Shown one piece after another: positions 1 to 64,000 of a stretch of DNA of 64,000 nucleotides. The stretch lies in NCBI GenBank assembly GCA_963662275.1, contig OY759316.1, forward strand, positions 1,152,001 to 1,216,000, given 5' to 3'. This DNA is from Candidatus Cloacimonadales bacterium. GTDB taxonomy: Bacteria > Cloacimonadota > Cloacimonadia > Cloacimonadales > DAONDQ01. How positions within the stretch are numbered: the first letter of the stretch is position 1; each line of letters begins with the position of its first letter. Below the pieces are notes generated by a model. That model searched no databases and was not told where the DNA came from. It saw only the letters and a list, made by a program, of their open reading frames with translations. A program made the position numbers and the translations under genes.

Positions 1-990
1 ACTAATGGAACACTCTATATTGCTCCAATTACCCTGAATGCAAATACAATACTTAAAGTAATCGCCTTCAAGAATAATTGGGTGGATTCAGATCCAGCTC
101 AGGCAGCGTATAACTTCCAGACTGCTGATCCAGTACTTTCAAATACAAGTGGAATTTACTCTGAAGCATTTTCTCTTACTCTGTCTTGTACTACAGAAAA
201 TGCTGTGATTCACTATACAACCAATGGAACTGAACCGGATGCTTCTTCACCAATCTATACAGATGGAATCCCAATAGTTGATAATGTTCAGGGCTTTGTA
301 GTCAAAGGTAAAGCATTTAAAGATAATTGGCTCACAAGTACATCGGTTAGTGGTACTTATTCCGTACTTCTCTTACCAGTCAATGTGAGAGCCAATTCCT
401 ATGAGGGTTACATCCGAATCTCATGGAATTCTCCAATTGTAGGTCGAGCCTTAGATGGTTTCAATGTTTATCGCAAACAAGTAGGAGATCCGGGATTTAC
501 TAAGATCAATACTTCAGGTTTAGTGAACACCTATTCACCTCAGGATACTGTATATTACTTTGATGATTATACCATCCAGCAGACACAACCAGGTCAATCT
601 AATGAATCCTATCAGTATTATGTGACAGCGGTCTACAGCGGTGTAGAGAGTAATCCTAGTAATTACACTACCATTGAATATGTCACTCAAGGTCAGCTCA
701 TTAGTGCAGCAACTCATGTCTATCCAAATCCTGCCACAAATTCCTGTAAAATTCAATTGGTACTCAGTAGGAGGGATAATGTCCAACTGACAGTTACCAT
801 TTATGATTTTGCAGGGAAAAAAGTGCAGACTCTCATCGTGCCGATTTCTAATTCAAACAAGATAGAGATTCCTTGGGATCTGACAACTTCCGGTGGTGCG
901 AAGGTGGCGCGTGGTGCGTACTTTGCCAGGGTGGTAGCCAATAATGGCACAGACCGTTCCGAGAAAATCATCAAGATCGCAGTGAAGTAA
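1..990 (+). CDS. 5'-truncated secreted protein with chitobiase/Fn3-associated repeats, Fn3-like domain and C-terminal FlgD-Ig/T9SS-type sorting domain
   Basis: Frame open from base 1 (TNGTLYIAPITLNANT...); IHYTTNGTEP motif; C-terminus YPNP...IYDFAGKKV...WD...GAYFARV...KIAVK. Confidence 0.8.
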   Translation, partial: TNGTLYIAPITLNANTILKVIAFKNNWVDSDPAQAAYNFQTADPVLSNTSGIYSEAFSLTLSCTTENAVIHYTTNGTEPDASSPIYTDGIPIVDNVQGFVVKGKAFKDNWLTSTSVSGTYSVLLLPVNVRANSYEGYIRISWNSPIVGRALDGFNVYRKQVGDPGFTKINTSGLVNTYSPQDTVYYFDDYTIQQTQPGQSNESYQYYVTAVYSGVESNPSNYTTIEYVTQGQLISAATHVYPNPATNSCKIQLVLSRRDNVQLTVTIYDFAGKKVQTLIVPISNSNKIEIPWDLTTSGGAKVARGAYFARVVANNGTDRSEKIIKIAVK

Positions 991-1003
991 GGGGGAGGAT
1001 AAG

Positions 1004-1984
1004 ATGAGAACAATCATGATTAACCAAGTAAACGGTGTCACAATGAAAAAAATACTTATTATCACTCTGTTGCTGCTTGCGACAATATTACTGAATGCCC
1101 AGGATAACAATTCAGCCGCTGCTTATATCAGAATGGGAATTGGAGCTCGTATCATTGCCATGGGAGAAGCCGGAGCTGCCACAACTACTGGTATTACGTC
1201 TGCTCATTGGAATCCAGCAGGATTGTATAATATGAAGGGCATGGAATTTTCCACCATGTACAACATGAATATGGGACTTGATCGCAGCTACAAGTATGCT
1301 GCCTTTGGGAAAAGATATGAATTTGGAACCATTGCCCTATCTTGGGTAAATGCGTCAGTAGATGATTTTGAAGGTTTTACTGAAGCAAATCAGCCCACAG
1401 GATTTTTCAATGATAATGAACATAATATCAGTCTCAGTTATGCTGGGGAAATGAAGCACATCCAATATGGCATCACACCCAAAATCTATATGTCGAAGTT
1501 GGGCGATGATACAAAATCAGGTTTTGGATTGGATTTGGGACTCAAGTATGATATTAACCAATACCTGGTTGCCGGTATCATGATGCGTGATGCTTATGGT
1601 ACATTAGATGGAGATAAAATTCCTTACGAGTTTTCAGCAGGAGTTGCGGTATATCCATTTCTAGGAATTACCTTGGGAGCAGATGTTAAAATGGAACAGG
1701 ATATGGATCCTAAAGTAATCTTTGGTGCTGAATATTGGACATCGATAGGAAAGGATAATGAAGCTAATTCTCAGCTTTCAGTAATTTCTGTTAATGAACA
1801 CAATACTTGGCAGGATATTTTAGCTAATTCTCAAACAGGTCTTAGAGTTGGATTTAACGATGGTCGTGTCTCAGTGGGAACCGGAATCAAACTGCATAAC
1901 CTGGAAATCGATTATGCCTACAGAATCAATAACCATGACATCTTCAATGATGACCACGTAATTTCGCTGGTTCTCAGGTTTTAA
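1004..1984 (+). CDS. PorV/PorQ-like (UPF0164) outer-membrane beta-barrel protein
   Basis: GARIIAMGEA...WNPAGL motif, signal peptide, DYAY near the end and terminal F; GGAGG upstream; alternative start at 1043. Confidence 0.75.
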   Translation: MRTIMINQVNGVTMKKILIITLLLLATILLNAQDNNSAAAYIRMGIGARIIAMGEAGAATTTGITSAHWNPAGLYNMKGMEFSTMYNMNMGLDRSYKYAAFGKRYEFGTIALSWVNASVDDFEGFTEANQPTGFFNDNEHNISLSYAGEMKHIQYGITPKIYMSKLGDDTKSGFGLDLGLKYDINQYLVAGIMMRDAYGTLDGDKIPYEFSAGVAVYPFLGITLGADVKMEQDMDPKVIFGAEYWTSIGKDNEANSQLSVISVNEHNTWQDILANSQTGLRVGFNDGRVSVGTGIKLHNLEIDYAYRINNHDIFNDDHVISLVLRF

Positions 1985-2011
1985 CCTGGAAACTTCAGAA
2001 ACAAAGGAGTT

Positions 2012-3859
2012 ATGGAGATGAAAATAATATCTATCAGCATCTGTTTACTTTGTATCATGGTCAGCTTAATGGGCATTGGGCTCAAGGGCGAACGTTATGC
2101 CACTGATGGTATTGAGTACTATCAGCATGGAGATTATCACAACGCTATCCTGATGTTTAAAGCTGCTGATGAAGCTGCCCAAGGCAGTAAACCAGAATAT
2201 TTCTACTGGCTGGGTCGGCTGCATATCGCACTTGCTGATACTTCAAAGGCAAAATACTGGCTGAAGCGATATATTGATTCTCACGATACTGCTAATCTTA
2301 CCCAGGTTCAAGATTACTTGGAGATCATTAATCGCCAAACACTGATTTTTGAAAGCATCACCATGCGGGAAATGCCTTCCTATATTAATAGCCGTAACTC
2401 GGATTACGGTGCTGTGGCTTCTCCTAAGGGAAATTACCTCTATTTCAATTCCCTGCGTCCTGCTCCTTATGGAAAAGAAAACATCTGGCGCGCTGAAAGG
2501 CTAAACACTCTTTGGGGTAATCCGGAACTAGTCACGGAACTCTGTACGGATAAAAATGAAGCGATTGGTTCATTTTCTGCGAACGGTGATATTGCCTATC
2601 TATCCGGAAATTATGAAAAAGGAAAGATAGATGGTGATATATACTCAAGTAAACATAACGGTTCCTGGCAAAAACCACTGGATTTGAAGGACGTAAATAG
2701 TGACCAGGTTGACGTACACCCATCAGTCTATAACGATAACCTTTTATTCTTTACATCATCCAGGAAAGGAGGTTTTGGAGGTACTGATATCTATGTGAGT
2801 ATCAAAGATGGAGATACTTGGCAAACTCCAATTAACCTCGGATCAGCAATTAATTCTTCTGACAACGAGCAAACTCCTTTTTTAGACTGGGATGGGAAAA
2901 CCCTCTTTTTTGCATCTTCCGGTCATGTTGGTTTTGGTGGTTATGATATTTTCAAATCTGTAAAAGTTGGTAATAGCTGGACTGAATGGTCTGTACCGGA
3001 AAACTTAGGTCTTCCGATTAATTCTATCAATGATGAACGCTATTATTATCATCTCAAGAACACGAATGAAGCTTTTATCAGTTCAAATCGAGGTGTGGAT
3101 GGATTCGAAAATATGTTTGCTCTCAATCTTGTCTATGCCCCTCGCGAATTCCAAATAGCCGATAGTACCGGCACAAAAATAACTGTCTTTGATGAAGACA
3201 AAACTTCTCCGATTTCAGGAAAAGTAGAAGAAATTGATTTATCATCGAAACCAATCGTATTTTCCGGTCAACTTACTGATGAAGATGGTAGTCCGGTATC
3301 AGCAGATATCCAATTTAATTATGATCGAAATGGTAATCAATTTAGAGATATTACTGCTTCAAATGATAATGGAGATTTTCAAATTACAGTACCTCGTGCC
3401 GAAAAATACACTGTTGTTATCAATGATGATGGATATTTTCTCTATTCTCAGGAGATCACACCTGCTCCCACAGATACCACATTTAGTTTGAATATCACTC
3501 TTAAAAAAATGGAAGCCAAAAAGGTCTTTGTCTTTGATAATATCCAGTTTAAATTTAACAGCTCCATGCTGGTACAAGAATACAACCCTGTTATTAACGA
3601 GATCGTACTGACACTTCTCAATAACCCGGATATCAAAGTGGAAATCTCTGGTCATACATGCAATATGGGTAAAGCATCCTATAATATGTGGCTTTCTGAG
3701 AGACGTGCAAAAAGAGTTATGGATTATTTGATTGCTAAAGGTGTTGATCCTTCCAGGCTCACTTCCATAGGTTTTGGTCTTACAAAGCCATTGAATGATA
3801 ACAGTACAAATGCCCTCAGAATCAAAAACCGCAGAGTTGAAATCAAAGTTATGGACTAA
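2012..3859 (+). CDS. OmpA-family protein with TPR, PD40 repeats and carboxypeptidase-regulatory-like domain (PorE-like architecture)
   Basis: FTSSRKGGFGGTDIY PD40 repeats; C-terminal ISGHT...LSERRA...NRRVE OmpA motif. Confidence 0.85.
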   Translation: MEMKIISISICLLCIMVSLMGIGLKGERYATDGIEYYQHGDYHNAILMFKAADEAAQGSKPEYFYWLGRLHIALADTSKAKYWLKRYIDSHDTANLTQVQDYLEIINRQTLIFESITMREMPSYINSRNSDYGAVASPKGNYLYFNSLRPAPYGKENIWRAERLNTLWGNPELVTELCTDKNEAIGSFSANGDIAYLSGNYEKGKIDGDIYSSKHNGSWQKPLDLKDVNSDQVDVHPSVYNDNLLFFTSSRKGGFGGTDIYVSIKDGDTWQTPINLGSAINSSDNEQTPFLDWDGKTLFFASSGHVGFGGYDIFKSVKVGNSWTEWSVPENLGLPINSINDERYYYHLKNTNEAFISSNRGVDGFENMFALNLVYAPREFQIADSTGTKITVFDEDKTSPISGKVEEIDLSSKPIVFSGQLTDEDGSPVSADIQFNYDRNGNQFRDITASNDNGDFQITVPRAEKYTVVINDDGYFLYSQEITPAPTDTTFSLNITLKKMEAKKVFVFDNIQFKFNSSMLVQEYNPVINEIVLTLLNNPDIKVEISGHTCNMGKASYNMWLSERRAKRVMDYLIAKGVDPSRLTSIGFGLTKPLNDNSTNALRIKNRRVEIKVMD

Positions 3860-3863
3860 TATT

Positions 3864-3888
3864 GTAGAGTAGGACGCCGTTCCTGCTG
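3864..3888 (+). repeat. GTAG-type REP-like palindrome
   Basis: gtagagtaggacgccgttcctgctg; identical copy at 51425-51449 and reverse-strand variants near 31965 and 32072. Confidence 0.75.
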
Positions 3889-4033
3889 AATAAAGTTATT
3901 AATGAAATGGGATTGAACATATGTTCAATCCCATTTCTCTATTGTAGGGATAGACCCATGTGTCTGTCCTCTGATCCTTCCATATCAGGCTGCAACACCC
4001 CAACCTTGTTATCATCAGTAAACCAAAGAGCAC

Positions 4034-4094
4034 TACGGTACCAATACGGTAGCAATACGGTAGCATTACGGTAAAAAACCGTAATGCTACCGTA
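4034..4094. repeat. 11-bp tandem units plus perfect 17-bp inverted repeat (copy 1)
   Basis: tacggtagcattacggt-aaaaa-accgtaatgctaccgta; second copy at 43668-43734. Confidence 0.85.
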
Positions 4095-4299
4095 ATAGTA
4101 TCGTATTCCAACCCTAGTACGTTTCAATGCAAAGATGCTTGCTATCAATCTTGTTCATTTACTTTAGAATTGTGAGTTCTTTTTGCAAAAAGGGAGATGG
4201 GATGGCAATCTGTTAAACCCGGAGCTACTACAATTAACATAATCAAACTCTCCGACCTAAAGGTCACCTCCCTTCATCTGAAGGGAGGAATAGTACCTA

Positions 4300-4729
4300 G
4301 CACCTGGCATCTGAAGAAGAGCATCAAGAAACGCCTAGAGAAGAATGACTTAGTGGAGAAAGTTGATTTCAAAGTATTCGGTGTTCCCAATGATGTTCTT
4401 TCTGCTACCAAGCTGGCAGAACAGGCTCCTTTCCAGTTTGAAGTATGGGCTGTCAGTCAGTTGAATGCCACTCCTACCATTAAATCTGGTGAAAAGGGAG
4501 TGGATGGTGTGATAACTTTTATAGATCATACGAGAAAAGACAAAGTGGGGAAAGGGATTATCGCTATATGGAAGGTGTTACCCAAACAAAGATACCGAAG
4601 ATACAGATCCTGACAGTAGATGATTTATTCGCAGAACCGATTCGGGTAATCTTACCTCCCAATGTAATTGAACCATATAAGAAACCTTCGATGAAAGCCA
4701 AAGAGGATGAAGAAGAGTATTTGTTTTAA
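4300..4729 (+). pseudogene. Remnant of the C-terminal restriction-endonuclease-like part of a DNA methyltransferase fusion, frameshifted with an internal deletion
   Basis: FQFEVWAV...GEKGVDG in one frame, IPKIQILTVDDLF...EEYLF* in another after ~4560; the 5' part of ORF 4197 is repeat-derived. Confidence 0.6.
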
Positions 4730-4753
4730 TGGACTCAATGATTTGGATAGAGA

Positions 4754-4948
4754 ATGGAAAGATTAGTATTGTTTATTGAAGGTCTCGTTGTATTAGGGCT
4801 TATTGTTTTTGAAATTTTCATGGGCGATTTCATCCCTTTATTTGCTGCTGTTATGGTTTTAGCCTGTTTTATCTATTATGTCAGAAAGAAGCAAAGAGCA
4901 TTTCAACAAAAGTTAGAAGAACAGAAACGGAATAAAGAACTTAAGTAA
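4754..4948 (+). CDS. Small hypothetical membrane protein
   Basis: Two hydrophobic segments and a basic tail. Confidence 0.55.
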   Translation: MERLVLFIEGLVVLGLIVFEIFMGDFIPLFAAVMVLACFIYYVRKKQRAFQQKLEEQKRNKELK

Positions 4949-5021
4949 TCAGATACTTCATCTACAGAAATTACATCCGGAAAAGCTGAACGAAAGTAAA
5001 TTCGTTCTAAGGAAACTCAAG

Positions 5022-5300
5022 ATGTCGGATAAGTTCTTCAATGTATTTCTTATCACTTTTCTCATTCTGATTATAGCATATTGGATCCTGAGTAATTTCA
5101 GTAGTAAAACTCTCTGGTTTTGGATGAATTTTGTCTTGCTGCCAATTATTTATGTGCTAGTTTTAGAAATCATCTCTGCCGTATTTTTAGGGTGGGATGT
5201 CATCGAAGATCGGGAAACGGAGGTCGCAATTTTCGTGGGTATGATTGTCTCTGTGATCGCGGTTATGGTCTATAGGGGAGTTGTGCATTGGATGGTATGA
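5022..5300 (+). CDS. Small hypothetical membrane protein
   Basis: About three hydrophobic segments; AAGGA upstream. Confidence 0.55.
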   Translation: MSDKFFNVFLITFLILIIAYWILSNFSSKTLWFWMNFVLLPIIYVLVLEIISAVFLGWDVIEDRETEVAIFVGMIVSVIAVMVYRGVVHWMV

Positions 5301-5328
5301 CGTTTTAGCTATTTATTGATAAAATAGA

Positions 5329-5415
5329 AGTCCCCTACGGACGATAGATATTAACGCTCGGATTTTAATCCGGCGACCAGTGAAACGTAACTATCACCAA
5401 GTCAGGTACAGACGA
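5329..5415 (+). repeat. REP/REPIN-like element (ggattttaatcc family)
   Basis: Similar copy on the minus strand at 23168-23255 and a variant at 23050-23140. Confidence 0.7.
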
Positions 5416-5453
5416 AAGAGGATATTGCAGACTAAACAAATAGATTGTGCCTT

Positions 5454-6479
5454 CTATTTCATTAATTCTAGCATTGAATTAATGACTATTTGGGGTTCAA
5501 ATCTGTAAATATCATGTTCAGAGGTAGTAGCTGGTTTGAATATAGATTGGTTCGATAAATTCAGATATTGCTTTTGTTCTTCATTAAACAATTTCATCAG
5601 CAATTCAGAACTATTTTGTTTTAATTTATAGGATTTCGAGATAGTTTTAGCAATTTCAAACCAATTGGCTGTAATCAGAACCATTGGAATATTCGCAATT
5701 TGTTCCTTTTGTTTATCTGTAAAGTCGATGACTTCATTTTCTGATTCACTATTCATTGCCTTATAGTAATTCTTTGAAGCAGTATTAAGAACTACAGAAT
5801 AATTGCTATCTTTTTCGTTTCCGCCCTGCATTTTGTATAACCAAAAGATTAGTCCTATTGTACCCGCTTTTTGAATCGATGAACCGCCTTTCCCAGACAA
5901 AGTATTGATGGCGAATTTCTTTGTCTTGCCATCTAAATCCGGATTATGCTTAATTTCAGTTACGAAACTTTTTAAATCATATGGGGCGGGATCCAATAAA
6001 AGCAATCCTTTAACATTCTTGATTTTTAATGCATCATGAATGATCTGATTTGCCCCGAACGAATGACCCAAGAGATAAATTTGGTTAGCATCTAAATGTT
6101 CTTTGATTAGAAGTTCGTTAAGTTCATTACTTATCTGATCCGGTGTTCGGGGATAATTGTTTGTTGTACTGTACCCATAATCCCCCCTGTCATAAATGAG
6201 TACTTTAGCATATTTAGCAAGACTGTCCTGTAAAGGTATCCATTTGCTGTAAAGTGTTCCAAAACCTGTTTCAATAATGACTAATTTATCACCGCTCCCC
6301 TTGATCTTGTAGAATAGGGTTGCATTATTTATTGCGACGACTTTGCCATTTATATCCGGTTTGCTTTGCCATTTTCTTAAAGTTTTTTGTGTAGAACAAC
6401 CCGTTGTTATTGAAAAAACTAGGGAAAGAATAGTGATGAATCCGATGAATCTAGAATAATAGTGATGATTAACCGACAT
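5454..6479 (-). CDS. Alpha/beta hydrolase, probably exported or a lipoprotein
   Basis: YDRGDYGYS and GHSFG nucleophile elbow; AGGAG precedes ATG at 6479. Confidence 0.8.
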   Translation of the reverse strand: MSVNHHYYSRFIGFITILSLVFSITTGCSTQKTLRKWQSKPDINGKVVAINNATLFYKIKGSGDKLVIIETGFGTLYSKWIPLQDSLAKYAKVLIYDRGDYGYSTTNNYPRTPDQISNELNELLIKEHLDANQIYLLGHSFGANQIIHDALKIKNVKGLLLLDPAPYDLKSFVTEIKHNPDLDGKTKKFAINTLSGKGGSSIQKAGTIGLIFWLYKMQGGNEKDSNYSVVLNTASKNYYKAMNSESENEVIDFTDKQKEQIANIPMVLITANWFEIAKTISKSYKLKQNSSELLMKLFNEEQKQYLNLSNQSIFKPATTSEHDIYRFEPQIVINSMLELMK

Positions 6480-6694
6480 ATGACACTCCTTAATCTCTTT
6501 GGTCACTTTTAAGAATGAATACAATTAATGTATTCCTGTACAATCAGCAAGAGAAATATGCTTATTTATTTCAATAATGTCTAACTTCCCGAAAGGCTAA
6601 CGCGATTTGTTTGATTACAGTAATTATCATCTGAAGATGATACCCTGATTCGAGAAGAAATCACCAGACAAATAAACCTTGACTGATTAATGGC

Positions 6695-6716
6695 TATTTG
6701 GCAAAGTAGCCAAATA
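6695..6716. promoter_or_regulatory. Putative ArsR operator (8-6-8 inverted repeat) downstream of TTGACT
   Basis: tatttggc-aaagta-gccaaata, 30 bp upstream of arsR; TTGACT at 6679. Confidence 0.6.
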
Positions 6717-6746
6717 CTAGGTTGTAGGTTGTAATAAGAGGGAAAC

Positions 6747-7025
6747 ATGAAAGATATGTCAAAATACAATGAAATGGCTGCCACTATGAAGGCTTTAGCT
6801 CATCCCACACGATTACTCATTGTGGATACTTTAAACGAGCGAGAGCATTGCGTTTGCGAGTTACAGGAGATGATTGGGGCGGACATGTCAACGGTGTCTA
6901 AACATCTTTCTGTTTTACGGAATGCAGGTATCATAGATAGCCGGAAGCAGAACAACCAGGTTTACTATCGCCTGAAATGCCCTTGTGTGCTTGACATCTA
7001 TAATTGCATCATCAAAACGAAGTGA
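6747..7025 (+). CDS. arsR: ArsR/SmtB family transcriptional regulator
   Basis: KALAHPTRL...HCVCEL...STVSKHLSVL. Confidence 0.9.
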   Translation: MKDMSKYNEMAATMKALAHPTRLLIVDTLNEREHCVCELQEMIGADMSTVSKHLSVLRNAGIIDSRKQNNQVYYRLKCPCVLDIYNCIIKTK

Positions 7026-7033
7026 GTAATTAG

Positions 7034-7996
7034 ATGTTCACATGGTGGGAAAACATCACAAAATGGCTAGTTTACAGCGTTATTGGATTAGCAGATGGCA
7101 ATCGCTGGGCATCCGCATTACAGTTCTTTCTCTTTGATACGATCAAAATATTCATACTGCTCGCGGTTATAATTTTCGCAATTACATATATTCGAAGCTA
7201 CTTTCCGCCCGAAAGGACGAAGGCTTTATTAGCTAAACGGAAAGGCAGCACTTACATTGGGCATATCCTTGCAGCATTGTTGGGGATTGTAACACCTTTC
7301 TGTTCCTGTTCGGCAGTGCCGTTATTCATTGGTTTTGTTGAAGCAGGAATTCCTTTGGGTGTGACCTTCACATATCTTATCTCAGCTCCCATGGTGAATG
7401 AAGTGGCGTTGGGAATGCTGTGGGTTCTTTTCGGCTGGAAGATAGCTTTAATCTACATTGTGAGCGGTGAAGTCATCGCAATTGCGGCAGGAATTGTCCT
7501 CGGTCGCATGAAGTTGGAAATGTACATTGAAGAATCAGTCTTTGAAATGAAAGTCGGTGCAAGCTGTGAATGTACTCCTAAACAATCCGATCGTTTCATA
7601 GATGCCTGGCGCTTTACGATCGATTTGATCAAAAAAATATGGATATATGTAGCCATCGGTATCGGCATCGGCGGTATCATGCACGGCTGGGTTCCAGCGA
7701 ATGCTTTAGCTGTCTATGCGGGTAAAGATAATCCCTTTGCTGTGTTCATTGCTGTCTTGATCGGTATTCCGCTCTATTCCAATGCAGCCGGAGTGATCCC
7801 ATTGGTCAGTGAATTGACCCGTGCCGGTGTGGCGATGGGAACAGCCCTGGCTTTCATGATGGCTGTGACAGCGTTATCACTTCCCGAAGCAATCCTGTTG
7901 AGAAAAGTACTGAAACCAAAATTATTAGCTATCTTCATGGGCATCGTTGGATTGGGGATTGTGTTTACGGGGTATTTGTTCAACTGGATAATGTGA
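7034..7996 (+). CDS. ArsP/DUF318 family permease
   Basis: TPFCSCSAVP, ISAPMVNE and ALSLPE motifs; multiple TM segments. Confidence 0.85.
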   Translation: MFTWWENITKWLVYSVIGLADGNRWASALQFFLFDTIKIFILLAVIIFAITYIRSYFPPERTKALLAKRKGSTYIGHILAALLGIVTPFCSCSAVPLFIGFVEAGIPLGVTFTYLISAPMVNEVALGMLWVLFGWKIALIYIVSGEVIAIAAGIVLGRMKLEMYIEESVFEMKVGASCECTPKQSDRFIDAWRFTIDLIKKIWIYVAIGIGIGGIMHGWVPANALAVYAGKDNPFAVFIAVLIGIPLYSNAAGVIPLVSELTRAGVAMGTALAFMMAVTALSLPEAILLRKVLKPKLLAIFMGIVGLGIVFTGYLFNWIM

Positions 7997-8002
7997 TGCA
8001 AA

Positions 8003-8090
8003 AGGGAACAGGGTACAGCGTACAGGGTACAGGGTACAGAGAGCAGTCTGGTTCCCCTCCCATTTGTAAAGGGAGGGGTTAGGGGAGAGC
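8003..8090. repeat. Heptamer run (agggtac) followed by a cccctccc/gggagggg palindromic element
   Basis: Direct reading; the palindrome resembles 24497-24541. Confidence 0.7.
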
Positions 8091-8194
8091 TAGTTCTGAT
8101 CTGTCGTTTATGAAGTCCATTTGCCCTTTTAGACTGTGTTAATTAATAGCTTTATTTGGGAAATTGAACTCCAAAATCTTATCAGGAGTAAAAG

Positions 8195-8893
8195 ATGATA
8201 GGAAACATATTTAATGCATTGTATACAGCTTTGTATGGCAATATGGCATTAGCTATACTTGCAGCCTTTTTGTGGGGTCTGGCAAGTATCTTGCTCAGCC
8301 CCTGCCATCTATCCGGTATTCCACTGATGGTTGCCATGCTCACTGGAAAGAGAGTGCTGACGGTGAAACAAGCCCTGAAGCTTAGTACTTTATTTGCCAT
8401 AGGTGTATTATTCAGTTTTCTGATTATCGGGATTGTAACTGCATTATTGGGACGCATGATAGGTGATTTGGGCAGCCACGCCAATCTTATCTTTGGCATA
8501 GCCATGTGTATTGGCGGGATCCTTCTATTGGATGTCATTCCATTTGGCTCAGTTTCTCTGGTTTCCAAGGTTAAAATTGATGGCACCAAGCCATTCACCA
8601 TATTCCTGGTTGGTTTGTTATTCGGTATGGCATTGGGTCCATGCGCTTTTGCCTTCATGGCACCGGTATTGACATTAGTTTTCAGTTTGGCAGAAACCAA
8701 ACTCTTGGCAGCAATTGCTATTACTGTTTCCTACGCTATTGGGCATTGTCTGGTCATTGTCTTTGCAGGCACGTCAGTTGGTTTTGTGCAAAAATTATTG
8801 AATTGGAATGAAGGTTCCAAGGGGTTGAGTATGATGAAAAAAGTCTGCGCAGTCCTCGTGATTGCTGCAGGTATATATCTAATCTTTAAATAA
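8195..8893 (+). CDS. ccdA: Cytochrome c biogenesis CcdA family protein
   Basis: SILLSPC and ALGPC cysteine motifs, about six TMs. Confidence 0.8.
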   Translation: MIGNIFNALYTALYGNMALAILAAFLWGLASILLSPCHLSGIPLMVAMLTGKRVLTVKQALKLSTLFAIGVLFSFLIIGIVTALLGRMIGDLGSHANLIFGIAMCIGGILLLDVIPFGSVSLVSKVKIDGTKPFTIFLVGLLFGMALGPCAFAFMAPVLTLVFSLAETKLLAAIAITVSYAIGHCLVIVFAGTSVGFVQKLLNWNEGSKGLSMMKKVCAVLVIAAGIYLIFK

Positions 8894-8904
8894 AGGAGTT
8901 CATT

Positions 8905-9135
8905 ATGATTATCAAAGTATTGGGAAGCGGATGCAGTAAATGCAAGAAACTGGAAGAAAACGTACGCAAGGCTGTTGCAGAGAAAGGTCTGGAAGCAACT
9001 GTAGAAAAAGTCACTGATTTGAAAGTAATCATGAGCTATGGAGTGATGAGTACTCCGGCTCTGATCATCGATGAAAAAGTTGTTTCAGCAGGCAGATTGC
9101 TCAGTGTCTCTGACGTAGTTAAGTTACTAGGATAA
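8905..9135 (+). CDS. Small redox-active disulfide protein (thioredoxin_3 family)
   Basis: IKVLGSGCSKC...YGVMSTPAL. Confidence 0.9.
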   Translation: MIIKVLGSGCSKCKKLEENVRKAVAEKGLEATVEKVTDLKVIMSYGVMSTPALIIDEKVVSAGRLLSVSDVVKLLG

Positions 9136-9145
9136 AGGAGTCAAA

Positions 9146-9535
9146 ATGGCTAAATGTAATTGTGAAGGCGGCTGTGCTTCCAGTACATCGAACAAATCTG
9201 TCTTCGCCTGCTCCGGAGCGAGTAATGTTGGCAAGTTATCATATGACTTGGCAATCGAACTGCATAAGATAGATAAGTACAAAATCAGCTGTGCTATTGG
9301 AGTTGGAGCAGATATAGGTGGATTTATCAACGAAGCTAAATCTGATGATAATACTAATCTCTTGATCGATGGCTGTCCTGTTGGATGCTTGAAGCATATG
9401 TTCGATAATAAGGGCATAACAAATTATGACCATATTGTACTTACTGAAATGGGTATCAAAAAAGATGGTACGTTAAAGTATGATAGTGAAGTATTGCCAA
9501 GATTAATTAATGAAATTGAAGAGATGGGGTTATAA
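9146..9535 (+). CDS. DGC-domain putative zinc-binding protein
   Basis: ACSGASNVG and IDGCPVGC. Confidence 0.85.
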   Translation: MAKCNCEGGCASSTSNKSVFACSGASNVGKLSYDLAIELHKIDKYKISCAIGVGADIGGFINEAKSDDNTNLLIDGCPVGCLKHMFDNKGITNYDHIVLTEMGIKKDGTLKYDSEVLPRLINEIEEMGL

Positions 9536-9937
9536 ATGAAAAAACTAATGATCATATTAAGTGCGATCATGATAGTCGGTTCCTTGTTTTGTGTTACACC
9601 GACAGTTGTTAAAGCTAAAGTTAAAGCGAAAGCAAAGCCTCAGGTTACATTTATCGAACTTGGTTCCGTGAACTGTATCCCCTGTAAGCAAATGCAGCCT
9701 GTGATGAAGGAAATCGAAACAACATACGGAGATAAAGTGCAGGTCGTGTTTTATGATGTCTGGCAGCCGAAAGATAAGGATAAGGCTGCCAAATATAAGA
9801 TTAAACTGATACCTACTCAAGTCTTTCTGGATAAAGATGGTAAGGAATTTTCCAGGCATGAAGGTTTCTTTCCTAAAGAGGAGATCATGAAACTAATCGA
9901 TCCTAAACTTGGTATCAAGAGAACTGCAAAAAAGTAA
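9536..9937 (+). CDS. Exported thioredoxin family protein
   Basis: Signal peptide, CIPC, cis-Pro LIPTQVF, RHEGF. Confidence 0.85.
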   Translation: MKKLMIILSAIMIVGSLFCVTPTVVKAKVKAKAKPQVTFIELGSVNCIPCKQMQPVMKEIETTYGDKVQVVFYDVWQPKDKDKAAKYKIKLIPTQVFLDKDGKEFSRHEGFFPKEEIMKLIDPKLGIKRTAKK

Positions 9938-9959
9938 GATATAACATATAGATGGGTAT

Positions 9960-10340
9960 ATGAAAAGGATATTGATAGTATTGAGTTTGCTCGTTATATT
10001 TCATGCTTTGTATGGTGTAAGCAAAACGGCACCCCAAAATACGAAGCAACCACAAGCTAAACCGCTAATTACATTCGTGGAAATTGGCTCTGTGAATTGC
10101 GTTCCCTGCCGACAGATGAAACCTGTGATGAAAGCAATCGAAGAGAAGTATACCGGTAAAGTGAAAGTTGTGTTCTATGATGTGAATAAACAAAGAGCAA
10201 AAGCAAATGAGTATTATATCAAACTCATACCAACCCAGGTATTTTTAGACGCTAAAGGAAAGGAATTCTGGAGGCATGAGGGCTTCTATCCACAAAAGGA
10301 TATAGAAAAGCTGATCGATGAGAAATTAGCAAAGAAATAA
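9960..10340 (+). CDS. Exported thioredoxin family protein (paralog of the preceding gene)
   Basis: Signal peptide, CVPC, LIPTQVF, RHEGF. Confidence 0.85.
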   Translation: MKRILIVLSLLVIFHALYGVSKTAPQNTKQPQAKPLITFVEIGSVNCVPCRQMKPVMKAIEEKYTGKVKVVFYDVNKQRAKANEYYIKLIPTQVFLDAKGKEFWRHEGFYPQKDIEKLIDEKLAKK

Positions 10341-10353
10341 ACTCGAGGTCATA

Positions 10354-11415
10354 ATGAAGAAGAATATCAAGAAGAACGAAGGGATAGGTTTTTTTGAAAA
10401 GTATTTAACGCTTTGGGTTATCCTATGTATGGCTGCGGGAGTACTAATTGGCAGATTCCTTCCGGGGATTCCCGCTTTCCTGGGACAGTTTGAATATGCC
10501 AAAGTATCTATTCCAATTGCCATCCTGATTTGGCTGATGATCTATCCTATGATGATGAAAGTGGACTTTGCCAGTATCAAAAATGTTGGAAAGAACCCCA
10601 AGGGATTGTATGTGACCTGGGTAACCAATTGGCTGATCAAGCCATTCACGATGTATGCCATTGCCTGGTTTTTCTTCTTTATCGTGTTTAAATCACTCAT
10701 ACCTGCCAATCTTGCGAAGGATTACCTGGCAGGAGCAATCTTACTCGGGGCAGCACCATGTACAGCGATGGTCTTTGTCTGGAGTCATTTGACAAAAGGT
10801 GATCCGGCTTATACAGTTGTACAGGTTGCAACCAATGATTTGATCATCCTGGTTGCTTTTACACCAATCGTAGCATTTTTGCTTGGTGTCAGTGGCATTA
10901 CCATTCCCTGGAATACATTGTTACTTTCTGTATTACTGTTTGTCGTTATTCCTCTTGCCGGTGGTATAATAACACGTATGATTGTTATCAAACGCAATGG
11001 TGAGGAATACTTCAATAAGAGCTTTATTACCAAATTCAATCATGTTACTGTTGGTGGGCTGCTATTGACACTGATCATCATATTTGCATTCCAGGGTGAT
11101 ATCATTCTTCATAATCCGCTGCATATTCTCCTGATCGCAGTGCCATTAACCATTCAAACCTTCCTAATCTTCTTCATAGCCTATCTGGCAAGCAGGAAAC
11201 TGAAACTTGCATACAGCATTGCAGCACCAGCAGGTATGATCGGCGCATCCAATTTCTTTGAATTATCTGTGGCAGTGGCAATTTCCCTGTTTGGACCCAC
11301 TTCTCCTGTTGCTCTGGCGACAATAGTGGGTGTTTTGGTGGAAGTACCTGTCATGCTAACGCTTGTAAAGATAGCGAATAGCACTCAACATTGGTTTCCT
11401 GCACTAAAACAGTAG
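10354..11415 (+). CDS. acr3: ACR3 family arsenite efflux transporter
   Basis: FFEKYLTLWV, GAAPCTAMVFVWS, SNFFELSVAVA, GVLVEVPVML. Confidence 0.95.
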   Translation: MKKNIKKNEGIGFFEKYLTLWVILCMAAGVLIGRFLPGIPAFLGQFEYAKVSIPIAILIWLMIYPMMMKVDFASIKNVGKNPKGLYVTWVTNWLIKPFTMYAIAWFFFFIVFKSLIPANLAKDYLAGAILLGAAPCTAMVFVWSHLTKGDPAYTVVQVATNDLIILVAFTPIVAFLLGVSGITIPWNTLLLSVLLFVVIPLAGGIITRMIVIKRNGEEYFNKSFITKFNHVTVGGLLLTLIIIFAFQGDIILHNPLHILLIAVPLTIQTFLIFFIAYLASRKLKLAYSIAAPAGMIGASNFFELSVAVAISLFGPTSPVALATIVGVLVEVPVMLTLVKIANSTQHWFPALKQ

Positions 11416-11615
11416 ATGAATCATGGTGAATGTGATTGAAGTTCTTATCAGAGAAAGGATACATTTTGGTGGCATCACATATCGGTGGAGTACTTGATTG
11501 GGAGAGTGATGGTATGCCTATTTGCATTAATACGGATAATGAATTGGTAGGAGGTTGTGCCTGCCAGTTAAGACCAAGAAAATCCTGGAAAACATAATAA
11601 ACTTATACATTAACA

Positions 11616-13476
11616 GAGACTGTTCATGAAGTTATTCATAATATTCAATAAGTTAGAAAGTAGCAAGTTGAAAAAAGTGGTCGAAACGGTCATAATTTAA
11701 CATACCTTCCAGAATTGACAGATAAGCTCTGCTAAGGACACCAAATCACAAGTTAAGCTTTTTGACTAAAATTGAAAAACACGCGATTATAAGTAATGTT
11801 TCGAAGCCGTTTCTGACTAAATGTGTAGTTAAAATCATATAAAATAGTTCTTTACAAGTTTTTTGCTATAGCTTCAATGGCATTTGTTACCTGGTAACAA
11901 AAGGGAGGATATTATGACAAAAAAACACTCCAATTCAAGAAGCGGTAAGTGTTAGTCATGAAAGTAACCAATACCATGTAAGTATTAACGTACCATTTTC
12001 ATTCACTTTGCCTGAGACAACATCAAACCACAAGTTCTTAATAGCGTTTCTACGCTTATTAGTAGGAATAGGCGGAGACAACCTCCTTACACTTCAGCAA
12101 ATAGCTGATCTGTTTAACTACGCAGACCGCAGGAATGTACATAATTTCTGGCAAGAGTTTGAGCAGCATGGTCATGATATCCTGGCATATTTAAGCCGGA
12201 AAGTTGACCTGCTGGAGTGTATTCCTCAGATCGAGAATTTTGTTATCAATAACCTGCTTTTACCTTTAAATGTCATGTATCAGGAGTTCATCAGCCATCA
12301 TGATTTTAAAATGTCCTATACCACTTTCTGCAAATATGCTTCTCAGGTCAATTCTCTGTCTGTAGTTAAGCAAGCTCAGAAGCTTCTTCTGAAAAAGACA
12401 GTAGGCGGTGATGCTGTACATCTGCTGAAACTGCTTGCCGGTCAGCAGAATACACCTGTTATCTGTGACAGACTCCTGGAACAAATGAAGACTGCTAAAG
12501 GCAATACATCCCATAGAACCGCCGATGCAAAGCCGTTCCATAGTCTGGAACGCAAGAACCTGTGTCTGCTGGTACATTACCTGGTTGGAAGCGGTATGAA
12601 CTTCGAGACGATAGCTTTGCTGCTCAACACCTGTAAAGCTACAGTCTCAAATCTCTGGCATGAAATCGCTGACCTGCAGAGCCTGATTCTGAACTCAATC
12701 GGTAAGTGGAGCGGAAAGATCAGCATTGATGAGAAATATGTGAAGATCAAAGGTATTCCGTACTATGTCATCAGTATTGTTGATTTTGTGACTCACATCC
12801 CTCTGTTTTGTGAGTTGTATCCTGACACAAAGAAAGAATCATTCGAAGCATGTTTCAGAACCTTCAGACAGCTCTACAGGAAAGATCCAACCCTGATTGT
12901 CAGTGATGGCAGTAAATCGTTAGCAGTTGCAAGAAAAACAGTGTTTCCAAAAGTCCATTACCAACTCTGTAAGTTCCATAAGATACGAAATCTCTTCAAA
13001 AGAATCAGTCAATGTCATCTCCCTGAAGACAGGGACAAGTTCTTTAAGAAGAGGATTATGAAAGCTTTCCGAAGAGAAACGGCGGGCGGAAGGAAAAAGG
13101 GTATCGCAAGCCTGACAGCTATTACTCCCCCAACCGCCGCCGAATACATCAAAAGCAATATCATTAGTGATTGGAGACACCTCAGCAAAGGTTTGACTTC
13201 CAATGTCTCTGAACGCTGGAACCGCAAAATCAAGAAGGTGACATCCGGTAGATTTGGACTAAAATCTGAAGAAACCACCCGCAACCTTGTGTTTTCGCTT
13301 TGGTTCAAAGAACTGGTCGATAAAGGTCAACCAATCATGCGTCAGGAATCACTTTTAGCAAGTTTAAATATCTCCCGCATATGTCAAGAAAATGTGGATT
13401 GGTCGCACTTAGACCACTTTTTCTCTGTCACTACCAATAAGGCTGCGTAAAATGGAGGTTAATTTTGAACAGTCTC
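11616..13476 (+). mobile_element. Insertion sequence, 1861 bp, DDE type (IS6/ISH6-like, family uncertain)
   Basis: 11-bp terminal inverted repeats GAGACTGTTCA (11616-11626) and TGAACAGTCTC (13466-13476); 8-bp direct repeat CATTAACA at 11608-11615 and 13477-13484. Confidence 0.9.
12008..13450 (+). CDS. DDE transposase; the true start is probably 11914 across a frameshift
   Basis: ISIDEKYVKIKG, IVSDG, YQLCKFH, TSNVSERWN. Confidence 0.85.
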   Translation: MPETTSNHKFLIAFLRLLVGIGGDNLLTLQQIADLFNYADRRNVHNFWQEFEQHGHDILAYLSRKVDLLECIPQIENFVINNLLLPLNVMYQEFISHHDFKMSYTTFCKYASQVNSLSVVKQAQKLLLKKTVGGDAVHLLKLLAGQQNTPVICDRLLEQMKTAKGNTSHRTADAKPFHSLERKNLCLLVHYLVGSGMNFETIALLLNTCKATVSNLWHEIADLQSLILNSIGKWSGKISIDEKYVKIKGIPYYVISIVDFVTHIPLFCELYPDTKKESFEACFRTFRQLYRKDPTLIVSDGSKSLAVARKTVFPKVHYQLCKFHKIRNLFKRISQCHLPEDRDKFFKKRIMKAFRRETAGGRKKGIASLTAITPPTAAEYIKSNIISDWRHLSKGLTSNVSERWNRKIKKVTSGRFGLKSEETTRNLVFSLWFKELVDKGQPIMRQESLLASLNISRICQENVDWSHLDHFFSVTTNKAA

Positions 13477-13572
13477 CATTAACATCTTTCTATTGTTTTC
13501 AGATTATCCTTGACATGATATTTTATCTTTTAGTTATTAACAATTCAAAATAATCAAGGAAAAGGATGTCTT

Positions 13573-15102
13573 ATGCTGAATATATCAATTGCTCCTGATG
13601 GAACCGAATATCCTTTGCCAGTTGCAGAGGATAGCGAGAAAGAAAAAGCGATTCTACTTAAAATAACGGATGAACAAAGAAAGCTTGGTCGAAAGATTGT
13701 AGCGGTTCAAGGATTGGGTTTCGTTGGCTGTGTCATGGCTACAGTTGTTGCAGATGCAACCGATGCCAATGGAAAACCTATCTATTATGTTCATGGTCAT
13801 CAAAGAGCCTCAAAGCGTTCCTATTGGAAAGTTCCCATGATAAATACAGGTATTCCACCTGTGAGTTCCTCAGATCCTGAAGTACCTGAAATCTTCCATC
13901 GCTGCGTGAATGAAAAGAAGAATTTTCGTGCCACTTGGGAAGATTCAGTATATGAAATGGCAGATGTTGTTGTTGTAGATATTCAACTTGATGCCACGAA
14001 ACCTGCATTTGGCGAAGCTGAGAAAGGCTATTGCGATCTTTCTGCATTCCGGGAAGGAATCCGTATGCTGGGAAGATATATTAAACCTGAATGCCTGATT
14101 CTTGTGGAAACAACTGTACCACCAGGAACTTGTGAGAAAGTTGTCAAACCTATCATAGAAGAAGAATTTAAGAAACGCGGGATTACCCAGCCTGCATTAA
14201 TTGCACATTCCTATGAACGTGTCATGCCAGGTGCAAAGTATGTTGCTTCTATCCGTGATTTCTGGCGTGTGTATTCAGGTGTAAACCAGAAAAGCATCGA
14301 TATGTGCCGTGCTTTCCTAACCGATGTTCTTGATACAAAGAATTTCCCTTTGACTGAATTGGATAACACAAATGCTTCAGAAATGTCTAAAGTGATGGAA
14401 AACTCTTACCGTGCAACCAACATTGCCCTGACCTTGGAATGGGCTAAATTTGCAGAGCAGATTGGTGTCGATTTGTTCAAAGTCCGTGATGCCATTCGTA
14501 AACGTAAAGGCACACATGACAACCTTCTTCGTCCAAGCCTTGGTGTGGGTGGATATTGTCTTACTAAAGACCCGGTTCTTGCTAATTGGGCGATGGGTGC
14601 CTTATTCAATTTGGAAGGTAAGCTTGATGTTGCTATTCGTTCGGTGAATATCAACGATACAATGCCTTTACATACGATTGAACTGATCAAACCTGAATTT
14701 GCAGGTCTGAAGGATGTGAAGATCGCTGTACTTGGTGTTTCCTATTTGGAAAACTTAGGTGATACTCGTCATTCACCTTCTAAGACACTAGTGGAATTTT
14801 TGAATAAGGAAAATGCCCTTGTTAGATGTCATGATCCTTATGTCGAATCCTGGGCTGAGATGGAAGAAGTGAGAGTCTATCGAGATATCGATGATGTACT
14901 TCCGGAAGCAGATGTAGTCGTTTTTGCAGTTGGGCACGATGAATATAGGAAAATATTACCTCGTGAACTCATTGAAATATGTGGAACGAGACCTCTGATC
15001 ATTGATTGCTCGAATTTACTTGATGATGATACAATTAAAAAGTATATTGCTCTTGGCTGCAAGGTCAAAGGTGTTGGAAAAGGACATATCAGTCGCTTAT
15101 AG
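13573..15102 (+). CDS. Nucleotide-sugar dehydrogenase (UDP-glucose/GDP-mannose dehydrogenase family)
   Basis: GLGFVG, ETTVPPGT, KVMENSYR, GVGGYCLTKDP, DTRHSP. Confidence 0.9.
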   Translation: MLNISIAPDGTEYPLPVAEDSEKEKAILLKITDEQRKLGRKIVAVQGLGFVGCVMATVVADATDANGKPIYYVHGHQRASKRSYWKVPMINTGIPPVSSSDPEVPEIFHRCVNEKKNFRATWEDSVYEMADVVVVDIQLDATKPAFGEAEKGYCDLSAFREGIRMLGRYIKPECLILVETTVPPGTCEKVVKPIIEEEFKKRGITQPALIAHSYERVMPGAKYVASIRDFWRVYSGVNQKSIDMCRAFLTDVLDTKNFPLTELDNTNASEMSKVMENSYRATNIALTLEWAKFAEQIGVDLFKVRDAIRKRKGTHDNLLRPSLGVGGYCLTKDPVLANWAMGALFNLEGKLDVAIRSVNINDTMPLHTIELIKPEFAGLKDVKIAVLGVSYLENLGDTRHSPSKTLVEFLNKENALVRCHDPYVESWAEMEEVRVYRDIDDVLPEADVVVFAVGHDEYRKILPRELIEICGTRPLIIDCSNLLDDDTIKKYIALGCKVKGVGKGHISRL

Positions 15103-15202
15103 GTGTTAGGTTCTAGGTTCTAGGTGTAAGGGGCAGAGAAGATTTTTTCCACCAAATACCGGAATACTATACTGAATATTAATATTGATTATTACTAAAG
15201 AT

Positions 15203-15229
15203 AAGCCCCGATAACGATCGGGGCTTTTT
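15203..15229 (+). terminator. Intrinsic terminator
   Basis: aagccccgat-aacg-atcggggctt followed by Ts. Confidence 0.7.
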
Positions 15230-15324
15230 CCATTGAAGAGTTAATTTCTGAACAAATTCTAAAAATACACATCCGAAGAATGAATACAGCTTGATTTCAT
15301 GAAAATGGATATTCTCAATCTGGA

Positions 15325-15389
15325 CTAGCACCTAGCACCTAGCACCTAACACCTAACACCTAGCACCTAGCACCTAGAACCTAAGACCT
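15325..15389. repeat. Heptamer tandem repeat (cctagca/cctaaca)
   Basis: About nine units; inverted counterpart at 15100-15130. Confidence 0.85.
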
Positions 15390-15428
15390 TCTGCTTGACA
15401 AAAACCTCATCATCACTGAAAAGGAATT

Positions 15429-15568
15429 CACGCCGAGTGGCAGGTTCTAAACTACATAGCATGAACTGTCACCGATAGGGTATAACGGGAAACGGTTATA
15501 CCTCCCTTTGGAAAGGCGGGACAGAAATAACAGGACTGTCTTGCCTCCACGCATAAACATGGAGGTAA
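15429..15568 (+). ncRNA. Moco/Tuco-type riboswitch (P3-less) with translational expression platform
   Basis: P1 cgcc/ggcg; P2 gtggcag/ctgtcac with a ctaa..atg receptor-like segment; P4 ggtataac/gttatacc capped by GAAA; cctccctttggaaagg 3' motif as in the E. coli moaA leader; anti-SD ttgcctcca/tggaggtaa; TTGACA at 15395. Confidence 0.8.
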
Positions 15569-15569
15569 C

Positions 15570-16403
15570 ATGAAAAAGCTACTATTACTAACTCTCACAA
15601 TTGCAATGCTCTTTGTGCTTTTCGGATGCAGCGAAAAGGATAAGAGTCCCACGAAGGTTTATGGCTATAAACTGGATCAGTTCATTTCAAAAACAGCAGT
15701 ATTTGATTCTACTACTCATTCAACTTCTATGGCTGATTCAGTCGAAATTCGTAATCTTTACGCTTATGAAATTGTCAGTGCTGATTCTGATCACTGGAGT
15801 CCTCGTACTGCTACTTCTACAGCAGGATATGATTTATCTTGGAACCAGTTTAAGAATGGATTCTATATGCCCTCAGATGCTAATCTGATATCGTGGTTTC
15901 CGAATACTACTCTCCCTGGAGCTTTTAAAGTTAAACGTGTCGGTTTCTTCAGATTATATCGAAAAATAGATGTAACTGCTTCTGACGGTTCAACAAAGAT
16001 GGTCGAATTGAAGAGTTTACCTTTGTTTCCCATCGATAATTGGAATCATGTACAGGAAAATGCGATTAAATTAAGTGATTTAGTACAGGGAATTGCAGCT
16101 TATGATTCACTGAAAATGGTGGGAGTAGATGGTTTTTCACGTACATATAGTTCTGCACAAATTGCGGATGGTTACTACTTGTTAGATTCAGAAGTAACTA
16201 CTTTCCCATTACTTAATGGAACTACACTCACTCCTGGAATATGGAAAGTAAAGAATCTGGCTTATATAGATGTTATAGGTGTCTCTTCACCTCAATCCTT
16301 TACATTCATCAATGCTCTTGAAGAAACAGCAGATATGATCTTTCTGATGCCTTCGAGCATGAATAGTTATACAACAACAGATGTTACCGGACTATCGAAG
16401 TAG
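15570..16403 (+). CDS. Lipoprotein with a degenerate molybdopterin-binding-like C-terminal domain
   Basis: Lipobox LFGC; IKLSDLV...VGVDGF...WKVKNLAYI. Confidence 0.7.
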   Translation: MKKLLLLTLTIAMLFVLFGCSEKDKSPTKVYGYKLDQFISKTAVFDSTTHSTSMADSVEIRNLYAYEIVSADSDHWSPRTATSTAGYDLSWNQFKNGFYMPSDANLISWFPNTTLPGAFKVKRVGFFRLYRKIDVTASDGSTKMVELKSLPLFPIDNWNHVQENAIKLSDLVQGIAAYDSLKMVGVDGFSRTYSSAQIADGYYLLDSEVTTFPLLNGTTLTPGIWKVKNLAYIDVIGVSSPQSFTFINALEETADMIFLMPSSMNSYTTTDVTGLSK

Positions 16404-16413
16404 TAAATCACTC

Positions 16414-16968
16414 ATGTGGGATAAATTCTTTCGCAGGTTCAGTACACATGATCTGCTTTTAATATCGTTATTCAGCGCTTTGGGATTGGCGATTAAACCA
16501 ATCGTCACTCCCTTGGTGCACTTGATCTCCATGCCGCTAATGATTCCAGGCGGTTCTCTTGCTGGCGGGTTTTATATGATGTGGCTGGCTATGGCAGTTG
16601 CTTTAATACCGAAATTTGGAACAGGGTTTCTTGTTGGAATCGTTCAAGCCCTTTCAATTCTGGTCTTAGGTATTACCGGAAGTCATGGGATAGTATCGAT
16701 CATCAGTTATTCTCTCCCAGGTTTATTGATAGACATTTGTGCTCTTATGATTAAACATAGAGCCTGTTTATGGGCACAAATTCTATTCGTGATCATCGCT
16801 AATGTAACAGGTACGATCATGGTGACGCTACTAATCATGCGATTATCAATCATACCGGCTATGATTGCTCTAACCAGTGCTGCTATATCCGGGTGTCTTG
16901 GTGGTTTGCTTTCTTTTTGGTTGATTAAAAAAATGATTGCATATCATTTAGTTACTATTGAGGATTGA
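16414..16968 (+). CDS. ECF transporter S component
   Basis: About 185 aa, six TMs, DLLLISLFSALG start and PKFGTG; ECF A and T genes nearby. Confidence 0.8.
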   Translation: MWDKFFRRFSTHDLLLISLFSALGLAIKPIVTPLVHLISMPLMIPGGSLAGGFYMMWLAMAVALIPKFGTGFLVGIVQALSILVLGITGSHGIVSIISYSLPGLLIDICALMIKHRACLWAQILFVIIANVTGTIMVTLLIMRLSIIPAMIALTSAAISGCLGGLLSFWLIKKMIAYHLVTIED

Positions 16969-16971
16969 ACT

Positions 16972-17940
16972 ATGCGTAATGTTGTTTTAAGTTTGATAAT
17001 AATACTTGCAATGTGTCTGCCATCCATTCTAATTGGCTGGGTAGTAACCAATTCAGATGGAGGTACGAAAGTGTTTACAAATGACAGCTTTTCTAAGCTG
17101 CCTATGATTGAAGTAAAGACAGAACGGGATAAGAAGGGACAGCATCTTTCTGATCAATGGAAAGGATTTCTTCTTCAGGATTGGCTGGAGAAGAATGGTT
17201 ATACTGATTTCGGTGAGATTATTTTGGAATCTTCAGATCATTACCAGGTTCGATTATCTAAAGATGATTTGGTCAAACAGGAAGCATTGATAGCGATATT
17301 CCAAAATAATCAGCCACTTGAGCAAAAGGATATACGCCTCATACTTCCCGCTATGCGAGATATGTACTGGATTACGAACATTTCAAAGATTACACTTCAG
17401 GATAAAGATCAAGCCAACATTCCCAGTTGCATATATTGGGCAGAACCGATTATTCATGCCAAACAGCTAAGAACTGATATCGTACCATTCAAGGATATGA
17501 AGGGTTATGCTTTTACGGATTTACTTGAACCCAATATTCCCTTCCCTGATGGCGATGTCTTAGTGATGGGCAAAGATGGAGTCAGGCATCTATTGGATTA
17601 TCGCAAATTCTTAAAAAAGGCAGTACTGGAAAAGACAGAAAGCGAAGGTTATTGGCTCAAAAGTCCGGATATGCCAGCAGGAATGTGGATTAAGAACATC
17701 GCTTATGTTCAATTCAGTAAAACAGGTATACTTTTCAAAGAGGCTTTTCAGAAGAAATCATTACAGGATTTAGCTGATATGCTTCTCTGGAAGAATGTGA
17801 CTGCCTTCATACCTATTGAAAAAGATACACCGGCTAATGAGATCAAGTCATGGGAAAACAAGGAATTAAAATTACAAATGATAAACTTGTCGAACGCTCT
17901 AATTACTCATTATCCATCGATTCAACTGAAGGTCAAATGA
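16972..17940 (+). CDS. Exported protein with two oxidoreductase-molybdopterin-binding-like repeats
   Basis: WKGFLLQDWL..SSDHY..RLILP..YWITNISKI and KGYAFTDLL..GKDG..MWIKNIAYV. Confidence 0.7.
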   Translation: MRNVVLSLIIILAMCLPSILIGWVVTNSDGGTKVFTNDSFSKLPMIEVKTERDKKGQHLSDQWKGFLLQDWLEKNGYTDFGEIILESSDHYQVRLSKDDLVKQEALIAIFQNNQPLEQKDIRLILPAMRDMYWITNISKITLQDKDQANIPSCIYWAEPIIHAKQLRTDIVPFKDMKGYAFTDLLEPNIPFPDGDVLVMGKDGVRHLLDYRKFLKKAVLEKTESEGYWLKSPDMPAGMWIKNIAYVQFSKTGILFKEAFQKKSLQDLADMLLWKNVTAFIPIEKDTPANEIKSWENKELKLQMINLSNALITHYPSIQLKVK

Positions 17941-18398
17941 AGAAATTAGTTGTGATTATTCTTATTACTTTCGCATTGCTCTTGTTGTGGTCGAAACCAT
18001 TGCCTTTGTATATAGATGGTTCTCAGAATCCTATGATCATTCATAATACGAATCTTGGTGACTTTGTTCAGACTCAAATACCTTTCGTGAAAGCTGCTCT
18101 TATCGTAGGTTCTGATTCAATAGCTGTTGGAGTAACTGCAGATGAATTCGGAATGATAAGTTTAAAGTATGAAAATAATGAGTGGTTTGTAGAAAACGAT
18201 TCCCTGCCTTCACCAGCCAATATCAGGGACATTTCTAAAATCTATTTGTATAATCCATTTGCTTCAGTTACATCATCCAGTGATTCAAATCGTTTTCAAT
18301 TCACGGACATAAGGAATAATGCAGATTTTCTCGGACAGGCAGAAAAGAATGGTTATATTATCTGGAAATATCGTATTCATCAAGGAGTTAATAAATGA
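17937..18398 (+). CDS. Exported hypothetical protein, weakly similar to the same domain
   Basis: ATGA overlap with the upstream gene; signal peptide; LIVGSD...NIRDISKIYL. Confidence 0.6.
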   Translation: MKKLVVIILITFALLLLWSKPLPLYIDGSQNPMIIHNTNLGDFVQTQIPFVKAALIVGSDSIAVGVTADEFGMISLKYENNEWFVENDSLPSPANIRDISKIYLYNPFASVTSSSDSNRFQFTDIRNNADFLGQAEKNGYIIWKYRIHQGVNK

Positions 18399-18835
18399 AA
18401 CCAATTCCCATATTACTTATCGGCCTTGTATTAATCCTGACAGCATTAGAGCTATGTTCCAAACAAATCATACCAAGTACAGGAATTATTCAAATCGTCA
18501 CCGAAAAGAAAACATACAATATAGCTGATCATATCTTTCAAAGACAAATGACCCAAAAAGTCAAAGCTAAACGAGGTTCGGTATGGCATGGAGTGTATCT
18601 TGCCAAATTCTTTACGGAGAATGGATTCGATGTTAAAAAATATCAGCAATGCACTTTGGTGGCAAAAGATGGAATGCGGATCACGATTCCGATGGATGAA
18701 ATTACCGATAACCAGGCATTTATTACTTTTGTGAAAGATAAGAAAAGCGGTAAGTATGATTTGAAACTTATCATGCTGCAGGACTCTTTTGAGCAGCGTT
18801 GGCTGAAATATATTGTTCAAATCATACTGGAATAA
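18395..18835 (+). CDS. Exported molybdopterin-binding-like domain protein
   Basis: WHGVYLAKFF..LVAKDG..LKLIM..RWLKYIVQI. Confidence 0.7.
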   Translation: MKPIPILLIGLVLILTALELCSKQIIPSTGIIQIVTEKKTYNIADHIFQRQMTQKVKAKRGSVWHGVYLAKFFTENGFDVKKYQQCTLVAKDGMRITIPMDEITDNQAFITFVKDKKSGKYDLKLIMLQDSFEQRWLKYIVQIILE

Positions 18836-19530
18836 GAGTGTCATCATCTTCTTCACTTGAACTGATTGATTTATCTTTCCAATATCACAAAGAATATGAC
18901 TGGTTATTCAGAAATCTGACATTTCAATTTGAAAAGGGCAGCATTACTGCAATAACCGGTCCCAATGGCAGTGGTAAAACAACGTTACTTTATACAATCT
19001 GCGGAATCATTCCGCTGTTGTTTAAAGGAAATCTGCAAGGTCAGGTGAATTACTCTGATAAGGACATTTCCAAATATTCTTTACCCCAACTTTCGAAATG
19101 GATGAATATACTGCTGCAAGACCCAAATTATCAATTAGTGTTTCCAATTGTTGAACAGGAAATTGCATTTGGAGCTGAGAACTTGTGTTTACCTGTTTCT
19201 CAAATCGAGAAAAGAATTTGTAGAAACCTCAATCTCCTGGGAATCGAGGATTTACGCTTTGCCCACACCGCTGAATTATCCTATGGTCAAAAAAAGATGG
19301 TTTCGCTTGCATCCTTATTAGTAATGGAAAGCCAGATTCTGATCCTGGATGAACCTTCAGCCGGATTGGATGAATATGCATGTGAACTGCTAAAGACTCT
19401 GCTGCTGAATTTATCCGCTGAGGGAAGAATCATTATCTTTGCAGATCATAATTCCGAATTAGTGCAAATTGCTCATCACCGGATTACTATGCCGTATTTT
19501 TTGAACAAGGTCGATACTGATGATCTATAA
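18799..19530 (+). CDS. ECF transporter ATPase (EcfA/CbiO-like); start uncertain
   Basis: GPNGSGKT, QDP..VEQEIAFGAEN, LSYGQ, LDEP. Confidence 0.9.
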   Translation: MAEIYCSNHTGIRVSSSSSLELIDLSFQYHKEYDWLFRNLTFQFEKGSITAITGPNGSGKTTLLYTICGIIPLLFKGNLQGQVNYSDKDISKYSLPQLSKWMNILLQDPNYQLVFPIVEQEIAFGAENLCLPVSQIEKRICRNLNLLGIEDLRFAHTAELSYGQKKMVSLASLLVMESQILILDEPSAGLDEYACELLKTLLLNLSAEGRIIIFADHNSELVQIAHHRITMPYFLNKVDTDDL

Positions 19531-20179
19531 TCTGCAAAATATCAGTTATGGCTATGTTCCTGGAAAGCTTATCCTGGATGAAATAAGCATGATTATCATG
19601 GAGAACGAGATCACTCTACTCACAGGAATCAATGGTTCGGGGAAAACAACTTTCTGCAGATTATTAACAGGTCTCATATCTGCTTATCAAGGAATAATCT
19701 CCTTGGAAAATAGTGATTTAAAGAACTATCAACCATATCAGATTGCTGAAAAAGTACTATATCTCAAACAGGAAGGTATTCAAAACATCGTTGCAGCTAC
19801 ACCTGGTGAAGACCTAATGATTCGACAAAGAAAATTCGTTCAGAAGGATAATACAACTTTTGAAAAAGCCAGGGAAGAGGCTCTTAAAAGTGTTGATCTT
19901 GTTCATCAAAAGAATATTCCAACCTGGGAAATGAGCGCAGGGCAGGTAAAACGGATTGGTCTTGCTACCTTATCGCTATTCACTTCATATTATTGGATAC
20001 TGGATGAGCCATATCTTGGTCTGGATACTAATTTGATAATGAAACTAAAGAAACAGCTTTCTGAGAGAAAAGAACAAGGATATGGAGCGATGATCGTTAA
20101 TCATTTGGATATTTCAGATGATTTTCAATACGATGCACACTATCATTTGAAAAATGGAAAGTTGATTAAAGTATGTTGA
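19520..20179 (+). CDS. Second ECF transporter ATPase
   Basis: GINGSGKT, MSAGQ, LDEP. Confidence 0.85.
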   Translation: MIYNLQNISYGYVPGKLILDEISMIIMENEITLLTGINGSGKTTFCRLLTGLISAYQGIISLENSDLKNYQPYQIAEKVLYLKQEGIQNIVAATPGEDLMIRQRKFVQKDNTTFEKAREEALKSVDLVHQKNIPTWEMSAGQVKRIGLATLSLFTSYYWILDEPYLGLDTNLIMKLKKQLSERKEQGYGAMIVNHLDISDDFQYDAHYHLKNGKLIKVC

Positions 20180-22098
20180 ATAACAACCTGTTTTTTCCGT
20201 TAATCTGTATTTTAACGATTTCATCACTTTATGCTGATACTATTGCAGGTAGAGATACGATAGCGAAGGATAGTTTACAAATCAGGCATTACACATTGGA
20301 TGCGCTGCGTGTTATTGGTGAGAAACCAAGTGAAACGATTGGGTCAGTCAATATTACTAATATTGATTATGCAAATCAACCCGGTCTGCAAAATGTGAAA
20401 GATGCTTTAACAAACTTACCCGGTATCAGTATGACTGTTGGTTCAAAGGATGAAAGTAATTTACGTATCCGGGGTTTTCGAAAGAACGAAGTGAAAATAT
20501 TGTTGGATGGAAGACCTCTCAATGCAGGATATTTCGGGAATGTTAATCTCCAAAACCTGCCAGTTTCAGGTATCAGTGAAATCCAGGTATTGAAAGGACC
20601 AGTTTCTTCGATGTATGGCAGTAATACTTTGGGTGGTGTTGTTAATTTAATTACCAGGGATCCTTCAACAAGAAAATGGTTCAAATTGGGCATGAGCGTT
20701 AAAAGGAATAATACAAATCATTTCGAGTTATCTACTTCTCATCGATTCGAAAATTGGAACTATTGGTTGTTTGCTTCTCTTGAGCACAGCGATGGCTTTC
20801 TTCTTCCAAAAGACTTTCAAGCAACTAATTCAGAGAATGGTGGTGTTCGTGATAATGCCAGCAAAACCCAAGAGCTTGTGGAAGTTAAAAGCACATGCAA
20901 TATCACTGATTTTCACATGATCACTTTTACCGCAGGGGTTGCCAGTATTCCTACAAAGTATTTGCCATCATCCATTTATGAAACTAAATATCGACTTTAT
21001 AAAGACTATCAACGCCTGGAAGGCACAATTCGCAGCAATCTTCAGCTTTCACCTGGTTGGAAGCTGGATTCCATGCTCTATTTGGATGGTGGAAAGGACA
21101 CATATCAAGAGTTTAATGACCCCAATTTCCATCATATGGCAATGGATTCTGATATGAAGAATTTCACTATTGGATTTACACACCGCGCTAATTTGCAGAT
21201 GCAGGATGGAAGCGAGTTGAGCATTGGATATCGGGGTGAAAGGCAATTCAGCAATCGGAAGGATAATGGAAACTACCCAACCTGGACAGATCATTCCACA
21301 ATGCTGCATAATCTCTTTTCCCAGGTGGAATGGAAAGTATCCCAGCCATTGACTGTTACTGGCAGTGCTGGGGCTTCCTATTTCTCAAAAGATGTTGAAA
21401 AAAGTAATGCCCTGTTATTCGAACCTTCCCTGGGGGTTTACTATGAGTTTCCAAATCACGCTTCATTATCTTTGGCTGCAGGTAGAAATACGGCTTTTGG
21501 AACGATGAGACAGTTATTTAGTGTAGAGAATGGCAACATCAATTTACGTCCCCAGGTTAGCATGAAATATGAAATTACTGGTAAAAAGCCATTCCTGCTG
21601 AATACTGCAAATGGACTTCTAAGCTTGAGTCTTTATTTGAATGATGTGAAAGACTTAATCGATATTCATGGAAATACCTATCAAAATATCTATAAAGTGC
21701 GTTCTTACGGTGGTGAATCGGATTTGGAAATAGCACCCTATTCCTGGTGGAATATGACTTATTCATATTGCTATCTCGATTATGCCGATTTAAGCAGCTA
21801 TCGTTTGACTGAAAGCCCCAGAAATACGGTTGGATTGAACTGGACTTTTCTTTTACCCGTAAGAACGAAAGTCACTGTTTCTTCAAATTGGGAAGATATG
21901 CGTTTCAGTGAAGATTCAAATTTCCAATATCATCATTTGGACTCATACTGGGTACATAATCTCGCGTTGAAAAAGGAATGGCGTGATTTTTCAATAACCT
22001 TTGGCTTAGAGAACTTCACAGATACTAATTACCAGGAAGAATACGGCTTCCCTGCACAGGGAATCAACTTCTGCTTTGGTTTAGAGAAGGAATTCTGA
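20173..22098 (+). CDS. TonB-dependent receptor
   Basis: Plug motifs IRGF..ILLDGRP, VLKGPVSSMYGSNTLGGVVNLIT; ENFTD..Y and terminal F. Confidence 0.92.
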   Translation: MLNNNLFFPLICILTISSLYADTIAGRDTIAKDSLQIRHYTLDALRVIGEKPSETIGSVNITNIDYANQPGLQNVKDALTNLPGISMTVGSKDESNLRIRGFRKNEVKILLDGRPLNAGYFGNVNLQNLPVSGISEIQVLKGPVSSMYGSNTLGGVVNLITRDPSTRKWFKLGMSVKRNNTNHFELSTSHRFENWNYWLFASLEHSDGFLLPKDFQATNSENGGVRDNASKTQELVEVKSTCNITDFHMITFTAGVASIPTKYLPSSIYETKYRLYKDYQRLEGTIRSNLQLSPGWKLDSMLYLDGGKDTYQEFNDPNFHHMAMDSDMKNFTIGFTHRANLQMQDGSELSIGYRGERQFSNRKDNGNYPTWTDHSTMLHNLFSQVEWKVSQPLTVTGSAGASYFSKDVEKSNALLFEPSLGVYYEFPNHASLSLAAGRNTAFGTMRQLFSVENGNINLRPQVSMKYEITGKKPFLLNTANGLLSLSLYLNDVKDLIDIHGNTYQNIYKVRSYGGESDLEIAPYSWWNMTYSYCYLDYADLSSYRLTESPRNTVGLNWTFLLPVRTKVTVSSNWEDMRFSEDSNFQYHHLDSYWVHNLALKKEWRDFSITFGLENFTDTNYQEEYGFPAQGINFCFGLEKEF

Positions 22099-22859
22099 TG
22101 CAGGAAGAAAAGGACAACCGGCTAAACCCGGAGCTACGACTAAATACCAGGACGAAAATACTGATGGTTGTCACCCTCTCTTTTCTTGCCCTACTATACA
22201 GCCAGGTTTGGATACTTGCCATATTGACCTGTATTTCCTTACTCCTTTACATCATTGGAAAAAGGCGATCTTCTTCTAATCATTCTAAAAGCAATTTCAA
22301 ATCTCTATTGATATTAATATTCAGTCTTATGTTCATTCAAATCCTATTCCGACCTGCAGGCACGTTATTATGGCATTGGGGAGTTGTTCGCATTTCAATG
22401 GAAGGAATCAACTATGGCGTTGCTGCTTCTTTCAGAATACTGATCATCTTCCTTTCTGCTGGATACTTGCTGAGTATTTCCTATTATGAATATCTAATGG
22501 CGTTCCGATCCTGGAGACTCCCGTATGAACTATCTTTCCTCATGGCTTCCGTGCTGCAATTCCTGCCTATTCTAAGAAGGGAATTTCAATTAGTGGGAGA
22601 AGCACTCACTTTACGCGGTATAGAATTGGGGAGATTACCTTTATTGAAGAGATTAAATGCCTACCAGGAGCTTGTTTTCCCAATACTGGCTAGAGCAGTT
22701 TCTTCACTAAAGTTTCGTGTAATCTCTCTCGAAATGAGAGGTTTCCGACTTTCTAATAAACGTACTGCATTGCATGAAGATCATTTGAAGATTATTGATT
22801 ACATGGTGCAGGGCGGTCTTGTATTTATCATCACAGTCTGTTTTTACCTGAAGATTTGA
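22098..22859 (+). CDS. ECF transporter transmembrane T component (EcfT/CbiQ-like)
   Basis: LNTRTK start, QFLPIL, LRG and LEMRGF motifs. Confidence 0.88.
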   Translation: MQEEKDNRLNPELRLNTRTKILMVVTLSFLALLYSQVWILAILTCISLLLYIIGKRRSSSNHSKSNFKSLLILIFSLMFIQILFRPAGTLLWHWGVVRISMEGINYGVAASFRILIIFLSAGYLLSISYYEYLMAFRSWRLPYELSFLMASVLQFLPILRREFQLVGEALTLRGIELGRLPLLKRLNAYQELVFPILARAVSSLKFRVISLEMRGFRLSNKRTALHEDHLKIIDYMVQGGLVFIITVCFYLKI

Positions 22860-22882
22860 TGATAATACTTAACTAAGTTTCT

Positions 22883-23022
22883 GGAGTTCACATGATAGCT
22901 AAAATTTTGAGTTCAATTGCCCAAGCAAAACTATCAATTACCACCTGGCTAGAAGGGAAAATGGACTTCAAACCGACCTTTCATCCCCGGTAGCAAAAAC
23001 TGCTTTCTGGGAAGTTCAAACC
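22883..23022 (+). repeat. Dispersed ~130-140 bp structured repeat, copy 1 (diverged)
   Basis: Aligns by eye with 24592-24735 (minus) and 27977-28106 (plus). Confidence 0.75.
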
Positions 23023-23049
23023 GGTAGTATGTCTGAAACATTTCTGATT

Positions 23050-23255
23050 CCCATCGGGAAGAAAGATACTAACACTGGATTTTAATCCGGTGATATGTAT
23101 GTGAAGAGTGACATAAATCCCATCGGGATGACAGATTGTAACTTACACCAGGCTTTATACCCATTATCTGTTCTTCATACTGGACTGATATAGGTAGGTG
23201 ATTCAGGTCGCCGGATTAAAATCCGAGTGTTAATATCTATCTTCCGTACCGGACT
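23050..23255. repeat. Two inverted REP/REPIN-like elements (ggattttaatcc family)
   Basis: cccatcggga units and ccggattaaaatccg; matches 5329-5415. Confidence 0.7.
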
Positions 23256-23559
23256 TGGCTTTGTAGCTTACATTGCCAATGTGTTGTGTCCAATTCCGCT
23301 GAGAATATCCAAAAGCGTGAAAATAAATGAAAACTTAGTACCATCCTAACAAAATCTAAGAAAGTCTAGATAATGCCTAGATGATTCCTAGATTATCCCT
23401 AGATGAAACATACATAATTTTATAGCTGGCTTCTTTGTTAACTATTAACTATCAGTTGCAACTTGGGAAGGGGGGAAGGGGGGTCTTAAGGCGTGTGAGA
23501 ACAATTCTTATTGCCTTCCTAAAACCGCACCCAAATAAGTATGTTACTAGAACACAAAA

Positions 23560-23662
23560 AGCTAGTACTCTGAAGCTAACCAAAATCTTAAATACTTTAG
23601 GAGCTGGTTAGGAGCTGACTAGGATCTGGTTAGTATCTGGTTACTATCTCATTTGAATGCCA
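23560..23662. repeat. 11-bp periodic element (taggagctggt), copy 1
   Basis: Second copy at ~56296-56395 sharing aaatactttaggagctggttag...tatctcattt. Confidence 0.75.
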
Positions 23663-23755
23663 TATGAGTGACTAAAAGGTTACTTCTTTTCGTACTATTA
23701 CAACGCACGGGGTGCGTTGTGCCACCTCACGGGGTGAGGCGTTCCTCTGTAATTT

Positions 23756-24472
23756 CTAATTTCCTATCAGTCTTCTCACATATCTTTGTCCATATTCATA
23801 TGCATCGGGGGTATCAATATCCAGCCATTGTAATGGATTTAGTATTTTCACAGCTTGCATTCGCTGATTTTGAATCAATACCTGGATAGCACCGCTGATT
23901 GATTCACTTCCTCTGGTTAGAGCTGATTCAACCGCTGTAAAGAAATCTTCTTCCAAGCGGAAAACTCCACAGTCTATGCCGTTGTAAACAGCAATTTCCT
24001 TACCGATATGAATGATTTTATTACCTTCACAGAAAACTTTAGTGGCATCGTCTATATCGTGAATGCTGTCACACCAGGGATCCACCAGGAGCAGGTTGAT
24101 CTTACCAGGGGCATTCACAATACTCTTCAGGGCATCAACAGCTACAATATGATCGGACATGGAAAGAATGAAACTTTCATCCTGTACGTAATCCCTTGCT
24201 TTATACACAGACAAGCCGTTACCGCGTTCCCATTCCAGGTTTTCGATGAATGTTATCGGTACTCCAAGATCAGTTTTTTCAATGTAGTCTCGGATATATC
24301 TCTGATTAAATCCCACTACAATCCCGAATTCAGTAACACCGGATAGTTTGAGCTGATGAATAATCGTGGAAAGAATCGAACCACCCGCATAGGGGAGAAG
24401 CGTTTTTGGAACTTGGTTACTGAGGTTCCACAAACGACTTCCGAAACCGGCTGCTATAATGACTGCTTTCAT
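23756..24472 (-). CDS. Nucleotidyltransferase, inositol-1-phosphate cytidylyltransferase (IPCT)-like
   Basis: AAGFGSRL..PK, GNGLS, FILSMSDH, DATKV, IGK, DCGVF, WLDIDT match the IPCT pattern as I recall it; ino1 upstream. Confidence 0.75.
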   Translation of the reverse strand: MKAVIIAAGFGSRLWNLSNQVPKTLLPYAGGSILSTIIHQLKLSGVTEFGIVVGFNQRYIRDYIEKTDLGVPITFIENLEWERGNGLSVYKARDYVQDESFILSMSDHIVAVDALKSIVNAPGKINLLLVDPWCDSIHDIDDATKVFCEGNKIIHIGKEIAVYNGIDCGVFRLEEDFFTAVESALTRGSESISGAIQVLIQNQRMQAVKILNPLQWLDIDTPDAYEYGQRYVRRLIGN

Positions 24473-24591
24473 GATATACCTCGAATTCTGGTAATTTTCC
24501 CTCCCTTTGGATAAAGGGAGGGATTAAGGGAGAGTTTGATTCTCTGCGAGGTTGGACTTCAACCCTAATAATAGCAACGTTGCAACATTCT

Positions 24592-24735
24592 GGTTTGTAC
24601 TTCCCTGAAAACTAGTTTTCGCTACCGATGATGAAAGATCGGGTTTGAAGTCCGAATGCCCTTTTAGTCAGGTATTCAATGATAACTTGTTTAGGGCATT
24701 TGAACTCCAAACTCCATAGCTTACATCTATACTCA
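24592..24735 (-). repeat. Dispersed structured repeat, copy 2, bracketed by inverted ctccctttatccaaagggag elements
   Basis: Reverse complement closely matches 27977-28106; flanks 24497-24541 and 24741-24790 are inverted partners. Confidence 0.8.
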
Positions 24736-24780
24736 AATGAATCAAACTCTCCGACCTGAAGGTCACCTCCCTTTATCCAA

Positions 24781-25010
24781 AGGGAGGAATGGGTCTGCTG
24801 ACGCGGACCCCTACAAGCTACAAGCTTCATCCGAAGGGAGGAATGGGTCTGCTGACGCGGACCCCTACAAGCTACAAGCTTCATCCGAAGGGAGGAATGG
24901 GTCTGCTGACGCGGACCCCTACAAGCTACAAGCTTCATCCGAAGGGAGGAATGGGTCTGCTGACGCGGACCCCTACGAGTTATAAGCTTCATCCAAAGGG
25001 AGGAATGGGT
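24781..25010. repeat. 54-bp tandem repeat (four full units plus a partial) containing a REP-like hairpin
   Basis: Units start at 24781, 24835, 24889, 24943, 24997; hairpin gggtctgc-tgac-gcggaccc followed by CTAC. Confidence 0.95.
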
Positions 25011-25081
25011 TTCATCGGTGTATCTCGAAATAATTTCTCAACCGTCTAAAGGCGGAGCTACAAATCATCCGTGAACCGTCT

Positions 25082-25474
25082 CCTATCACTAACACCTATC
25101 ACCTAACACCTATCACCTAACACCTATCACCTATCACCTAACACCTAACACCTAACCCCTAACACCTAACCCCTATCACCTAACCCCTATCACCTAACCC
25201 CTATCACCTAACACCTAACACCTAACACCTAACACCTATCACCTATCACCTAACACCTAACCCCTAACCCCTAACACCTAACCCCTATCACCTAACCCCT
25301 ATCACCTAACACCTAACACCTAACACCTAACACCTAGCACCTAGCACCTAACACCTAACACCTAACACCTAACACCTAACACCTAGCACCTAGCACCTAA
25401 CCCCTATCACCTATCACCTATCACCTAACACCTAGCACCTAACACCTAACACCTATCACCTAACACCTAACACC
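25082..25474. repeat. Long degenerate heptamer microsatellite (cctaaca/cctatca/cctagca/cctaacc)
   Basis: Roughly 55 units; supplies the last codons and stop of CDS 25460-26572. Confidence 0.95.
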
Positions 25475-26572
25475 TTCTGCAAAAAGTTCTTCCATTCTTT
25501 CTATAAAACGCTCGGATGCTTTACCATCTAATTTATAGAAGTACCTGCTTCGATATTCATTGGCTTTTTCTATCATTCCAGGAGTTGGATGCAGAGCAAT
25601 CTCGATAGCTTCAGCAATTTGTTTTCCGGATTGGATATGTGGAAAAGCCCCTTTCAGGAATTCACGATTATCAATTTCCAGTAGGGGTTGTCCATCGGAA
25701 TGCTTTAAATCATCACAGGGAAGATCATAGACAATACCGAATTTCTCAAAAGCAATAAAATCAAATACAGTGCTGGATGCTTCACTTAATATTGTATCAG
25801 CAGCGAAGTAATATGGAACGATGTTGTATTCATTGAAAGGCAGCAAGACAGCATGCATGTATTTTTTAACAAGTCTTTCGTAGATGGAGTGTTGTTTATG
25901 CGGTGCATATTTCCCCATCCAGCTATAAGGATGAAGCTTGATGATAAGGTTATAATCCTTCGTCTGCTCGAAAATATCCTTCCTGATATCATACAGGCAG
26001 GTGGGTTTATAGGTTGGAGCAAATAACACTGTCTTCTTGCCTGGATCAAGACCCCACTTATTCAGGATGGCATCACGATCGTAACGTCCCTGGAAATAGA
26101 AGTCCAGTTTTGGAAGACCAATCAATTGGACTTCACTCGTTCCCAGGTCAGGGCATTTCAGCAAAGAATCAACACGATGCTGACCTTCTACGAAGATTTG
26201 ATATCGAACTCCCTTCGACCTCGCAAGATTGCGGTAAAGGATGTTTTTGATACCTGTACCATGATTCAGGAAGATAAGGAGTGTCTTACCAAAGTCCTTG
26301 GCATTACGTATGGTATCACCGGAAATGACGATATCAAAGCCTTTTGTTTCCCTGGTGAATCGGTACCCCTGTTTCTTCCATGCTTTGATGATCTTGCTGC
26401 GATAGGGAAATTCAAAGAAAAAGTATTTTTTCTTTTCGATATCGAGAGAAAACCACACATCATACTTCGAATTATTCAATAATAATTCGATAATAGGATC
26501 AAAAGCAGCCTTGTGGTAAACGTATCCGATCTTAAAGAGAAGTTTGATTTTCTTCAAATGCTGCTTCTCCAA
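25460..26572 (-). CDS. CDP-glycerol glycerophosphotransferase (TagB/TagF-like) family protein
   Basis: FLNHG, GLPKLD, LFAPTY, IKLHP, SEASS..FDF, DGKASER. Confidence 0.85.
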   Translation of the reverse strand: MEKQHLKKIKLLFKIGYVYHKAAFDPIIELLLNNSKYDVWFSLDIEKKKYFFFEFPYRSKIIKAWKKQGYRFTRETKGFDIVISGDTIRNAKDFGKTLLIFLNHGTGIKNILYRNLARSKGVRYQIFVEGQHRVDSLLKCPDLGTSEVQLIGLPKLDFYFQGRYDRDAILNKWGLDPGKKTVLFAPTYKPTCLYDIRKDIFEQTKDYNLIIKLHPYSWMGKYAPHKQHSIYERLVKKYMHAVLLPFNEYNIVPYYFAADTILSEASSTVFDFIAFEKFGIVYDLPCDDLKHSDGQPLLEIDNREFLKGAFPHIQSGKQIAEAIEIALHPTPGMIEKANEYRSRYFYKLDGKASERFIERMEELFAEGVRC

Positions 26573-26575
26573 AAA

Positions 26576-27895
26576 CTACATGGAATCGTAATATTCCAGT
26601 CCGAGATGAGTGATTAGATCTTCCTTCATCATATAACGCAGCGTATTCTTCATCTTCGTTTGCTGGATGAAAAGATCGTTCTCTGGATGAAGATTTGGAG
26701 CAGCCATAGGACTCTTCCAATAGAAGGAAAGCCATTCCTGGACTCCGTACATATCGCAGCGACGTGCTAAGTCTGTGAAGAGAAGCAGGTCGAGCAGTAC
26801 CGGTGCTGCCAGGATGGAATCACGGCAGAGGAAGTTGATCTTAATCTGCATGGGGTAACCAAGCCAACCGAAGATATCGATGTTATCCCAGCTTTCCTTG
26901 TTGTCACCGCGTGGCGGATAATAATTGATTCTGACTTTATGATAGATATTACTGTAAAGTGCCGGGTATTGCTCAGGTTGCAGGATGTCTTCGATTACGG
27001 ATAATTTACTGACTTCCTTAGTTTTGAATGATTCTGGATCATCCAACACTTCACCATCACGATTACCAAGGATATTTGTGGAGAACCAGCCGTTCAAACC
27101 AAGCATGCGGGCTTTGAAACCCGGAGCAAGAATAGTCTTCATAAGAGTCTGACCAGTCTTGAAGTCCTTTCCGCCCACAGGACATTTGTTTTGTGCTGCT
27201 AATGCACGGAGGGCAGGAACTTCCAAGTTGAGATTCGGAGCACCATTGATGAACGGGATTCCCATTTTTAAGGCTGCATAGCAATAGATCATGGAGGGGG
27301 AGATGGCATGGTGGTTTTCCATCATTGCTTTTTCAAAAGTTTCTATTGTATCATGTATGGGGTCTGGTTTCATATAAATTTCAGTGGAAGCAACCCAAGC
27401 CATCATCACACGGTTGAGACCTTTTTCTTTTTTGAAGTTCTCGACATCAGCCATTAATTGTTTGGCAAATTCAAGCTTGTTAGGAGCTTCTTTCACATGT
27501 GTACCATGTAAGTTCTTACAATATTCAGGATTAAACACAGCTTTATGTGGTTTCAGTTTACGAAGTTCAGGTTCGATCTGATCAAGCAGTGTCTTTTCCA
27601 AAACACCGGCTTTCAAGGCAGCTTCATAAGCATCCGCTTCAAAGATATCCCAGGCTAAAAACTCAAGATCTTCAAGTTTTGCCAATGGCACAAAGTCCTT
27701 TATCATGGGGTGTCTGTCTTCTGTGCGTTTGCCCAATCGGATGGTTGCCATTTGAGTTACAGAACCGATGGGTTCAGAAATACCTTTTTTTATCGCTTCA
27801 ACACCGGCAATGAAAGTAGTTGTAACTGCACCAAGTCCAACAATTACGATACCAAGCTTGCCTTCAGCAGGTTTAATTTGATCACCACGTAACAT
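26576..27895 (-). CDS. ino1: myo-Inositol-1-phosphate synthase
   Basis: GLGAV, GKDFKTGQT, NILGNRDG, GDNKESWD, CRDSILAAP. Confidence 0.95.
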   Translation of the reverse strand: MLRGDQIKPAEGKLGIVIVGLGAVTTTFIAGVEAIKKGISEPIGSVTQMATIRLGKRTEDRHPMIKDFVPLAKLEDLEFLAWDIFEADAYEAALKAGVLEKTLLDQIEPELRKLKPHKAVFNPEYCKNLHGTHVKEAPNKLEFAKQLMADVENFKKEKGLNRVMMAWVASTEIYMKPDPIHDTIETFEKAMMENHHAISPSMIYCYAALKMGIPFINGAPNLNLEVPALRALAAQNKCPVGGKDFKTGQTLMKTILAPGFKARMLGLNGWFSTNILGNRDGEVLDDPESFKTKEVSKLSVIEDILQPEQYPALYSNIYHKVRINYYPPRGDNKESWDNIDIFGWLGYPMQIKINFLCRDSILAAPVLLDLLLFTDLARRCDMYGVQEWLSFYWKSPMAAPNLHPENDLFIQQTKMKNTLRYMMKEDLITHLGLEYYDSM

Positions 27896-27976
27896 TTGTA
27901 CTCCTTATCTAAGCTTGTATTTTGAAATATAGGTGAATGAGACCGACTCTTGAGTCAAGAAAAAAGTTTAAACTGG

Positions 27977-28106
27977 GGAGTTTACATGAAAGCTGAGGAT
28001 TTGGAGTTCAAATGCCCTAAACAAATTATCATTGAATACCGGATTAAAAGGGCATTCGGACTTCAAACCCGACCTTTCATCATCGGTAGCGTAACCTGCT
28101 GTCAGG
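27977..28106 (+). repeat. Dispersed structured repeat, copy 3
   Basis: tttggagttcaaatgccct...agggcattcggacttcaaa long stem. Confidence 0.8.
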
Positions 28107-28196
28107 TATATTCAGCGCACAGATGAATTCATTCTGTTCTCGCTCAGACGAGATACTATATGAATAAAGCGATACACTATATGAATAAAGCGTTAC

Positions 28197-28229
28197 AAAA
28201 CAGCCGGTAGGGGATACCCTGCCGGCTGT
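28197..28229 (-). terminator. Intrinsic terminator of the large secreted protein gene
   Basis: acagccggtaggg/ccctgccggctgt hairpin with a T tract on the minus strand. Confidence 0.65.
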
Positions 28230-28255
28230 ATGTTAGTATTGTTTGATTTGATTAT

Positions 28256-31200
28256 TTATTTCATCAGTAACATCTTCCGAGTTGAAGAGTATTTTCCTGC
28301 ATACATCTTGCAGTAGTATATACCACTAGATACCTGGTTTCCATTTTGGTCTTTACCGTTCCATAATACCTTGTAGGTACCTTTGCTCTTGGTATCATTA
28401 ACTAGTGTACGTACCAATTGACCTTTCATATTGTAGATTTCAACTTTCACAGGAGCAGCATCTTTGACAGAGAAAGACAAAAGAGTAGTACCCGTAAATG
28501 GATTTGGATAATTGCCAAGAAGTTTTGTAGCTGTAACTACTCCTGGGTCTGATGTGGAAGTAAGAATTAACAGGAAGTTCAATACCAATTGCTGTCCGGC
28601 AATAATAGTCACATTTTGGGTATCCGTTGGGTATCCCTGTACCATGCACTGGACAGTTTGTTCACCCTGGGGCAAAAGCAGTGAGTAATTCCCATCAGCA
28701 TTCGAGAAAGTGGAATAGCTGCCAGATGAAATCCTGGCGCCATTGATAGGTGTATTAGATGTTCCATCAGAGACAAACCCAGTTAATGTTCCGAAGACCA
28801 CAAGCGGGGTTTCCAGGATATTGGAAAAAGTGGGCTGAGATGGAATATTGCCTGTGTAGATTGCTTTGACAGCCCATTCATAGGTACCGGAAGGCTGAGT
28901 ACTCCAAGCTGTATCAGTGAAATTAAGTGTATTAATGGCATCTTGAGTAAGTAACACCCAAGTTCCTTCATTGCTTTCCTGACCTGAGTTGAGTCTCCAG
29001 ACCTGATAACCGATGAGAGATCGGGTAAGTGTCCCGGTCTTGTTAATCTGTAAACGGGAAGTAGCTTGTTTATTACTATCAGGAAGAATTGGAGCCAGCC
29101 ATGTGAGATTTACACTGGTATGGTCAAGGCTCTCTGATGCGCTTAGTCCTGCAGGTGTATAAGGAACCTCATTCAGATTGAAATCCTGTGTGAGAGTACT
29201 ATCCTGTATGATTATTACCGTAATCGTCTGGTCATGGAATCCAAAGTAACTGGCAGTTACCTGGTGTTCTCCTATGGGGATATTACTGATCATGTAGTTA
29301 CCTAGTTCATCCGTAATAGCTTGACCACCGTCAACAACTTGAACTGTAGCATTAGGCAGCGGTTGATTATCGATTCCATAGACATGCCCTTGTAATTGAC
29401 CTTCTTCAATAGGAATGGGAATGGTTTCTATGATTACATCGTCAACATACAATCCGCGGTAAGTTCCTCCCAGTCCATGCATAAAAGCAACATAATGACC
29501 GCTTTCGGTAGAGTCTGCAAGATGGACGGTGTATTCAGTCCAAGCTGCAGCCAGGGTGATGGATTGTAATTCCGTATATGTAGCTGGGTCAAAAGGAGTA
29601 CTAATTCGACCTACTGACAGAGTATAATTGTTTTGATAACCTCGTGCCCAGAACGTGATTTGTGTTGTATTCAGATTGATTGTATCCACCAAAGGCGGTG
29701 CAACCAGGAGGATAGTACCTGCATTGTCTGTATTATTATATAAGTCTGCACTATTGGGTGAACTATTTGGAGCTACGATTACAGATGTAACAGTAGTCAC
29801 AGAACCATTGGATGTTGTTGGTACATATTTCAGCCAGTCCAGTGGTAAGCCAGGAGTTGTGACTCCATCGAAGTTCTGTGAATAGGGAAGAGAGTATATG
29901 GTAGGGTCGTAGCATGAGCCTTGCAGCGGTATTAAGTGGATCGCTCTTTTCCAATTCAGGTTATCAGCGATGGTGATGACTGCATTGCTCAAACCGGCTG
30001 CTGTGGGTTGATATATACAACTAAAGGTACTAGTTTGTCCGGCTTCGATAACCAGAGGAAACACAGGTAATCCTGAAAGTGAATACATTTCGCTACCAGT
30101 CACAGCAATGCTGTTTATTGTCAGAGCAGTGCTTCCCGAATTAAATATGACAAATGATTGTGTATTGATGCTATTCATCAGGACACTGCCCCAGTCTTTG
30201 GCTGATGGGTTGATTCCAAAGACAGGATTGGGATTTACCGGGTAATACGTAAATGAGGTCTTTGGAAATTGTCCTGATAGAGTACTGCCAGTGGTTGGAG
30301 GACTGGTAGGATCATATGTGACTGTGCTGCTGTAAATGTTGCGTGAGCGGTTTGTTCCTACAGTTTGGCATTGGAAGAGATCACTGCTATTGTAGGAAAG
30401 AGCTTCAATTGGTCTGTTGACCATCATGACCAGGTTGCCGCCTGTATAAGTATAAGGAGTTGTGAAACTGACATGTACTATGTTTTGTCCTGTTGGATAA
30501 TTCACGGTACCATCATAAACCTGGGTGAGTAGGGTTGAAGCAATCCAGCCAGTACTCAGGTCTGATTGAGCTGTTGTTCCGAGCCAGATTTTGGTAGGCA
30601 TGGCTGCCAGGTTGGATACAAAATTATTGTAGAATGACACCTCTGTAATCATACCGAAGGTATCAATTTCTGTACTTTGAAAGACGGTTTCAAAGAGGCT
30701 ATTGCGGTAATACATATCCATCGGAATCATAGATGTTTGATTTCCACTACCAATTGTAATTAGATGAATCCCTGCTTCCTGTACAGTAAGATTAATTGAA
30801 GAACTCTGGTCGTTCACAGTAATTGTGTCTCCAACCAATATCACTTTACCGTAGATGGTTATATCACCTGTTGCAGAAGGTGTCCAGCTAACTGTGACAG
30901 TAGCCGAAGTCAAGGGTTGGATTGCAATGCCGGGAACAGAAGCCAGTTCCGTATCACCAGACATGATTTTTACTAAATAGTCAGACTGCGCAGCAGTTCC
31001 AGCATTACGAACTGTAATCCTGTACCTGGAAGGTATCCCCATGGTAGGTGTGATATTCCCGCTGATACTTAAGCAAGCCATATTACTGGGAACTTGTATA
31101 ACAGGATTGAAATTATAGATTACATTGCTGCCTGGAAACGCAGCAATCGTTGACATTTCAGTTGTGGATGAACTCGTTGCAGGTGAACCGGGGGTTACGC

Positions 31201-31774
31201 TGAGATAATTATCGCTTCCTCCAGTGCTCATATTGATTCCAATGGAAGCAGAAGGACTAGTTGGTGTCCCAGTGGCATTGCCATACACAAATTCGATCTT
31301 ACCATTTTCGTAGAGCTTTGCCTGGAAATCAAATGTCGAAGCTGAATTGTTATTCCATTTACAGGTTGACCATTGGCAGGTAAAAACCCGGTTAGGCTCT
31401 GTACCTTCCGTAATATAAGCAGCTCCGCCTCCCGTAAGGTTAAGGTTATCCCACAAGGGAGCGACAACCGGACATACTGTCGTGCTTACCAGGCTGTTGT
31501 TTTGTGAAGTACTGGTACCAATAGTGCCAAGGTACATGAATCCGTTGGATGACATCTTGATTTGAGTATAAGTGTTCAGTCCATAGGGAAAGGAAAAGCC
31601 GATATCCAAGGCACTGGAAAGGACATTGTCTCCCAGTATCGTGGTGATGGCAGTACCCGTTATCGCATTGTAATTCCCAGTTGTTGAACTGAATGTGTAG
31701 TAGTTGCTGATCTGTGCAGTGAGGCTGCTAATAGACAGAATGAGAATGAGCAGGGGCAATAGATAACTCTTCAT
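28256..31774 (-). CDS. Large secreted surface protein (CARDB/Ig-like, choice-of-anchor-like and carboxypeptidase-regulatory-like domains, FlgD-Ig/T9SS-type CTD)
   Basis: Signal peptide; APLWDNL; C-terminus NYPNPF..IYNMKGQLVRTL..WNGKD..SSGIYY..KMLLMK. Confidence 0.85.
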   Translation of the reverse strand: MKSYLLPLLILILSISSLTAQISNYYTFSSTTGNYNAITGTAITTILGDNVLSSALDIGFSFPYGLNTYTQIKMSSNGFMYLGTIGTSTSQNNSLVSTTVCPVVAPLWDNLNLTGGGAAYITEGTEPNRVFTCQWSTCKWNNNSASTFDFQAKLYENGKIEFVYGNATGTPTSPSASIGINMSTGGSDNYLSVTPGSPATSSSTTEMSTIAAFPGSNVIYNFNPVIQVPSNMACLSISGNITPTMGIPSRYRITVRNAGTAAQSDYLVKIMSGDTELASVPGIAIQPLTSATVTVSWTPSATGDITIYGKVILVGDTITVNDQSSSINLTVQEAGIHLITIGSGNQTSMIPMDMYYRNSLFETVFQSTEIDTFGMITEVSFYNNFVSNLAAMPTKIWLGTTAQSDLSTGWIASTLLTQVYDGTVNYPTGQNIVHVSFTTPYTYTGGNLVMMVNRPIEALSYNSSDLFQCQTVGTNRSRNIYSSTVTYDPTSPPTTGSTLSGQFPKTSFTYYPVNPNPVFGINPSAKDWGSVLMNSINTQSFVIFNSGSTALTINSIAVTGSEMYSLSGLPVFPLVIEAGQTSTFSCIYQPTAAGLSNAVITIADNLNWKRAIHLIPLQGSCYDPTIYSLPYSQNFDGVTTPGLPLDWLKYVPTTSNGSVTTVTSVIVAPNSSPNSADLYNNTDNAGTILLVAPPLVDTINLNTTQITFWARGYQNNYTLSVGRISTPFDPATYTELQSITLAAAWTEYTVHLADSTESGHYVAFMHGLGGTYRGLYVDDVIIETIPIPIEEGQLQGHVYGIDNQPLPNATVQVVDGGQAITDELGNYMISNIPIGEHQVTASYFGFHDQTITVIIIQDSTLTQDFNLNEVPYTPAGLSASESLDHTSVNLTWLAPILPDSNKQATSRLQINKTGTLTRSLIGYQVWRLNSGQESNEGTWVLLTQDAINTLNFTDTAWSTQPSGTYEWAVKAIYTGNIPSQPTFSNILETPLVVFGTLTGFVSDGTSNTPINGARISSGSYSTFSNADGNYSLLLPQGEQTVQCMVQGYPTDTQNVTIIAGQQLVLNFLLILTSTSDPGVVTATKLLGNYPNPFTGTTLLSFSVKDAAPVKVEIYNMKGQLVRTLVNDTKSKGTYKVLWNGKDQNGNQVSSGIYYCKMYAGKYSSTRKMLLMK

Positions 31775-31961
31775 AGTTAACTCCTTGTTTTAAACCTACA
31801 GATTGAAATAAGAGCATATTCAAGACTGTATGTCAGTTAACTCGTCCCCTAGCATATCTGACATGGATTTATAGCATTGCCTTGAAGACATATGCTTTTT
31901 TAAAACTTCTGAACTTCAATTTTTAGTCAAACTTTTTTTTATATCTGACAGCATGTTTACT

Positions 31962-32094
31962 TCAGTAGGATCTGCATCCTACTCTACGACCGAAGCGCAT
32001 ACTTTAGGAGGCTTTATATTTGAGACTCATATTTAATAAGATCGGAATCTTATTCTACAACGTTGATTCAGTAGGATCGGCGTCCTACTCTACA
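31962..32094 (-). repeat. Cluster of three GTAG REP-like palindromes
   Basis: gtaggatctgcatcctactctac, taagatcggaatcttattctac, gtaggatcggcgtcctactctac. Confidence 0.7.
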
Positions 32095-32164
32095 TTTACA
32101 TTCTCATTGACATATTCTCATACTTAATACCTCTAAGTCCATCATATGATTTTTAGGAGTTATC

Positions 32165-33403
32165 ATGCGGGAAGTAAGAAAATTAGAAAAGAATCAACTA
32201 AAAGATGCACTGAGTATTGCTGCAAAAGCTTATCCCATGATGGGATTAACATCTGAGTTAAAACTACAGGAATTTGAAACAAGAATACTGGAGGATTTCA
32301 ACCAGGAATCCGGTACATGGTATGGGCTTTTTGAAGATAGTATCTTACTGGGTTGCATGATATTGTATGACTTTGTAATTAACTATTATGGTCATGAGAT
32401 CAAAGCAAAGGGCATTGGGGCAGTGGCTGTGGAATTCCTGCATAAGAAGCAGAAAGTATGCAAGGAACTGCTGCACTGGTATTTGGAATATTCTCTTAAG
32501 CAGAAATATCCCCTTGCCATGCTGTATGCTTTCAAACCGGAGTTTTATTATAAAATGGGATTTGGATATGGTACAACCTGCTATAATTATGTTACCAAGC
32601 CCAATCTGATACCTAAATCAAATGAAAACTATAAGATGGATTATCTCAATCAATCTGATGTCGATGATATCTTGGCTTTTTATCATGAGATTTATCAAGG
32701 CATTCATGGAATGACCCCGAGAAAAGAGAAGAATATTGCTGCTTTATTAAAGACTCCCGGCTTGTATTTTGTCTGCTATCGGGAACAAGAAAAACTGACC
32801 GCATTATTGGTTTTTCGCCTGATATCAAATGATTCTACTAACAATGAAACAGATATGGAATTAGACCTGCTATTTACAACTCCAATAGGACTTAAAGCTG
32901 CTATGAACTTCCTAAACAGTCAATCTGACCAGGTGAGACAGATATCCATTTCTACTTTATACAAAGATTTCTTCTATAATTTCGCAGATATCCGGCATAT
33001 TGATCATAAGGTATTAAAACAACCAGGCTATCATCATACTTATGATGCCGGCATGGGCATTATGTATAGAAGCTTAAACTCGATAGAATTAATCACAAAA
33101 AGACCAAGTACATTAGATAACATCAAAATCCGATTTATCCTCAATGATTCTTTTGTGGAAGACTGCCCAAAGGATTTCGTCATGGAATGGAAAGCAGGCA
33201 AAGCCAGTTTATCTAAAAGCAAGAAATACGACCTCGAACTCAAGTTTGATGTCTCTGATTTCTCTTCCTGGATTCTGAATGCAATTGATATCACGACTCT
33301 CTATCAATATGGGTTGGTGGAGATATCAGATAAGAAATATATTCCTTTCTTGGAGCAGGCTTTCTATTATCAGCAGAAACCTACCTGCCTGGAAAGATTT
33401 TAG
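32165..33403 (+). CDS. Eis-like GNAT acetyltransferase
   Basis: GIGAVAV, LYAFKPEFYYKMGFG, about 410 aa with an SCP2-like C-terminus ending ERF. Confidence 0.8.
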   Translation: MREVRKLEKNQLKDALSIAAKAYPMMGLTSELKLQEFETRILEDFNQESGTWYGLFEDSILLGCMILYDFVINYYGHEIKAKGIGAVAVEFLHKKQKVCKELLHWYLEYSLKQKYPLAMLYAFKPEFYYKMGFGYGTTCYNYVTKPNLIPKSNENYKMDYLNQSDVDDILAFYHEIYQGIHGMTPRKEKNIAALLKTPGLYFVCYREQEKLTALLVFRLISNDSTNNETDMELDLLFTTPIGLKAAMNFLNSQSDQVRQISISTLYKDFFYNFADIRHIDHKVLKQPGYHHTYDAGMGIMYRSLNSIELITKRPSTLDNIKIRFILNDSFVEDCPKDFVMEWKAGKASLSKSKKYDLELKFDVSDFSSWILNAIDITTLYQYGLVEISDKKYIPFLEQAFYYQQKPTCLERF

Positions 33404-33622
33404 TCGTAGCACCTACTTCAGGAGGTAAATAATCGTAGCACTTACTTCAGTGGGTAATGTTTTTTGTGGCTACTGCTTCAGCATGTGGGTAATGTTCTTT
33501 AAGTCATTGTCGGCTCATTACAAAACAAGATAAATCATGTTGCCAAGTTACCTGAAGGAAACAACCACCAGATACTAAAACATCCTGAAATATGCGCTAC
33601 GTTACATCCTGAAGTAAGTAAT
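33404..33622. repeat. REP-like cluster (gtagc..tacttcag / ctgaa..gctac)
   Basis: Three direct units followed by inverted units between convergent genes. Confidence 0.55.
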
Positions 33623-33670
33623 ACACCTCACTGGTGCCTGATACCTGGGTTGTGTAGCAATAGTACATAT

Positions 33671-34474
33671 TTACTCAATTTCTGCAGTTCTCAAAATACG
33701 GACAAGTTCCGACATCCCCTCCTTAAAATGACCAGAACTGAGATCAAACCATTGCAACTTACTCAAAACATGCTCTTCATGATTTGGTAGCAACTCCATA
33801 ATCTCGTTAAGATCAACTAGCGATACTAGCAAAATACTCTGTCGTTGTGATTTTTGTATCGTTCCAATTGAGTCGACTATTTCCTTAAGACAAAATGGGT
33901 TTTCAAAAAATGCTCTGTTGATCAGTAATAAAACGTAGCCATTTTGGATGAAATATTCTAAAGTCATTGCAATTGAGTTAATCCAATCAGATTTTGTATG
34001 ATTATCGTGATTGTAATAGATACTAAAACCTTCATGAGAGAGGTAATCAATTATTTGATGGGCTATTTCGATATCTTGATTTGAGTAGGATAGAAATATG
34101 GTTGCACGTTTTGATAAGCGAGTGAGTTTGTATTGTTCGAACTGAAGACCTCTTTCTAGATTAATTGTTTCAACAACCTTTCCTTCCTTTTCCATCGACT
34201 TTACTAAGTTCATTTCTCTCATAACAGACTTAGAACTCTGAGCATCTGGACTATCACAGATTAAAAACCATTCACGAGCTCTGATTTCACGTTCAATAAG
34301 TTTCCAAAGCAATTCATCATCTGATTCTGTATCCTCCATGCATTTGAGGTAGAATAATACAGGGTTGTGACCTAAACTTTCAAGTTCGTTTCTTATCTCA
34401 CGAACCTTCTCAATATCCTTATTTGAATGAGAAACGAATATCCAAGCTCCTGAACCATTGTTTGGTGTATTCAT
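33671..34474 (-). CDS. Tandem TIR-TIR domain protein
   Basis: WIFVSHSNKD...VMRE and IFLSYSNQD...FCLKE. Confidence 0.8.
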   Translation of the reverse strand: MNTPNNGSGAWIFVSHSNKDIEKVREIRNELESLGHNPVLFYLKCMEDTESDDELLWKLIEREIRAREWFLICDSPDAQSSKSVMREMNLVKSMEKEGKVVETINLERGLQFEQYKLTRLSKRATIFLSYSNQDIEIAHQIIDYLSHEGFSIYYNHDNHTKSDWINSIAMTLEYFIQNGYVLLLINRAFFENPFCLKEIVDSIGTIQKSQRQSILLVSLVDLNEIMELLPNHEEHVLSKLQWFDLSSGHFKEGMSELVRILRTAEIE

Positions 34475-34520
34475 TTCAAATCTCCAATATCTTCACTAAA
34501 ACATATCCTGCCTAACTATC

Positions 34521-34775
34521 TTACAAAAAAAAAGGACGGCATTTGTTGATTTCATCCAGGCATAGCTTCAGTGTTTCTTTGCGAGTATTCTGTTCTTCAT
34601 TAATCCCCCAGCGCAAATCTACTTCAGTCAATTCCACATGTCGTTCTCTGCAGAAGCTACGCAGTTCCGGCCAACAGTGGCTCATGAGTTCATTACGCTC
34701 TTCCATCATATCACGGAAGGTGGAAGAGACAAAGATACGGATACTACGGTTATCGGATTTCAGGTTATCTGGCAT
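34521..34775 (-). pseudogene. Truncated DUF4062-domain gene
   Basis: IRIFVSSTFRDMMEER..VDLRWG..CLDEINKCRPFF, then a stop after a T9 run; the LLGxRYG motif is missing. Confidence 0.75.
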
Positions 34776-34799
34776 ATTGCCCTCCTTCAATGAATCGTA

Positions 34800-37556
34800 T
34801 TATTTCGGCTGAACAATCACAGTAACCTGCTCGGGGTTTTCCTTTATTTCAACTTGGAGTTTTGCCTTATCCTCTGTCGGTTTCTTAGATGTTGTAAGAT
34901 TAACCTCTTTTACCTTCTCTACTGTATAACCAGCTTCTGAAAGGAATTTAGGGATATTTTTCACTATTATTCTATCTTTATCCTTTTCTTCCTTAGAAAG
35001 TTCCGTTCTTCCCATCCTGGCAGCAATCCAAGGTTCAATGCCAGCCCATTCCTCCTCACTCATCACCCGCCAGGGAAGGAGGCAATTGTGATATAGTTTT
35101 TCCTCGTCTCTTACTTTGTTATATACCCAACCTCGACTGAGTTTGGATAAGCACCAGCGCCAGTGTTCCTTTTCTGCAAGAAACTCGATTTCTTCTTTGC
35201 TAAGACTAATGGATTTCTGATTAGCACGGGCTGGATAGAGAATGTAGCCAATTGATCGCAATTTCTCCACAATATCCTTCACATTTTGACGATTCTCTAT
35301 CTTGAAATCTTCTTTTAAACCTTCATAATCTTCGTTTGCCTTCGCTGAATTCACATTTGCACGATATACCGTGTGAACGCTTGCAGCAAGCTTTTCGAGC
35401 AATTCGTCCTTCAGCACCGGAGCTTGCACCAAAGCCAGGAACTCACGTCCATTCACATGGATATTCAATTGTTCTTCAGGAGGGAGGCAAGAACGCTCAT
35501 AATAGCCTTTTCCGTTTAATAAGCTGGAAGAAATGATAGACTCAATAGAACGTACCCCATGTTTATATTCGGAAATACAGAGAAAAGCATGAAGAACACC
35601 TGGATCGATCTTGACCTTATCAGTCTTTCCTTCCCGTTGAACGATCTTGGGTGCATGCCTGGTCAGTAATTCGCGAAGCAATATAGCTCTTCTAATGATA
35701 TAGTGAGAATCAGGAATGCCGTTCGTTGATAGAGGATTTGGACCAATAATATTGAGAAAGCCATGCAGACGACTTACGAAGTCAGGTCCTTTGACATTAC
35801 GGAATTCAGTGTTTGCTCTGCCTTTATCGAACTCAGTGATAGAACTTGCAGTACCACCTGCAAATACAAAGACAGCTTTACCGATATGATGAGTGACCTG
35901 TCCATCCTGGAATTCGCCATCCTGCATTGGGGAAAGAAAATAGCGAAGCCATTCTTTATCACCTGTGTCAAACTCATCCCAGAATACAAGAGGAATCTTT
36001 CCTGCCAATCCTATATCACGTACCTGGTGAAGTGCGCCTACCAATTCAGAAGAATCTCCAAACTGGGAGATATTAAAGGTGATATCGACTATTTTATCTT
36101 TCGCTATGGCACGTGCCACTTGTTTCACACCGAAAGATTTACCAGCACCAGGAGGTCCAAAGACAGCTAAACACAGGGGGCGATGTTTCGGTTCGCTGAC
36201 ATATTGCTTTATCAGGGCACTGATGCTTTGATATCCCTCGATTTCTCGACGATCTGCTGTTACAAAATCATTGAATATTCCTAAAGGTACATTCTTAAGT
36301 GCTGACTTGTATCCATCTGTCACAATCTGTTCAGCAATGGTTTCAAGACTGGGTTTGTCTTCGTCACCCAATACACCAGGCTGATCATACATCTCATCGA
36401 GAATTGTCCAGGTTCCGCTCCGATAACCAATTGGCAGGTGTAGAGGATCGAGATTCCTGACAGGATTCTGTACTTTAACTACAGATAAGTTCTCTTCGTT
36501 ATCTATCTGGGATGCTATCAAGTCTAATGGAAATACAGGTGGAGTGAGCTTGTCATTGCTTTTCTGCGGACCAAATCCTTCTTTTTGCAGATTTCTCATG
36601 GCATTCACACCACAACAGATCGCTGCGTTTAAGTCCGGAGCAGAGGATTTCATAAGCTCATTAACAACAGAAGCAGTTAAACAAACAGTATAACCTATCA
36701 TCATACCTGGATAGGGTTTTGCCCAAGTACCTTCATAATAATTTGGATCAAAGAATAACAGGCAATCCCAATCTTCAGGCTTGTTCTTCTTCAAAAGCAA
36801 GGCACCTTCCGGTCCGATGGAAACAATGACATAAGCACATTCAGACAAGCTGCTTACACATGGATTGTGGGTTAGTTCCCAAAACAAATCCTGAGCCATT
36901 CTCTCCCAGGAAAGTTCTCTGCTCACGTGGATGGAAGTACGGCGTAAATCTGTGAGTGTGAGTACCGCGATGGTTCGATCAGCATGATGTTTAACGATAT
37001 GATGCCATATTTTACCTTCTTTCATTTCCGCAACAGGACTGGCAGATTTGACAATAATCCAGCTTGGCTTTTTACCTTTTTGAATGGCTTTGGGCCATAA
37101 CTCCTGGTGATCTCTAAATCCTAAACCTGCATCATCAATAATGACAATATCTGCGGTTTCCGGGTTTTCGACAGGGGCAGTTATCTCACATGTATCTGGC
37201 GTATCACCGCCACAGAAACTGTCTAATCCAATGAATTCTGCAACTCTCCATACGAGATTATCCTTGTCTTTATCAGTCTTGTCTGAAGGTTCCCAAATGG
37301 CATAGGAATGATGGACTCTATGGTCATTGGGTAGCAGCGGTGTTGAAGGAAGTTCACTCTTTATTAAATGTATATCCATTCCCTTACTGGATTTGATTTC
37401 CTCAATCAAATCACTCAGCATGGCTGCACCACCAGATTGTAAACATGCCCGTGAAGTATCCACAGCATTCCATGCCTGACCACCGGTCTTTCCCTTCTTA
37501 ATCCGTGCAATGTTCCAATCTGCTGTGACATCACCCGTTATGATAATGTGTTTCAT
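34800..37556 (-). CDS. Multidomain protein: PfkB/ribokinase-like N-terminus, P-loop AAA-like ATPase, C-terminal RyR domain
   Basis: IIITGDVTADW..GGAA; GPPGAGKS, LVFWDEFD; LAEKEHWRW..GWVY..RD..HNCLLPW..EKDKDR. Confidence 0.75.
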   Translation of the reverse strand: MKHIIITGDVTADWNIARIKKGKTGGQAWNAVDTSRACLQSGGAAMLSDLIEEIKSSKGMDIHLIKSELPSTPLLPNDHRVHHSYAIWEPSDKTDKDKDNLVWRVAEFIGLDSFCGGDTPDTCEITAPVENPETADIVIIDDAGLGFRDHQELWPKAIQKGKKPSWIIVKSASPVAEMKEGKIWHHIVKHHADRTIAVLTLTDLRRTSIHVSRELSWERMAQDLFWELTHNPCVSSLSECAYVIVSIGPEGALLLKKNKPEDWDCLLFFDPNYYEGTWAKPYPGMMIGYTVCLTASVVNELMKSSAPDLNAAICCGVNAMRNLQKEGFGPQKSNDKLTPPVFPLDLIASQIDNEENLSVVKVQNPVRNLDPLHLPIGYRSGTWTILDEMYDQPGVLGDEDKPSLETIAEQIVTDGYKSALKNVPLGIFNDFVTADRREIEGYQSISALIKQYVSEPKHRPLCLAVFGPPGAGKSFGVKQVARAIAKDKIVDITFNISQFGDSSELVGALHQVRDIGLAGKIPLVFWDEFDTGDKEWLRYFLSPMQDGEFQDGQVTHHIGKAVFVFAGGTASSITEFDKGRANTEFRNVKGPDFVSRLHGFLNIIGPNPLSTNGIPDSHYIIRRAILLRELLTRHAPKIVQREGKTDKVKIDPGVLHAFLCISEYKHGVRSIESIISSSLLNGKGYYERSCLPPEEQLNIHVNGREFLALVQAPVLKDELLEKLAASVHTVYRANVNSAKANEDYEGLKEDFKIENRQNVKDIVEKLRSIGYILYPARANQKSISLSKEEIEFLAEKEHWRWCLSKLSRGWVYNKVRDEEKLYHNCLLPWRVMSEEEWAGIEPWIAARMGRTELSKEEKDKDRIIVKNIPKFLSEAGYTVEKVKEVNLTTSKKPTEDKAKLQVEIKENPEQVTVIVQPK

Positions 37557-40500
37557 AATTGCTCCTTATAGCTATATCCATTAGAGTTAAGCAACTCGAT
37601 TATCTTTCTATATTCCTGAATATCTTTAGGAGAGAAAGACATCTCCATCTTTTTCATATCATGAATAATACCCGCTACTTTCAGATAATCATCTAGATAA
37701 TCGTTCATATTATGTTTTCTCTTAAACTGAGCGATTTTATAAAGATAAATCCATAAATCCCTTTGCCATTCTGCATTAGAAGAGTCTCTTTTAACCAATT
37801 TTTCAATAATTCTAAGAGCTGCTTTTTTATGATTCAATGCATATGAGACTTTATTCTGGCTCTCATAGATTTCGCTTGTTATTTCATAAAAAACAGATAA
37901 ATCCCTCTGATATTCTGTATTTCTTTTGCTAAATATAATTAGCTTTTTGATAATTTTCTTTGCAATTTTTAATTCAGATAAAGAATCAGTTAAGTTCCCC
38001 TTTTCAAGGAATATTTCGCCCAACCTTCCATGAATGAGTGCTAAATCATAAAGAGAATTGGGATTATCAGGAAAAGATGTAACCAAATTATCCCTAATTT
38101 TCATACATTCATGATATATTTCAAGAGCTTCTGATAGACTACTTCTGCCTAGTTCTTGGTGGATTCCGCCTATTTTCATATATAATACAGATAAACCTCG
38201 TTGCCAATCTGCATTCTTTATATCATACTTGAGAAGATTTTCATAGATCTTAATACCTGCTTGGTATTTGTTTTGCGCTTGACGGAGTTTTCCTTCTGCT
38301 CTTAGGACATCTCCCAATTTCTCGTAACTAATACATAGTCGCTTCTGCCAGGTAGTATTATCTGGTTCAGAATCCGTTAATCTAATCATTATTTTCAAAC
38401 TAAGCTCATAATCCTCATGTGCTCTGGCATGTTTACCCTGTTGAAGATAGATTTCACCTATATTTTGGAGCCAGTCAGATAGGTCACATTGCACTACTAA
38501 GTTATCAGGTTCAATTTCTGTAATATCCCGAATTATTTCTATAAACTCTTGGTATTCAGTCAGTGCAGCAGGTAAATTACCTTCTTTCCTAAATACTATT
38601 CCAACAAATTGATGGCTGATTGCTAAATTCTTCTTATATTCTATATTTTTAGGATCTAAATCAAATAATGTTTTTGCTATCGATAATCCTTCCTGAAATT
38701 CTTGTAAGGATTTTTGTAATTTTTCTTGTCTTAAAAAACATTTGCCAACTCTATTAAAGCTGATACATAGATCGGATTTGTACTGTAGACTATCGGATTC
38801 AGATTTTGCTAATTGCTTAGCAATCATGAGACCCTTCTGATGTTCTTTTAGAGCGTCTTTTAGGTTATTTTGATATTCATAAATATCCCCTATGTTTTGA
38901 TAGCTTACTGATAACTCGAAAAGGAATTTGTTTTCATTCGGATTAGATGCTACAAGTTCACTTCTTAATTTCTCACTCTCCTTACAATCATTTAGAGCTT
39001 TATTAGTATATCCCAAAGCCCAGTGTATTTTCCCAAGACGATCATAAACAACTGCTGAAAATCTTTGCCTCTTAGTACTATCTTGAGCTTTCTTCATTTG
39101 TATTAATTCTCTGAGGACACTTTCAAGTATTACTTCTCGTATTTTGAATCTGCCAGTATGATTTAGAACATCATCAAGGTCTTGCAGGAATAATTTGTAC
39201 AAATTATAATACATATCCTCCGATTTAAGCTTTTGATCTAATAATTCACAAACCCAGTACAAAGATAGATTATCTGAACAAGTTTCACCAGATAGCAAGT
39301 AATCCAGAAGTGTTTTAAGGGAAGCATCATTGCTTTGTTCGGGTTGGGATCCACTTAAGTATTCTGCAGCTCTTTTCTTATCATCTGCTGCAATTAAATG
39401 CCACATAGTCTCGCTGACATGAATAGGATCGTCGCTTTTCAGCCTTAAAAGGTGGTCGCAAATCAAAGAATGCAGAGCTTTATTCATTTCAGTATCTGAT
39501 TGAATAAGATTCAAGACTTTCTGGATATGATATACAGCAGCTTCCTGCATCTGCTGATGCATAAATTTCCATCTTCCACTACTTCCGCTTTGGATTAATT
39601 GTCCTCGCAAACCACGTCGAATTACTGCAAACTTCAATGGATCCCAAACGATAGACAGAGAATCTGAAAAAAGCACTTTAGCTGCATTTGGAAGCATGGT
39701 TTCAAAATCCATCTCCCGCCAACCTTGACGACTGACAGCAACCAAAGATACAATAGATGCAACCCATTCTGTTCCATAAGTCTTTTCTAAGCGAGTTAGT
39801 ATCCATTCATATAATGCGGATACATCTCCTGGCACATTATTCGCAAGATGTTCAGAAGGATCATAACCAGCTTTGTTAGCCAATGAATAATCATCTTCGT
39901 CCAATAAATTCAATTGCTCTAAGGCAAGGCTCAACCAAAGAGGATTCATAAAAGCTTTTTCTTCTTTAAAATCAAGCTTTGTTAGAATAATAGATTTTGC
40001 TCCAAAACTTACTTTACGGTGATAACGTTCATATATAGCAGTGATAATTTCTACAGCATTTTTTTCTGTAAGACCTTCAAGTTCAAATTCTAAAACTCCT
40101 GCCCATTGAGCTAAGCCATCTGCCGCTTCTCCTTCTATTGCAGTTGCGATGATCCTTGCATTCAGAGGCCAGGGACGTTTCAGCCAGGTCATGTGCAAAC
40201 CACGGGTAGTAGGATTAAACTGATTCAAGGCATCGATTAGTACCACCACACGCTTTTTCACAGAAGAACGACTCAGTAACGATGCGAAAGTATTATCTAA
40301 ATCTTCTTCTGTATATTTCTCAGATAGTGGATTGGTAATTTCCAAGAATGATGAAAGCTCTGTTATCCACCTGAGGAGCATGGAATCTACATCACCGGAC
40401 TGCGGAGTGATCCCTGCTGCATGGGATAAGTGAAGGATACTTTCATCTTGTTCAAATTCACGATACAGCTTAGCAAAGAGAGCGCTTTTTCCTGTCCCCG

Positions 40501-41401
40501 GTCCGGCAGTGATACATGCTCCCCAATCTGCTCCTTCCTTTGCTTCAGAGTATGCAAAAGTGCGGAGTTCGGAGAGAATATCTTCACGTCCTACAAAGTT
40601 CCTGCTGCGATCTTGAACGAAGTCTTCAATTGCCTGTCTTTCTTCTTCTTCCCAGGATTTGGGGACTTTCTGTTCAATATCTTTGGTCTCTTCATCCAGA
40701 ATCTTCCAGATCTCTCCTTGTACCCAAACACCCCAATCTTTCAGACTTGTTTCTGTGATATGCTCAGTTTGCTCATCCCATTCCAAAGTATATGGTCGTA
40801 CCTGCTTACAAAGCACAGGGTCATCCATAATCTTCTGTTTGAGAGCTTTAAGGTTTTTTGCTTTCTCACTTGCATTCACTTCTTTTGAATACTCTTCACT
40901 GTAGTCTTCTGCCTTTTCCTTAGGCATTCTAGCATAGGGGAGAGGTTTACGAAAGAGGAAAAGGGAATTGGTACGCAGCCATGGATCTTTTTTAATCAGA
41001 CCATACTCAATTTCGAGAGCCGTGACACTTTTCCCTTCTACTTCAAACTGAAAGCCTTTTTCATTTGCTGCAGCTTCCAACCGCTGTTTGGGAGGTGTCC
41101 AGCCATAGCGGTCACCGAGAAGCACTATTAATAGCGGACGGCTTTTATCTATTTCATCCAGGCATACTTTCAAGGTTAGAAGCTCACGTGCTTCAATATC
41201 TATTTCATTCGCAACTTCCACACCTTGTCTGAGGTCGATGGGCTCGAGTAAGACATGCCGTGCCCTCAAGCGTTCTGCCAGTTCAGGGAAGACAACCTTG
41301 TTGAGATGATCTCTTTCTGCCTGCATATCTTTGAATGTGGAGCTTAAGAAAACAGGACGGGATACCCAGGAAGTAAACGTGGAAGCTTCTTTCTCACTCA
41401 T
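37553..41401 (-). CDS. DUF4062 + STAND/NACHT-like NTPase + TPR repeats
   Basis: VFLSSTFKDMQAER..DLRQG..LLGDRYGW..SVTALEIEYG; GPGTGKS, VLIDALNQ; repeated WQRxLxxxY TPRs. Confidence 0.88.
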   Translation of the reverse strand: MSEKEASTFTSWVSRPVFLSSTFKDMQAERDHLNKVVFPELAERLRARHVLLEPIDLRQGVEVANEIDIEARELLTLKVCLDEIDKSRPLLIVLLGDRYGWTPPKQRLEAAANEKGFQFEVEGKSVTALEIEYGLIKKDPWLRTNSLFLFRKPLPYARMPKEKAEDYSEEYSKEVNASEKAKNLKALKQKIMDDPVLCKQVRPYTLEWDEQTEHITETSLKDWGVWVQGEIWKILDEETKDIEQKVPKSWEEEERQAIEDFVQDRSRNFVGREDILSELRTFAYSEAKEGADWGACITAGPGTGKSALFAKLYREFEQDESILHLSHAAGITPQSGDVDSMLLRWITELSSFLEITNPLSEKYTEEDLDNTFASLLSRSSVKKRVVVLIDALNQFNPTTRGLHMTWLKRPWPLNARIIATAIEGEAADGLAQWAGVLEFELEGLTEKNAVEIITAIYERYHRKVSFGAKSIILTKLDFKEEKAFMNPLWLSLALEQLNLLDEDDYSLANKAGYDPSEHLANNVPGDVSALYEWILTRLEKTYGTEWVASIVSLVAVSRQGWREMDFETMLPNAAKVLFSDSLSIVWDPLKFAVIRRGLRGQLIQSGSSGRWKFMHQQMQEAAVYHIQKVLNLIQSDTEMNKALHSLICDHLLRLKSDDPIHVSETMWHLIAADDKKRAAEYLSGSQPEQSNDASLKTLLDYLLSGETCSDNLSLYWVCELLDQKLKSEDMYYNLYKLFLQDLDDVLNHTGRFKIREVILESVLRELIQMKKAQDSTKRQRFSAVVYDRLGKIHWALGYTNKALNDCKESEKLRSELVASNPNENKFLFELSVSYQNIGDIYEYQNNLKDALKEHQKGLMIAKQLAKSESDSLQYKSDLCISFNRVGKCFLRQEKLQKSLQEFQEGLSIAKTLFDLDPKNIEYKKNLAISHQFVGIVFRKEGNLPAALTEYQEFIEIIRDITEIEPDNLVVQCDLSDWLQNIGEIYLQQGKHARAHEDYELSLKIMIRLTDSEPDNTTWQKRLCISYEKLGDVLRAEGKLRQAQNKYQAGIKIYENLLKYDIKNADWQRGLSVLYMKIGGIHQELGRSSLSEALEIYHECMKIRDNLVTSFPDNPNSLYDLALIHGRLGEIFLEKGNLTDSLSELKIAKKIIKKLIIFSKRNTEYQRDLSVFYEITSEIYESQNKVSYALNHKKAALRIIEKLVKRDSSNAEWQRDLWIYLYKIAQFKRKHNMNDYLDDYLKVAGIIHDMKKMEMSFSPKDIQEYRKIIELLNSNGYSYKEQL

Positions 41402-41474
41402 AACAGCTCCTTTTAAATCTAATACACAGGTGGATAATTAATATAAAAGTAACGTAGCGCATACTTTAGGATTG

Positions 41475-41606
41475 GATTCAGTAAGATCGGAATCTTACTC
41501 CACGACTTCTGAATGAATATTTATTGATTCAGTAAGATCGGAATCTTACTCCACGACTTCTGAATGAATATTTATTGATTCAGTAAGATCGGAATCTTAC
41601 TCCACA
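41475..41606. repeat. 51-bp tandem repeat (~2.6 units) of a REP-like hairpin
   Basis: Units at 41475, 41526, 41577; agtaagat-cgga-atcttact hairpin; identical intervening sequence. Confidence 0.9.
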
Positions 41607-41722
41607 ACGTTTCGAATATTTAAATACAGATGTCTTTTTAATGTATTGGAGAGATTGGTGTCAATGGTTTTATGAAGCAGAGCTGTCAGCTTACACTAAC
41701 AGCTCAGGTAAGAATTGAAGAA

Positions 41723-43528
41723 TCACTCGTCTTGTGAGAATATTACTACGGAGTATGGTCCAATGCTAATTTTTCCTGAAAATGGCAAATCATCGTATGG
41801 TATATCAGAAGTCTGCACATCGGGAGAGTGATGTGTTTCGAAGTTCGGGTCATATTTATAAGAATCGCTGTTAAATCTCATTTTCCATATTCCGGCTCGA
41901 GGAAATCCAATTACATAATCATCATGATCATGGTTATAATTCTTCAGATTAACAACAACAACGACGCTATCTTTTGGGCATTGTTCCATCCATCTATGAT
42001 AAGCGATAATCTTACTAGCATCTTCATAATGATACATATGCGTATATTGACCACCCAAGCCTTTTGTCACACCTGAAACATTTCTGCGTAATGCTATCAA
42101 ATCCTTATACATTCTGAATATTCCGTGTTCGTCTTCCAGCCTTGACCAGTCGATTGGGTCTCTATCCTGGAACCAGCGGTCTTCCAGAAATTCCTGACCT
42201 TGAAATATCATGGGAATACCGGGAGATGTCATAACAAGGGCACCACCTAAGGTTGAACGTTTCCTGGAAAACCAGTTGTCCACATTACCGGGCCAGATCT
42301 GTTCTGGAATACGTTTTTTACCATTTGCGACTTCATCATGCGATTCCGTGAAGATAATACGCCGAAAAGCATCTAAGTCGTAACGATATTGAATAGCATC
42401 ACAGACTGCCCCCAGGTCACGTGATGAATCATCTACATCAATGATAGCTTGCCTGATGGGTGCTACAAATTCAATGTCCCATTGCGCATCATAACCAGCC
42501 CCACCGATCTCTTCATTTTTGGTGACCCAGGCATTATTCTGCATTCCTTCAGCAATACTGATCTTACCCTGGAAACGTTTCTTAATCTCTTCATTGATCC
42601 ACTGCATCAAGCTCCAGCCGTTGGGAATATCATCTGCGCTATCTCCATCTCTACCGGCGATATTGCCTATGAAGGGAACTGCATCCCAACGCAAGCCATC
42701 TGCATGGAATTCCTCCAGCCACATCAATGCATTATCGCATAAATACTGTCTTACTTCACCACGACCATAATCGGGACGTGTATCTCCCCAGGGCGTAAAA
42801 GAACGGTTATCATTATAGAAGTATATCCCTCCTTTGCCATTTTCACTCCAACCATCAAATCTCCATAAATCCAGATCTTCCGGTCCAAAATGGTTGTAAA
42901 CAACATCCACGATAACGGCAATTCCATGCTCATGAGCAGCTTTAATAAATTGTTTGAAGGCATCAGGTCCGCCATAGATACTCTCTACAGCAAAAGGATG
43001 AGAAGGATTATAGCCCCACGAAAAGTCTTCTGGAAACTCTGCGATAGGCATAACTTCAATTGCATTGATACCTAATTTTTGCAGATAGTCCATTTTCTCT
43101 ATCGCACTGGTAAACGTTCCAGGCTTTCCTTCCTCTTTAACATGAAATGTTCCAATATGCAATTCATAAATCACAAGATCATTCCATGTGGGAATCGTAA
43201 AGCTATCATTACCCCAATCAAAGACATCAGGAGCATAGATGATACTATTACCGATTGAGTTAGTCACCTTCCTGGCATAAGGATCATTACGTGATAAAGT
43301 ACCCTCGGAACTTTCAATCAGAAATCTATATTCATCGCCTATCTTAGCTTTCAAAATTCTTGCTGACCATAAGTCGTTTCCTTCATTTTTCAATGGAGTT
43401 GAACCCCATTGATTGAAAGCTCCAGTGACAGATACTTTTTGAGCAAAAGGAGTCCAAACCCGAAAAGTGACTCCGGTTTTACCGGGAATTGCACCAAGAT
43501 ATTTTTTAGTTGCAGATCTATCTTGCAT
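41723..43528 (-). CDS. GH13 alpha-amylase family enzyme with CBM48 (branching enzyme/trehalohydrolase-like)
   Basis: FRVWTP, IYELHIGTF, SWGYNP, DVVYNH, DGLRWDAV, ESHDE. Confidence 0.9.
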   Translation of the reverse strand: MQDRSATKKYLGAIPGKTGVTFRVWTPFAQKVSVTGAFNQWGSTPLKNEGNDLWSARILKAKIGDEYRFLIESSEGTLSRNDPYARKVTNSIGNSIIYAPDVFDWGNDSFTIPTWNDLVIYELHIGTFHVKEEGKPGTFTSAIEKMDYLQKLGINAIEVMPIAEFPEDFSWGYNPSHPFAVESIYGGPDAFKQFIKAAHEHGIAVIVDVVYNHFGPEDLDLWRFDGWSENGKGGIYFYNDNRSFTPWGDTRPDYGRGEVRQYLCDNALMWLEEFHADGLRWDAVPFIGNIAGRDGDSADDIPNGWSLMQWINEEIKKRFQGKISIAEGMQNNAWVTKNEEIGGAGYDAQWDIEFVAPIRQAIIDVDDSSRDLGAVCDAIQYRYDLDAFRRIIFTESHDEVANGKKRIPEQIWPGNVDNWFSRKRSTLGGALVMTSPGIPMIFQGQEFLEDRWFQDRDPIDWSRLEDEHGIFRMYKDLIALRRNVSGVTKGLGGQYTHMYHYEDASKIIAYHRWMEQCPKDSVVVVVNLKNYNHDHDDYVIGFPRAGIWKMRFNSDSYKYDPNFETHHSPDVQTSDIPYDDLPFSGKISIGPYSVVIFSQDE

Positions 43529-43667
43529 TCTCTTCTCCTAGGAACAATACGATTGTTTATCGAATCAAAAACCAAATTTAAAGAATCAGCAAAGTCATTT
43601 TTTTAAATACGGGATATCATCTAACAACAATGTAAAGCACTTAGCAGAAAGTCAAAGCCCTAAATCG

Positions 43668-43734
43668 CATTACGGTAGCAATACGGTAGCAATACGGTAG
43701 CATTACGGTAAAAAACCGTAATGCTACCGTATTG
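43668..43734. repeat. 11-bp tandem units plus inverted repeat (copy 2)
   Basis: Core identical to 4056-4094. Confidence 0.85.
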
Positions 43735-43841
43735 ATATAGTAATGGAATAGTAGATCATTCAAGAGGAGAAGAAATCAGAAGTTGGTACTAGAATGGAGA
43801 AGTCTGATTTGTTTTCGTAGAGACGCCGAAGTTGAGTTTTC

Positions 43842-43870
43842 GTAGAGACGCCCAAGTTGGGCGTCTCTAC
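43842..43870. repeat. Perfect GTAG REP palindrome, possibly acting as operon terminator
   Basis: gtagagacgccc-aagtt-gggcgtctctac. Confidence 0.75.
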
Positions 43871-43878
43871 ATGATAAT

Positions 43879-44685
43879 TTATTTTGCTTGATAAGCGTCT
43901 TTGATTTCCTGGGTGAGTTTATTCAATTCATCGAGTTGTTCTTTCGTATAAGAACCGGCAGTCGGGGCATAGATGACTTGTTTGATTTTGGCATAGTTTG
44001 TTTTCGAAACGATATAGTAATCAGATTTAATGATATTTTCGTTAGTCAGTTTGTTCATATTGTCGATGAGTTCATTCAGGATGCCTTTCTGGTCAACGAT
44101 CGTCGATTTGTCTGCTTTATAGTTGGTATTGACAAGGTAAGACATGCGATTCAAACCTTCAGTCCATCCGCCTAACTGCATGAGCGTAAACAAATCATAA
44201 CGTTTGGTCTCAAAAAGAGATGATTCGACATCAATCTTATATTTATCCAGAGCAAGTTCCAGGTTTTTCCAATCTTCAGATTTCACATAACCTTGCAGTT
44301 CATCAGCAAATTTCAGGATATTTTCATCGATACCGATAAATTTTGAATCTTCGATCATGGCTGTGGAAATCGCCATAAGTTTGGTCTTATTCTTCGCTTT
44401 TACAGCGAGAACACCATCAGCAGTCAGCACTCCGAGAGCGAAAGATGTTTTATAGACTTCTTTTTCGGATTGATAGATGTCTTTGCTGACAGCTTTGTCA
44501 TAATCAGCATTTTTAAGAAAATCAAGCCCAGATAAGATAGATGAAAGGCTTGGAAGTGGTACAAGGTAATAATCTGTTACTTCTTCAGCAGTTTTAGGGG
44601 GTAGTTTTTGTTTGTTCTTGCAACCAACGATAAGAGTGGAGATAACCACCAATATTAGTGTTACAATTAAGAATCTCTTCATCAT
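43879..44685 (-). CDS. Hypothetical lipoprotein
   Basis: Lipobox IVGC; GGAGGA before ATG 44685. Confidence 0.75.
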   Translation of the reverse strand: MMKRFLIVTLILVVISTLIVGCKNKQKLPPKTAEEVTDYYLVPLPSLSSILSGLDFLKNADYDKAVSKDIYQSEKEVYKTSFALGVLTADGVLAVKAKNKTKLMAISTAMIEDSKFIGIDENILKFADELQGYVKSEDWKNLELALDKYKIDVESSLFETKRYDLFTLMQLGGWTEGLNRMSYLVNTNYKADKSTIVDQKGILNELIDNMNKLTNENIIKSDYYIVSKTNYAKIKQVIYAPTAGSYTKEQLDELNKLTQEIKDAYQAK

Positions 44686-44740
44686 TTCCTCCATATTAAT
44701 AAACAAAGATGTTAATTTTAGCTTCCTTAAATCTAATTCG

Positions 44741-47700
44741 TTATTCCTTGAAGTAGTACTTCAGTTTCACTAATGTCGCAGCTTGAAAGAACAAGGCATA
44801 AAGAATTACGATCCAAAGATCCAGGTAATAGGTTCTGTATTTATGGTTAAATACATGTATATACGATGATAGAAACACATTCTGATTTGTATTCAGAAAA
44901 TGACCATCCATCATATTCACAGCATTATTAATATTACGGTTTGAGAATTTCTCCAAAGGATAATTCCTAGCAATGATAGCTTTTTCAGAATATAGCCTAT
45001 CTGTGCCTTTCTGAAATACATCAAATCCAATATATCCTTTTCTATAGTTTTTTTCCAATGTCAATCTTTTTTTCTCCTGCTTGTCTAAGAGACGGTCATA
45101 AGTATTCAGATTTGCCTGTGCTGTCAACATCCCTTCAAATAACCAGCGGGATGGAATGACTTGTACAATTTCAGGGATTGGGCTTTTTTTCAGGACTTTC
45201 AGGTCCTGGTTCATTTTCTCATATTGGATGATGGCACCGCCGAAGATGATCTGGGGTATCAGTACTAACGGAAGGATGTTGATGATTGCCCTGTTGTCAT
45301 TTAGGAATGTGGAGATAAACAGTCCCATGGAAAAACCAATGAAGGAGGAGGCGAAATAATACATGATGCTGGGCAGCATAATTCCCTTCATATCTAAGAT
45401 AGATGCTGAGACTCCATAATACAGAAGTACTTGTACCAGGGCAAAGAGAGAAAGGACAATCACTTTAGCACCCAGGTAATCACTGGGATGCATATTCATC
45501 ATTTTCTCCCTCAGGATCATACGTCTTTCTTCCAATATTTCCTGGATACTGGATGACATGCCAAGAAAGATGAACACAATGATGGAAACGAAGATATATA
45601 CTCCAATGTTTGTGTTTTTATAGTAACTGTATTTATCTGCTTCCGGTGCCAGCCTTAAGATATATCCCACTATCAGCCCCAGGATTGGAGCTTCCAGGAA
45701 AGTAATGATGATATTGGTTCGATTACGTATTTTTAACTGGAAACTACGCTTGATATAAAGTAAGAAGAGTTTGAATCTGCCAAGGAGAGTAAGTTTCTTC
45801 TGTTTCACTTGTTTTGCCGGTAAATCTCCAAAATCATTCGGCATTTCATTACTGATGATTTCAAACAGCATCTTTCTTTTATAACGGTCTCTCCAGTATT
45901 CGGGAGGAAATTTGCGTTTTACTGCAATACGCTGGTTGACCTGCTCATAGGCAATTTCACCATTTTCACGATATTCCGGATAAGAGATTACATCATAAAC
46001 ATAATCAGGCGTTTTTAAAGAACGTTTCTTTTCGATGTCACTCTTCTTGAAAGTGGTTTGTGCTAATTCAATATCGAAATAGGAGAAAGTATCATCGGGA
46101 GAGCCATAATAGACTTGTTTTCCACCCATATCCATCAGCAGGACTTTATCGAATTTCGCATAAATATCCGCATTAGGCTGATGAATTGTGCATAAGACTA
46201 TCTTTCCCTGGATCGTCAATTCCTTCAGCATATCTATGACTTGTTCAGCATCACTTGAAGATAAACCGGATGTAGGTTCATCACAGATAATGAGAGTTGG
46301 TTCGAACAGCATTTCCAAAGCGATATTCAATCTTTTCCGTTCACCACCGCTCATGAATTTGTTCTTAACATCACCAACCGGCGAGTACTTACGCTGCATC
46401 AGATTTGTCTGGTTGAGAATGATGCTGATTTTCTGATCAAGTTGTTCATTAGAAATTGTGGGCATACGCATTTTGCCCCTGTACATGAGATTCTCATAAA
46501 CAGTCAGATTACTGAATAATAGATCTTCCTGAGGTACATAACCAAAATGTTCCGTAAAATACATAAGATTACGATTGAGGTTTTTCCCATCGATTTTGAT
46601 TGTGCCATAGGTTGGATGTATTTCAGCACTGATTGTTTTCAAAAGAGTTGATTTTCCACATCCGCTTTGTCCCAGGATGCCTATGAAGTTTCCTTTATTC
46701 ATGCTGAAAGAGATACTGTCCAGGGCAAGAGTATTATCCTTGAAAAAGTGTTTGATATCCATGATTTCAATATGATTGATTTCAAAGGGAACTTCCACAA
46801 AATCGTAAAAACTGTTGATTCGATAATTTCGTTTCTGAATAGATAAAACGTCTGTATTCAGATGAAAAGGAGAAGGCTGGCTGATGATACTTCCATTGAC
46901 TGAAAATGAAAATCCTTTTTTCACAGGATAAATCATCAGTTGAGCATCAGTTACCGTAAAACGAATCACAGTTTTCGTACTCGCTGTCCTGGATAGAGTA
47001 TAATACTCTCCTTCGTGGTTAATAAAGAGTTCATTGGGGATTATGCTTTCAACACCAATATCCGATCTTTCATGAATTACATCCTGGAGTGTGAAAGATC
47101 CATAGTCACCTTTGATCTGCATGATATCATCATAGGCGATAGACCATTCATGATTATGAGGAACACTCTTGCCATTCCGATAGACAGCCCCCTGGTTGAG
47201 AATGACAGAATAGTGGTTTTTGTTATTAATAATCCGAAAATCGTAGTCTTGCTTATGGAAATAGATGATATCATAAGTTTCTTGAGCCATATACATTTTG
47301 CTCATAATATCATGCTCAAAATTGATATTTCCAACTGTTAAGACGCTGTCTTTGGGCAGATAATAGATCACATTGGCGTTCAAAGGATTCCCGTTGATTT
47401 GCGAGGTTGTTTTGGCGGAAGTCAGGACAAACATGTATTTATCGATGAGAATGAGTAGTAATTCCCGATCGGCAACGTTTTTATTCTTAAATATGATATC
47501 GTTTTCCTTCTCTCTGCCGAATGTTAAATAATCATAAAAGAGCGAAGTATGAGCTGAAGAGAATAGATTTCCATGTTCGATTATTATCAGATTATCATTC
47601 TTTGTCTCGAAGGAATTGATAAGAGACATGAACCCTTCAGTATCTAAACTGAAAAGTTTGCTTAACTCGAGGATCGTGGTAATTTCAGAGATGACTAAAT

Positions 47701-48016
47701 TATTATTAGAATTTGCCATAATCACGATACTCAAGAGAATCCGAATCTTATCCAGGCGAGTCAGGTGAATGTTCAGATAGGATATTACTTGTTCTACGGG
47801 AATATCGTTTTCTAATACCTGGCGCAAATAGACTTCCCAGGAAACGTCCACTTTATGAAACAGATTCACTAATACTGAATAGAGAATGGCAACTTCATCA
47901 GAACTGACACGTATATCAGATTTCAGTAAATGAACATATAATCGAGTGACCATGTCGATTGTTTTCTTATGTTCTCTTTGTGACGTTCGTGAGCTTTGTA
48001 CCATTCCAGGCTTCAT
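44741..48016 (-). CDS. Fused ABC transporter (TerB-like and FHA-like N-terminal region, ATPase, ABC-2/ABCG-type permease)
   Basis: GQSGCGKS, MSGGERKR, CDEPTSGL, TIHQP, LVLIPQIIFGG; the N-terminal domain calls are weaker. Confidence 0.85.
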   Translation of the reverse strand: MKPGMVQSSRTSQREHKKTIDMVTRLYVHLLKSDIRVSSDEVAILYSVLVNLFHKVDVSWEVYLRQVLENDIPVEQVISYLNIHLTRLDKIRILLSIVIMANSNNNLVISEITTILELSKLFSLDTEGFMSLINSFETKNDNLIIIEHGNLFSSAHTSLFYDYLTFGREKENDIIFKNKNVADRELLLILIDKYMFVLTSAKTTSQINGNPLNANVIYYLPKDSVLTVGNINFEHDIMSKMYMAQETYDIIYFHKQDYDFRIINNKNHYSVILNQGAVYRNGKSVPHNHEWSIAYDDIMQIKGDYGSFTLQDVIHERSDIGVESIIPNELFINHEGEYYTLSRTASTKTVIRFTVTDAQLMIYPVKKGFSFSVNGSIISQPSPFHLNTDVLSIQKRNYRINSFYDFVEVPFEINHIEIMDIKHFFKDNTLALDSISFSMNKGNFIGILGQSGCGKSTLLKTISAEIHPTYGTIKIDGKNLNRNLMYFTEHFGYVPQEDLLFSNLTVYENLMYRGKMRMPTISNEQLDQKISIILNQTNLMQRKYSPVGDVKNKFMSGGERKRLNIALEMLFEPTLIICDEPTSGLSSSDAEQVIDMLKELTIQGKIVLCTIHQPNADIYAKFDKVLLMDMGGKQVYYGSPDDTFSYFDIELAQTTFKKSDIEKKRSLKTPDYVYDVISYPEYRENGEIAYEQVNQRIAVKRKFPPEYWRDRYKRKMLFEIISNEMPNDFGDLPAKQVKQKKLTLLGRFKLFLLYIKRSFQLKIRNRTNIIITFLEAPILGLIVGYILRLAPEADKYSYYKNTNIGVYIFVSIIVFIFLGMSSSIQEILEERRMILREKMMNMHPSDYLGAKVIVLSLFALVQVLLYYGVSASILDMKGIMLPSIMYYFASSFIGFSMGLFISTFLNDNRAIINILPLVLIPQIIFGGAIIQYEKMNQDLKVLKKSPIPEIVQVIPSRWLFEGMLTAQANLNTYDRLLDKQEKKRLTLEKNYRKGYIGFDVFQKGTDRLYSEKAIIARNYPLEKFSNRNINNAVNMMDGHFLNTNQNVFLSSYIHVFNHKYRTYYLDLWIVILYALFFQAATLVKLKYYFKE

Positions 48017-48027
48017 TGTTTCCTCAT

Positions 48028-49332
48028 TTATAAATGGGCTAATAATTTGTGTTTATGCTGCTGGCAGGATTCGCAATCATGAATCATACAGAATTCACGA
48101 TAGAGTTGCTGCAAACCCAGTTGACGGAGGGCAGAACCCCTAAGCTGAGATGACTGGCTGATCGTCATAAAACGCTTCATATCCCTGATATGGGCATTTT
48201 CAGGTAACCCGGGATAAATGATATAGAGATGTTCCAATTGTTTGCTTAAGTCTGCATTTTTGAGTTTTTTAGCGTAGATCATCTCGATGGGTAGCAAGGC
48301 ATTGATAATGAATAAACGCAGCATGTTCCTGCCCCAGGTTTGATGAACGGAATGGAGAGGAGACCCTGCATTTAAGAGATCATTTAATGCCATCTCAAGC
48401 GATTTTGCTGATTTATTGCTATAATTTTGGAATATCTGATGAATTTGCTCTTGCAATTGATGATCTAGAGAGCGATATAGAAAATTCCTGGTAACCTGTA
48501 TTCTTTTTAGTGGATGATGGGCTGGTCTGATACGGAAATGATTCCATTCACAGGGAATTTGCTGTTGAAAGTACTTTTGTTTCTTATACGTTGTCAGCCA
48601 ATATTGGGCTTCTTCCGTGTTTTTAATGGAAGTAATCAATCCGGAACTGCACAGAAAGATCGCAGTCATCTCATCCATAGTCATACCGGCTTTTTTCCAA
48701 ACCTGTAATTGATGATAGGGGAGCTGTTCTGCCAGGATGAGGAAGGGAAACTGGTTCTGCCGATATCCCATAGCTTCCATCAAGGATTGAAAGATGATTT
48801 GATTCATATCATTGAAATGTAATTCAGCCTGGAACCTGGCTATTCGCCTGTGTAAGCGTTCCATTCCATATTGATTTAAAAGTATTTTGACTTGTTCCGG
48901 CTGCAGACCTGCGAAGAAATGACACAATGGTTCCCGGTTCGGAATAGGTATGGCAGGTGGTGTTAGTTGAGATATCTCATTATCCAGGAAATTCTTCAAT
49001 TCCAGGATATCGATGATACTGCCATTTTCCGCAATCGTGAATTGCTGTTTTAAATTATGTTCAAAAACCACATGCATGATAACATGATTATAAACCGGGT
49101 CTTCATGATGCCGATGTGCAATCCAATCTGATGTTTTAAGGTGAATTTCAATATCTCCACGTTTGATTACACCATTTATTTCCAAAACAGCGTGATGATA
49201 ATCAGGTCCAACGTTGGTGTTGAAATGTCCGGGGAAGAGTATTTTTATGTGTTTGTGAGTGACCGTTGCCATTTCTGGAATGAAATGCCGTGCATCCCAA
49301 ATGTGATAGAGATATCTCTCTGGCAAATTCAT
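48028..49332 (-). CDS. DUF2851 family protein
   Basis: ERYLYHIW, GPDY, GDIEIH..SDWIAHRHHEDPVY, RIRPAHHP. Confidence 0.85.
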   Translation of the reverse strand: MNLPERYLYHIWDARHFIPEMATVTHKHIKILFPGHFNTNVGPDYHHAVLEINGVIKRGDIEIHLKTSDWIAHRHHEDPVYNHVIMHVVFEHNLKQQFTIAENGSIIDILELKNFLDNEISQLTPPAIPIPNREPLCHFFAGLQPEQVKILLNQYGMERLHRRIARFQAELHFNDMNQIIFQSLMEAMGYRQNQFPFLILAEQLPYHQLQVWKKAGMTMDEMTAIFLCSSGLITSIKNTEEAQYWLTTYKKQKYFQQQIPCEWNHFRIRPAHHPLKRIQVTRNFLYRSLDHQLQEQIHQIFQNYSNKSAKSLEMALNDLLNAGSPLHSVHQTWGRNMLRLFIINALLPIEMIYAKKLKNADLSKQLEHLYIIYPGLPENAHIRDMKRFMTISQSSQLRGSALRQLGLQQLYREFCMIHDCESCQQHKHKLLAHL

Positions 49333-49333
49333 C

Positions 49334-50002
49334 TTAATAATAGGTCTTCAGCACTGAATAACGGTGACGCAGGATGCGATTGCGATTGAAGTTATTGACG
49401 TTATACCGAATCGGATTAGGGACTATCGTCACAAGCCGAATTGATTGTTCCCGATTCAGCTTTGAAACACTTTTCCCATAATACTGAAGAGAAGCTTGTT
49501 CAATGCCGAAGGTACCCTTACCCCATTCGATGTAATTCAGGTACAATTCAAGTATTCTTCGTTTCGGCATGAGAAGTTCGAGTTCACCGGATATCCAGAA
49601 CTCCATGTATTTCCGCAGGTAGTTACGATCAGTTGTCAGGAATAAGGTTCGAGCCAATTGATTTGTGATCGTACTACCTCCCAGCTTTATCTTGTGTCGG
49701 CGTTTGTTGACTTTATAGGCATGTTTGATCTGGTCGATATTAAATCCCCAGTGTTCAGCAAAATTACTGTCTTCCAGGTTCACCAGCATGGAATATGTTT
49801 TCTTGGGTATACTTCCGAGGGGGATGAATTTGACCCATTTCACAGGATAACCGCGTATGATCTTACGTTGAATCATCAAAGTTGTGATGGGTGGGTTGAT
49901 AAAATTATACAGCATGATCAGGATGAAGATAATTCCCAAGAACCAAAGATGCAGTTTTAGAATGAAAATTCCAATACGCTTCAATAGACTATTTTTTTTC
50001 AT
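49334..50002 (-). CDS. mtgA: Monofunctional peptidoglycan transglycosylase
   Basis: EDSNFAEHWGF, GGSTITNQLAR, RKYME, YLNYIEWG. Confidence 0.85.
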   Translation of the reverse strand: MKKNSLLKRIGIFILKLHLWFLGIIFILIMLYNFINPPITTLMIQRKIIRGYPVKWVKFIPLGSIPKKTYSMLVNLEDSNFAEHWGFNIDQIKHAYKVNKRRHKIKLGGSTITNQLARTLFLTTDRNYLRKYMEFWISGELELLMPKRRILELYLNYIEWGKGTFGIEQASLQYYGKSVSKLNREQSIRLVTIVPNPIRYNVNNFNRNRILRHRYSVLKTYY

Positions 50003-50003
50003 T

Positions 50004-50810
50004 TTATGCTCTTTCTTCATGATCAGTAATTGCATCCATATCTTTTTCAATATGTTTCTTGTGGGTTGAATACTGATAACCAGTCGCGATATTTCGTATA
50101 ATATAGGAGGCTGCCCACATTCCCATGATGGCAGGCATGTAACCGACAGAACCAATGGTTACGCGTGATCTGCCCCGAGCAGAAATGGTTTCATCCAAGG
50201 GGATTGAATCTTCGGCAAATTCCCTAATAGGAAATTCAGATGAATAAATGACAGGTATTCCTGATGCAATTCCTCTTCGCTTCAGGAATTTCCTTACCCT
50301 TCTTGCTAATGGGCAACGGCTGGTTTCAGAGATATCAGCTAAATGTATCTGGGAAGGATCCATTCGATTACCTGCACCCAGGATGGAGATGATGGGAATC
50401 TTCCTGTGATAGGCATCTTCCATTAAACCTACTTTAGGTCCAAGACCATCAATGGCGTCTACAATGAAGTCCACATTCTGGAGAAGCTGGTCTCGGCTTT
50501 CTATCGCACAGAAATCTGCAAAGATATCTACTTCTGCCTCAGGATTGATATCCAGGATTCGGTCTCGCATAACTTCAGCTTTCATTTTCCCAACTGTACT
50601 ATGCAATGCGATAATCTGCCTGTTAAGGTTTGTTGCCCCGATCGTATCAAAATCAACTAGCAGAAAGCGTCCGATACCACTTCGTGCTAATCCTTCACAG
50701 GTATAACCACCGACTCCACCAAGACCGATAACTGCAACACGGCATTCGTGAAGACGCTGTACAGCTTCGTTGCCTAATAATAATTCAGTGCGATTAAATT
50801 GATCTTTCAT
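50004..50810 (-). CDS. tcdA: tRNA threonylcarbamoyladenosine dehydratase (ThiF family)
   Basis: GLGGVG, TNLNRQ, GAGNRMDP, CPLARRVR. Confidence 0.88.
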   Translation of the reverse strand: MKDQFNRTELLLGNEAVQRLHECRVAVIGLGGVGGYTCEGLARSGIGRFLLVDFDTIGATNLNRQIIALHSTVGKMKAEVMRDRILDINPEAEVDIFADFCAIESRDQLLQNVDFIVDAIDGLGPKVGLMEDAYHRKIPIISILGAGNRMDPSQIHLADISETSRCPLARRVRKFLKRRGIASGIPVIYSSEFPIREFAEDSIPLDETISARGRSRVTIGSVGYMPAIMGMWAASYIIRNIATGYQYSTHKKHIEKDMDAITDHEERA

Positions 50811-50817
50811 GTGTTTC

Positions 50818-51690
50818 CTAAACCGTTTTCATGGTTCCGGTAAATCCTAATTCATCCAAACTTTTCCAAGTCAATGCTCGTAAAGATAAAGTATCGACTG
50901 CTCCTGCTTCTGCAAGTTTTTCTGCAATTTGAGGTAAGTATCTGAGTTTGTTGCATTCTGTTTCAGCAAAATATGGCTTTTGTGCAGGAGCATCGGTTTC
51001 TATCACAATTAAGCCCCAATCGAGTATGTTTTTGAGTACTTTCTCATGATTTTTGGATAACAGTATGGAAGCTCCTAAAGAGAAGCCAAAACGCAAGGAT
51101 TTAAAGATTTGAACTACTTCCTCTGAACTGGCAAAACTATGTAAAATTCCCCTGGTCTTTGGGAAGTTGTTCTTAATCAATTTATATAGGTCGTAATACC
51201 TACCGACAGAATGAAATACGACTGGCAGGTCATATGTTTTAGCCATTTCCAATTGAGTAAGAAGCAGCTTTTCTTGTAATTTCTGGTTATCATAGCGGGA
51301 ATCAAATCCTATCTCACCAATGGCTATGATCTTTCCCTGCTGTGCAAGTCCCGCTACCAAATCAATATCACCTTTTGTCTCTTCCACAAACATGGGGTGG
51401 ATGCCTGCATACCATTCCATATTTGTAGAGTAGGACGCCGTTCCTGCTGTCTTCGTAATTTGCTGCATTGTAGAGCAAGACGCCGATCCTGCTGTATTCA
51501 CATTCTTCTGCTGGTAGTTCAAATGCCATTCGAATTGCTCTTTATTATAGGCACTGGAGAAGAATTTAACAACTCCCACTTTCTCTGCTTCGAGGACTTC
51601 TTCAGCAATATCAGCTTGATCGAATTCAATAATATCACAGAAATGGCAATGGAAATCAAACCAACCGGTTGGGTAATGTCCAATATCCAT
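50818..51690 (-). CDS. tatD: TatD family hydrolase carrying an in-frame REP-derived insertion
   Basis: DFHCH, GIHP, IGEIGFD, ILHSF, ETDAP. Confidence 0.85.
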   Translation of the reverse strand: MDIGHYPTGWFDFHCHFCDIIEFDQADIAEEVLEAEKVGVVKFFSSAYNKEQFEWHLNYQQKNVNTAGSASCSTMQQITKTAGTASYSTNMEWYAGIHPMFVEETKGDIDLVAGLAQQGKIIAIGEIGFDSRYDNQKLQEKLLLTQLEMAKTYDLPVVFHSVGRYYDLYKLIKNNFPKTRGILHSFASSEEVVQIFKSLRFGFSLGASILLSKNHEKVLKNILDWGLIVIETDAPAQKPYFAETECNKLRYLPQIAEKLAEAGAVDTLSLRALTWKSLDELGFTGTMKTV

Positions 51691-51698
51691 ATTTAGCC

Positions 51699-52721
51699 CT
51701 ATATCCTTTCTATCGGATAGTGTTTTCTGATCTCATTCACAACAGCTTCGGGATTGATTAATTTCATGCAATTATGATGACCTTCAGGACATACTCTTGC
51801 TCCATGGCTACCGCACGGGCGGCAGGGAAGATCAACTTCGAAGATCTTATCATTCTTACGATATGGATAATACCCGATACGCCTTACGGTAGGTCCAAAG
51901 AAGGCATATACGTCAGTTTTCATTGCATTTGCCAAGTGGAGAGCACCACTGTCATTGCAGATCAATAAACGACAGCGGTGAATGATTTCAGCGGATTCCA
52001 GGATACTGGTCTTTCCGGCTAGATTAATAGCAGAAATTCCCGCAGAAGTAATGATTCTATCGCATAATGCCCTTTCATCGGGGCTTCCTGTAAAAATGAG
52101 TGTATAACCTGAATCCGCTAGATCTTTGGTTAATTGAACATAAGAAGATTCTTCCCAGCATTTGGTCTTCCAGACTGAACCTGGTGCAATGGCAAGCATT
52201 GTTGTATGCTTCTTGATTCCTTCAAGCAGATGATTCACGTGCATTTTGTCTTTCTCGGAAGGGAATAATTCAGTCTGCATATCCCATTTCCGTTCAGATA
52301 AGATGGAAAGAAGATTCAGGTTGTTCAGGATACGATGTTGTCCAGATATCCAGGGGACTCTTTTTGATAGATTATACCTGGCAATATACCGGTCAAAACC
52401 AATCCTTTCCGGTATTCCTGCAAGTTTGAGTAATACAGAAGTAGTGAAGGAGCTATGGGGTGTAAGTACCATATCATACTGATTTTTACGCAGTTTAAAA
52501 ACCAGGTTGATGAGTGAGAATAGTTTGTTCTTCCTTTTATCGAATACAAGAATCGCATTCAAATACGGATTATTTGAAAGAATTGACTTGGTTTCCTTGA
52601 TAACCATCGCATCGATTTTAGCATTTGGGAATAACTGGTTTATAGCTCGTATCAATGGTGTGATAAGGATGACATCTCCCACAAATGCAGTCTGTACGAC
52701 GAGAATTCTTTTATCATTCAT
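51699..52721 (-). CDS. GT9 LPS heptosyltransferase (WaaF-like)
   Basis: VGDVIL, APGSVWKTKCW, NDSGALHLA, FGPT. Confidence 0.88.
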   Translation of the reverse strand: MNDKRILVVQTAFVGDVILITPLIRAINQLFPNAKIDAMVIKETKSILSNNPYLNAILVFDKRKNKLFSLINLVFKLRKNQYDMVLTPHSSFTTSVLLKLAGIPERIGFDRYIARYNLSKRVPWISGQHRILNNLNLLSILSERKWDMQTELFPSEKDKMHVNHLLEGIKKHTTMLAIAPGSVWKTKCWEESSYVQLTKDLADSGYTLIFTGSPDERALCDRIITSAGISAINLAGKTSILESAEIIHRCRLLICNDSGALHLANAMKTDVYAFFGPTVRRIGYYPYRKNDKIFEVDLPCRPCGSHGARVCPEGHHNCMKLINPEAVVNEIRKHYPIERI

Positions 52722-52728
52722 AATGCTA

Positions 52729-53772
52729 TTACTCTTGATCCAGAAGCTTCAGACATTGAGTTGCCATTTTAGGTAAATCGATTGTAGTAAAGCAATCATA
52801 TACGGGACAATGTTTTCGACATCCGTATTTAAAGGAACAGTTCACATCAGGTTGGACATATTGAACCTGGGAATTATTAATGATACCCCATCGTATCGGC
52901 GATTGAATGAGTATCTTGGGATACACAGCAACGATCTTTTTTTGCATACATCCGGCAACATGTGTTGGTCCTGTTGAAGCTCCGATGTATAAATTAATAT
53001 ACTGTAACAAAGCAGCAAAATCAAGTATAGAACCGTCATTAATGAAAGTATGAAGTCTTTCAGCTTTCATATCGAAGTACTTATGTAATAAAGGTTCATC
53101 ATTGCGAACAGAGGATATGATGATGTGAACATCCTGGTCTTGCTCCAGGATTATTTTTACTAAAGATACGTATTGTTCCAAGCTGAGATTCTTAGTGGAA
53201 CCCCCGGTAAAAGGATGAACCAGGATTACTTTAGCAACTGGAGGGATGCCCATTTTTGAGAAATTAGCAGCAGCATGATCTTGATATTCAGGAGGGAAAA
53301 ACAGTTCTGAATCGCAATCCTTGAATTTATCAAATAGGGAAGGATTTAGATGTCGTACTAAATCAAGATTGTACATAGCTTCATTCTTTTTTGCCTGGGA
53401 GCGATGTTGAATTACACCTTGGGGATACGAAAAGAATGAGCTCAGTTTTGATAAGGGTCCAATCTTTATTTTTGCTCTACTCTTTTTTGCTAAACGGCTG
53501 ATGAAAGAGTCCGTAAATAAGGCAATAAAGACATCCGGATGCTCTTGAAGTAATAGTTTCAGTAATGCATCATAACTCAATGTGTCTATTGTAATTATCA
53601 AATCAATATATGGATTAAAACGAACCAGGTCAAACGTATATTGCTTGACTAGTAATATGAGTTTACAGTGAGGATACATCAGGCGTAATCTCTTAATTGA
53701 TGGAAAGCTAAGAACTAAATCACCCATTCGATCCGTGCGTGAGAGTATGATTGTGGGATTATCCTTGAGCAT
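52729..53772 (-). CDS. GT9 family glycosyltransferase
   Basis: RTDRMGDLV, STGPTHVA. Confidence 0.85.
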   Translation of the reverse strand: MLKDNPTIILSRTDRMGDLVLSFPSIKRLRLMYPHCKLILLVKQYTFDLVRFNPYIDLIITIDTLSYDALLKLLLQEHPDVFIALFTDSFISRLAKKSRAKIKIGPLSKLSSFFSYPQGVIQHRSQAKKNEAMYNLDLVRHLNPSLFDKFKDCDSELFFPPEYQDHAAANFSKMGIPPVAKVILVHPFTGGSTKNLSLEQYVSLVKIILEQDQDVHIIISSVRNDEPLLHKYFDMKAERLHTFINDGSILDFAALLQYINLYIGASTGPTHVAGCMQKKIVAVYPKILIQSPIRWGIINNSQVQYVQPDVNCSFKYGCRKHCPVYDCFTTIDLPKMATQCLKLLDQE

Positions 53773-54520
53773 GCTTTTCCCAGAGCTTTAAATATTTCAA
53801 ATATACCGAGAAAGAGGAATTGATTGAAAGAACCAGCCCCACTTTGCCATCCAGGAAGCCTTTTTTTATAAAATACATCTGCAAAAACTTGGAAATGGAA
53901 TGAAATACAGCATCATGAATTTGGGCTCTCTTGCCGTTTCTGAACTGATCTTCTGCCCAATAATCCGCATAGGAATTCATCTTATGTATGTATGAAGTTA
54001 AATCAGGATACGTATAATGCTTGAGCAGTTCATTAATATGACCGGTTCTACCTGTGACGAGAATGGATTCATGAACCAGCTTATCGTTGAAATGACCTTT
54101 TCCTTTTCGGAATAAACGTAGAGGTGAGTCTTTATCCCATCCTGAATGACGTATCCATTTTGTTAAATAAAAGGAAATACGATTGATATGATATCCGTCT
54201 AGAGCATTCGGATCTACAATTACCGATTCAATTCTTTTCGCAAGTTCTGGAGTGACTTCCTCATCTGCATCAATGGATAATATCCAGTCAGAAGTAGCTT
54301 TGTCAATAGCCATCTGTTTTGATTTGCTAAAACCATACCAGTCAATAGTAGTAACATTGCATGTGTATTCCTTACAGATATCAACCGTATGATCTTCTGA
54401 GCCTGTGTCTAAAACGATGATTTCATCAGCCCATTTTACCGATTCCAGGCAACGCCTGATATTATGTTCCTCATTTTTGGTAATGATGGTGACGCTTAAC
54501 TTAGGACTTCTGCTGGTCAT
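53759..54520 (-). CDS. GT2 glycosyltransferase (LPS core beta-glucosyltransferase-like)
   Basis: IITKNEE, DTGSED, SIDADE, VHE, GFLDG. Confidence 0.88.
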   Translation of the reverse strand: MTSRSPKLSVTIITKNEEHNIRRCLESVKWADEIIVLDTGSEDHTVDICKEYTCNVTTIDWYGFSKSKQMAIDKATSDWILSIDADEEVTPELAKRIESVIVDPNALDGYHINRISFYLTKWIRHSGWDKDSPLRLFRKGKGHFNDKLVHESILVTGRTGHINELLKHYTYPDLTSYIHKMNSYADYWAEDQFRNGKRAQIHDAVFHSISKFLQMYFIKKGFLDGKVGLVLSINSSFSVYLKYLKLWEKHAQG

Positions 54521-55565
54521 GTTGATCTGATTCCAAGTAGATAGCTGATTGTTCTTGTGACAAATCAATATTTAAGATAGACATAACTTTAGCATAAGCT
54601 TCTTCCTCGGGGATTCCAAAGGAAAAGTCAGTTTTATTGTATTTCTCTCGATTTGACAGGCAATAATGTTCCGGGAAAACAGAATGCGGACACCAATTCA
54701 AAGGATTCGTGGGTCCAAAGAAAGCCAGTGAGGGTGTTTTTGTGACAATGGAAATGTGATTTAATCCTCCATCATTGCAGACCAGGAGTGAACAATGAGT
54801 CAGGAGAGCAGCCCCTTGGTTCAAAGTCGTCTGGGGAGCTAAGATAGGCTTATTTTCCATTAACGAAATAAGTTTCTTCACGTCCGCTTCTTCTGACTTA
54901 GCCCACAGGATAATGACTTGATAAGATGTTGAAGACAGGATTCTATCTGCAAGTTGCGCATAGTATTGGATACCCCATTTCTTTTTCAGCGAAGGACTGC
55001 CAGGTGAAAAACAAATCAGCTTTTCATTTAAGAGATCCTCTTTTTCTAACCATTCTCTGATGTAAGAGTAAGATTCCTTTTTGATATGATAATATAATTC
55101 GAATGGTTCTTCTTTGATTCCCAGCGGTTGGAGAAGATCAAAACGCATTGATGCACTGTAACGCTCAATAGCTCGGTTAGCTTTAAGATTATAAATCCAG
55201 CTCCATTTCAGATGCCCGAAGCCTAAACGATATTTAGCACCACTAAAGAAGACGATTTGTGCAGTTCCAACTCCAGATTGCTGGTCAATTACCAATGAAT
55301 ATCTGCGACTCCAGATAAGGGAGAATATGCGACAGCGTTCAACAGAATATCGAATGTTCTTATATCGCTTGAAAGTGATCACTTTTGAAATGATGGGATT
55401 ATCTTCAAGAATTGAATCAAAAGGCTTGGATACCAGGAAGTCTATCCGAGCCTTGGGAAACTTTTTTTGAAGAGCAGCCAGGTAGGATGTATTCAGCAAT
55501 ACATCACCAAAAGGTTCTAACTGGATAATTAAGATAGTTTTGATTTTCTGATCATCAATTTTCAT
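54501..55565 (-). CDS. GT9 family glycosyltransferase
   Basis: FGDVLL, KKW, NDGGLNH, FGPT. Confidence 0.85.
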   Translation of the reverse strand: MKIDDQKIKTILIIQLEPFGDVLLNTSYLAALQKKFPKARIDFLVSKPFDSILEDNPIISKVITFKRYKNIRYSVERCRIFSLIWSRRYSLVIDQQSGVGTAQIVFFSGAKYRLGFGHLKWSWIYNLKANRAIERYSASMRFDLLQPLGIKEEPFELYYHIKKESYSYIREWLEKEDLLNEKLICFSPGSPSLKKKWGIQYYAQLADRILSSTSYQVIILWAKSEEADVKKLISLMENKPILAPQTTLNQGAALLTHCSLLVCNDGGLNHISIVTKTPSLAFFGPTNPLNWCPHSVFPEHYCLSNREKYNKTDFSFGIPEEEAYAKVMSILNIDLSQEQSAIYLESDQHDQQKS

Positions 55566-55573
55566 AATTATTA

Positions 55574-55951
55574 CTACCTATATTTTACATATTCCTTTTC
55601 TTCAATCACAGTGGAACCGGTCTCAACATTAATAAGCTTTTTGATTTCAGATCGTATATCATTTTCAAAATAGACGCAACGAGCCAATTGAATGAACTCA
55701 TCATCAAATTCCTGTTTTGATTCCTTGATTCTTAACTTGTCTTCAATATCCCATAAGCGCATATTTACTGCTAATAAATCCTGATAATGCTTGGAATTAT
55801 CATCAATACCGATGTCCTGCATGGATTGGTTTAAAAAGTCGTATTCAAGTTTAATATTTGCAAGCTTTTCCGTTGATTTGATCCTGTTCAGCTTAATATA
55901 CAGGATCGTCACTTTATCGACAATTTCGCCATTTGCTACTTCAATTTTCAT
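55574..55951 (-). CDS. DUF6165-like protein
   Basis: GEIVDKVTIL, LWDIED, FIQLAR.VY..ND.R, EEKEY. Confidence 0.75.
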   Translation of the reverse strand: MKIEVANGEIVDKVTILYIKLNRIKSTEKLANIKLEYDFLNQSMQDIGIDDNSKHYQDLLAVNMRLWDIEDKLRIKESKQEFDDEFIQLARCVYFENDIRSEIKKLINVETGSTVIEEKEYVKYR

Positions 55952-56295
55952 TACGATTACACCTCATAGTTAATATCGAAAAATGTAGTTGATAACCTGG
56001 CAAATATTACTCTCTGTGATATTCAGTCAAGAGTTAAATCAGACCGGAATTATCATATGCTTTCGGTAGTTCACCCTTTAGGCTTGGTGGAAACTCCTTC
56101 AGGTGTTTTCTTCTCTTCTCTTCTCTTCCACTTTTAGTTTTTAGTTATTAGCTTTTAGTCTTTTATGACAGACAGATCTAATTGTTCTGTCTTTTTGTAA
56201 TTTGGAATTCGTATTGATTATTCTCATCTTGCCTTCTTGCCTTCCCCCCTTCTTCAAATGACCCTTAAATGACCAATACATGTGAGATTAAAAAC

Positions 56296-56395
56296 CAGGT
56301 AATCTGGAGCTAATCAGAAACTAAAATACTTTAGGAGCTGGTTAGTATCTGACTAGTACCTGATTAGTAGCTGGTTATTATCTCATTTTGGTGCC
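56296..56395. repeat. 11-bp periodic element, copy 2
   Basis: Matches 23560-23662. Confidence 0.7.
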
Positions 56396-56667
56396 AATAG
56401 AGTATCATAAGGTCATAATCATGTTATCCTAGACTTATCGTAGATCACATAATCTACTCTGTTGCTACAAGCGACAAGCTACAATCTACAAGCGTATGTC
56501 ATTCTCGAGGAATCGGGAATCCAGGACTACTTTACACATGGAACCTTATGCCAATTCATAATTCTTAATTTTTAATTCTTAATTGGCGTAGCCTGTCACC
56601 TTCTGTCTTTTCTGTTGACAGGAAAAAGAATGATTGCAATGAATAAATTCATAAGAGGGATAAATGA

Positions 56668-57138
56668 ATGGATAATACAAGTTTAGATTTTAACTCCCGG
56701 AAGCATGACGTTTTGAGTAAAGCAGTAATAAATCAATTCGTTCCAAAGTTTATGCCGGATGCGGTTTTAGTTTATTCCACTCTAGCAATTGATTCTCCTG
56801 AGCTCGATAAAAATCTTCAAGTTAAGTTATGTATTCCAACTGACAATTCTCAGACATTACCTGATATTATTTTATATAAATCTGATTCCAACTGGCTAGT
56901 ATTAATCGATTTGATTACCAAGCATGGAACAATGGATAGTAATCGATGCAATGAACTGATTGAAGTGTTTAAAGATACTCCTGCAGAATTGGTTTTGGTA
57001 AATGCATATCGTAATAAAAAGGAAATGAATGAGTCTCAAACTGATTTAGCCTGGGGAACAAATGCCTGGTTTGCCGAAGAACCGGAACATATGATACATT
57101 TTGATGGAAATCACGTTGTAGAACCGTACAAGAAGTGA
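56668..57138 (+). CDS. Stand-alone BsuBI/PstI restriction-endonuclease C-terminal domain
   Basis: H..L.KAVI..FVPKF, LPDIILY, WLVLIDLITKHG, AWGTNAWFAEEPEHMIHFDG. Confidence 0.75.
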   Translation: MDNTSLDFNSRKHDVLSKAVINQFVPKFMPDAVLVYSTLAIDSPELDKNLQVKLCIPTDNSQTLPDIILYKSDSNWLVLIDLITKHGTMDSNRCNELIEVFKDTPAELVLVNAYRNKKEMNESQTDLAWGTNAWFAEEPEHMIHFDGNHVVEPYKK

Positions 57139-57294
57139 CTATTCAGTAATTTCTTCTTTTTTACTTCTTGACGTTTTTTTCCTATAGTTCGATTTGTTTA
57201 AAAATTCTTTTGATAGATTTACAGGCAATGAATATGATATAAAATCGGTGGGAGGATAAAATGCAGTTCATTACAATCAATAATCTTAATCACA

Positions 57295-58242
57295 ATGAGT
57301 ATAAAAATGAAGAAAACTAAAGATCAGGTCAGCGAACAGGAGCCAAGCTTAAAGTCGTATTATGTCGCTCCCAATATATCCAAGAAATTGGCTATAGGAA
57401 GCAAAAGAATCTGTGATTGCGGTCCGACAAATATCAATTGCATGACTCCTAAGGAATGGATGAAATCCCAAATCGGTGTTTGGCAATTTACCTATGATAA
57501 ACGTGATGTTAGAGATAAAACAGTTCATCCTGCTACGTTTCCTATTAATTTATCGAACAAGATTGTTAGTTTATTTACCCATAGAGGTCAGCTTGTCATT
57601 GATCCTTTTGTTGGAAGTGGAACTACCATGCTTTCATGTTTAGAATTACATCGTAATTGTGTCGGTTTTGATTTAAATGAAGCCTATATCGAAGTCTGTC
57701 GAACAAGAGTAGCCCAAGAGCTTTCTTTTTCAGATACAAAACAGATTGGAATATGCAATGATGCTCGTAATATCAATCAATATATTGAAGATAATACCGT
57801 GAGTTTAGTCTGGACATCTCCTCCATACGCTAATCTTCTCAATCGTAAAAGACAAAACAAATCACGCAGAGACAGGCTGAATGATCAATTTGATAAGGTG
57901 GAGCAATACTCACAGGATGAAAGAGATTTAGGAACCTATGATATTGAGAAATGGACAAAGGAAATGGGAGATATCTTTGAAGCTCTATTGCCTCTAATGA
58001 AAACAAAAGCTCATTGTGTCATTAATGTACCTGATTTTTGGTGGGAGAATAAGAGGATAGTTCTGCATGTTTTCCTGATTGAAGAATTGCATAGAAGAGG
58101 TTTTGAACTTCGTAACACGATTATCTGGGATAGAACCAATATCGTCAATAATATTGGCATCTTCGGTTGGCCTAGTAATTACATCACCATGGGAACTACT
58201 TTTGAATATCTTTTAGATTTTTGGAAACCACCCAAATCCTGA
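57295..58242 (+). CDS. Amino-type DNA methyltransferase (likely m4C)
   Basis: HPATFP, DPFVGSGTT, TSPPY. Confidence 0.88.
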   Translation: MSIKMKKTKDQVSEQEPSLKSYYVAPNISKKLAIGSKRICDCGPTNINCMTPKEWMKSQIGVWQFTYDKRDVRDKTVHPATFPINLSNKIVSLFTHRGQLVIDPFVGSGTTMLSCLELHRNCVGFDLNEAYIEVCRTRVAQELSFSDTKQIGICNDARNINQYIEDNTVSLVWTSPPYANLLNRKRQNKSRRDRLNDQFDKVEQYSQDERDLGTYDIEKWTKEMGDIFEALLPLMKTKAHCVINVPDFWWENKRIVLHVFLIEELHRRGFELRNTIIWDRTNIVNNIGIFGWPSNYITMGTTFEYLLDFWKPPKS

Positions 58243-58255
58243 TAAAGGAGCTTGC

Positions 58256-59041
58256 ATGTTAGAAGTCTATTCTAAAGAAGAGATTATTGCAAAGCTGAAA
58301 GAGATTAAAAACCTGGGCTGGGTTAAGAATACCAGGCAAGGGAATGACGGCTCAGTTGGTAATATGCTAGAAGATTTACTCGGTATTCCTGAGAATAACT
58401 TTGCCGTTGCTAATTCAGGTGAATGGGAAATCAAAGCCAAAAGAAAGAATTCTTCATCGTTAATGACACTCCTACATAATGAACCATCTCCCAGGAATGC
58501 AGACCTCGTTTCTAAATTACTTTTACCATGTTATGGCTGGAAACACCAACAAGCTGGAATTAAATATCCAGAACATGAAATGAGTTTTCGGCAGACGATA
58601 TATTGTAAAAGATACAGCGACAGAGGTTTTACGGTTTTATTAGATAGGAAAGAAGAAAAGATAACTATCAAATTCGATTACACAAAGGTTGATGAACGTC
58701 ATTCGGTATGGTTAAATGAAGTTAAAAATAGAATTGGTTTAGCAGATATTAATCCTGTTCCGTATTGGGGCTTTCGTGATGTCGGGGCACATATCGGAGC
58801 AAAGCTAATCAATTGCTTTTATGTAGCTGCTGAAGTGAAGAAAGAAGATGGGCAAGAGTATTTCCAATATTCTGATATAAAGATGCTCAGTACTTTCTCA
58901 TTAGAAAAATTCATTGATGCCCTTGAACATGATCTGATCTATGTGGATTTCGATGCCAGAACCGGTCATAATCATGGTACTAAATTTAGAATCAAAGAGA
59001 ATTATATCCATTTGCTGTATGCGAATGTGAGGGAGATATAG
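58256..59041 (+). CDS. MvaI/BcnI family restriction endonuclease
   Basis: [37 protein letters not shown]. Confidence 0.85.
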
Positions 59042-59045
59042 ATTA

Positions 59046-59126
59046 TGGGAAACAGAAGTCAGGATTGCTGATAATCCTGATCATATGATACACTTTAATG
59101 GAAGTAAGTTTATGGGACCGTATTAG
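59046..59126 (+). pseudogene. 3' scar of a BsuBI/PstI-type endonuclease gene
   Basis: Translates to [26 protein letters not shown]. Confidence 0.7.
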
Positions 59127-59336
59127 AGGTGATTAAGGTTTGTTAATATCGTTTAAACTTAAATAAAATGTACTGTACAGTACTGTACTTGTTACTTAAG
59201 TATTTTAGAATTAATAAAAGAGGTGTTATGTGAAATTTTATACACTTTACAGCTATCCTTAGTACTTTCCCACCCTTTTCTTGACATATAAAATCAAATA
59301 TTTTTCTATTTCTGATACAACACAAAGGAGGATATC

Positions 59337-60130
59337 ATGCGTTGGATTTGTATAATTTCATTGATTTTTACTTTTTGCTTTTCGCTGTTTGCTTCCAGTA
59401 CCCCTCCTGGCTCAATAGACATGGTCTATGTGGAAGGCAGTTCTTTCACCATGGGCGATACAGCCGGTGGAGGATCAAGCGATGAAAAGCCCACTCACCA
59501 AGTTACGCTTTCATCTTTTTATATCGGTAAATATGAAGTAACGCAAAAACAATGGCAGGAAGTCATGGGTAATAATCCATCATATTTCAAAGGCGATGAT
59601 CTACCTGTAGAACAGGTTAGCTGGTATGACTGTGTGGATTTCTGCAATAAACTGAGCCAAAAAGAAGATTTAACACCCTGCTACAGTGGAAGCGGAGCAA
59701 AAATCACCTGCAATTGGAATGCAAATGGTTATAGACTTCCTACGGAAGCAGAATGGGAATATGCTGCTAAAGGCGGTAATAAAAGTAAAGGTTTAAGATT
59801 TTCTGGAAGCAAAAAACTTCGTAGCGTGGCATGGTATTATGGTAACTCTTCCAAAACCAACCAGGTTGGACAGAAGCAGGCGAATGAACTTGGCATATAT
59901 GATATGACGGCAATGTCTGGGAATGGTGCTGGGACTGGTATGATAAAAGCTATTACAGTAAGAGCACTGCATCCAACCCGCAGGGTGCAGATGCGGGCTC
60001 GTACAGAGTCTTGCGGGGCGGTTCGTGGAACAGCTTCGGCTTCAACTGCCGTGTTTCCTGCCGCCCCGACTATTTCTCTCCCGACTGCGGGTACTTCTTC
60101 ATTGGGTTCCGTTTGTTTAGGGCTAAATGA
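59337..60130 (+). pseudogene. FGE-sulfatase (SUMF1/CLec-fold) exported protein with a 1-bp frameshift at ~59908
   Basis: KYEVTQ, LPVEQVSW, RLPTEAEWEYAA; after GIYDM the shifted frame reads [11 protein letters not shown]...RGGSW...IGFRL..* ending at 60130. Confidence 0.85.
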
Positions 60131-60405
60131 TTGGGTTTTGAGTTTTTGTTCTTTGGGCTTTCTTCAAGCTTTTAGCTTTCTGTGACATAAGATTGTATCT
60201 TGTTATAACCTGAAGTTTGCAACTGTAGGAGTCTCGTAACATAGAGTGGTACTCTGTTGTATGAGCGGATTGGTAATCCCCGATGGAAGTACAATTCGAC
60301 AATACCATTATCGATTACAACACATTGCCAATGTTAGTTACAAGATTGTCGTCCTGAAGGGCTCCAAGATTCCTGAAGTAATCTTTACGTTTCCTGAAGA
60401 AAACA

Positions 60406-61659
60406 CTACAAGCTAGAGGAAGTGAATAATTCTGCCAATTGCTTTGTCCTGTTCTTTGCTTCATATTTCTGAATTTCTTCCCAATTTGGATTGTGAATGA
60501 ATGACTTGGACTTAAAAGCAGCCTGGAAATCTAAAAGAGCTTGCATGATTTCTTTCTTATCATCAATATCAACTGTAATCCCTGTTTGCGTCTTAGAAAT
60601 GAATTGAGCTAAATCACTGTGCTTGTCGTTTAACAGGAGAATTGGGCGATTCGATCGAATACATTCGAATGCTTTCCCTGGAAATGTCCCATTCAGTTCT
60701 TTATTTTTTAACAGCATAATTAACAGAACATGAGAATTCATGAGGTTTTCAAGGCTCTGTTTGTGGGGGAGAAAACCGTGGAAAAGGAGTAATTTATGAT
60801 CGATGAGTTCTTTAAACTTTTTGCTGAATGTTTTATAGGGATATTTTGTTGAAAGATTTAATTGAATCCTAATCGAATGCTGCTTATAAATCTCCAGAAT
60901 CGCATCTGCGATTGGATCAAGCGGAACTAGTGAACTGACACTCCCTGAATAACCGATGGTTAAAACATCAAGATCTAAATCATTCACATCAGTATTCGTG
61001 GAGGGAAAATCAGCATCATCATATCCATTATAGAGAAATTCGAATTTATCCTGGAATTGAGGGTATCTTTCTTGATATATCTTCGCAATCGATTCAGATA
61101 CCTGGATGATGTGATCTGCATCACTAAAGCAGGTTTTCTCTAAATCACACTTTCTTTGATATAAATCGTTATGATAATTTCTATCGCTATAGATATTCAA
61201 GGTAAATGGATCCCTAAAATCAATGATGATCGGTATTCCGAACTTTCTTTTCAGTGTTGATACGATAGCCATCAGGGAAAAGCTGGGTACGGTCATATAT
61301 ATGGCTTCTATTTTCATTTGTTTCGTGATCCTGTCTATTTCCTTGATAAGGTAAGGAAGCCAGAGGATATATTCATCAGGTAAATAATTCAATAATCCCA
61401 TGCTGCGCAGCATCTTTTTTACTTCACCAGGCAAGAATTTCGGGAAATTTGGGAAGAAAGGTCTGATTATTTGAATATCACTCGGGATTTCCTCTAGCAT
61501 GGAAGGATCTTTTATCATTTTTGAAGACCATGTGGGAGGAGTTAAGACAATTGGATTCCAACCAACCTGGGGTAAGTATTTAACAAATTTGGTAACTCTC
61601 TGGACACCAATCCCTCCAATTGGAGGAAAAGAGGTTGATATGATAATGCAGTTCTTCAT
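60406..61659 (-). CDS. GT4 family glycosyltransferase
   Basis: FPPIGGIGVQRV.KFVKYL, DFRDP, NGYD, PGKAFE. Confidence 0.85.
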   Translation of the reverse strand: MKNCIIISTSFPPIGGIGVQRVTKFVKYLPQVGWNPIVLTPPTWSSKMIKDPSMLEEIPSDIQIIRPFFPNFPKFLPGEVKKMLRSMGLLNYLPDEYILWLPYLIKEIDRITKQMKIEAIYMTVPSFSLMAIVSTLKRKFGIPIIIDFRDPFTLNIYSDRNYHNDLYQRKCDLEKTCFSDADHIIQVSESIAKIYQERYPQFQDKFEFLYNGYDDADFPSTNTDVNDLDLDVLTIGYSGSVSSLVPLDPIADAILEIYKQHSIRIQLNLSTKYPYKTFSKKFKELIDHKLLLFHGFLPHKQSLENLMNSHVLLIMLLKNKELNGTFPGKAFECIRSNRPILLLNDKHSDLAQFISKTQTGITVDIDDKKEIMQALLDFQAAFKSKSFIHNPNWEEIQKYEAKNRTKQLAELFTSSSL

Positions 61660-61676
61660 GGTTGAACTACACTCTC

Positions 61677-62789
61677 TTATTGGGATTTTGACAAGCGATG
61701 CTGATGAGGAATGTATTCATTGATCAATCCTTCGAGTTTATCGATCATAATATCTTCTGTAAATTTGTCCTGAATTGTCTGCAAGGCATTAACACCCATT
61801 TCCAAGCGTAATTTATGATCTTCTATCACCTGGTTCATATCTCGAACTAAGGATTGAATATCGCCGGCTCTAAATAGAAATCCGTTGTGTTCATGTTTCA
61901 CGATTTCAGCTACACCGCCCACATTGGAGGATATCACGGGTATTCCCGCAGCCATATACTCTACGATCGTATTAGGGAAGCCTTCATCATAGGAAGCCAA
62001 CATCCCGACATTATACATGGATGACCACTCCAGGACATTCTTCTGGAATCCGGGAGTGATAATTCTATCTTCCATTCTCATTTGCCTTCTATTATGATTG
62101 ATCTCTTCCTTCAAATTACCATCGCCGCATATGATTAGATAGCATTCAGGATGTTTGATGATCACAAGACCAAAAGCGCGTATCACATCTCCAATTCCTT
62201 TTGCTCGAACTAATTGTACATTCATTCCGAACACAAATGCACCAGGAGGTATCCTGTTATCTTCCTTTAATTGCAGAACTGAGTCCGGATCAACGGGAAC
62301 CGGATTCCTACCGTTATAAATCACGGAATACATTTCCGGCTTTAGCCAATGATAAGTATTTTGAGCCTTGTCGAGAATTGCTTGACATGGTGCAATTGTA
62401 TGGGTAACAAAGTGCTTGGAAAGAAATCTATTCTTCTTCGAATTATTGAGATCAGTATAGTTCCCGACTCGACGGATATTGGGAATACCGGCTAATTTCG
62501 CAGCAACTCCGCCCACCGTTATTTCTTTGGTTGTATTTGTGAATACTACATCGATCTTATTCTTTTTAATGAACTGATAGATGAAGGAAATGATGATGGG
62601 GCTATAATCACTAACGGAATTGATTTCAACGATCTTGATATTCTTAGGTGCATATTGGTTTAATTCAGATTTTTTAGTGGAAATAATCCAGCAGTGATGA
62701 CCCCGTTTTTCCAGGGCTTCCACTGCTCTGCACATCCATCCGACGACTCCGCCAAATTTCCCTTTTGTATTGATAAACAGAATATTCAT
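61677..62789 (-). CDS. GT4 family glycosyltransferase
   Basis: IYNG, KG, EGFPNTIVEYMAAG. Confidence 0.9.
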   Translation of the reverse strand: MNILFINTKGKFGGVVGWMCRAVEALEKRGHHCWIISTKKSELNQYAPKNIKIVEINSVSDYSPIIISFIYQFIKKNKIDVVFTNTTKEITVGGVAAKLAGIPNIRRVGNYTDLNNSKKNRFLSKHFVTHTIAPCQAILDKAQNTYHWLKPEMYSVIYNGRNPVPVDPDSVLQLKEDNRIPPGAFVFGMNVQLVRAKGIGDVIRAFGLVIIKHPECYLIICGDGNLKEEINHNRRQMRMEDRIITPGFQKNVLEWSSMYNVGMLASYDEGFPNTIVEYMAAGIPVISSNVGGVAEIVKHEHNGFLFRAGDIQSLVRDMNQVIEDHKLRLEMGVNALQTIQDKFTEDIMIDKLEGLINEYIPHQHRLSKSQ

Positions 62790-64000
62790 TACTTCCCAAA
62801 CTGCAATTTATATAATTGCTGATATCTCTGGCAAGATTGAAGTAACTCTTCATGTTTACCGATTCCAACAATTTTACCATGTTCTAATACTACGATCTTA
62901 TCAGCAGTCAGGATTGTAGATAGCCGATGGGCAATGACAACAACTGTCCGATTTGCCGTAGCTTTATCAATAGCATCCTGGACTTTTCTTTCTGAATCTG
63001 TATCAAGAGCGCTGGTAGCTTCATCAAAAATCAGGATTGGAGGATCACCAACAATTGCACGAGCAATACAAAGACGCTGTTTTTGCCCACCGGAAAGATT
63101 GGAACCTTTTGTTTGAAGAAGTTCATCATATTGCCCAGGGAAATGAATAATGAATTCTGAAGCGCTGGCGATGTCACATGCCGTCTGTACCTGTTCATCT
63201 GAAACAGGAACCGAACTGCCGTAACTGATGTTATTCCTGACAGTATCCGTAAACAGCACTGAATCCTGGGTCACAACGCCATATAGGTTTCGGAGATCGA
63301 TCAGTTTTATTTTTTGGATAGGAATTGAATCAACTAGTATCTGTCCCGAATTATAATCATACATGCGGTTCAGTAAGTTCGCAATCGTTGTTTTTCCTGA
63401 CCCGCTGCTGCCGATAATGGCAACTTTTTCACCTTTCACGATATCGAAGCTGATATGTGAGAGTACATCCTTTGTTCCTGTATAAGAAAACGAAACATCC
63501 TGGAAGGAGATTCTATCTGTAAAACCGGTCTTTTCTATGGGGTTTGGATCTTCAGCAATTTCGCTTTGCCGGTTCAGGATCACAGAGATTCTTTCCAATG
63601 AAACCAACGCACGTTTAATGTCATTGTATGCTTTGGTAACAGCTTTTGTGGGTTGAAGCATGGAAAAGACAGCAAAAAGGAAGGCTGTAAATTCACCAAA
63701 GGAAAAAGTACTGGTCTTGCCAATGATCTGAGTACCGCCCATAAAAACGATCAGGACTCCAATGATCACAGTATTCATCTCTGCGATGGGTATATTCAGT
63801 CCATCTAACAGATCTGATACCCGCCAAAGGTGGAAATACCTGTTATTGATCTTATTAAACTTCTTATACTCAAATTCTTCATGCGAAAAAGCTTTCACAA
63901 TTCGCATACTGTTAAGTGCTTCTTCTACATTGCTGAACATGGAAGAGAACTGTGATTGTATCTTTTTAGAGTTCCTTTTCAGCTTTTTGCCGATATACGT
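62789..64000 (-). CDS. ABC exporter ATP-binding/permease (MsbA-like), 5'-truncated by the window edge
   Basis: Frame open to 64000; GSSGSGKT, LSGGQKQR, DEATSALD, IAHRL. Confidence 0.9.
   Translation of the reverse strand, partial: TYIGKKLKRNSKKIQSQFSSMFSNVEEALNSMRIVKAFSHEEFEYKKFNKINNRYFHLWRVSDLLDGLNIPIAEMNTVIIGVLIVFMGGTQIIGKTSTFSFGEFTAFLFAVFSMLQPTKAVTKAYNDIKRALVSLERISVILNRQSEIAEDPNPIEKTGFTDRISFQDVSFSYTGTKDVLSHISFDIVKGEKVAIIGSSGSGKTTIANLLNRMYDYNSGQILVDSIPIQKIKLIDLRNLYGVVTQDSVLFTDTVRNNISYGSSVPVSDEQVQTACDIASASEFIIHFPGQYDELLQTKGSNLSGGQKQRLCIARAIVGDPPILIFDEATSALDTDSERKVQDAIDKATANRTVVVIAHRLSTILTADKIVVLEHGKIVGIGKHEELLQSCQRYQQLYKLQFGK

Follow-up and report, generated by a model that had tools for sequence, protein, structure and literature searches.

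A candidate CDP-inositol module with a TagF-family transferase in Cloacimonadota, possibly directed at the lipopolysaccharide core

We describe a trio of genes in a Cloacimonadota genome in which Ino1 and an IPCT-like enzyme would make CDP-inositol and a TagF-like enzyme would move inositol phosphate from this donor onto lipid A-core, a reading that we hold with about even confidence. The wider proposal, that the lipopolysaccharide (LPS) of Cloacimonadota and of relatives in Calditrichota, Gemmatimonadota and other FCB-group phyla is modified with myo-inositol phosphate, which might form a short poly(inositol phosphate) chain, and that a dedicated TagF-family clade installs it from CDP-inositol, is put forward tentatively, at a little under even confidence.

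Results

Locus and protein assignments

Three minus-strand open reading frames, encoding Ino1, a TagF-family protein and an IPCT-like protein, are present in the window, that is, the whole stretch of 64,000 nucleotides analysed. A sequence-only reading had described the genes as co-oriented, with a 3-bp gap between ino1 and the TagF-like gene and with only repeat DNA setting off the IPCT-like gene, and the list of open reading frames and the repeat analysis agreed with this description. The features are as follows.

23756..24472, minus strand: IPCT-like cytidylyltransferase, 238 aa (PF00483, IPCT half of NF041135, solved relatives)
24473..24770: dispersed-repeat stretch, 298 bp (blastn)
24771..25010: 54-bp tandem repeat, 4.4 copies (TRF, 96% matches)
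25089..25475: heptamer tandem array, unit CTAACAC on the plus strand, 55 copies (x55.3) (TRF, sequence)
25460..26572, minus strand: TagF/TagB-family (PF04464) GT-B phosphotransferase, 370 aa, TTG start (Pfam, AF2, Foldseek)
26576..27895, minus strand: ino1, myo-inositol-1-phosphate (inositol-3-phosphate) synthase, 439 aa (PF07994 and PF01658)
50004..55951, minus strand: LPS-core-type block of ThiF, TatD, GT9, GT9, GT2, GT9 and DUF6165 (Pfam)

Ino1 belongs to the Ino1/MIPS family, with full-length Pfam matches above the gathering scores for both PF07994 (full profile, E 7.5e-99, 331.6 bits against a cut-off of 25) and PF01658 (E 2.3e-34, 118.3 bits against 27), and it is 88% identical to the same-genus orthologue at locus L012.

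We propose that the IPCT-like protein is a CTP:inositol-1-phosphate cytidylyltransferase. It matched PF00483 (Pfam, E 1.5e-16), and its best NCBIfam model was NF041135 (E 1e-39), which represents bifunctional IPCT/DIPPS; the match covers only the first, IPCT half of that model (positions 1-214 of 419), and its 136.7 bits lie far below the equivalog score of 580. Its closest characterised relatives are IPCTs: the three best solved structures were 4jd0 (82 bits, E 4.4e-22), 2xme (69 bits, 3.3e-18) and 4mnd (67 bits, 1.8e-17), with the next match at 35 bits (7e-8), LicC at 27 bits and the phosphonate enzyme 6pd1 at 25.5 bits. NF041135 was also the best model for eight of nine related nucleotidyltransferases scanned, the exception being the second nucleotidyltransferase of L098, for which TIGR03992 scored best. 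Identity to the L012 orthologue is 74% over 237 aa.

For the TagF-like protein we propose the function of a CDP-inositol:acceptor inositol-phosphotransferase. Its score for PF04464 exceeds the gathering cut-off (Pfam, 54.9 bits against 22.1, E 9.2e-15, residues 147-360 only), which places it in the TagF/TagB family. The AF2 model (pLDDT 83.5, pTM 0.85) shows a two-domain GT-B fold closest to TagF, the top Foldseek matches being 3l7j (E 4.9e-11), 3l7l and 3l7i (E 5e-11 to 3e-10 for the three, TMq 0.65-0.68), followed by the TagF-like capsule polymerases 8qoy and 8a0c and then TarL 8va1; UDP-GlcNAc 2-epimerases scored almost as high as TagF. H104 in NHGTGIK and the motifs APTYKP, KLHPYSW and SEASSTVFDF were invariant in 22 of 22 sequences, and SEASST aligned to TDYSS of Cps3D. 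The conserved histidine and motifs may correspond to the catalytic histidine and phosphate-binding motifs of TagF (H444 and H584). The size of approximately 370 aa is presumably nearer to that of single-addition TagB-type enzymes. Relatives occur in 279 species-level genomes. The protein is a member of a highly conserved clade that spans Cloacimonadota, Calditrichota, KSB1, Zixibacteria, Gemmatimonadota and other groups at 53-89% identity. Caldithrix is a cultured carrier of the module.

The sequence-only reading had noted that the window lacks a CDP-alcohol phosphotransferase and had suggested a search for DIPPS elsewhere in the genome. Neither PF01066 nor a HAD family was among the matches of the 48 scanned window ORFs of at least 100 aa. 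Genome-wide, the sole PF01066 gene scores as PgsA (TIGR00560, 155 bits against a cut-off of 109), and no DIPPS- or BEPIS-type enzyme using CDP-inositol, fused or adjacent, was found in either the window or the genome. Because this gene and the TagF-like gene are the only PF01066 and PF04464 genes, respectively, the genome offers no other candidate consumer of inositol phosphate.

Linkage of the module to ino1

The trio was found to recur elsewhere. Among 80 related loci, the IPCT-like gene lies beside the TagF-like gene in 68, and ino1 is also part of the cluster in 21, in three gene orders; given this recurrence, the arrangement is not attributable to chance, and the IPCT-like gene is linked to a source of inositol phosphate in those 21 loci as well as in its own genome. 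Among 151 sampled Cloacimonadota genomes, 21 carry a TagF-like orthologue and 25 carry ino1. Every one of the 21 orthologue-bearing genomes also has ino1, and in 20 of them the two genes are neighbors on one contig; the orthologue is missing from all 126 ino1-negative genomes. The linkage on which the earlier interpretation depended thus holds, both in the related loci and in the sampled genomes. In the remaining four ino1-positive genomes, other TagF-family genes flank ino1 and the IPCT-like gene, with GT9 genes in the stretches of G019 and G149 and MsbA-like genes in those of G019 and G055.

The pattern differs outside the phylum, where Ino1 (PF07994) was detected in only 10 of 20 genomes with a TagF-like gene and was not detected in any of four Zixibacteria or in one complete Gemmatimonadota chromosome. 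The IPCT-like proteins of ino1-negative genomes likewise have NF041135 as their best model, and a comparison with those of ino1-positive genomes revealed no group-specific columns. Either these carriers obtain inositol phosphate in another way, therefore, or the two groups share a substrate other than inositol phosphate. The latter possibility, in which the cytidylyltransferase and TagF-like enzyme use another phospho-alcohol (for example, phosphoglycerate or glycerol phosphate) and Ino1 of Cloacimonadota serves another need, appears unlikely to us, even though the lack of a detectable ino1 in half of the other-phylum carriers and the undifferentiated IPCT-like proteins are in its favor. An IPCT fold would not in itself prove specificity for inositol phosphate, as shown by CpgD of Caulobacter, which has 4JD0 as its top structural match at 24% identity and yet takes phosphoglycerate and yields CDP-glycerate (PMC12275187). 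The similarity of our protein to IPCTs is, however, above that 24% identity and far above its similarity to LicC or the phosphonate enzyme. Moreover, the complete co-occurrence and adjacency with ino1 in Cloacimonadota, which hold for three gene orders and extend to other TagF-family genes, together with the lack of an alternative inositol-phosphate consumer in the genome, argue for inositol phosphate as the substrate.

Gene context and the likely acceptor

The sequence-only reading had listed LPS, capsule or a teichoic-like polymer as targets. This list narrows to the LPS core, because GT9 and MsbA-like genes recur in the relatives' loci. GT9 (heptosyltransferase-family) genes are present in 35 of the 80 loci, within 600 bp and on the same strand as the module in 17; MsbA-like exporter genes are present in 23, within 600 bp in 7; and WaaL-like genes are present in 5, a co-location characteristic of an LPS core locus. 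An iterative HMM search identified 37 GT9 ORFs in 1.07 Mb of related loci, compared with 4 in the 4.38-Mb genome studied here, which encodes both LpxC and a Kdo transferase. Three of these four GT9 genes belong to the block at 50004..55951; the nearest lie 24 kb from the trio, whereas blocks of this type directly adjoin the module in relatives. Orthologues of the GT9 gene at 51699-52721 (44-55% identity) stand beside the module in L021, L027, L030, L036 and L042; in L013 and other loci they belong to a block of convergent orientation.

This context also bears on whether the TagF-like enzyme might instead be a lipid head-group synthase, a possibility that we regard as improbable. Such an enzyme would stand in for the unrelated BEPIS-type CDP-alcohol phosphotransferase, with CDP-inositol as donor of inositol phosphate and diacylglycerol, dialkyl-glycerol or ceramide as acceptor. 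The 70-80% identity between phyla would fit a core lipid enzyme, and the protein is basic and was found to contain no hydrophobic or transmembrane segment, as would be the case for a peripheral membrane enzyme; the genome also has no other candidate inositol-lipid synthase, and the known bacterial uses of CDP-inositol are lipid or solute synthesis (PMC4587543, PMC9246714). The neighbors of the module in relatives, however, are GT9, WaaL-like, GT4 and GT2 genes rather than genes for lipid synthesis. In three Calditrichota genomes, ino1 directly follows a PIP-synthase-like gene (NF052561, E 1e-51, scored for L092) and the TagF-like gene is at a separate locus, with an IPCT-like gene beside it in L030 and L036 and none found in L061; a separate role for the TagF-like gene is therefore likely in these organisms. 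To our knowledge, no TagF-family enzyme acts on diacylglycerol.

Repeat DNA within the operon

The TagF-like and IPCT-like genes are separated by 987 bp of repeat DNA (24473-25459), compared with approximately 25 bp in a same-genus relative that lacks the heptamer array. The dispersed-repeat stretch gave 224 genome-wide blastn matches, the longest copies being 130-145 bp at 88-92% identity, and further copies lie on either side of the trio (27978-28106 and 22905-23022 of the window). Parts of the 54-bp unit occur at other genomic sites (110 blastn matches), and the genome contains 26 period-7 arrays, the heptamer array among them. This array overlaps the end of the TagF-like gene and provides its final codons and stop, with the result that the protein ends in EGVRC* instead of the conserved EGGHEN and lacks the HEN motif found in 21 of 21 aligned relatives. 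Given the split operon and the altered COOH-terminus, activity in this genome may be reduced. That the module is decaying and non-functional here, whatever its ancestral role, is nevertheless doubtful: the array has replaced the HEN motif and the repeats have cut the IPCT-like gene off from the operon, but only the last few TagF-like residues are lost, and all three frames are intact and full length, with 74-89% identity to same-genus orthologues. The region around the trio showed no excess of promoter-like or terminator-like signals.

Discussion

Our results support the overall interpretation of the trio in the earlier reading. The module as a whole would attach a phospho-alcohol to a lipid-linked envelope glycan. 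By the established chemistry of its family, Ino1 would convert glucose-6-phosphate to inositol-3-phosphate, and the IPCT-like enzyme would presumably combine inositol phosphate with CTP to form CDP-inositol. The TagF-family GT-B enzyme, soluble or peripheral, would then transfer inositol phosphate from CDP-inositol to a glycolipid hydroxyl at the cytoplasmic face of the inner membrane, with release of CMP. The gene context in relatives suggests the inner core of lipid A-core as the most likely acceptor, with an MsbA-type exporter that would subsequently flip this glycolipid, and the product may be either a single residue or a short chain. A soluble inositol phosphodiester similar to the compatible solute di-myo-inositol phosphate (DIP), with the TagF-like enzyme replacing DIPPS, is a highly improbable product: the DIP pathway does have Ino1 and IPCT as its first half, and no membrane segment was found in the TagF-like protein, but the relatives show an envelope-glycan context, TagF-family acceptors are membrane-linked, and DIP is a typical solute of (hyper)thermophiles. 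The related records, by contrast, carry names such as Cloacimonadota, Gemmatimonadales and Zixibacteria and those of similar MAGs, groups that are largely mesophilic.

If transfer of inositol phosphate to lipid A-core is correct, the TagF-like protein would be the first CDP-inositol consumer other than a CDP-alcohol phosphotransferase, and CDP-inositol would be a new donor for the teichoic-acid enzyme family, used by a soluble member. Its product would be the first inositol-phosphate-modified LPS, a surface modification so far undescribed in bacteria that would give bacterial LPS a new anionic, eukaryote-like head group; the carriers of TagF-like relatives are abundant uncultured anaerobes.

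The ino1-IPCT-BEPIS operon of Rhodothermus marinus was reportedly described by Jorge et al. 2015. This operon directs CDP-inositol-dependent synthesis of an ether inositol phospholipid (PMC4587543), and it resembles our trio in the pairing of ino1 with an IPCT gene, in the CDP-inositol donor and in its FCB-group host. The two differ in that the R. marinus transferase is a membrane CDP-alcohol phosphotransferase (PF01066), whereas ours is a soluble GT-B protein of the TagF family whose gene context suggests LPS core rather than phospholipid. A proposed alternative inositol-lipid cluster of Bacteroides vulgatus, experimentally unconfirmed in the study that proposed it, comprises MIPS, an NTP transferase, a CDP-alcohol phosphatidyltransferase and a HAD hydrolase (PMC9246714); there, too, the MIPS gene adjoins an NTP transferase predicted to form CDP-inositol, but a TagF-family gene takes the place of the phosphatidyltransferase in our genome. 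In the literature searched, the only products for which CDP-inositol serves as donor are inositol lipids and DIP, a solute of thermophiles. Membrane CDP-alcohol phosphotransferases make both DIP and the R. marinus lipid, and an enzyme of this kind is proposed for the Bacteroides cluster.

The IPCT/DIPPS enzymes of hyperthermophiles (2xme and 4mnd of A. fulgidus, 4jd0 of T. maritima) provide the closest solved relatives and the best NCBIfam model for the IPCT-like protein. Unlike them, it is neither fused to nor located beside a DIPPS domain. Its score of 136.7 bits is far below the cut-off of 580, and its host belongs to the Cloacimonadota, a largely mesophilic phylum.

With TagF, TagB, TarL and the Gram-negative capsule polymerases (Cps3D 8qoy, Bcs3 8a0c), the TagF-like protein shares PF04464, the GT-B fold and an expected CDP-polyol donor. 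It is, however, a single-domain protein of 370 aa in a distinct, highly conserved clade, for which Cps3D was the only family member detectable by profile-sequence search (E 1.2e-6). Its partner is IPCT-like rather than a TagD/TarI-type cytidylyltransferase, and its context in relatives is an LPS core locus rather than a group 2 capsule locus. The TagF-like capsule polymerases of Gram-negative pathogens provide a diderm precedent for the family (PMC5974469). In the CpgD/CpgA step of ceramide diphosphoglycerate synthesis in Caulobacter, an IPCT-fold enzyme similarly activates a small phospho-acid with CDP before its transfer to an envelope lipid, although the substrate there is phosphoglycerate (PMC12275187). 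PF04464 had no match in the Caulobacter control genome, and the Caulobacter transferase is therefore not a PF04464 protein, in contrast to the TagF-like enzyme described here.

Gene organization of the ino1 module

The sequence-only reading had placed co-oriented ino1, TagF-family, and IPCT-like genes in this region, and all three were confirmed as minus-strand open reading frames (ORFs) at the positions claimed. The coordinates likewise bear out the proposed gap of 3 bp between the ino1 stop codon and the TagF-family gene, the latter being the only PF04464 gene in the genome.

Genes of the trio
26576–27895, minus strand: ino1, 439 aa; PF07994 (E 7.5e-99) and PF01658 (Pfam)
25460–26572, minus strand: TagF-family gene, 370 aa, TTG start; PF04464 (E 9.2e-15, residues 147–360)
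23756–24472, minus strand: IPCT-like nucleotidyltransferase gene, 238 aa; PF00483 and PF12804 (Pfam)

The TagF-like protein

AF2 modelled the TagF-like protein with a two-domain GT-B fold (pLDDT 83.5, pTM 0.85). Its best Foldseek matches were to S. epidermidis TagF (3l7j and related entries, E 5e-11), followed by the TagF-like capsule polymerases 8qoy and 8a0c and then by TarL (8va1), with UDP-GlcNAc 2-epimerases ranking close behind TagF/TarL. A sequence profile matched Cps3D alone among solved chains (E 1.2e-6), and the clade is therefore remote from characterised members. The motifs NHGTGIK, APTYKP, KLHPYSW, and SEASSTVFDF, putative counterparts of TagF-family active-site motifs, were invariant in all 22 aligned sequences. 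No hydrophobic segment was found in the protein (maximum 19-residue hydropathy, 0.96), which is net basic (57 K+R versus 46 D+E). At E ≤ 0.001 it matched 807 proteins, the best 120 of which were all 70–91% identical, with Cloacimonadota, candidate division KSB1, Zixibacteria, and Calditrichota as the named sources. Judged by these identities, it is a member of a strikingly conserved clade.

Linkage and distribution

Scanning one genome per species yielded 279 stretches encoding a TagF-like relative; identity among the best 80 of these loci was 89% in the same genus, about 60% in Gemmatimonadota, and 52–54% in a WOR-3-like clade. The synteny check called for by the sequence-only reading upheld the linkage of the trio: tblastn comparison of the three window proteins with these best 80 of the 279 loci revealed an IPCT-like gene (E ≤ 1e-15) clustered with the TagF-like gene in 68 and ino1 in 21. 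The remaining 12 gave no IPCT-like match at this threshold: four (L034, L040, L042, and L044) reach a contig edge at most about 1.6 kb after the TagF-like gene, six belong to the WOR-3-like clade, and two (L033 and L061) lack the gene despite sufficient space for it. Where ino1 is part of the cluster, three gene orders occur: ino1-TagF-IPCT; TagF-ino1-IPCT, in which the IPCT-like protein is only 35–38% identical to that of the window; and TagF-IPCT with ino1 convergent. The order in Gemmatimonadota is IPCT-TagF.

An even sample of 151 Cloacimonadota genomes, which are related so that counts are not independent, contained an orthologue of the TagF-like gene (67–100% identity) in 21 genomes, a 37–43% paralogue only in 34 others, and ino1 in 25. 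All 21 orthologue carriers possess ino1; the two genes adjoin on one contig in 20 of them and lie on different contigs in one (G095). The orthologue is absent from all 126 ino1-negative genomes. Given this co-occurrence, together with patchiness within genera (both genes in 1 of the 16 genomes of genus g29), the orthologue and ino1 have been gained and lost together.

The four ino1-positive genomes without the orthologue all have other genes of the TagF family on the flanks of ino1 and an IPCT-like gene. The order in G019 is MsbA-like (the name used here for proteins with ABC_membrane and ABC_tran), TagF-like, an ORF unmatched in Pfam, DUF6165, GT9 (heptosyltransferase family), a no-match ORF, TagF-like, a no-match ORF, TagF-like, ino1, IPCT-like, and TagF-like. 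The G149 stretch also contains GT9 genes and DUF6165, and that of G055 an MsbA-like gene and a TagD-type cytidylyltransferase (PF01467). In G158, two TagF-family genes surround ino1/IPCT-like, with neither GT9 nor MsbA-like genes in the 6 kb read. Loci L097–L099, from other Cloacimonadota, each hold three to four different TagF-family genes in addition to ino1 and an IPCT-like gene, with a second nucleotidyltransferase in L098, a TagD-type cytidylyltransferase in L099, GT9 and DUF6165 genes in L097 and L098, and MsbA-like genes in L097 and L099. Such gene sets suggest that several different phospho-alcohol decorations might be placed on one glycolipid.

Outside Cloacimonadota, a PF07994 search detected ino1 in 10 of 20 genomes carrying the TagF-like gene: all five Gemmatimonadales, three Calditrichota, one Krumholzibacteriota, and one Entotheonellaceae. 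The same search did not find it in any of four Zixibacteria, in single KSB1, Ignavibacteria, and Delongbacteria genomes, in two WOR-3-like carriers, or in a 5.0-Mb Gemmatimonadota chromosome; given that this chromosome is complete, incompleteness does not explain the absence there. The ino1-negative genomes follow organism groups in the TagF-like tree, a quick tree in which the rows for loci L030 and L060 represent paralogues (a shorter second TagF-family gene).

At the ino1 loci of three Calditrichota (L092, L094, and L095), which are separate from the TagF-like loci, a PIP-synthase-like PF01066 gene (224–228 aa) directly precedes ino1. The stop and start of the CDP-alcohol phosphatidyltransferase gene and ino1 overlap in L092 and L095, and the L092 enzyme is closest to the B. 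thetaiotaomicron-type PIP synthase model NF052561 (E 1e-51). This arrangement suggests synthesis of inositol phospholipids in Calditrichota, and, with ino1 placed after such a gene, ino1 there would also, or instead, feed lipid synthesis. A MAG named Caldithrix abyssi carries the TagF/IPCT pair and has ino1 at a different site. That the TagF-like enzyme is itself a lipid head-group synthase is a reading we consider unlikely.

Substrate of the IPCT-like protein

The best NCBIfam model for the IPCT-like protein was NF041135 (bifunctional IPCT/DIPPS), matched in its IPCT half (E 1e-39; profile positions 1–214 of 419) with 136.7 bits, far under the 580-bit cut-off for the fused enzyme. Its three top solved relatives are all IPCTs (T. 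maritima 4jd0, E 4.4e-22; A. fulgidus 2xme, 3.3e-18; A. fulgidus 4mnd, 1.8e-17), with LicC (2.4e-5) and the phosphonate enzyme 6pd1 (7.3e-5) much weaker. Homologues are automatically named either "1L-myo-inositol 1-phosphate cytidylyltransferase" or "choline kinase" by JGI and "sugar phosphate nucleotidyltransferase" by NCBI. Over all 57 rows of the alignment, 37 columns were at least 95% conserved, and no column separated ino1-negative (7 rows) from ino1-positive (29 rows) genomes. NF041135 was also the best model for the proteins of ino1-negative genomes, and on both grounds a single substrate shared by all is probable. The ino1-negative carriers would then either have another source of inositol phosphate, or that shared substrate would be a different compound.

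According to PMC12275187, 4JD0 is the leading structural match to Caulobacter CpgD, yet the product of CpgD is CDP-glycerate, so that an IPCT fold alone is no proof of substrate. With CpgD and the ino1-negative carriers on one side and the solved IPCTs on the other, we think it improbable that the donor carries another phospho-alcohol.

LPS-core neighbourhoods

At six loci from other phyla, Pfam annotation of 48 ORFs indicated that the TagF/IPCT pair sits in neighbourhoods that, by gene content, are of the LPS-core type. The order is TagF, IPCT, MsbA-like, GT9, Wzy_C/WaaL-like, GT9 in Zixibacteria (L055); GT2, GT87, GT9, TagF, IPCT, a second TagF-like gene, MsbA-like in Caldithrix (L030); and epimerase, MsbA-like, IPCT, TagF, then GT4 genes in Gemmatimonadota (L072). 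For counts, Pfam-checked seeds were used to build iterative HMMs, followed by tblastn back on the best 80 loci.

Context genes in the best 80 of 279 loci
GT9: at least one in 35; nearest copy within 600 bp on the same strand in 17
MsbA-like exporter: at least one in 23; nearest copy within 600 bp on the same strand in 7
WaaL-like: at least one in 5; nearest copy within 600 bp on the same strand in 0

The 1.07 Mb of loci yielded 37 GT9 ORFs by iterative HMM, versus four genes in the 4.38-Mb genome studied here. Three of these four lie in the window (51.7–55.6 kb), in a block of ThiF, TatD, GT9, GT9, GT2, GT9, and DUF6165. An orthologue (44–55% identity) of the GT9 gene at 51699–52721 is directly upstream of the TagF-like gene in five loci (L021, L027, L030, L036, and L042), and the ThiF-TatD-GT9 block is convergent, right behind the IPCT-like gene, in seven Cloacimonas-type loci. 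Given that this block adjoins the module in relatives and is apart from it in the window, the module here has become detached from the genes that usually surround it. LpxC and Kdo transferase are both encoded in the genome, and the organism therefore makes LPS.

Repeats within the module

As the sequence-only reading had noted, only repeat DNA sets the IPCT-like gene apart: 987 bp of repeats extend from the TagF-like stop codon to the IPCT-like start, compared with a gap of about 25 bp in the same-genus relative.

Repeats between the TagF-like and IPCT-like genes
25089–25475: heptamer array, unit CTAACAC, 55.3 copies
24771–25010: tandem array, 54-bp unit, 4.4 copies
24473–24770: dispersed-repeat stretch, 298 bp, 224 blastn matches across the genome

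The longest copies of the dispersed family found by genome-wide blastn are 130–145 bp (88–92% identity), and further copies lie on each side of the trio (27978–28106 and 22905–23022), so that the family both flanks and splits it. A 126-aa ORF within the repeats (24612–24992) matched neither Pfam nor NCBIfam and was taken as spurious. The genome contains 26 tandem arrays that repeat every 7 bp, none shorter than about 85 bp. They comprise a few unit types (CTAACAC/CTAGCAC, CTGTACG/CTGTACC, and others) and are similar to the short tandemly repeated heptamers of cyanobacteria. At 4.38 Mb, the genome exceeds all but one of 40 relatives listed (1.3–5.6 Mb). Promoter-like and terminator-like sites in 23500–28400 were fewer than in shuffled sequence (8 versus a mean of 11.8, and 2 versus 3.2, respectively).

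The stop codon of the TagF-like gene comes from one of these period-7 arrays (25089–25475). This array has taken the place of the protein's final residues: the sequence ends in EGVRC, whereas EGGHEN or a near variant is present in all 21 aligned relatives and the same-genus orthologue has EGTHCNE. The window copy may thus be impaired. Local decay of the module, a reading compatible with the others, would fit the altered terminus and the intervening repeats; with all three ORFs confirmed, we judge it to have a low probability.

Other genes in the window

Between the module and the LPS-core block, 33671–41401 is a possible defence island, with candidate genes for a TIR-domain protein (267 aa), a RyR-domain protein (918 aa), and a STAND-like protein (1282 aa; DUF4062, AAA_16, and TPR domains). 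Restriction-modification genes occupy 56668–59041: an N6/N4 DNA methylase, an MvaI/BcnI-family endonuclease, and a short ORF with a BsuBI/PstI endonuclease domain (156 aa), possibly a fragment. A T9SS-sorted surface protein with CarboxypepD_reg domains (1172 aa; 28256–31774) adjoins ino1, and a MULE/Mutator-family transposase ORF (480 aa) is located at 12008–13450.

Proposed function and relation to known systems

Ino1 produces inositol-3-phosphate, IPCT produces CDP-inositol, and enzymes of the TagF family release CMP as they transfer polyol phosphate from a CDP-polyol. In the scheme we propose, the IPCT-like cytidylyltransferase would form CDP-inositol, which would serve as donor for the TagF-like enzyme, and the acceptor would be lipid A-core at the cytoplasmic face before export. 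We rate the three propositions jointly as about evenly balanced between right and wrong. A soluble, DIP-like product is very improbable. As claimed earlier, the window is without a CDP-alcohol phosphotransferase (PF01066 matched none of the 48 scanned ORFs of at least 100 aa), and the check for DIPPS elsewhere found a single PF01066 gene in the 4.38-Mb genome, a single contig; its TIGR00560 score (155 bits; cut-off, 109.1) marks it as PgsA.

The literature searched, with most subscription journals outside its reach, contained neither the combination of the donor-making half with a TagF-family transferase nor anything joining Cloacimonadota, or TagF-like enzymes, with inositol. Judged by title and abstract opening, the papers that join inositol phosphate with LPS core oligosaccharide are reviews on subjects other than an LPS modified with inositol phosphate, and the CDP-inositol literature named no TagF-family enzyme. 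Among the nearest described systems are an ino1-IPCT-BEPIS operon in R. marinus (via PMC4587543), a proposed cluster in B. vulgatus (PMC9246714), the IPCT/DIPPS of thermophiles, and TagF-like capsule polymerases in Gram-negative pathogens (PMC5974469). The donor-making half of the module is common to the R. marinus operon (PMC4587543) and to the proposed B. vulgatus cluster (PMC9246714), as well as to the IPCT/DIPPS of thermophiles, and its transferase family is common to the capsule polymerases of Gram-negative pathogens (PMC5974469).

Follow-up and report, generated by a model that had tools for sequence, protein, structure and literature searches.

A ribokinase-fold/AAA+/RyR protein coupled to a DUF4062-STAND-TPR gene in a candidate Thoeris-like, NAD-centred defence module

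Thoeris systems, of which types I-XI have been described, pair a ThsB TIR protein with a ligand-activated effector, and SLATT is a validated effector domain of type VII (10.64898/2025.12.03.692087). The effector of Avs2 is reported to be DUF4062 (NIR), a TIR-like NADase (10.64898/2026.09.04.749371), and the domain has also been reported from further NLR-like proteins that have repeats at the C-terminus (10.64898/2026.09.04.749371; 10.64898/2026.05.01.722283). NLR-type NADases are reported to work alone (10.64898/2026.09.04.749371). Swarozyc, Evangelion and Vulcan are related single-gene systems. Among phage proteins, those with an RyR domain (PF02026) either bind 2'/3'-cADPR or cleave it (10.64898/2026.05.28.727677; 10.64898/2026.06.04.730250). 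RyDEP, a glycosidase and the founding RyR enzyme, has a His/Asp dyad and His/Trp/His/Asp contact residues, and sponge-type RyR proteins carry the same residues without catalysis (10.64898/2026.05.28.727677); the contact residues of RyR Tad are H129, W132, K147, H154, K170 and D171 (10.64898/2026.06.04.730250).

The cluster studied here lies in a 64-kb window (the whole stretch of DNA analysed) and consists of four real ORFs, A to D (Table 1). As an earlier note on this DNA had described, they are co-oriented, all on the minus strand, the stop of A and the start of B overlap in ATGA, and short gaps follow (9 nt between B and C, 46 nt between C and D). PADLOC 2023 matched no named system to the cluster, in line with the note's own failure to place it. 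REP clusters had been claimed on both sides. Upstream, with up to 3 mismatches allowed, the 27-nt core of the repeat matched the genome 59 times and its reversed control 0 times, so this array is REP-like, but downstream the repeats are of a different, short kind, with three copies of the unit at 33401-33488 and inverted partners at 33580-33624. The cluster is built from immune-type NAD and nucleotide domains, and our main reading, to which we give somewhat better than even credence, is an NAD-centred defence module resembling Thoeris, where B would respond to an ADPR-derived product.

Table 1. Cluster genes, their domains and the flanking repeats, in window positions.
Feature	Positions	Strand	Extent	Description or basis
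Gene A	37553..41401	-	1282 aa	DUF4062-STAND NTPase-TPR
A, DUF4062 domain	41000..41353	-	residues 17-134	Pfam E 4.9e-13
A, STAND NTPase P-loop core	40196..40600	-	residues 268-402	AAA_16, NPHP3_N
A, TPR array, presumed sensor	37592..39034	-	residues ~790-1270	TPR_12, TPR_2
Gene B	34800..37556	-	918 aa	ribokinase/PfkB fold-AAA+ ATPase-two tandem RyR repeats
B, ribokinase/PfkB-like fold	36522..37556	-	residues 1-345	structure model and Foldseek
B, AAA+ module	35457..36239	-	residues ~440-700	model, Foldseek and conservation
B, RyR repeat 1	35187..35414	-	residues 715-790	degenerate
B, RyR repeat 2	34917..35186	-	residues 791-880	Pfam RyR E 9.5e-10
ORF C	34521..34790	-	89 aa	DUF4062 fragment
Gene D	33671..34474	-	267 aa	tandem TIR
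Upstream REP-like array	41475..41605		51-nt unit x2.6	hairpin core in each unit
Downstream short repeats	33401..33624		~28-nt unit x3	with inverted partners

Besides DUF4062, the Pfam search of A returned NPHP3_N (25.5 bits, above the cut-off of 24.8), AAA_16 (30.6 bits, E 5.8e-7, under its cut-off of 32.6) and many TPR families, including TPR_12 (E 1.5e-17) and TPR_2 (E 8.4e-18). An alignment of 22 DUF4062 N-termini showed that A keeps the conserved Ser-Val-Thr-x-Leu-Glu segment (Glu130) together with the Glu-Tyr that comes after it. Within the gene, G+C is 0.33-0.37 in the TPR array and 0.43 in the 5' part. None of the Avs models of PADLOC 2023 matched A, which drew only a weak generic TPR match (E 3e-4). 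Since such STAND proteins have their NADase effector in DUF4062, A is by analogy probably a self-contained NLR/Avs-like sensor-effector rather than a sensor acting through other enzymes. Because NLR-type NADases work alone, B may be dispensable, which we set against the main reading.

The third ORF, earlier listed as a DUF4062 gene, is instead truncated. Of the 82 profile positions, its Pfam match (E 7.4e-9) spans only 1-56, and its TTG start is followed by an internal ATG at 34775, behind GGAGG, which would give 84 aa. C is 47% identical to A over 76 aa and ends in a T-run at the equivalent of A residue 92; in the DUF4062 alignment it lacks the Ser-Val-Thr-x-Leu-Glu catalytic segment, and no continuation was found in another frame. 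A whole DUF4062 gene was rejected for these reasons; judged by its sequence, C is what is left of the 5' end of another DUF4062-STAND gene, cut ahead of the catalytic motif. The TIR-TIR architecture proposed for D was borne out by TIR_2 matches (E 3.2e-23) in two stretches, TIR1 at about residues 10-110 with Glu87, assigned by motif only, and TIR2 at about residues 124-258 with Glu198, which aligns with the conserved Glu of TLR TIR in a weak match (E 0.034). D has a G+C of 0.36 and belongs to a family of 229 proteins, mostly of ~250-300 aa among the matches listed. Beside B elsewhere, one weak match to D was seen among 92 loci; D does not recur as a partner of B, and we count this against the main reading.

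In B, Pfam detected RyR together with weak P-loop matches and gave no match to PF00294 (PfkB). The model of the N-terminal domain (pLDDT 89.6, pTM 0.92) placed pseudouridine kinase, ribokinases and nucleoside kinase at the top of the Foldseek search (E 1e-9 to 1e-7), with 7c1y as best match (E 1.1e-9, probability 1.00, TM about 0.5), and residues G8, D9, D13, W14 and G43 are invariant in 52/52 family members. The C-terminal GAGD signature (Asp-Thr-x-Gly-Ala-Gly-Asp) was not recognisable: before the equivalent helix Gly284 and Gly288 are invariant and Tyr289 stands at the expected Asp site, an equivalence that is uncertain because the profile-profile comparison with PfkB (hhalign) was weak (probability 31%). 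The earlier label 'PfkB-like' therefore holds for the fold but not for the sequence family, and the domain may be only a binding module. The AAA+ module (model pLDDT 89.5) matched ClpB in Foldseek (E 2.5e-7) and, more weakly, NtrC1, Skd3 and dynein. Its Walker A Gly-Lys-Ser, Walker B Glu528 and Asp530 and the Arg622-Arg623 pair are invariant in the 52 family members, Asp527 is kept in 51/52, and the base-plus-lid fold completes the features of an AAA+ protein. No recognisable toxic or known killing domain was found in B by Pfam or Foldseek. This, the unrecognisable GAGD and the weak PfkB match were likewise counted against the main reading.

The RyR match of B, which has two repeats, reached 39 bits (cut-off 27.4), and the family profile matched RyR2 at E 4.6e-24. 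Repeat 1 has an invariant His728, Tyr/Phe in place of Trp and Asn755 in place of Asp. Repeat 2 aligned with RyR Tad gp68 (NC_048653) at E 4.8e-12 and keeps the ligand-contact residues as His798 (H129), Trp801 (W132), Arg816 (K147), His823 (H154), Lys860 and Asp861, the last two being equated with K170/D171 by motif, as the printed alignment ends at gp68 residue 170. Among 52 family members His798 is kept in 52, Trp801 in 49, Lys860 in 47 and Asp861 in 49; His823 is kept in 34/52 and replaced by Asn in 18/52, which, like the degeneracy of repeat 1, we count against the main reading. The pattern of residues suggests that the RyR repeats may sense products of NAD cleavage; cADPR binding by RyR, like NADase activity of DUF4062, is carried over here from published relatives.

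The same residues might point to a negative regulator or signal scavenger and not a receptor/effector, which we regard as rather unlikely. The RyR repeats would then bind basal cADPR-type molecules or cleave them, and the kinase-fold domain would modify ADPR, preventing autoimmunity from the neighbouring NADases or denying phages ADPR for NAD+ rebuilding. Consistent with such a role are the lack of a toxic domain, the sufficiency of NLR-type NADases on their own, the retention of His798 and Asp861, equivalents of the RyDEP dyad, and the precedent of VstB (Vesta) and MisB (Metis), accessory enzymes reported to limit toxicity while defence does not depend on them (10.64898/2026.09.04.749371). 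However, the dyad says little, since sponge-type RyR proteins keep it without catalysis, and the AAA+ motor would be left unexplained. In addition, other RyR proteins occur in 17 of 92 B loci, and B neighbourhoods carry channel-like 2TM-TrkA_N-RyR and RelA/SpoT-SLOG-RyR proteins, so RyR seems to be a shared sensor on different outputs, which a sensing role for B fits better.

The B family extends across phyla and counts at least 925 members, at 42-65% identity; it is highly conserved and its spread is patchy and transfer-like. The cluster is accessory, because a full-length B was found in 0/40 relatives and D in 0/231 other genomes of the phylum. The neighbourhood of the 918-aa gene, whose conservation the earlier note had raised, does recur: a TIR or DUF4062 gene, as in the pairing with TIR/DUF4062-STAND genes here, lies within three ORFs of B in 37/92 related loci and in 27/43 well-flanked ones (at least two ORFs on each side of B). 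These counts, like those for SLOG-like domains, rest in metagenome loci on HMMs built from the loci's own matches, with a Pfam check of subsets of loci; by Pfam, such a gene adjoins B in 7/12 genome loci. Full-length homologues of A (38% identity) adjoin B homologues in two loci (L060, at position -1, and L009), and two-gene TIR+B cassettes sit between housekeeping genes in two more (L007/L049). A SLOG-like domain was present in 39 of 92 B loci, fused to B in nine and elsewhere to SLATT 2TM pore proteins.

These neighbourhoods bear on whether A and D are separate single-gene NADase defences with which B, an unrelated accessory ATPase, merely shares a variable region, all stacked by chance. The lack of a D counterpart beside other B genes, the gene decay and replacement seen in C and the differing G+C of the cluster parts would suit such stacking, as would the 26/92 loci (7/43 well-flanked) with no linked family within three ORFs of B; the 26 unlinked loci are also counted against the main reading. 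We nevertheless consider chance improbable. A and B overlap in ATGA and their orthologues are adjacent in L060 and L009, SLOG-like domains are fused to B, 73/98 linked genes are co-oriented, and TIR/DUF4062 density drops with distance from B, from 23/152 ORFs at position 1 and 25/203 at positions 2-3 to 8/155 at positions 4-6 and 0/52 beyond.

The other clear defence genes in the window amount to a type II R-M system ~15 kb away; the window is not a dense defence island. SLOG-like and SLATT genes, common at other B loci, were not found in it with the query used. Both observations are set against the main reading. Metabolic and transport genes neighbour the cluster in the window, and TrkA_N/RCK channel-like proteins and RelA/SpoT are among the partners of the family, as might be expected if B and its RyR, SLOG-like, TrkA and SLATT neighbours formed a housekeeping nucleotide second-messenger circuit, for example one controlling ion flux or a stress response through NAD-derived or alarmone ligands, and not an anti-phage one. 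We judge this improbable given the patchy, transfer-like spread, in which identity across phyla is 42-65% although 40 relatives have no full-length copy. The partners are, moreover, NLR-like STAND proteins with TIR or DUF4062, a class reported to be enriched near defence genes (10.64898/2026.09.04.749371), and SLATT is an established Thoeris effector domain.

Returning to the NAD-centred module, we infer a horizontally acquired anti-phage system of the Thoeris/NLR kind. The TPR array of A would recognise a phage component, the STAND NTPase would oligomerise and the N-terminal DUF4062 (NIR) would cleave NAD+. D may be a second NAD+-consuming or signal-making enzyme, probably recruited as the additional DUF4062-STAND gene decayed, leaving C as its stump. 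B would be the conserved partner, whose two C-terminal RyR repeats we predict to bind a product derived from ADP-ribose, either a cADPR isomer or ADPR, that the neighbouring TIR/DUF4062 enzymes make; binding would switch the AAA+ ring and the ribokinase-fold domain, the latter binding or phosphorylating a ribose-containing molecule. The earlier proposal of an immune module in which a TPR sensor activates effectors thus survives in part: the immune-type domains, accessory status and recurrent pairing agree with it, but A is probably self-contained, the third gene is a remnant and D has no recurrent partnership.

Among known systems, A has the same order of parts as Avs/NLR-like STAND proteins with DUF4062 (NIR) such as PsAvs2, sharing an N-terminal DUF4062 with the conserved Glu, a central STAND NTPase and C-terminal repeats (10.64898/2026.09.04.749371). 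Those are single-gene systems for which no partner such as B has been described, whereas translation of A is coupled to that of B. The N-terminal domain of B has the overall fold of ribokinase/PfkB kinases (pseudouridine kinase 7c1y, ribokinase, nucleoside kinase), and its N-terminal Gly-Asp...Asp and Gly-Gly segments align with their substrate-binding motifs, but B has ~100 extra residues, no Pfam PfkB match and no recognisable GAGD. With RyDEP and RyR Tad, an anti-Thoeris glycosidase and sponge, B shares PF02026 and the repeat-2 contact residues, and with animal RyR Repeat12 (R12) the presence of two repeats per chain. In contrast to the phage proteins, B is host-encoded and adjoins NAD-cleaving genes, and its repeats, for which ligand binding is predicted, share a chain with an AAA+ ATPase and a kinase-fold domain.

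Compared with Thoeris, most of the NAD-cleaving genes are NLR-like STAND fusions, which the Thoeris survey deliberately left out (10.64898/2025.12.03.692087), and the role of receptor would fall to RyR/R12, a domain hitherto described only from counter-defence proteins of phages. B is a PfkB-fold/AAA+ protein without a known killing domain, and in PADLOC D gave weak ThsB-like matches only, while neither ThsA nor another effector model matched B. As in Thoeris, however, a TIR gene with a candidate catalytic Glu (Glu198 by weak alignment, Glu87 by motif) lies in the operon, and its partner B carries a domain that elsewhere binds TIR-made cADPR isomers. Related B loci contain Thoeris parts, SLATT (type VII effector domain) and the SLOG-like domain (type I sensor fold), and the cluster has a similarly accessory and patchy spread.

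The four co-oriented ORFs that the earlier note had described as a putative undescribed defence operon are real: all lie on the minus strand, the stop codon of gene A (a DUF4062-STAND-TPR protein) overlaps the start codon of gene B (ribokinase/PfkB fold, AAA+ and two RyR repeats) as ATGA, and gaps of 9 nt and 46 nt separate B from ORF C (DUF4062) and C from gene D (tandem TIR). This observation stands, with the correction that the third gene is not whole, since C is a remnant. No membrane-spanning-type hydrophobic segment was found in A, B, C or D. Upstream of the cluster lies a 51-nt tandem array with a core that recurs 59 times in the genome versus 0 for the control, and downstream a short repeat that differs from the upstream one. 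Larger tandem clusters of the 27-nt REP-like hairpin core occur elsewhere in the same genome, for example at C1:2028117-2028491 and 644346-645518 (C1, contig of this genome). A scan for promoters and terminators gave the same counts as shuffled sequences.

Gene cluster and restriction-modification block, in window coordinates
Feature	Length	Position	Strand	Remark
Gene A	1282 aa	41401-37553	minus	
Gene B	918 aa	37556-34800	minus	
ORF C	89 aa	34790-34521	minus	
Gene D	267 aa	34474-33671	minus	
Type II R-M block		56668-59041	plus	PADLOC; ~15 kb from cluster

The DUF4062 match of C (Pfam, E 7.4e-9) spans just positions 1-56 of the 82 in the profile. C matches residues 17-92 of A at 47% identity and terminates there, within a T-run, and the conserved Glu-bearing segment that A retains is absent from it. 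C is most similar (identity up to 57%) to the N-terminal ends of DUF4062-STAND proteins at least 745 aa long that adjoin B homologues. A frameshift lengthening C was rejected, as the other frames give no continuation. At the C-D junction, G+C falls from ~0.42 to 0.36. Gene D, with TIR_2 in two stretches (Pfam, E 3.2e-23), is a ThsB-like tandem TIR from a family of 229 proteins, those listed being mostly ~250-300 aa; a search of 231 other genomes of the phylum did not find it, and no counterpart adjoins other B genes. The most parsimonious account has a second DUF4062-STAND gene downstream of B being truncated, with D then taking over its place. Contigs from four DNA runs carry the same sequence, C-D junction included. 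The junction is present in contigs of a second sample, and none of the contigs showed a variant in which the second DUF4062-STAND gene is intact; joints listed in these contigs were disregarded, being placed in REP copies with short sides. A third TIR_2 match of this genome (E 8e-19) lies outside the window at C1:1518040-1518366, in an 817-aa open frame.

In gene A, Pfam places DUF4062 at residues 17-131 (E 4.9e-13), together with a STAND-kind P-loop NTPase (NPHP3_N slightly above and AAA_16 slightly below the cut-off) and TPR repeats; A and C are the only DUF4062 matches in the genome. Full-length homologues of A, with 38% identity over 1130-1260 aa, adjoin B in two of the collected loci, L060 (upstream of B, as A is here) and L009. 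The TPR-coding 3' part of A (37592-39500) has a G+C of 0.33-0.37, compared with 0.40-0.43 in the 5' part (39500-41401) and B, which would fit a sensor region swapped through recombination.

The genome consists of a single complete contig of 4.38 Mb. None of 40 relatives has a full-length copy of B, and in two genomes the match is to the RyR part alone. Neither gene flanking the cluster was found in the sole congener, and the limits of the insertion were therefore not set. As in the earlier note, which could not match the combination to a named system, PADLOC, applied to the four genes, to partner genes from related loci and to 34 other ORFs of the window, gave no named system that fits the cluster. 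The window does not amount to a dense defence island; beyond ABC-type and enzyme look-alikes, PADLOC reported the type II R-M block alone, which comprises a 156-aa Vsr-like/REase-type ORF, a methyltransferase (MTase_II, E 1.4e-131) and a restriction enzyme (REase_II, E 1.2e-90).

B is the conserved element of the cluster. Its family comprises at least 925 proteins at E 0.001 (8000 candidates scored); the 120 members listed share 42-65% identity across most of their length, come from Chloroflexota, Acidobacteriota, Armatimonadota, Bacillota, Planctomycetota and one archaeon, and are named only 'RyR domain-containing protein' or 'ATPase' in their sources. In an alignment of 52 sequences, column identity averages 44%. 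Pfam recognizes RyR (E 9.5e-10) and gives weak P-loop matches. An NCBIfam search gave nothing above the cut-offs. Residues 1-345 are predicted to adopt a ribokinase/PfkB fold (pLDDT 89.6, pTM 0.92), with pseudouridine kinase 7c1y as the best Foldseek match (E 1.1e-9), followed by ribokinases, a nucleoside kinase, tagatose-6-phosphate kinase and ketohexokinase. Because the best structural matches are PfkB/ribokinase-type kinases, the 'PfkB-like' label given earlier is right by fold; as a sequence family it found no match. Invariant N-terminal Gly-Asp...Asp-Trp and Gly-Gly segments align with PfkB substrate-binding motifs (hhalign probability only 31%), and by conservation and the same low-probability alignment the GAGD catalytic signature was not recognizable in residues 1-345. 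This modelled domain may be a kinase or a binding module alone.

Residues ~440-700 form an AAA+ module (model pLDDT 89.5; Foldseek matches to ClpB, NtrC1, Skd3 and dynein), in which Walker A, the Walker B residues Glu528 and Asp530 and an Arg pair are invariant and Asp527 is kept in 51 of 52 sequences; the ATPase is apparently competent. Residues ~715-880 contain a tandem pair of RyR repeats, an arrangement shared with the animal Repeat12 domain, and the family profile matches RyR2 in four stretches (E 4.6e-24). Repeat 1 is degenerate. The second was compared with phage RyR-domain (PF02026) proteins that act against Thoeris, for which the accessible preprint text gives cyclic ADP-ribose (cADPR) contact residues: His75, Trp78, His100 and Asp117 in the glycosidase RyDEP (10.64898/2026.05.28.727677), and H129, W132, K147, H154, K170 and D171 in the sponge RyR Tad (10.64898/2026.06.04.730250). 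RyR Tad (gp68 of NC_048653) matches the profile of repeat 2 at E 4.8e-12, its H129, W132, K147 and H154 aligning to His798, Trp801, Arg816 and His823 of B. K170/D171 were matched by motif to Lys860/Asp861, behind a loop insertion, because the printed alignment ends at gp68 residue 170. Within the family (n = 52), His798 is kept in 52, Trp801 in 49, Lys860 in 47, Asp861 in 49 and His823 in 34 sequences (Asn in 18). A tblastn search with the RyR region of B against 50,697 phage records gave one weak match (E 7e-4), and the sole match to the B family in the viral collection, on a viral contig (L101, 7001-7900), is confined to the AAA+ part, at 38% identity with residues 423-707 of B. No known killing domain was recognized in B. 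As a rival reading, B might act as a scavenger or negative regulator, which we consider rather unlikely.

Neighbourhoods of B homologues were collected at 92 loci, 12 from genomes and the other 80, the best of 265 confirmed ones, from metagenomes; many are cut by contig ends. According to Pfam, a TIR or DUF4062 gene adjoins B at 7 of the 12 genome loci, mostly fused to a NACHT, NB-ARC or NPHP3-type NTPase with TPR or WD40 repeats, and one more has a NACHT protein without either domain. Conservation around the B gene had been proposed earlier as a check, and the pairing does recur elsewhere: TIR or DUF4062 genes lie within three ORFs of B at 37/92 loci (27/43 of those with at least two ORFs on each side), a SLOG-like domain of ~185 aa at 39/92 (17/43), further RyR proteins at 17/92 (10/43) and none of these at 26/92 (7/43), counts that are not independent of the loci, since the HMMs derive from those hits and were refined by iteration over the same loci, with only subsets checked by Pfam. 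The density of linked families drops with distance from B: TIR/DUF4062 genes make up 23/152 ORFs at position 1, 25/203 at positions 2-3, 8/155 at positions 4-6 and 0/52 at positions 7 or more, and SLOG-like genes 25/152, 7/203, 1/155 and 1/52, respectively. Linked genes share the strand of B in 73 of 98 cases. Two loci (L007 and L049) show a bare TIR-propeller and B pair with redox-enzyme genes on either side. A mere stacking of independent genes seems improbable, and so does a second-messenger circuit with a non-immune role.

In 30 loci the SLOG-like domain is free-standing, and in 9 it is joined to the C-terminus of B; it is also found N-terminally in proteins of ~550-600 aa that carry two-helix membrane domains of the SLATT/DUF4231 type. 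Pfam has no model specific to the SLOG-like domain, and its assignment to SLOG is at the level of a lead: Pfam gave YpsA/YAcAr at E 0.006-0.03 in 2-3 of 16 members, the PDB profile search nucleoside deoxyribosyltransferase alone (E 0.13), the Atlas YspA clusters at 0.88-0.89, and hhalign no match to TIR or DUF4062 alignments. It was detected in 43 proteins (including L040:2744-3307), and the Atlas structure search returned NUDIX hydrolase fusions in other clusters; this query found none in the window or the rest of the genome. The additional RyR proteins are 2TM-TrkA_N(RCK)-RyR channel-like proteins and RelA/SpoT-SLOG-RyR proteins. The former (L026, L027, L062, L073, L078, L079, L086, L087 and L097) are ~580-800 aa, with 1-3 (mostly 2) N-terminal hydrophobic segments and a C-terminal RyR, and adjoin B homologues near TIR genes. 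One of the latter (L092:963-3500, minus strand, 845 aa) lies near a B homologue, and its RelA/SpoT part matches the PADLOC candidate system PDC-S33 (E 1.8e-18); a RelA/SpoT-TPR protein is likewise found near a B homologue at L098:4868-6628 (minus strand).

An immune role of the cluster is plausible from these sequence comparisons. We lean cautiously towards a Thoeris-like logic, in which B would respond to an ADPR-derived product of the adjoining enzymes, because NAD-cleaving domains consistently accompany B, the SLOG-like domain is fused to it in some loci, RyR is found repeatedly on outputs of different kinds (B, channel-like proteins and RelA/SpoT), and the cADPR-contact residues are kept. 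The pairing of A or TIR proteins with B is a candidate new form of defence based on NAD, in which B may represent a new type of receptor. More tentatively, host RyR repeats could represent an unrecognized receptor class for TIR/NIR-made ADP-ribose signals (NIR, DUF4062) in prokaryotic immunity, gating B and, in related loci, the 2TM-RCK channel-like proteins. In that case the RyR sponges of phages would be receptors captured from hosts, and the animal cADPR-ryanodine receptor pairing would derive from a bacterial immune signalling pair. Should B answer TIR- or DUF4062-made molecules, NAD-based bacterial immunity would gain a new receptor type and, in an AAA+ motor with a ribokinase-fold domain, a new type of output. 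A large family conserved across many phyla would acquire a function, the origin of the phage RyR-type anti-Thoeris proteins would be explained, and bacteria could serve to test the old question of whether RyR repeat domains are natural cADPR sensors.

Full-text literature searches, with term searches also within the accessible text of PMC9503650, PMC7159879, 10.64898/2026.10.19.760177 (Aravind group) and 10.64898/2025.12.03.692087, returned no description of the B family, nor of any host-encoded protein with a RyR domain in a system of this kind; an earlier mention is possible. The available portion of a Thoeris survey lists 29 predicted effector types, with SLATT validated (type VII) and TIRs in Avs proteins excluded (10.64898/2025.12.03.692087). 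In the excerpts available, two further preprints describe DUF4062 ('NIR') as a TIR-like NADase; it is the effector of Avs2 and also occurs on other NLR-like repeat proteins, with phage sensing leading to NAD+ depletion (10.64898/2026.09.04.749371; 10.64898/2026.05.01.722283). Such NLR-like NADases have hitherto been seen as single-gene systems, and would have a conserved partner if the proposed response of B is correct. A, a new member of this recently described group, agrees with the 2026 preprint descriptions of Avs2 and the NLR-like NIR proteins.
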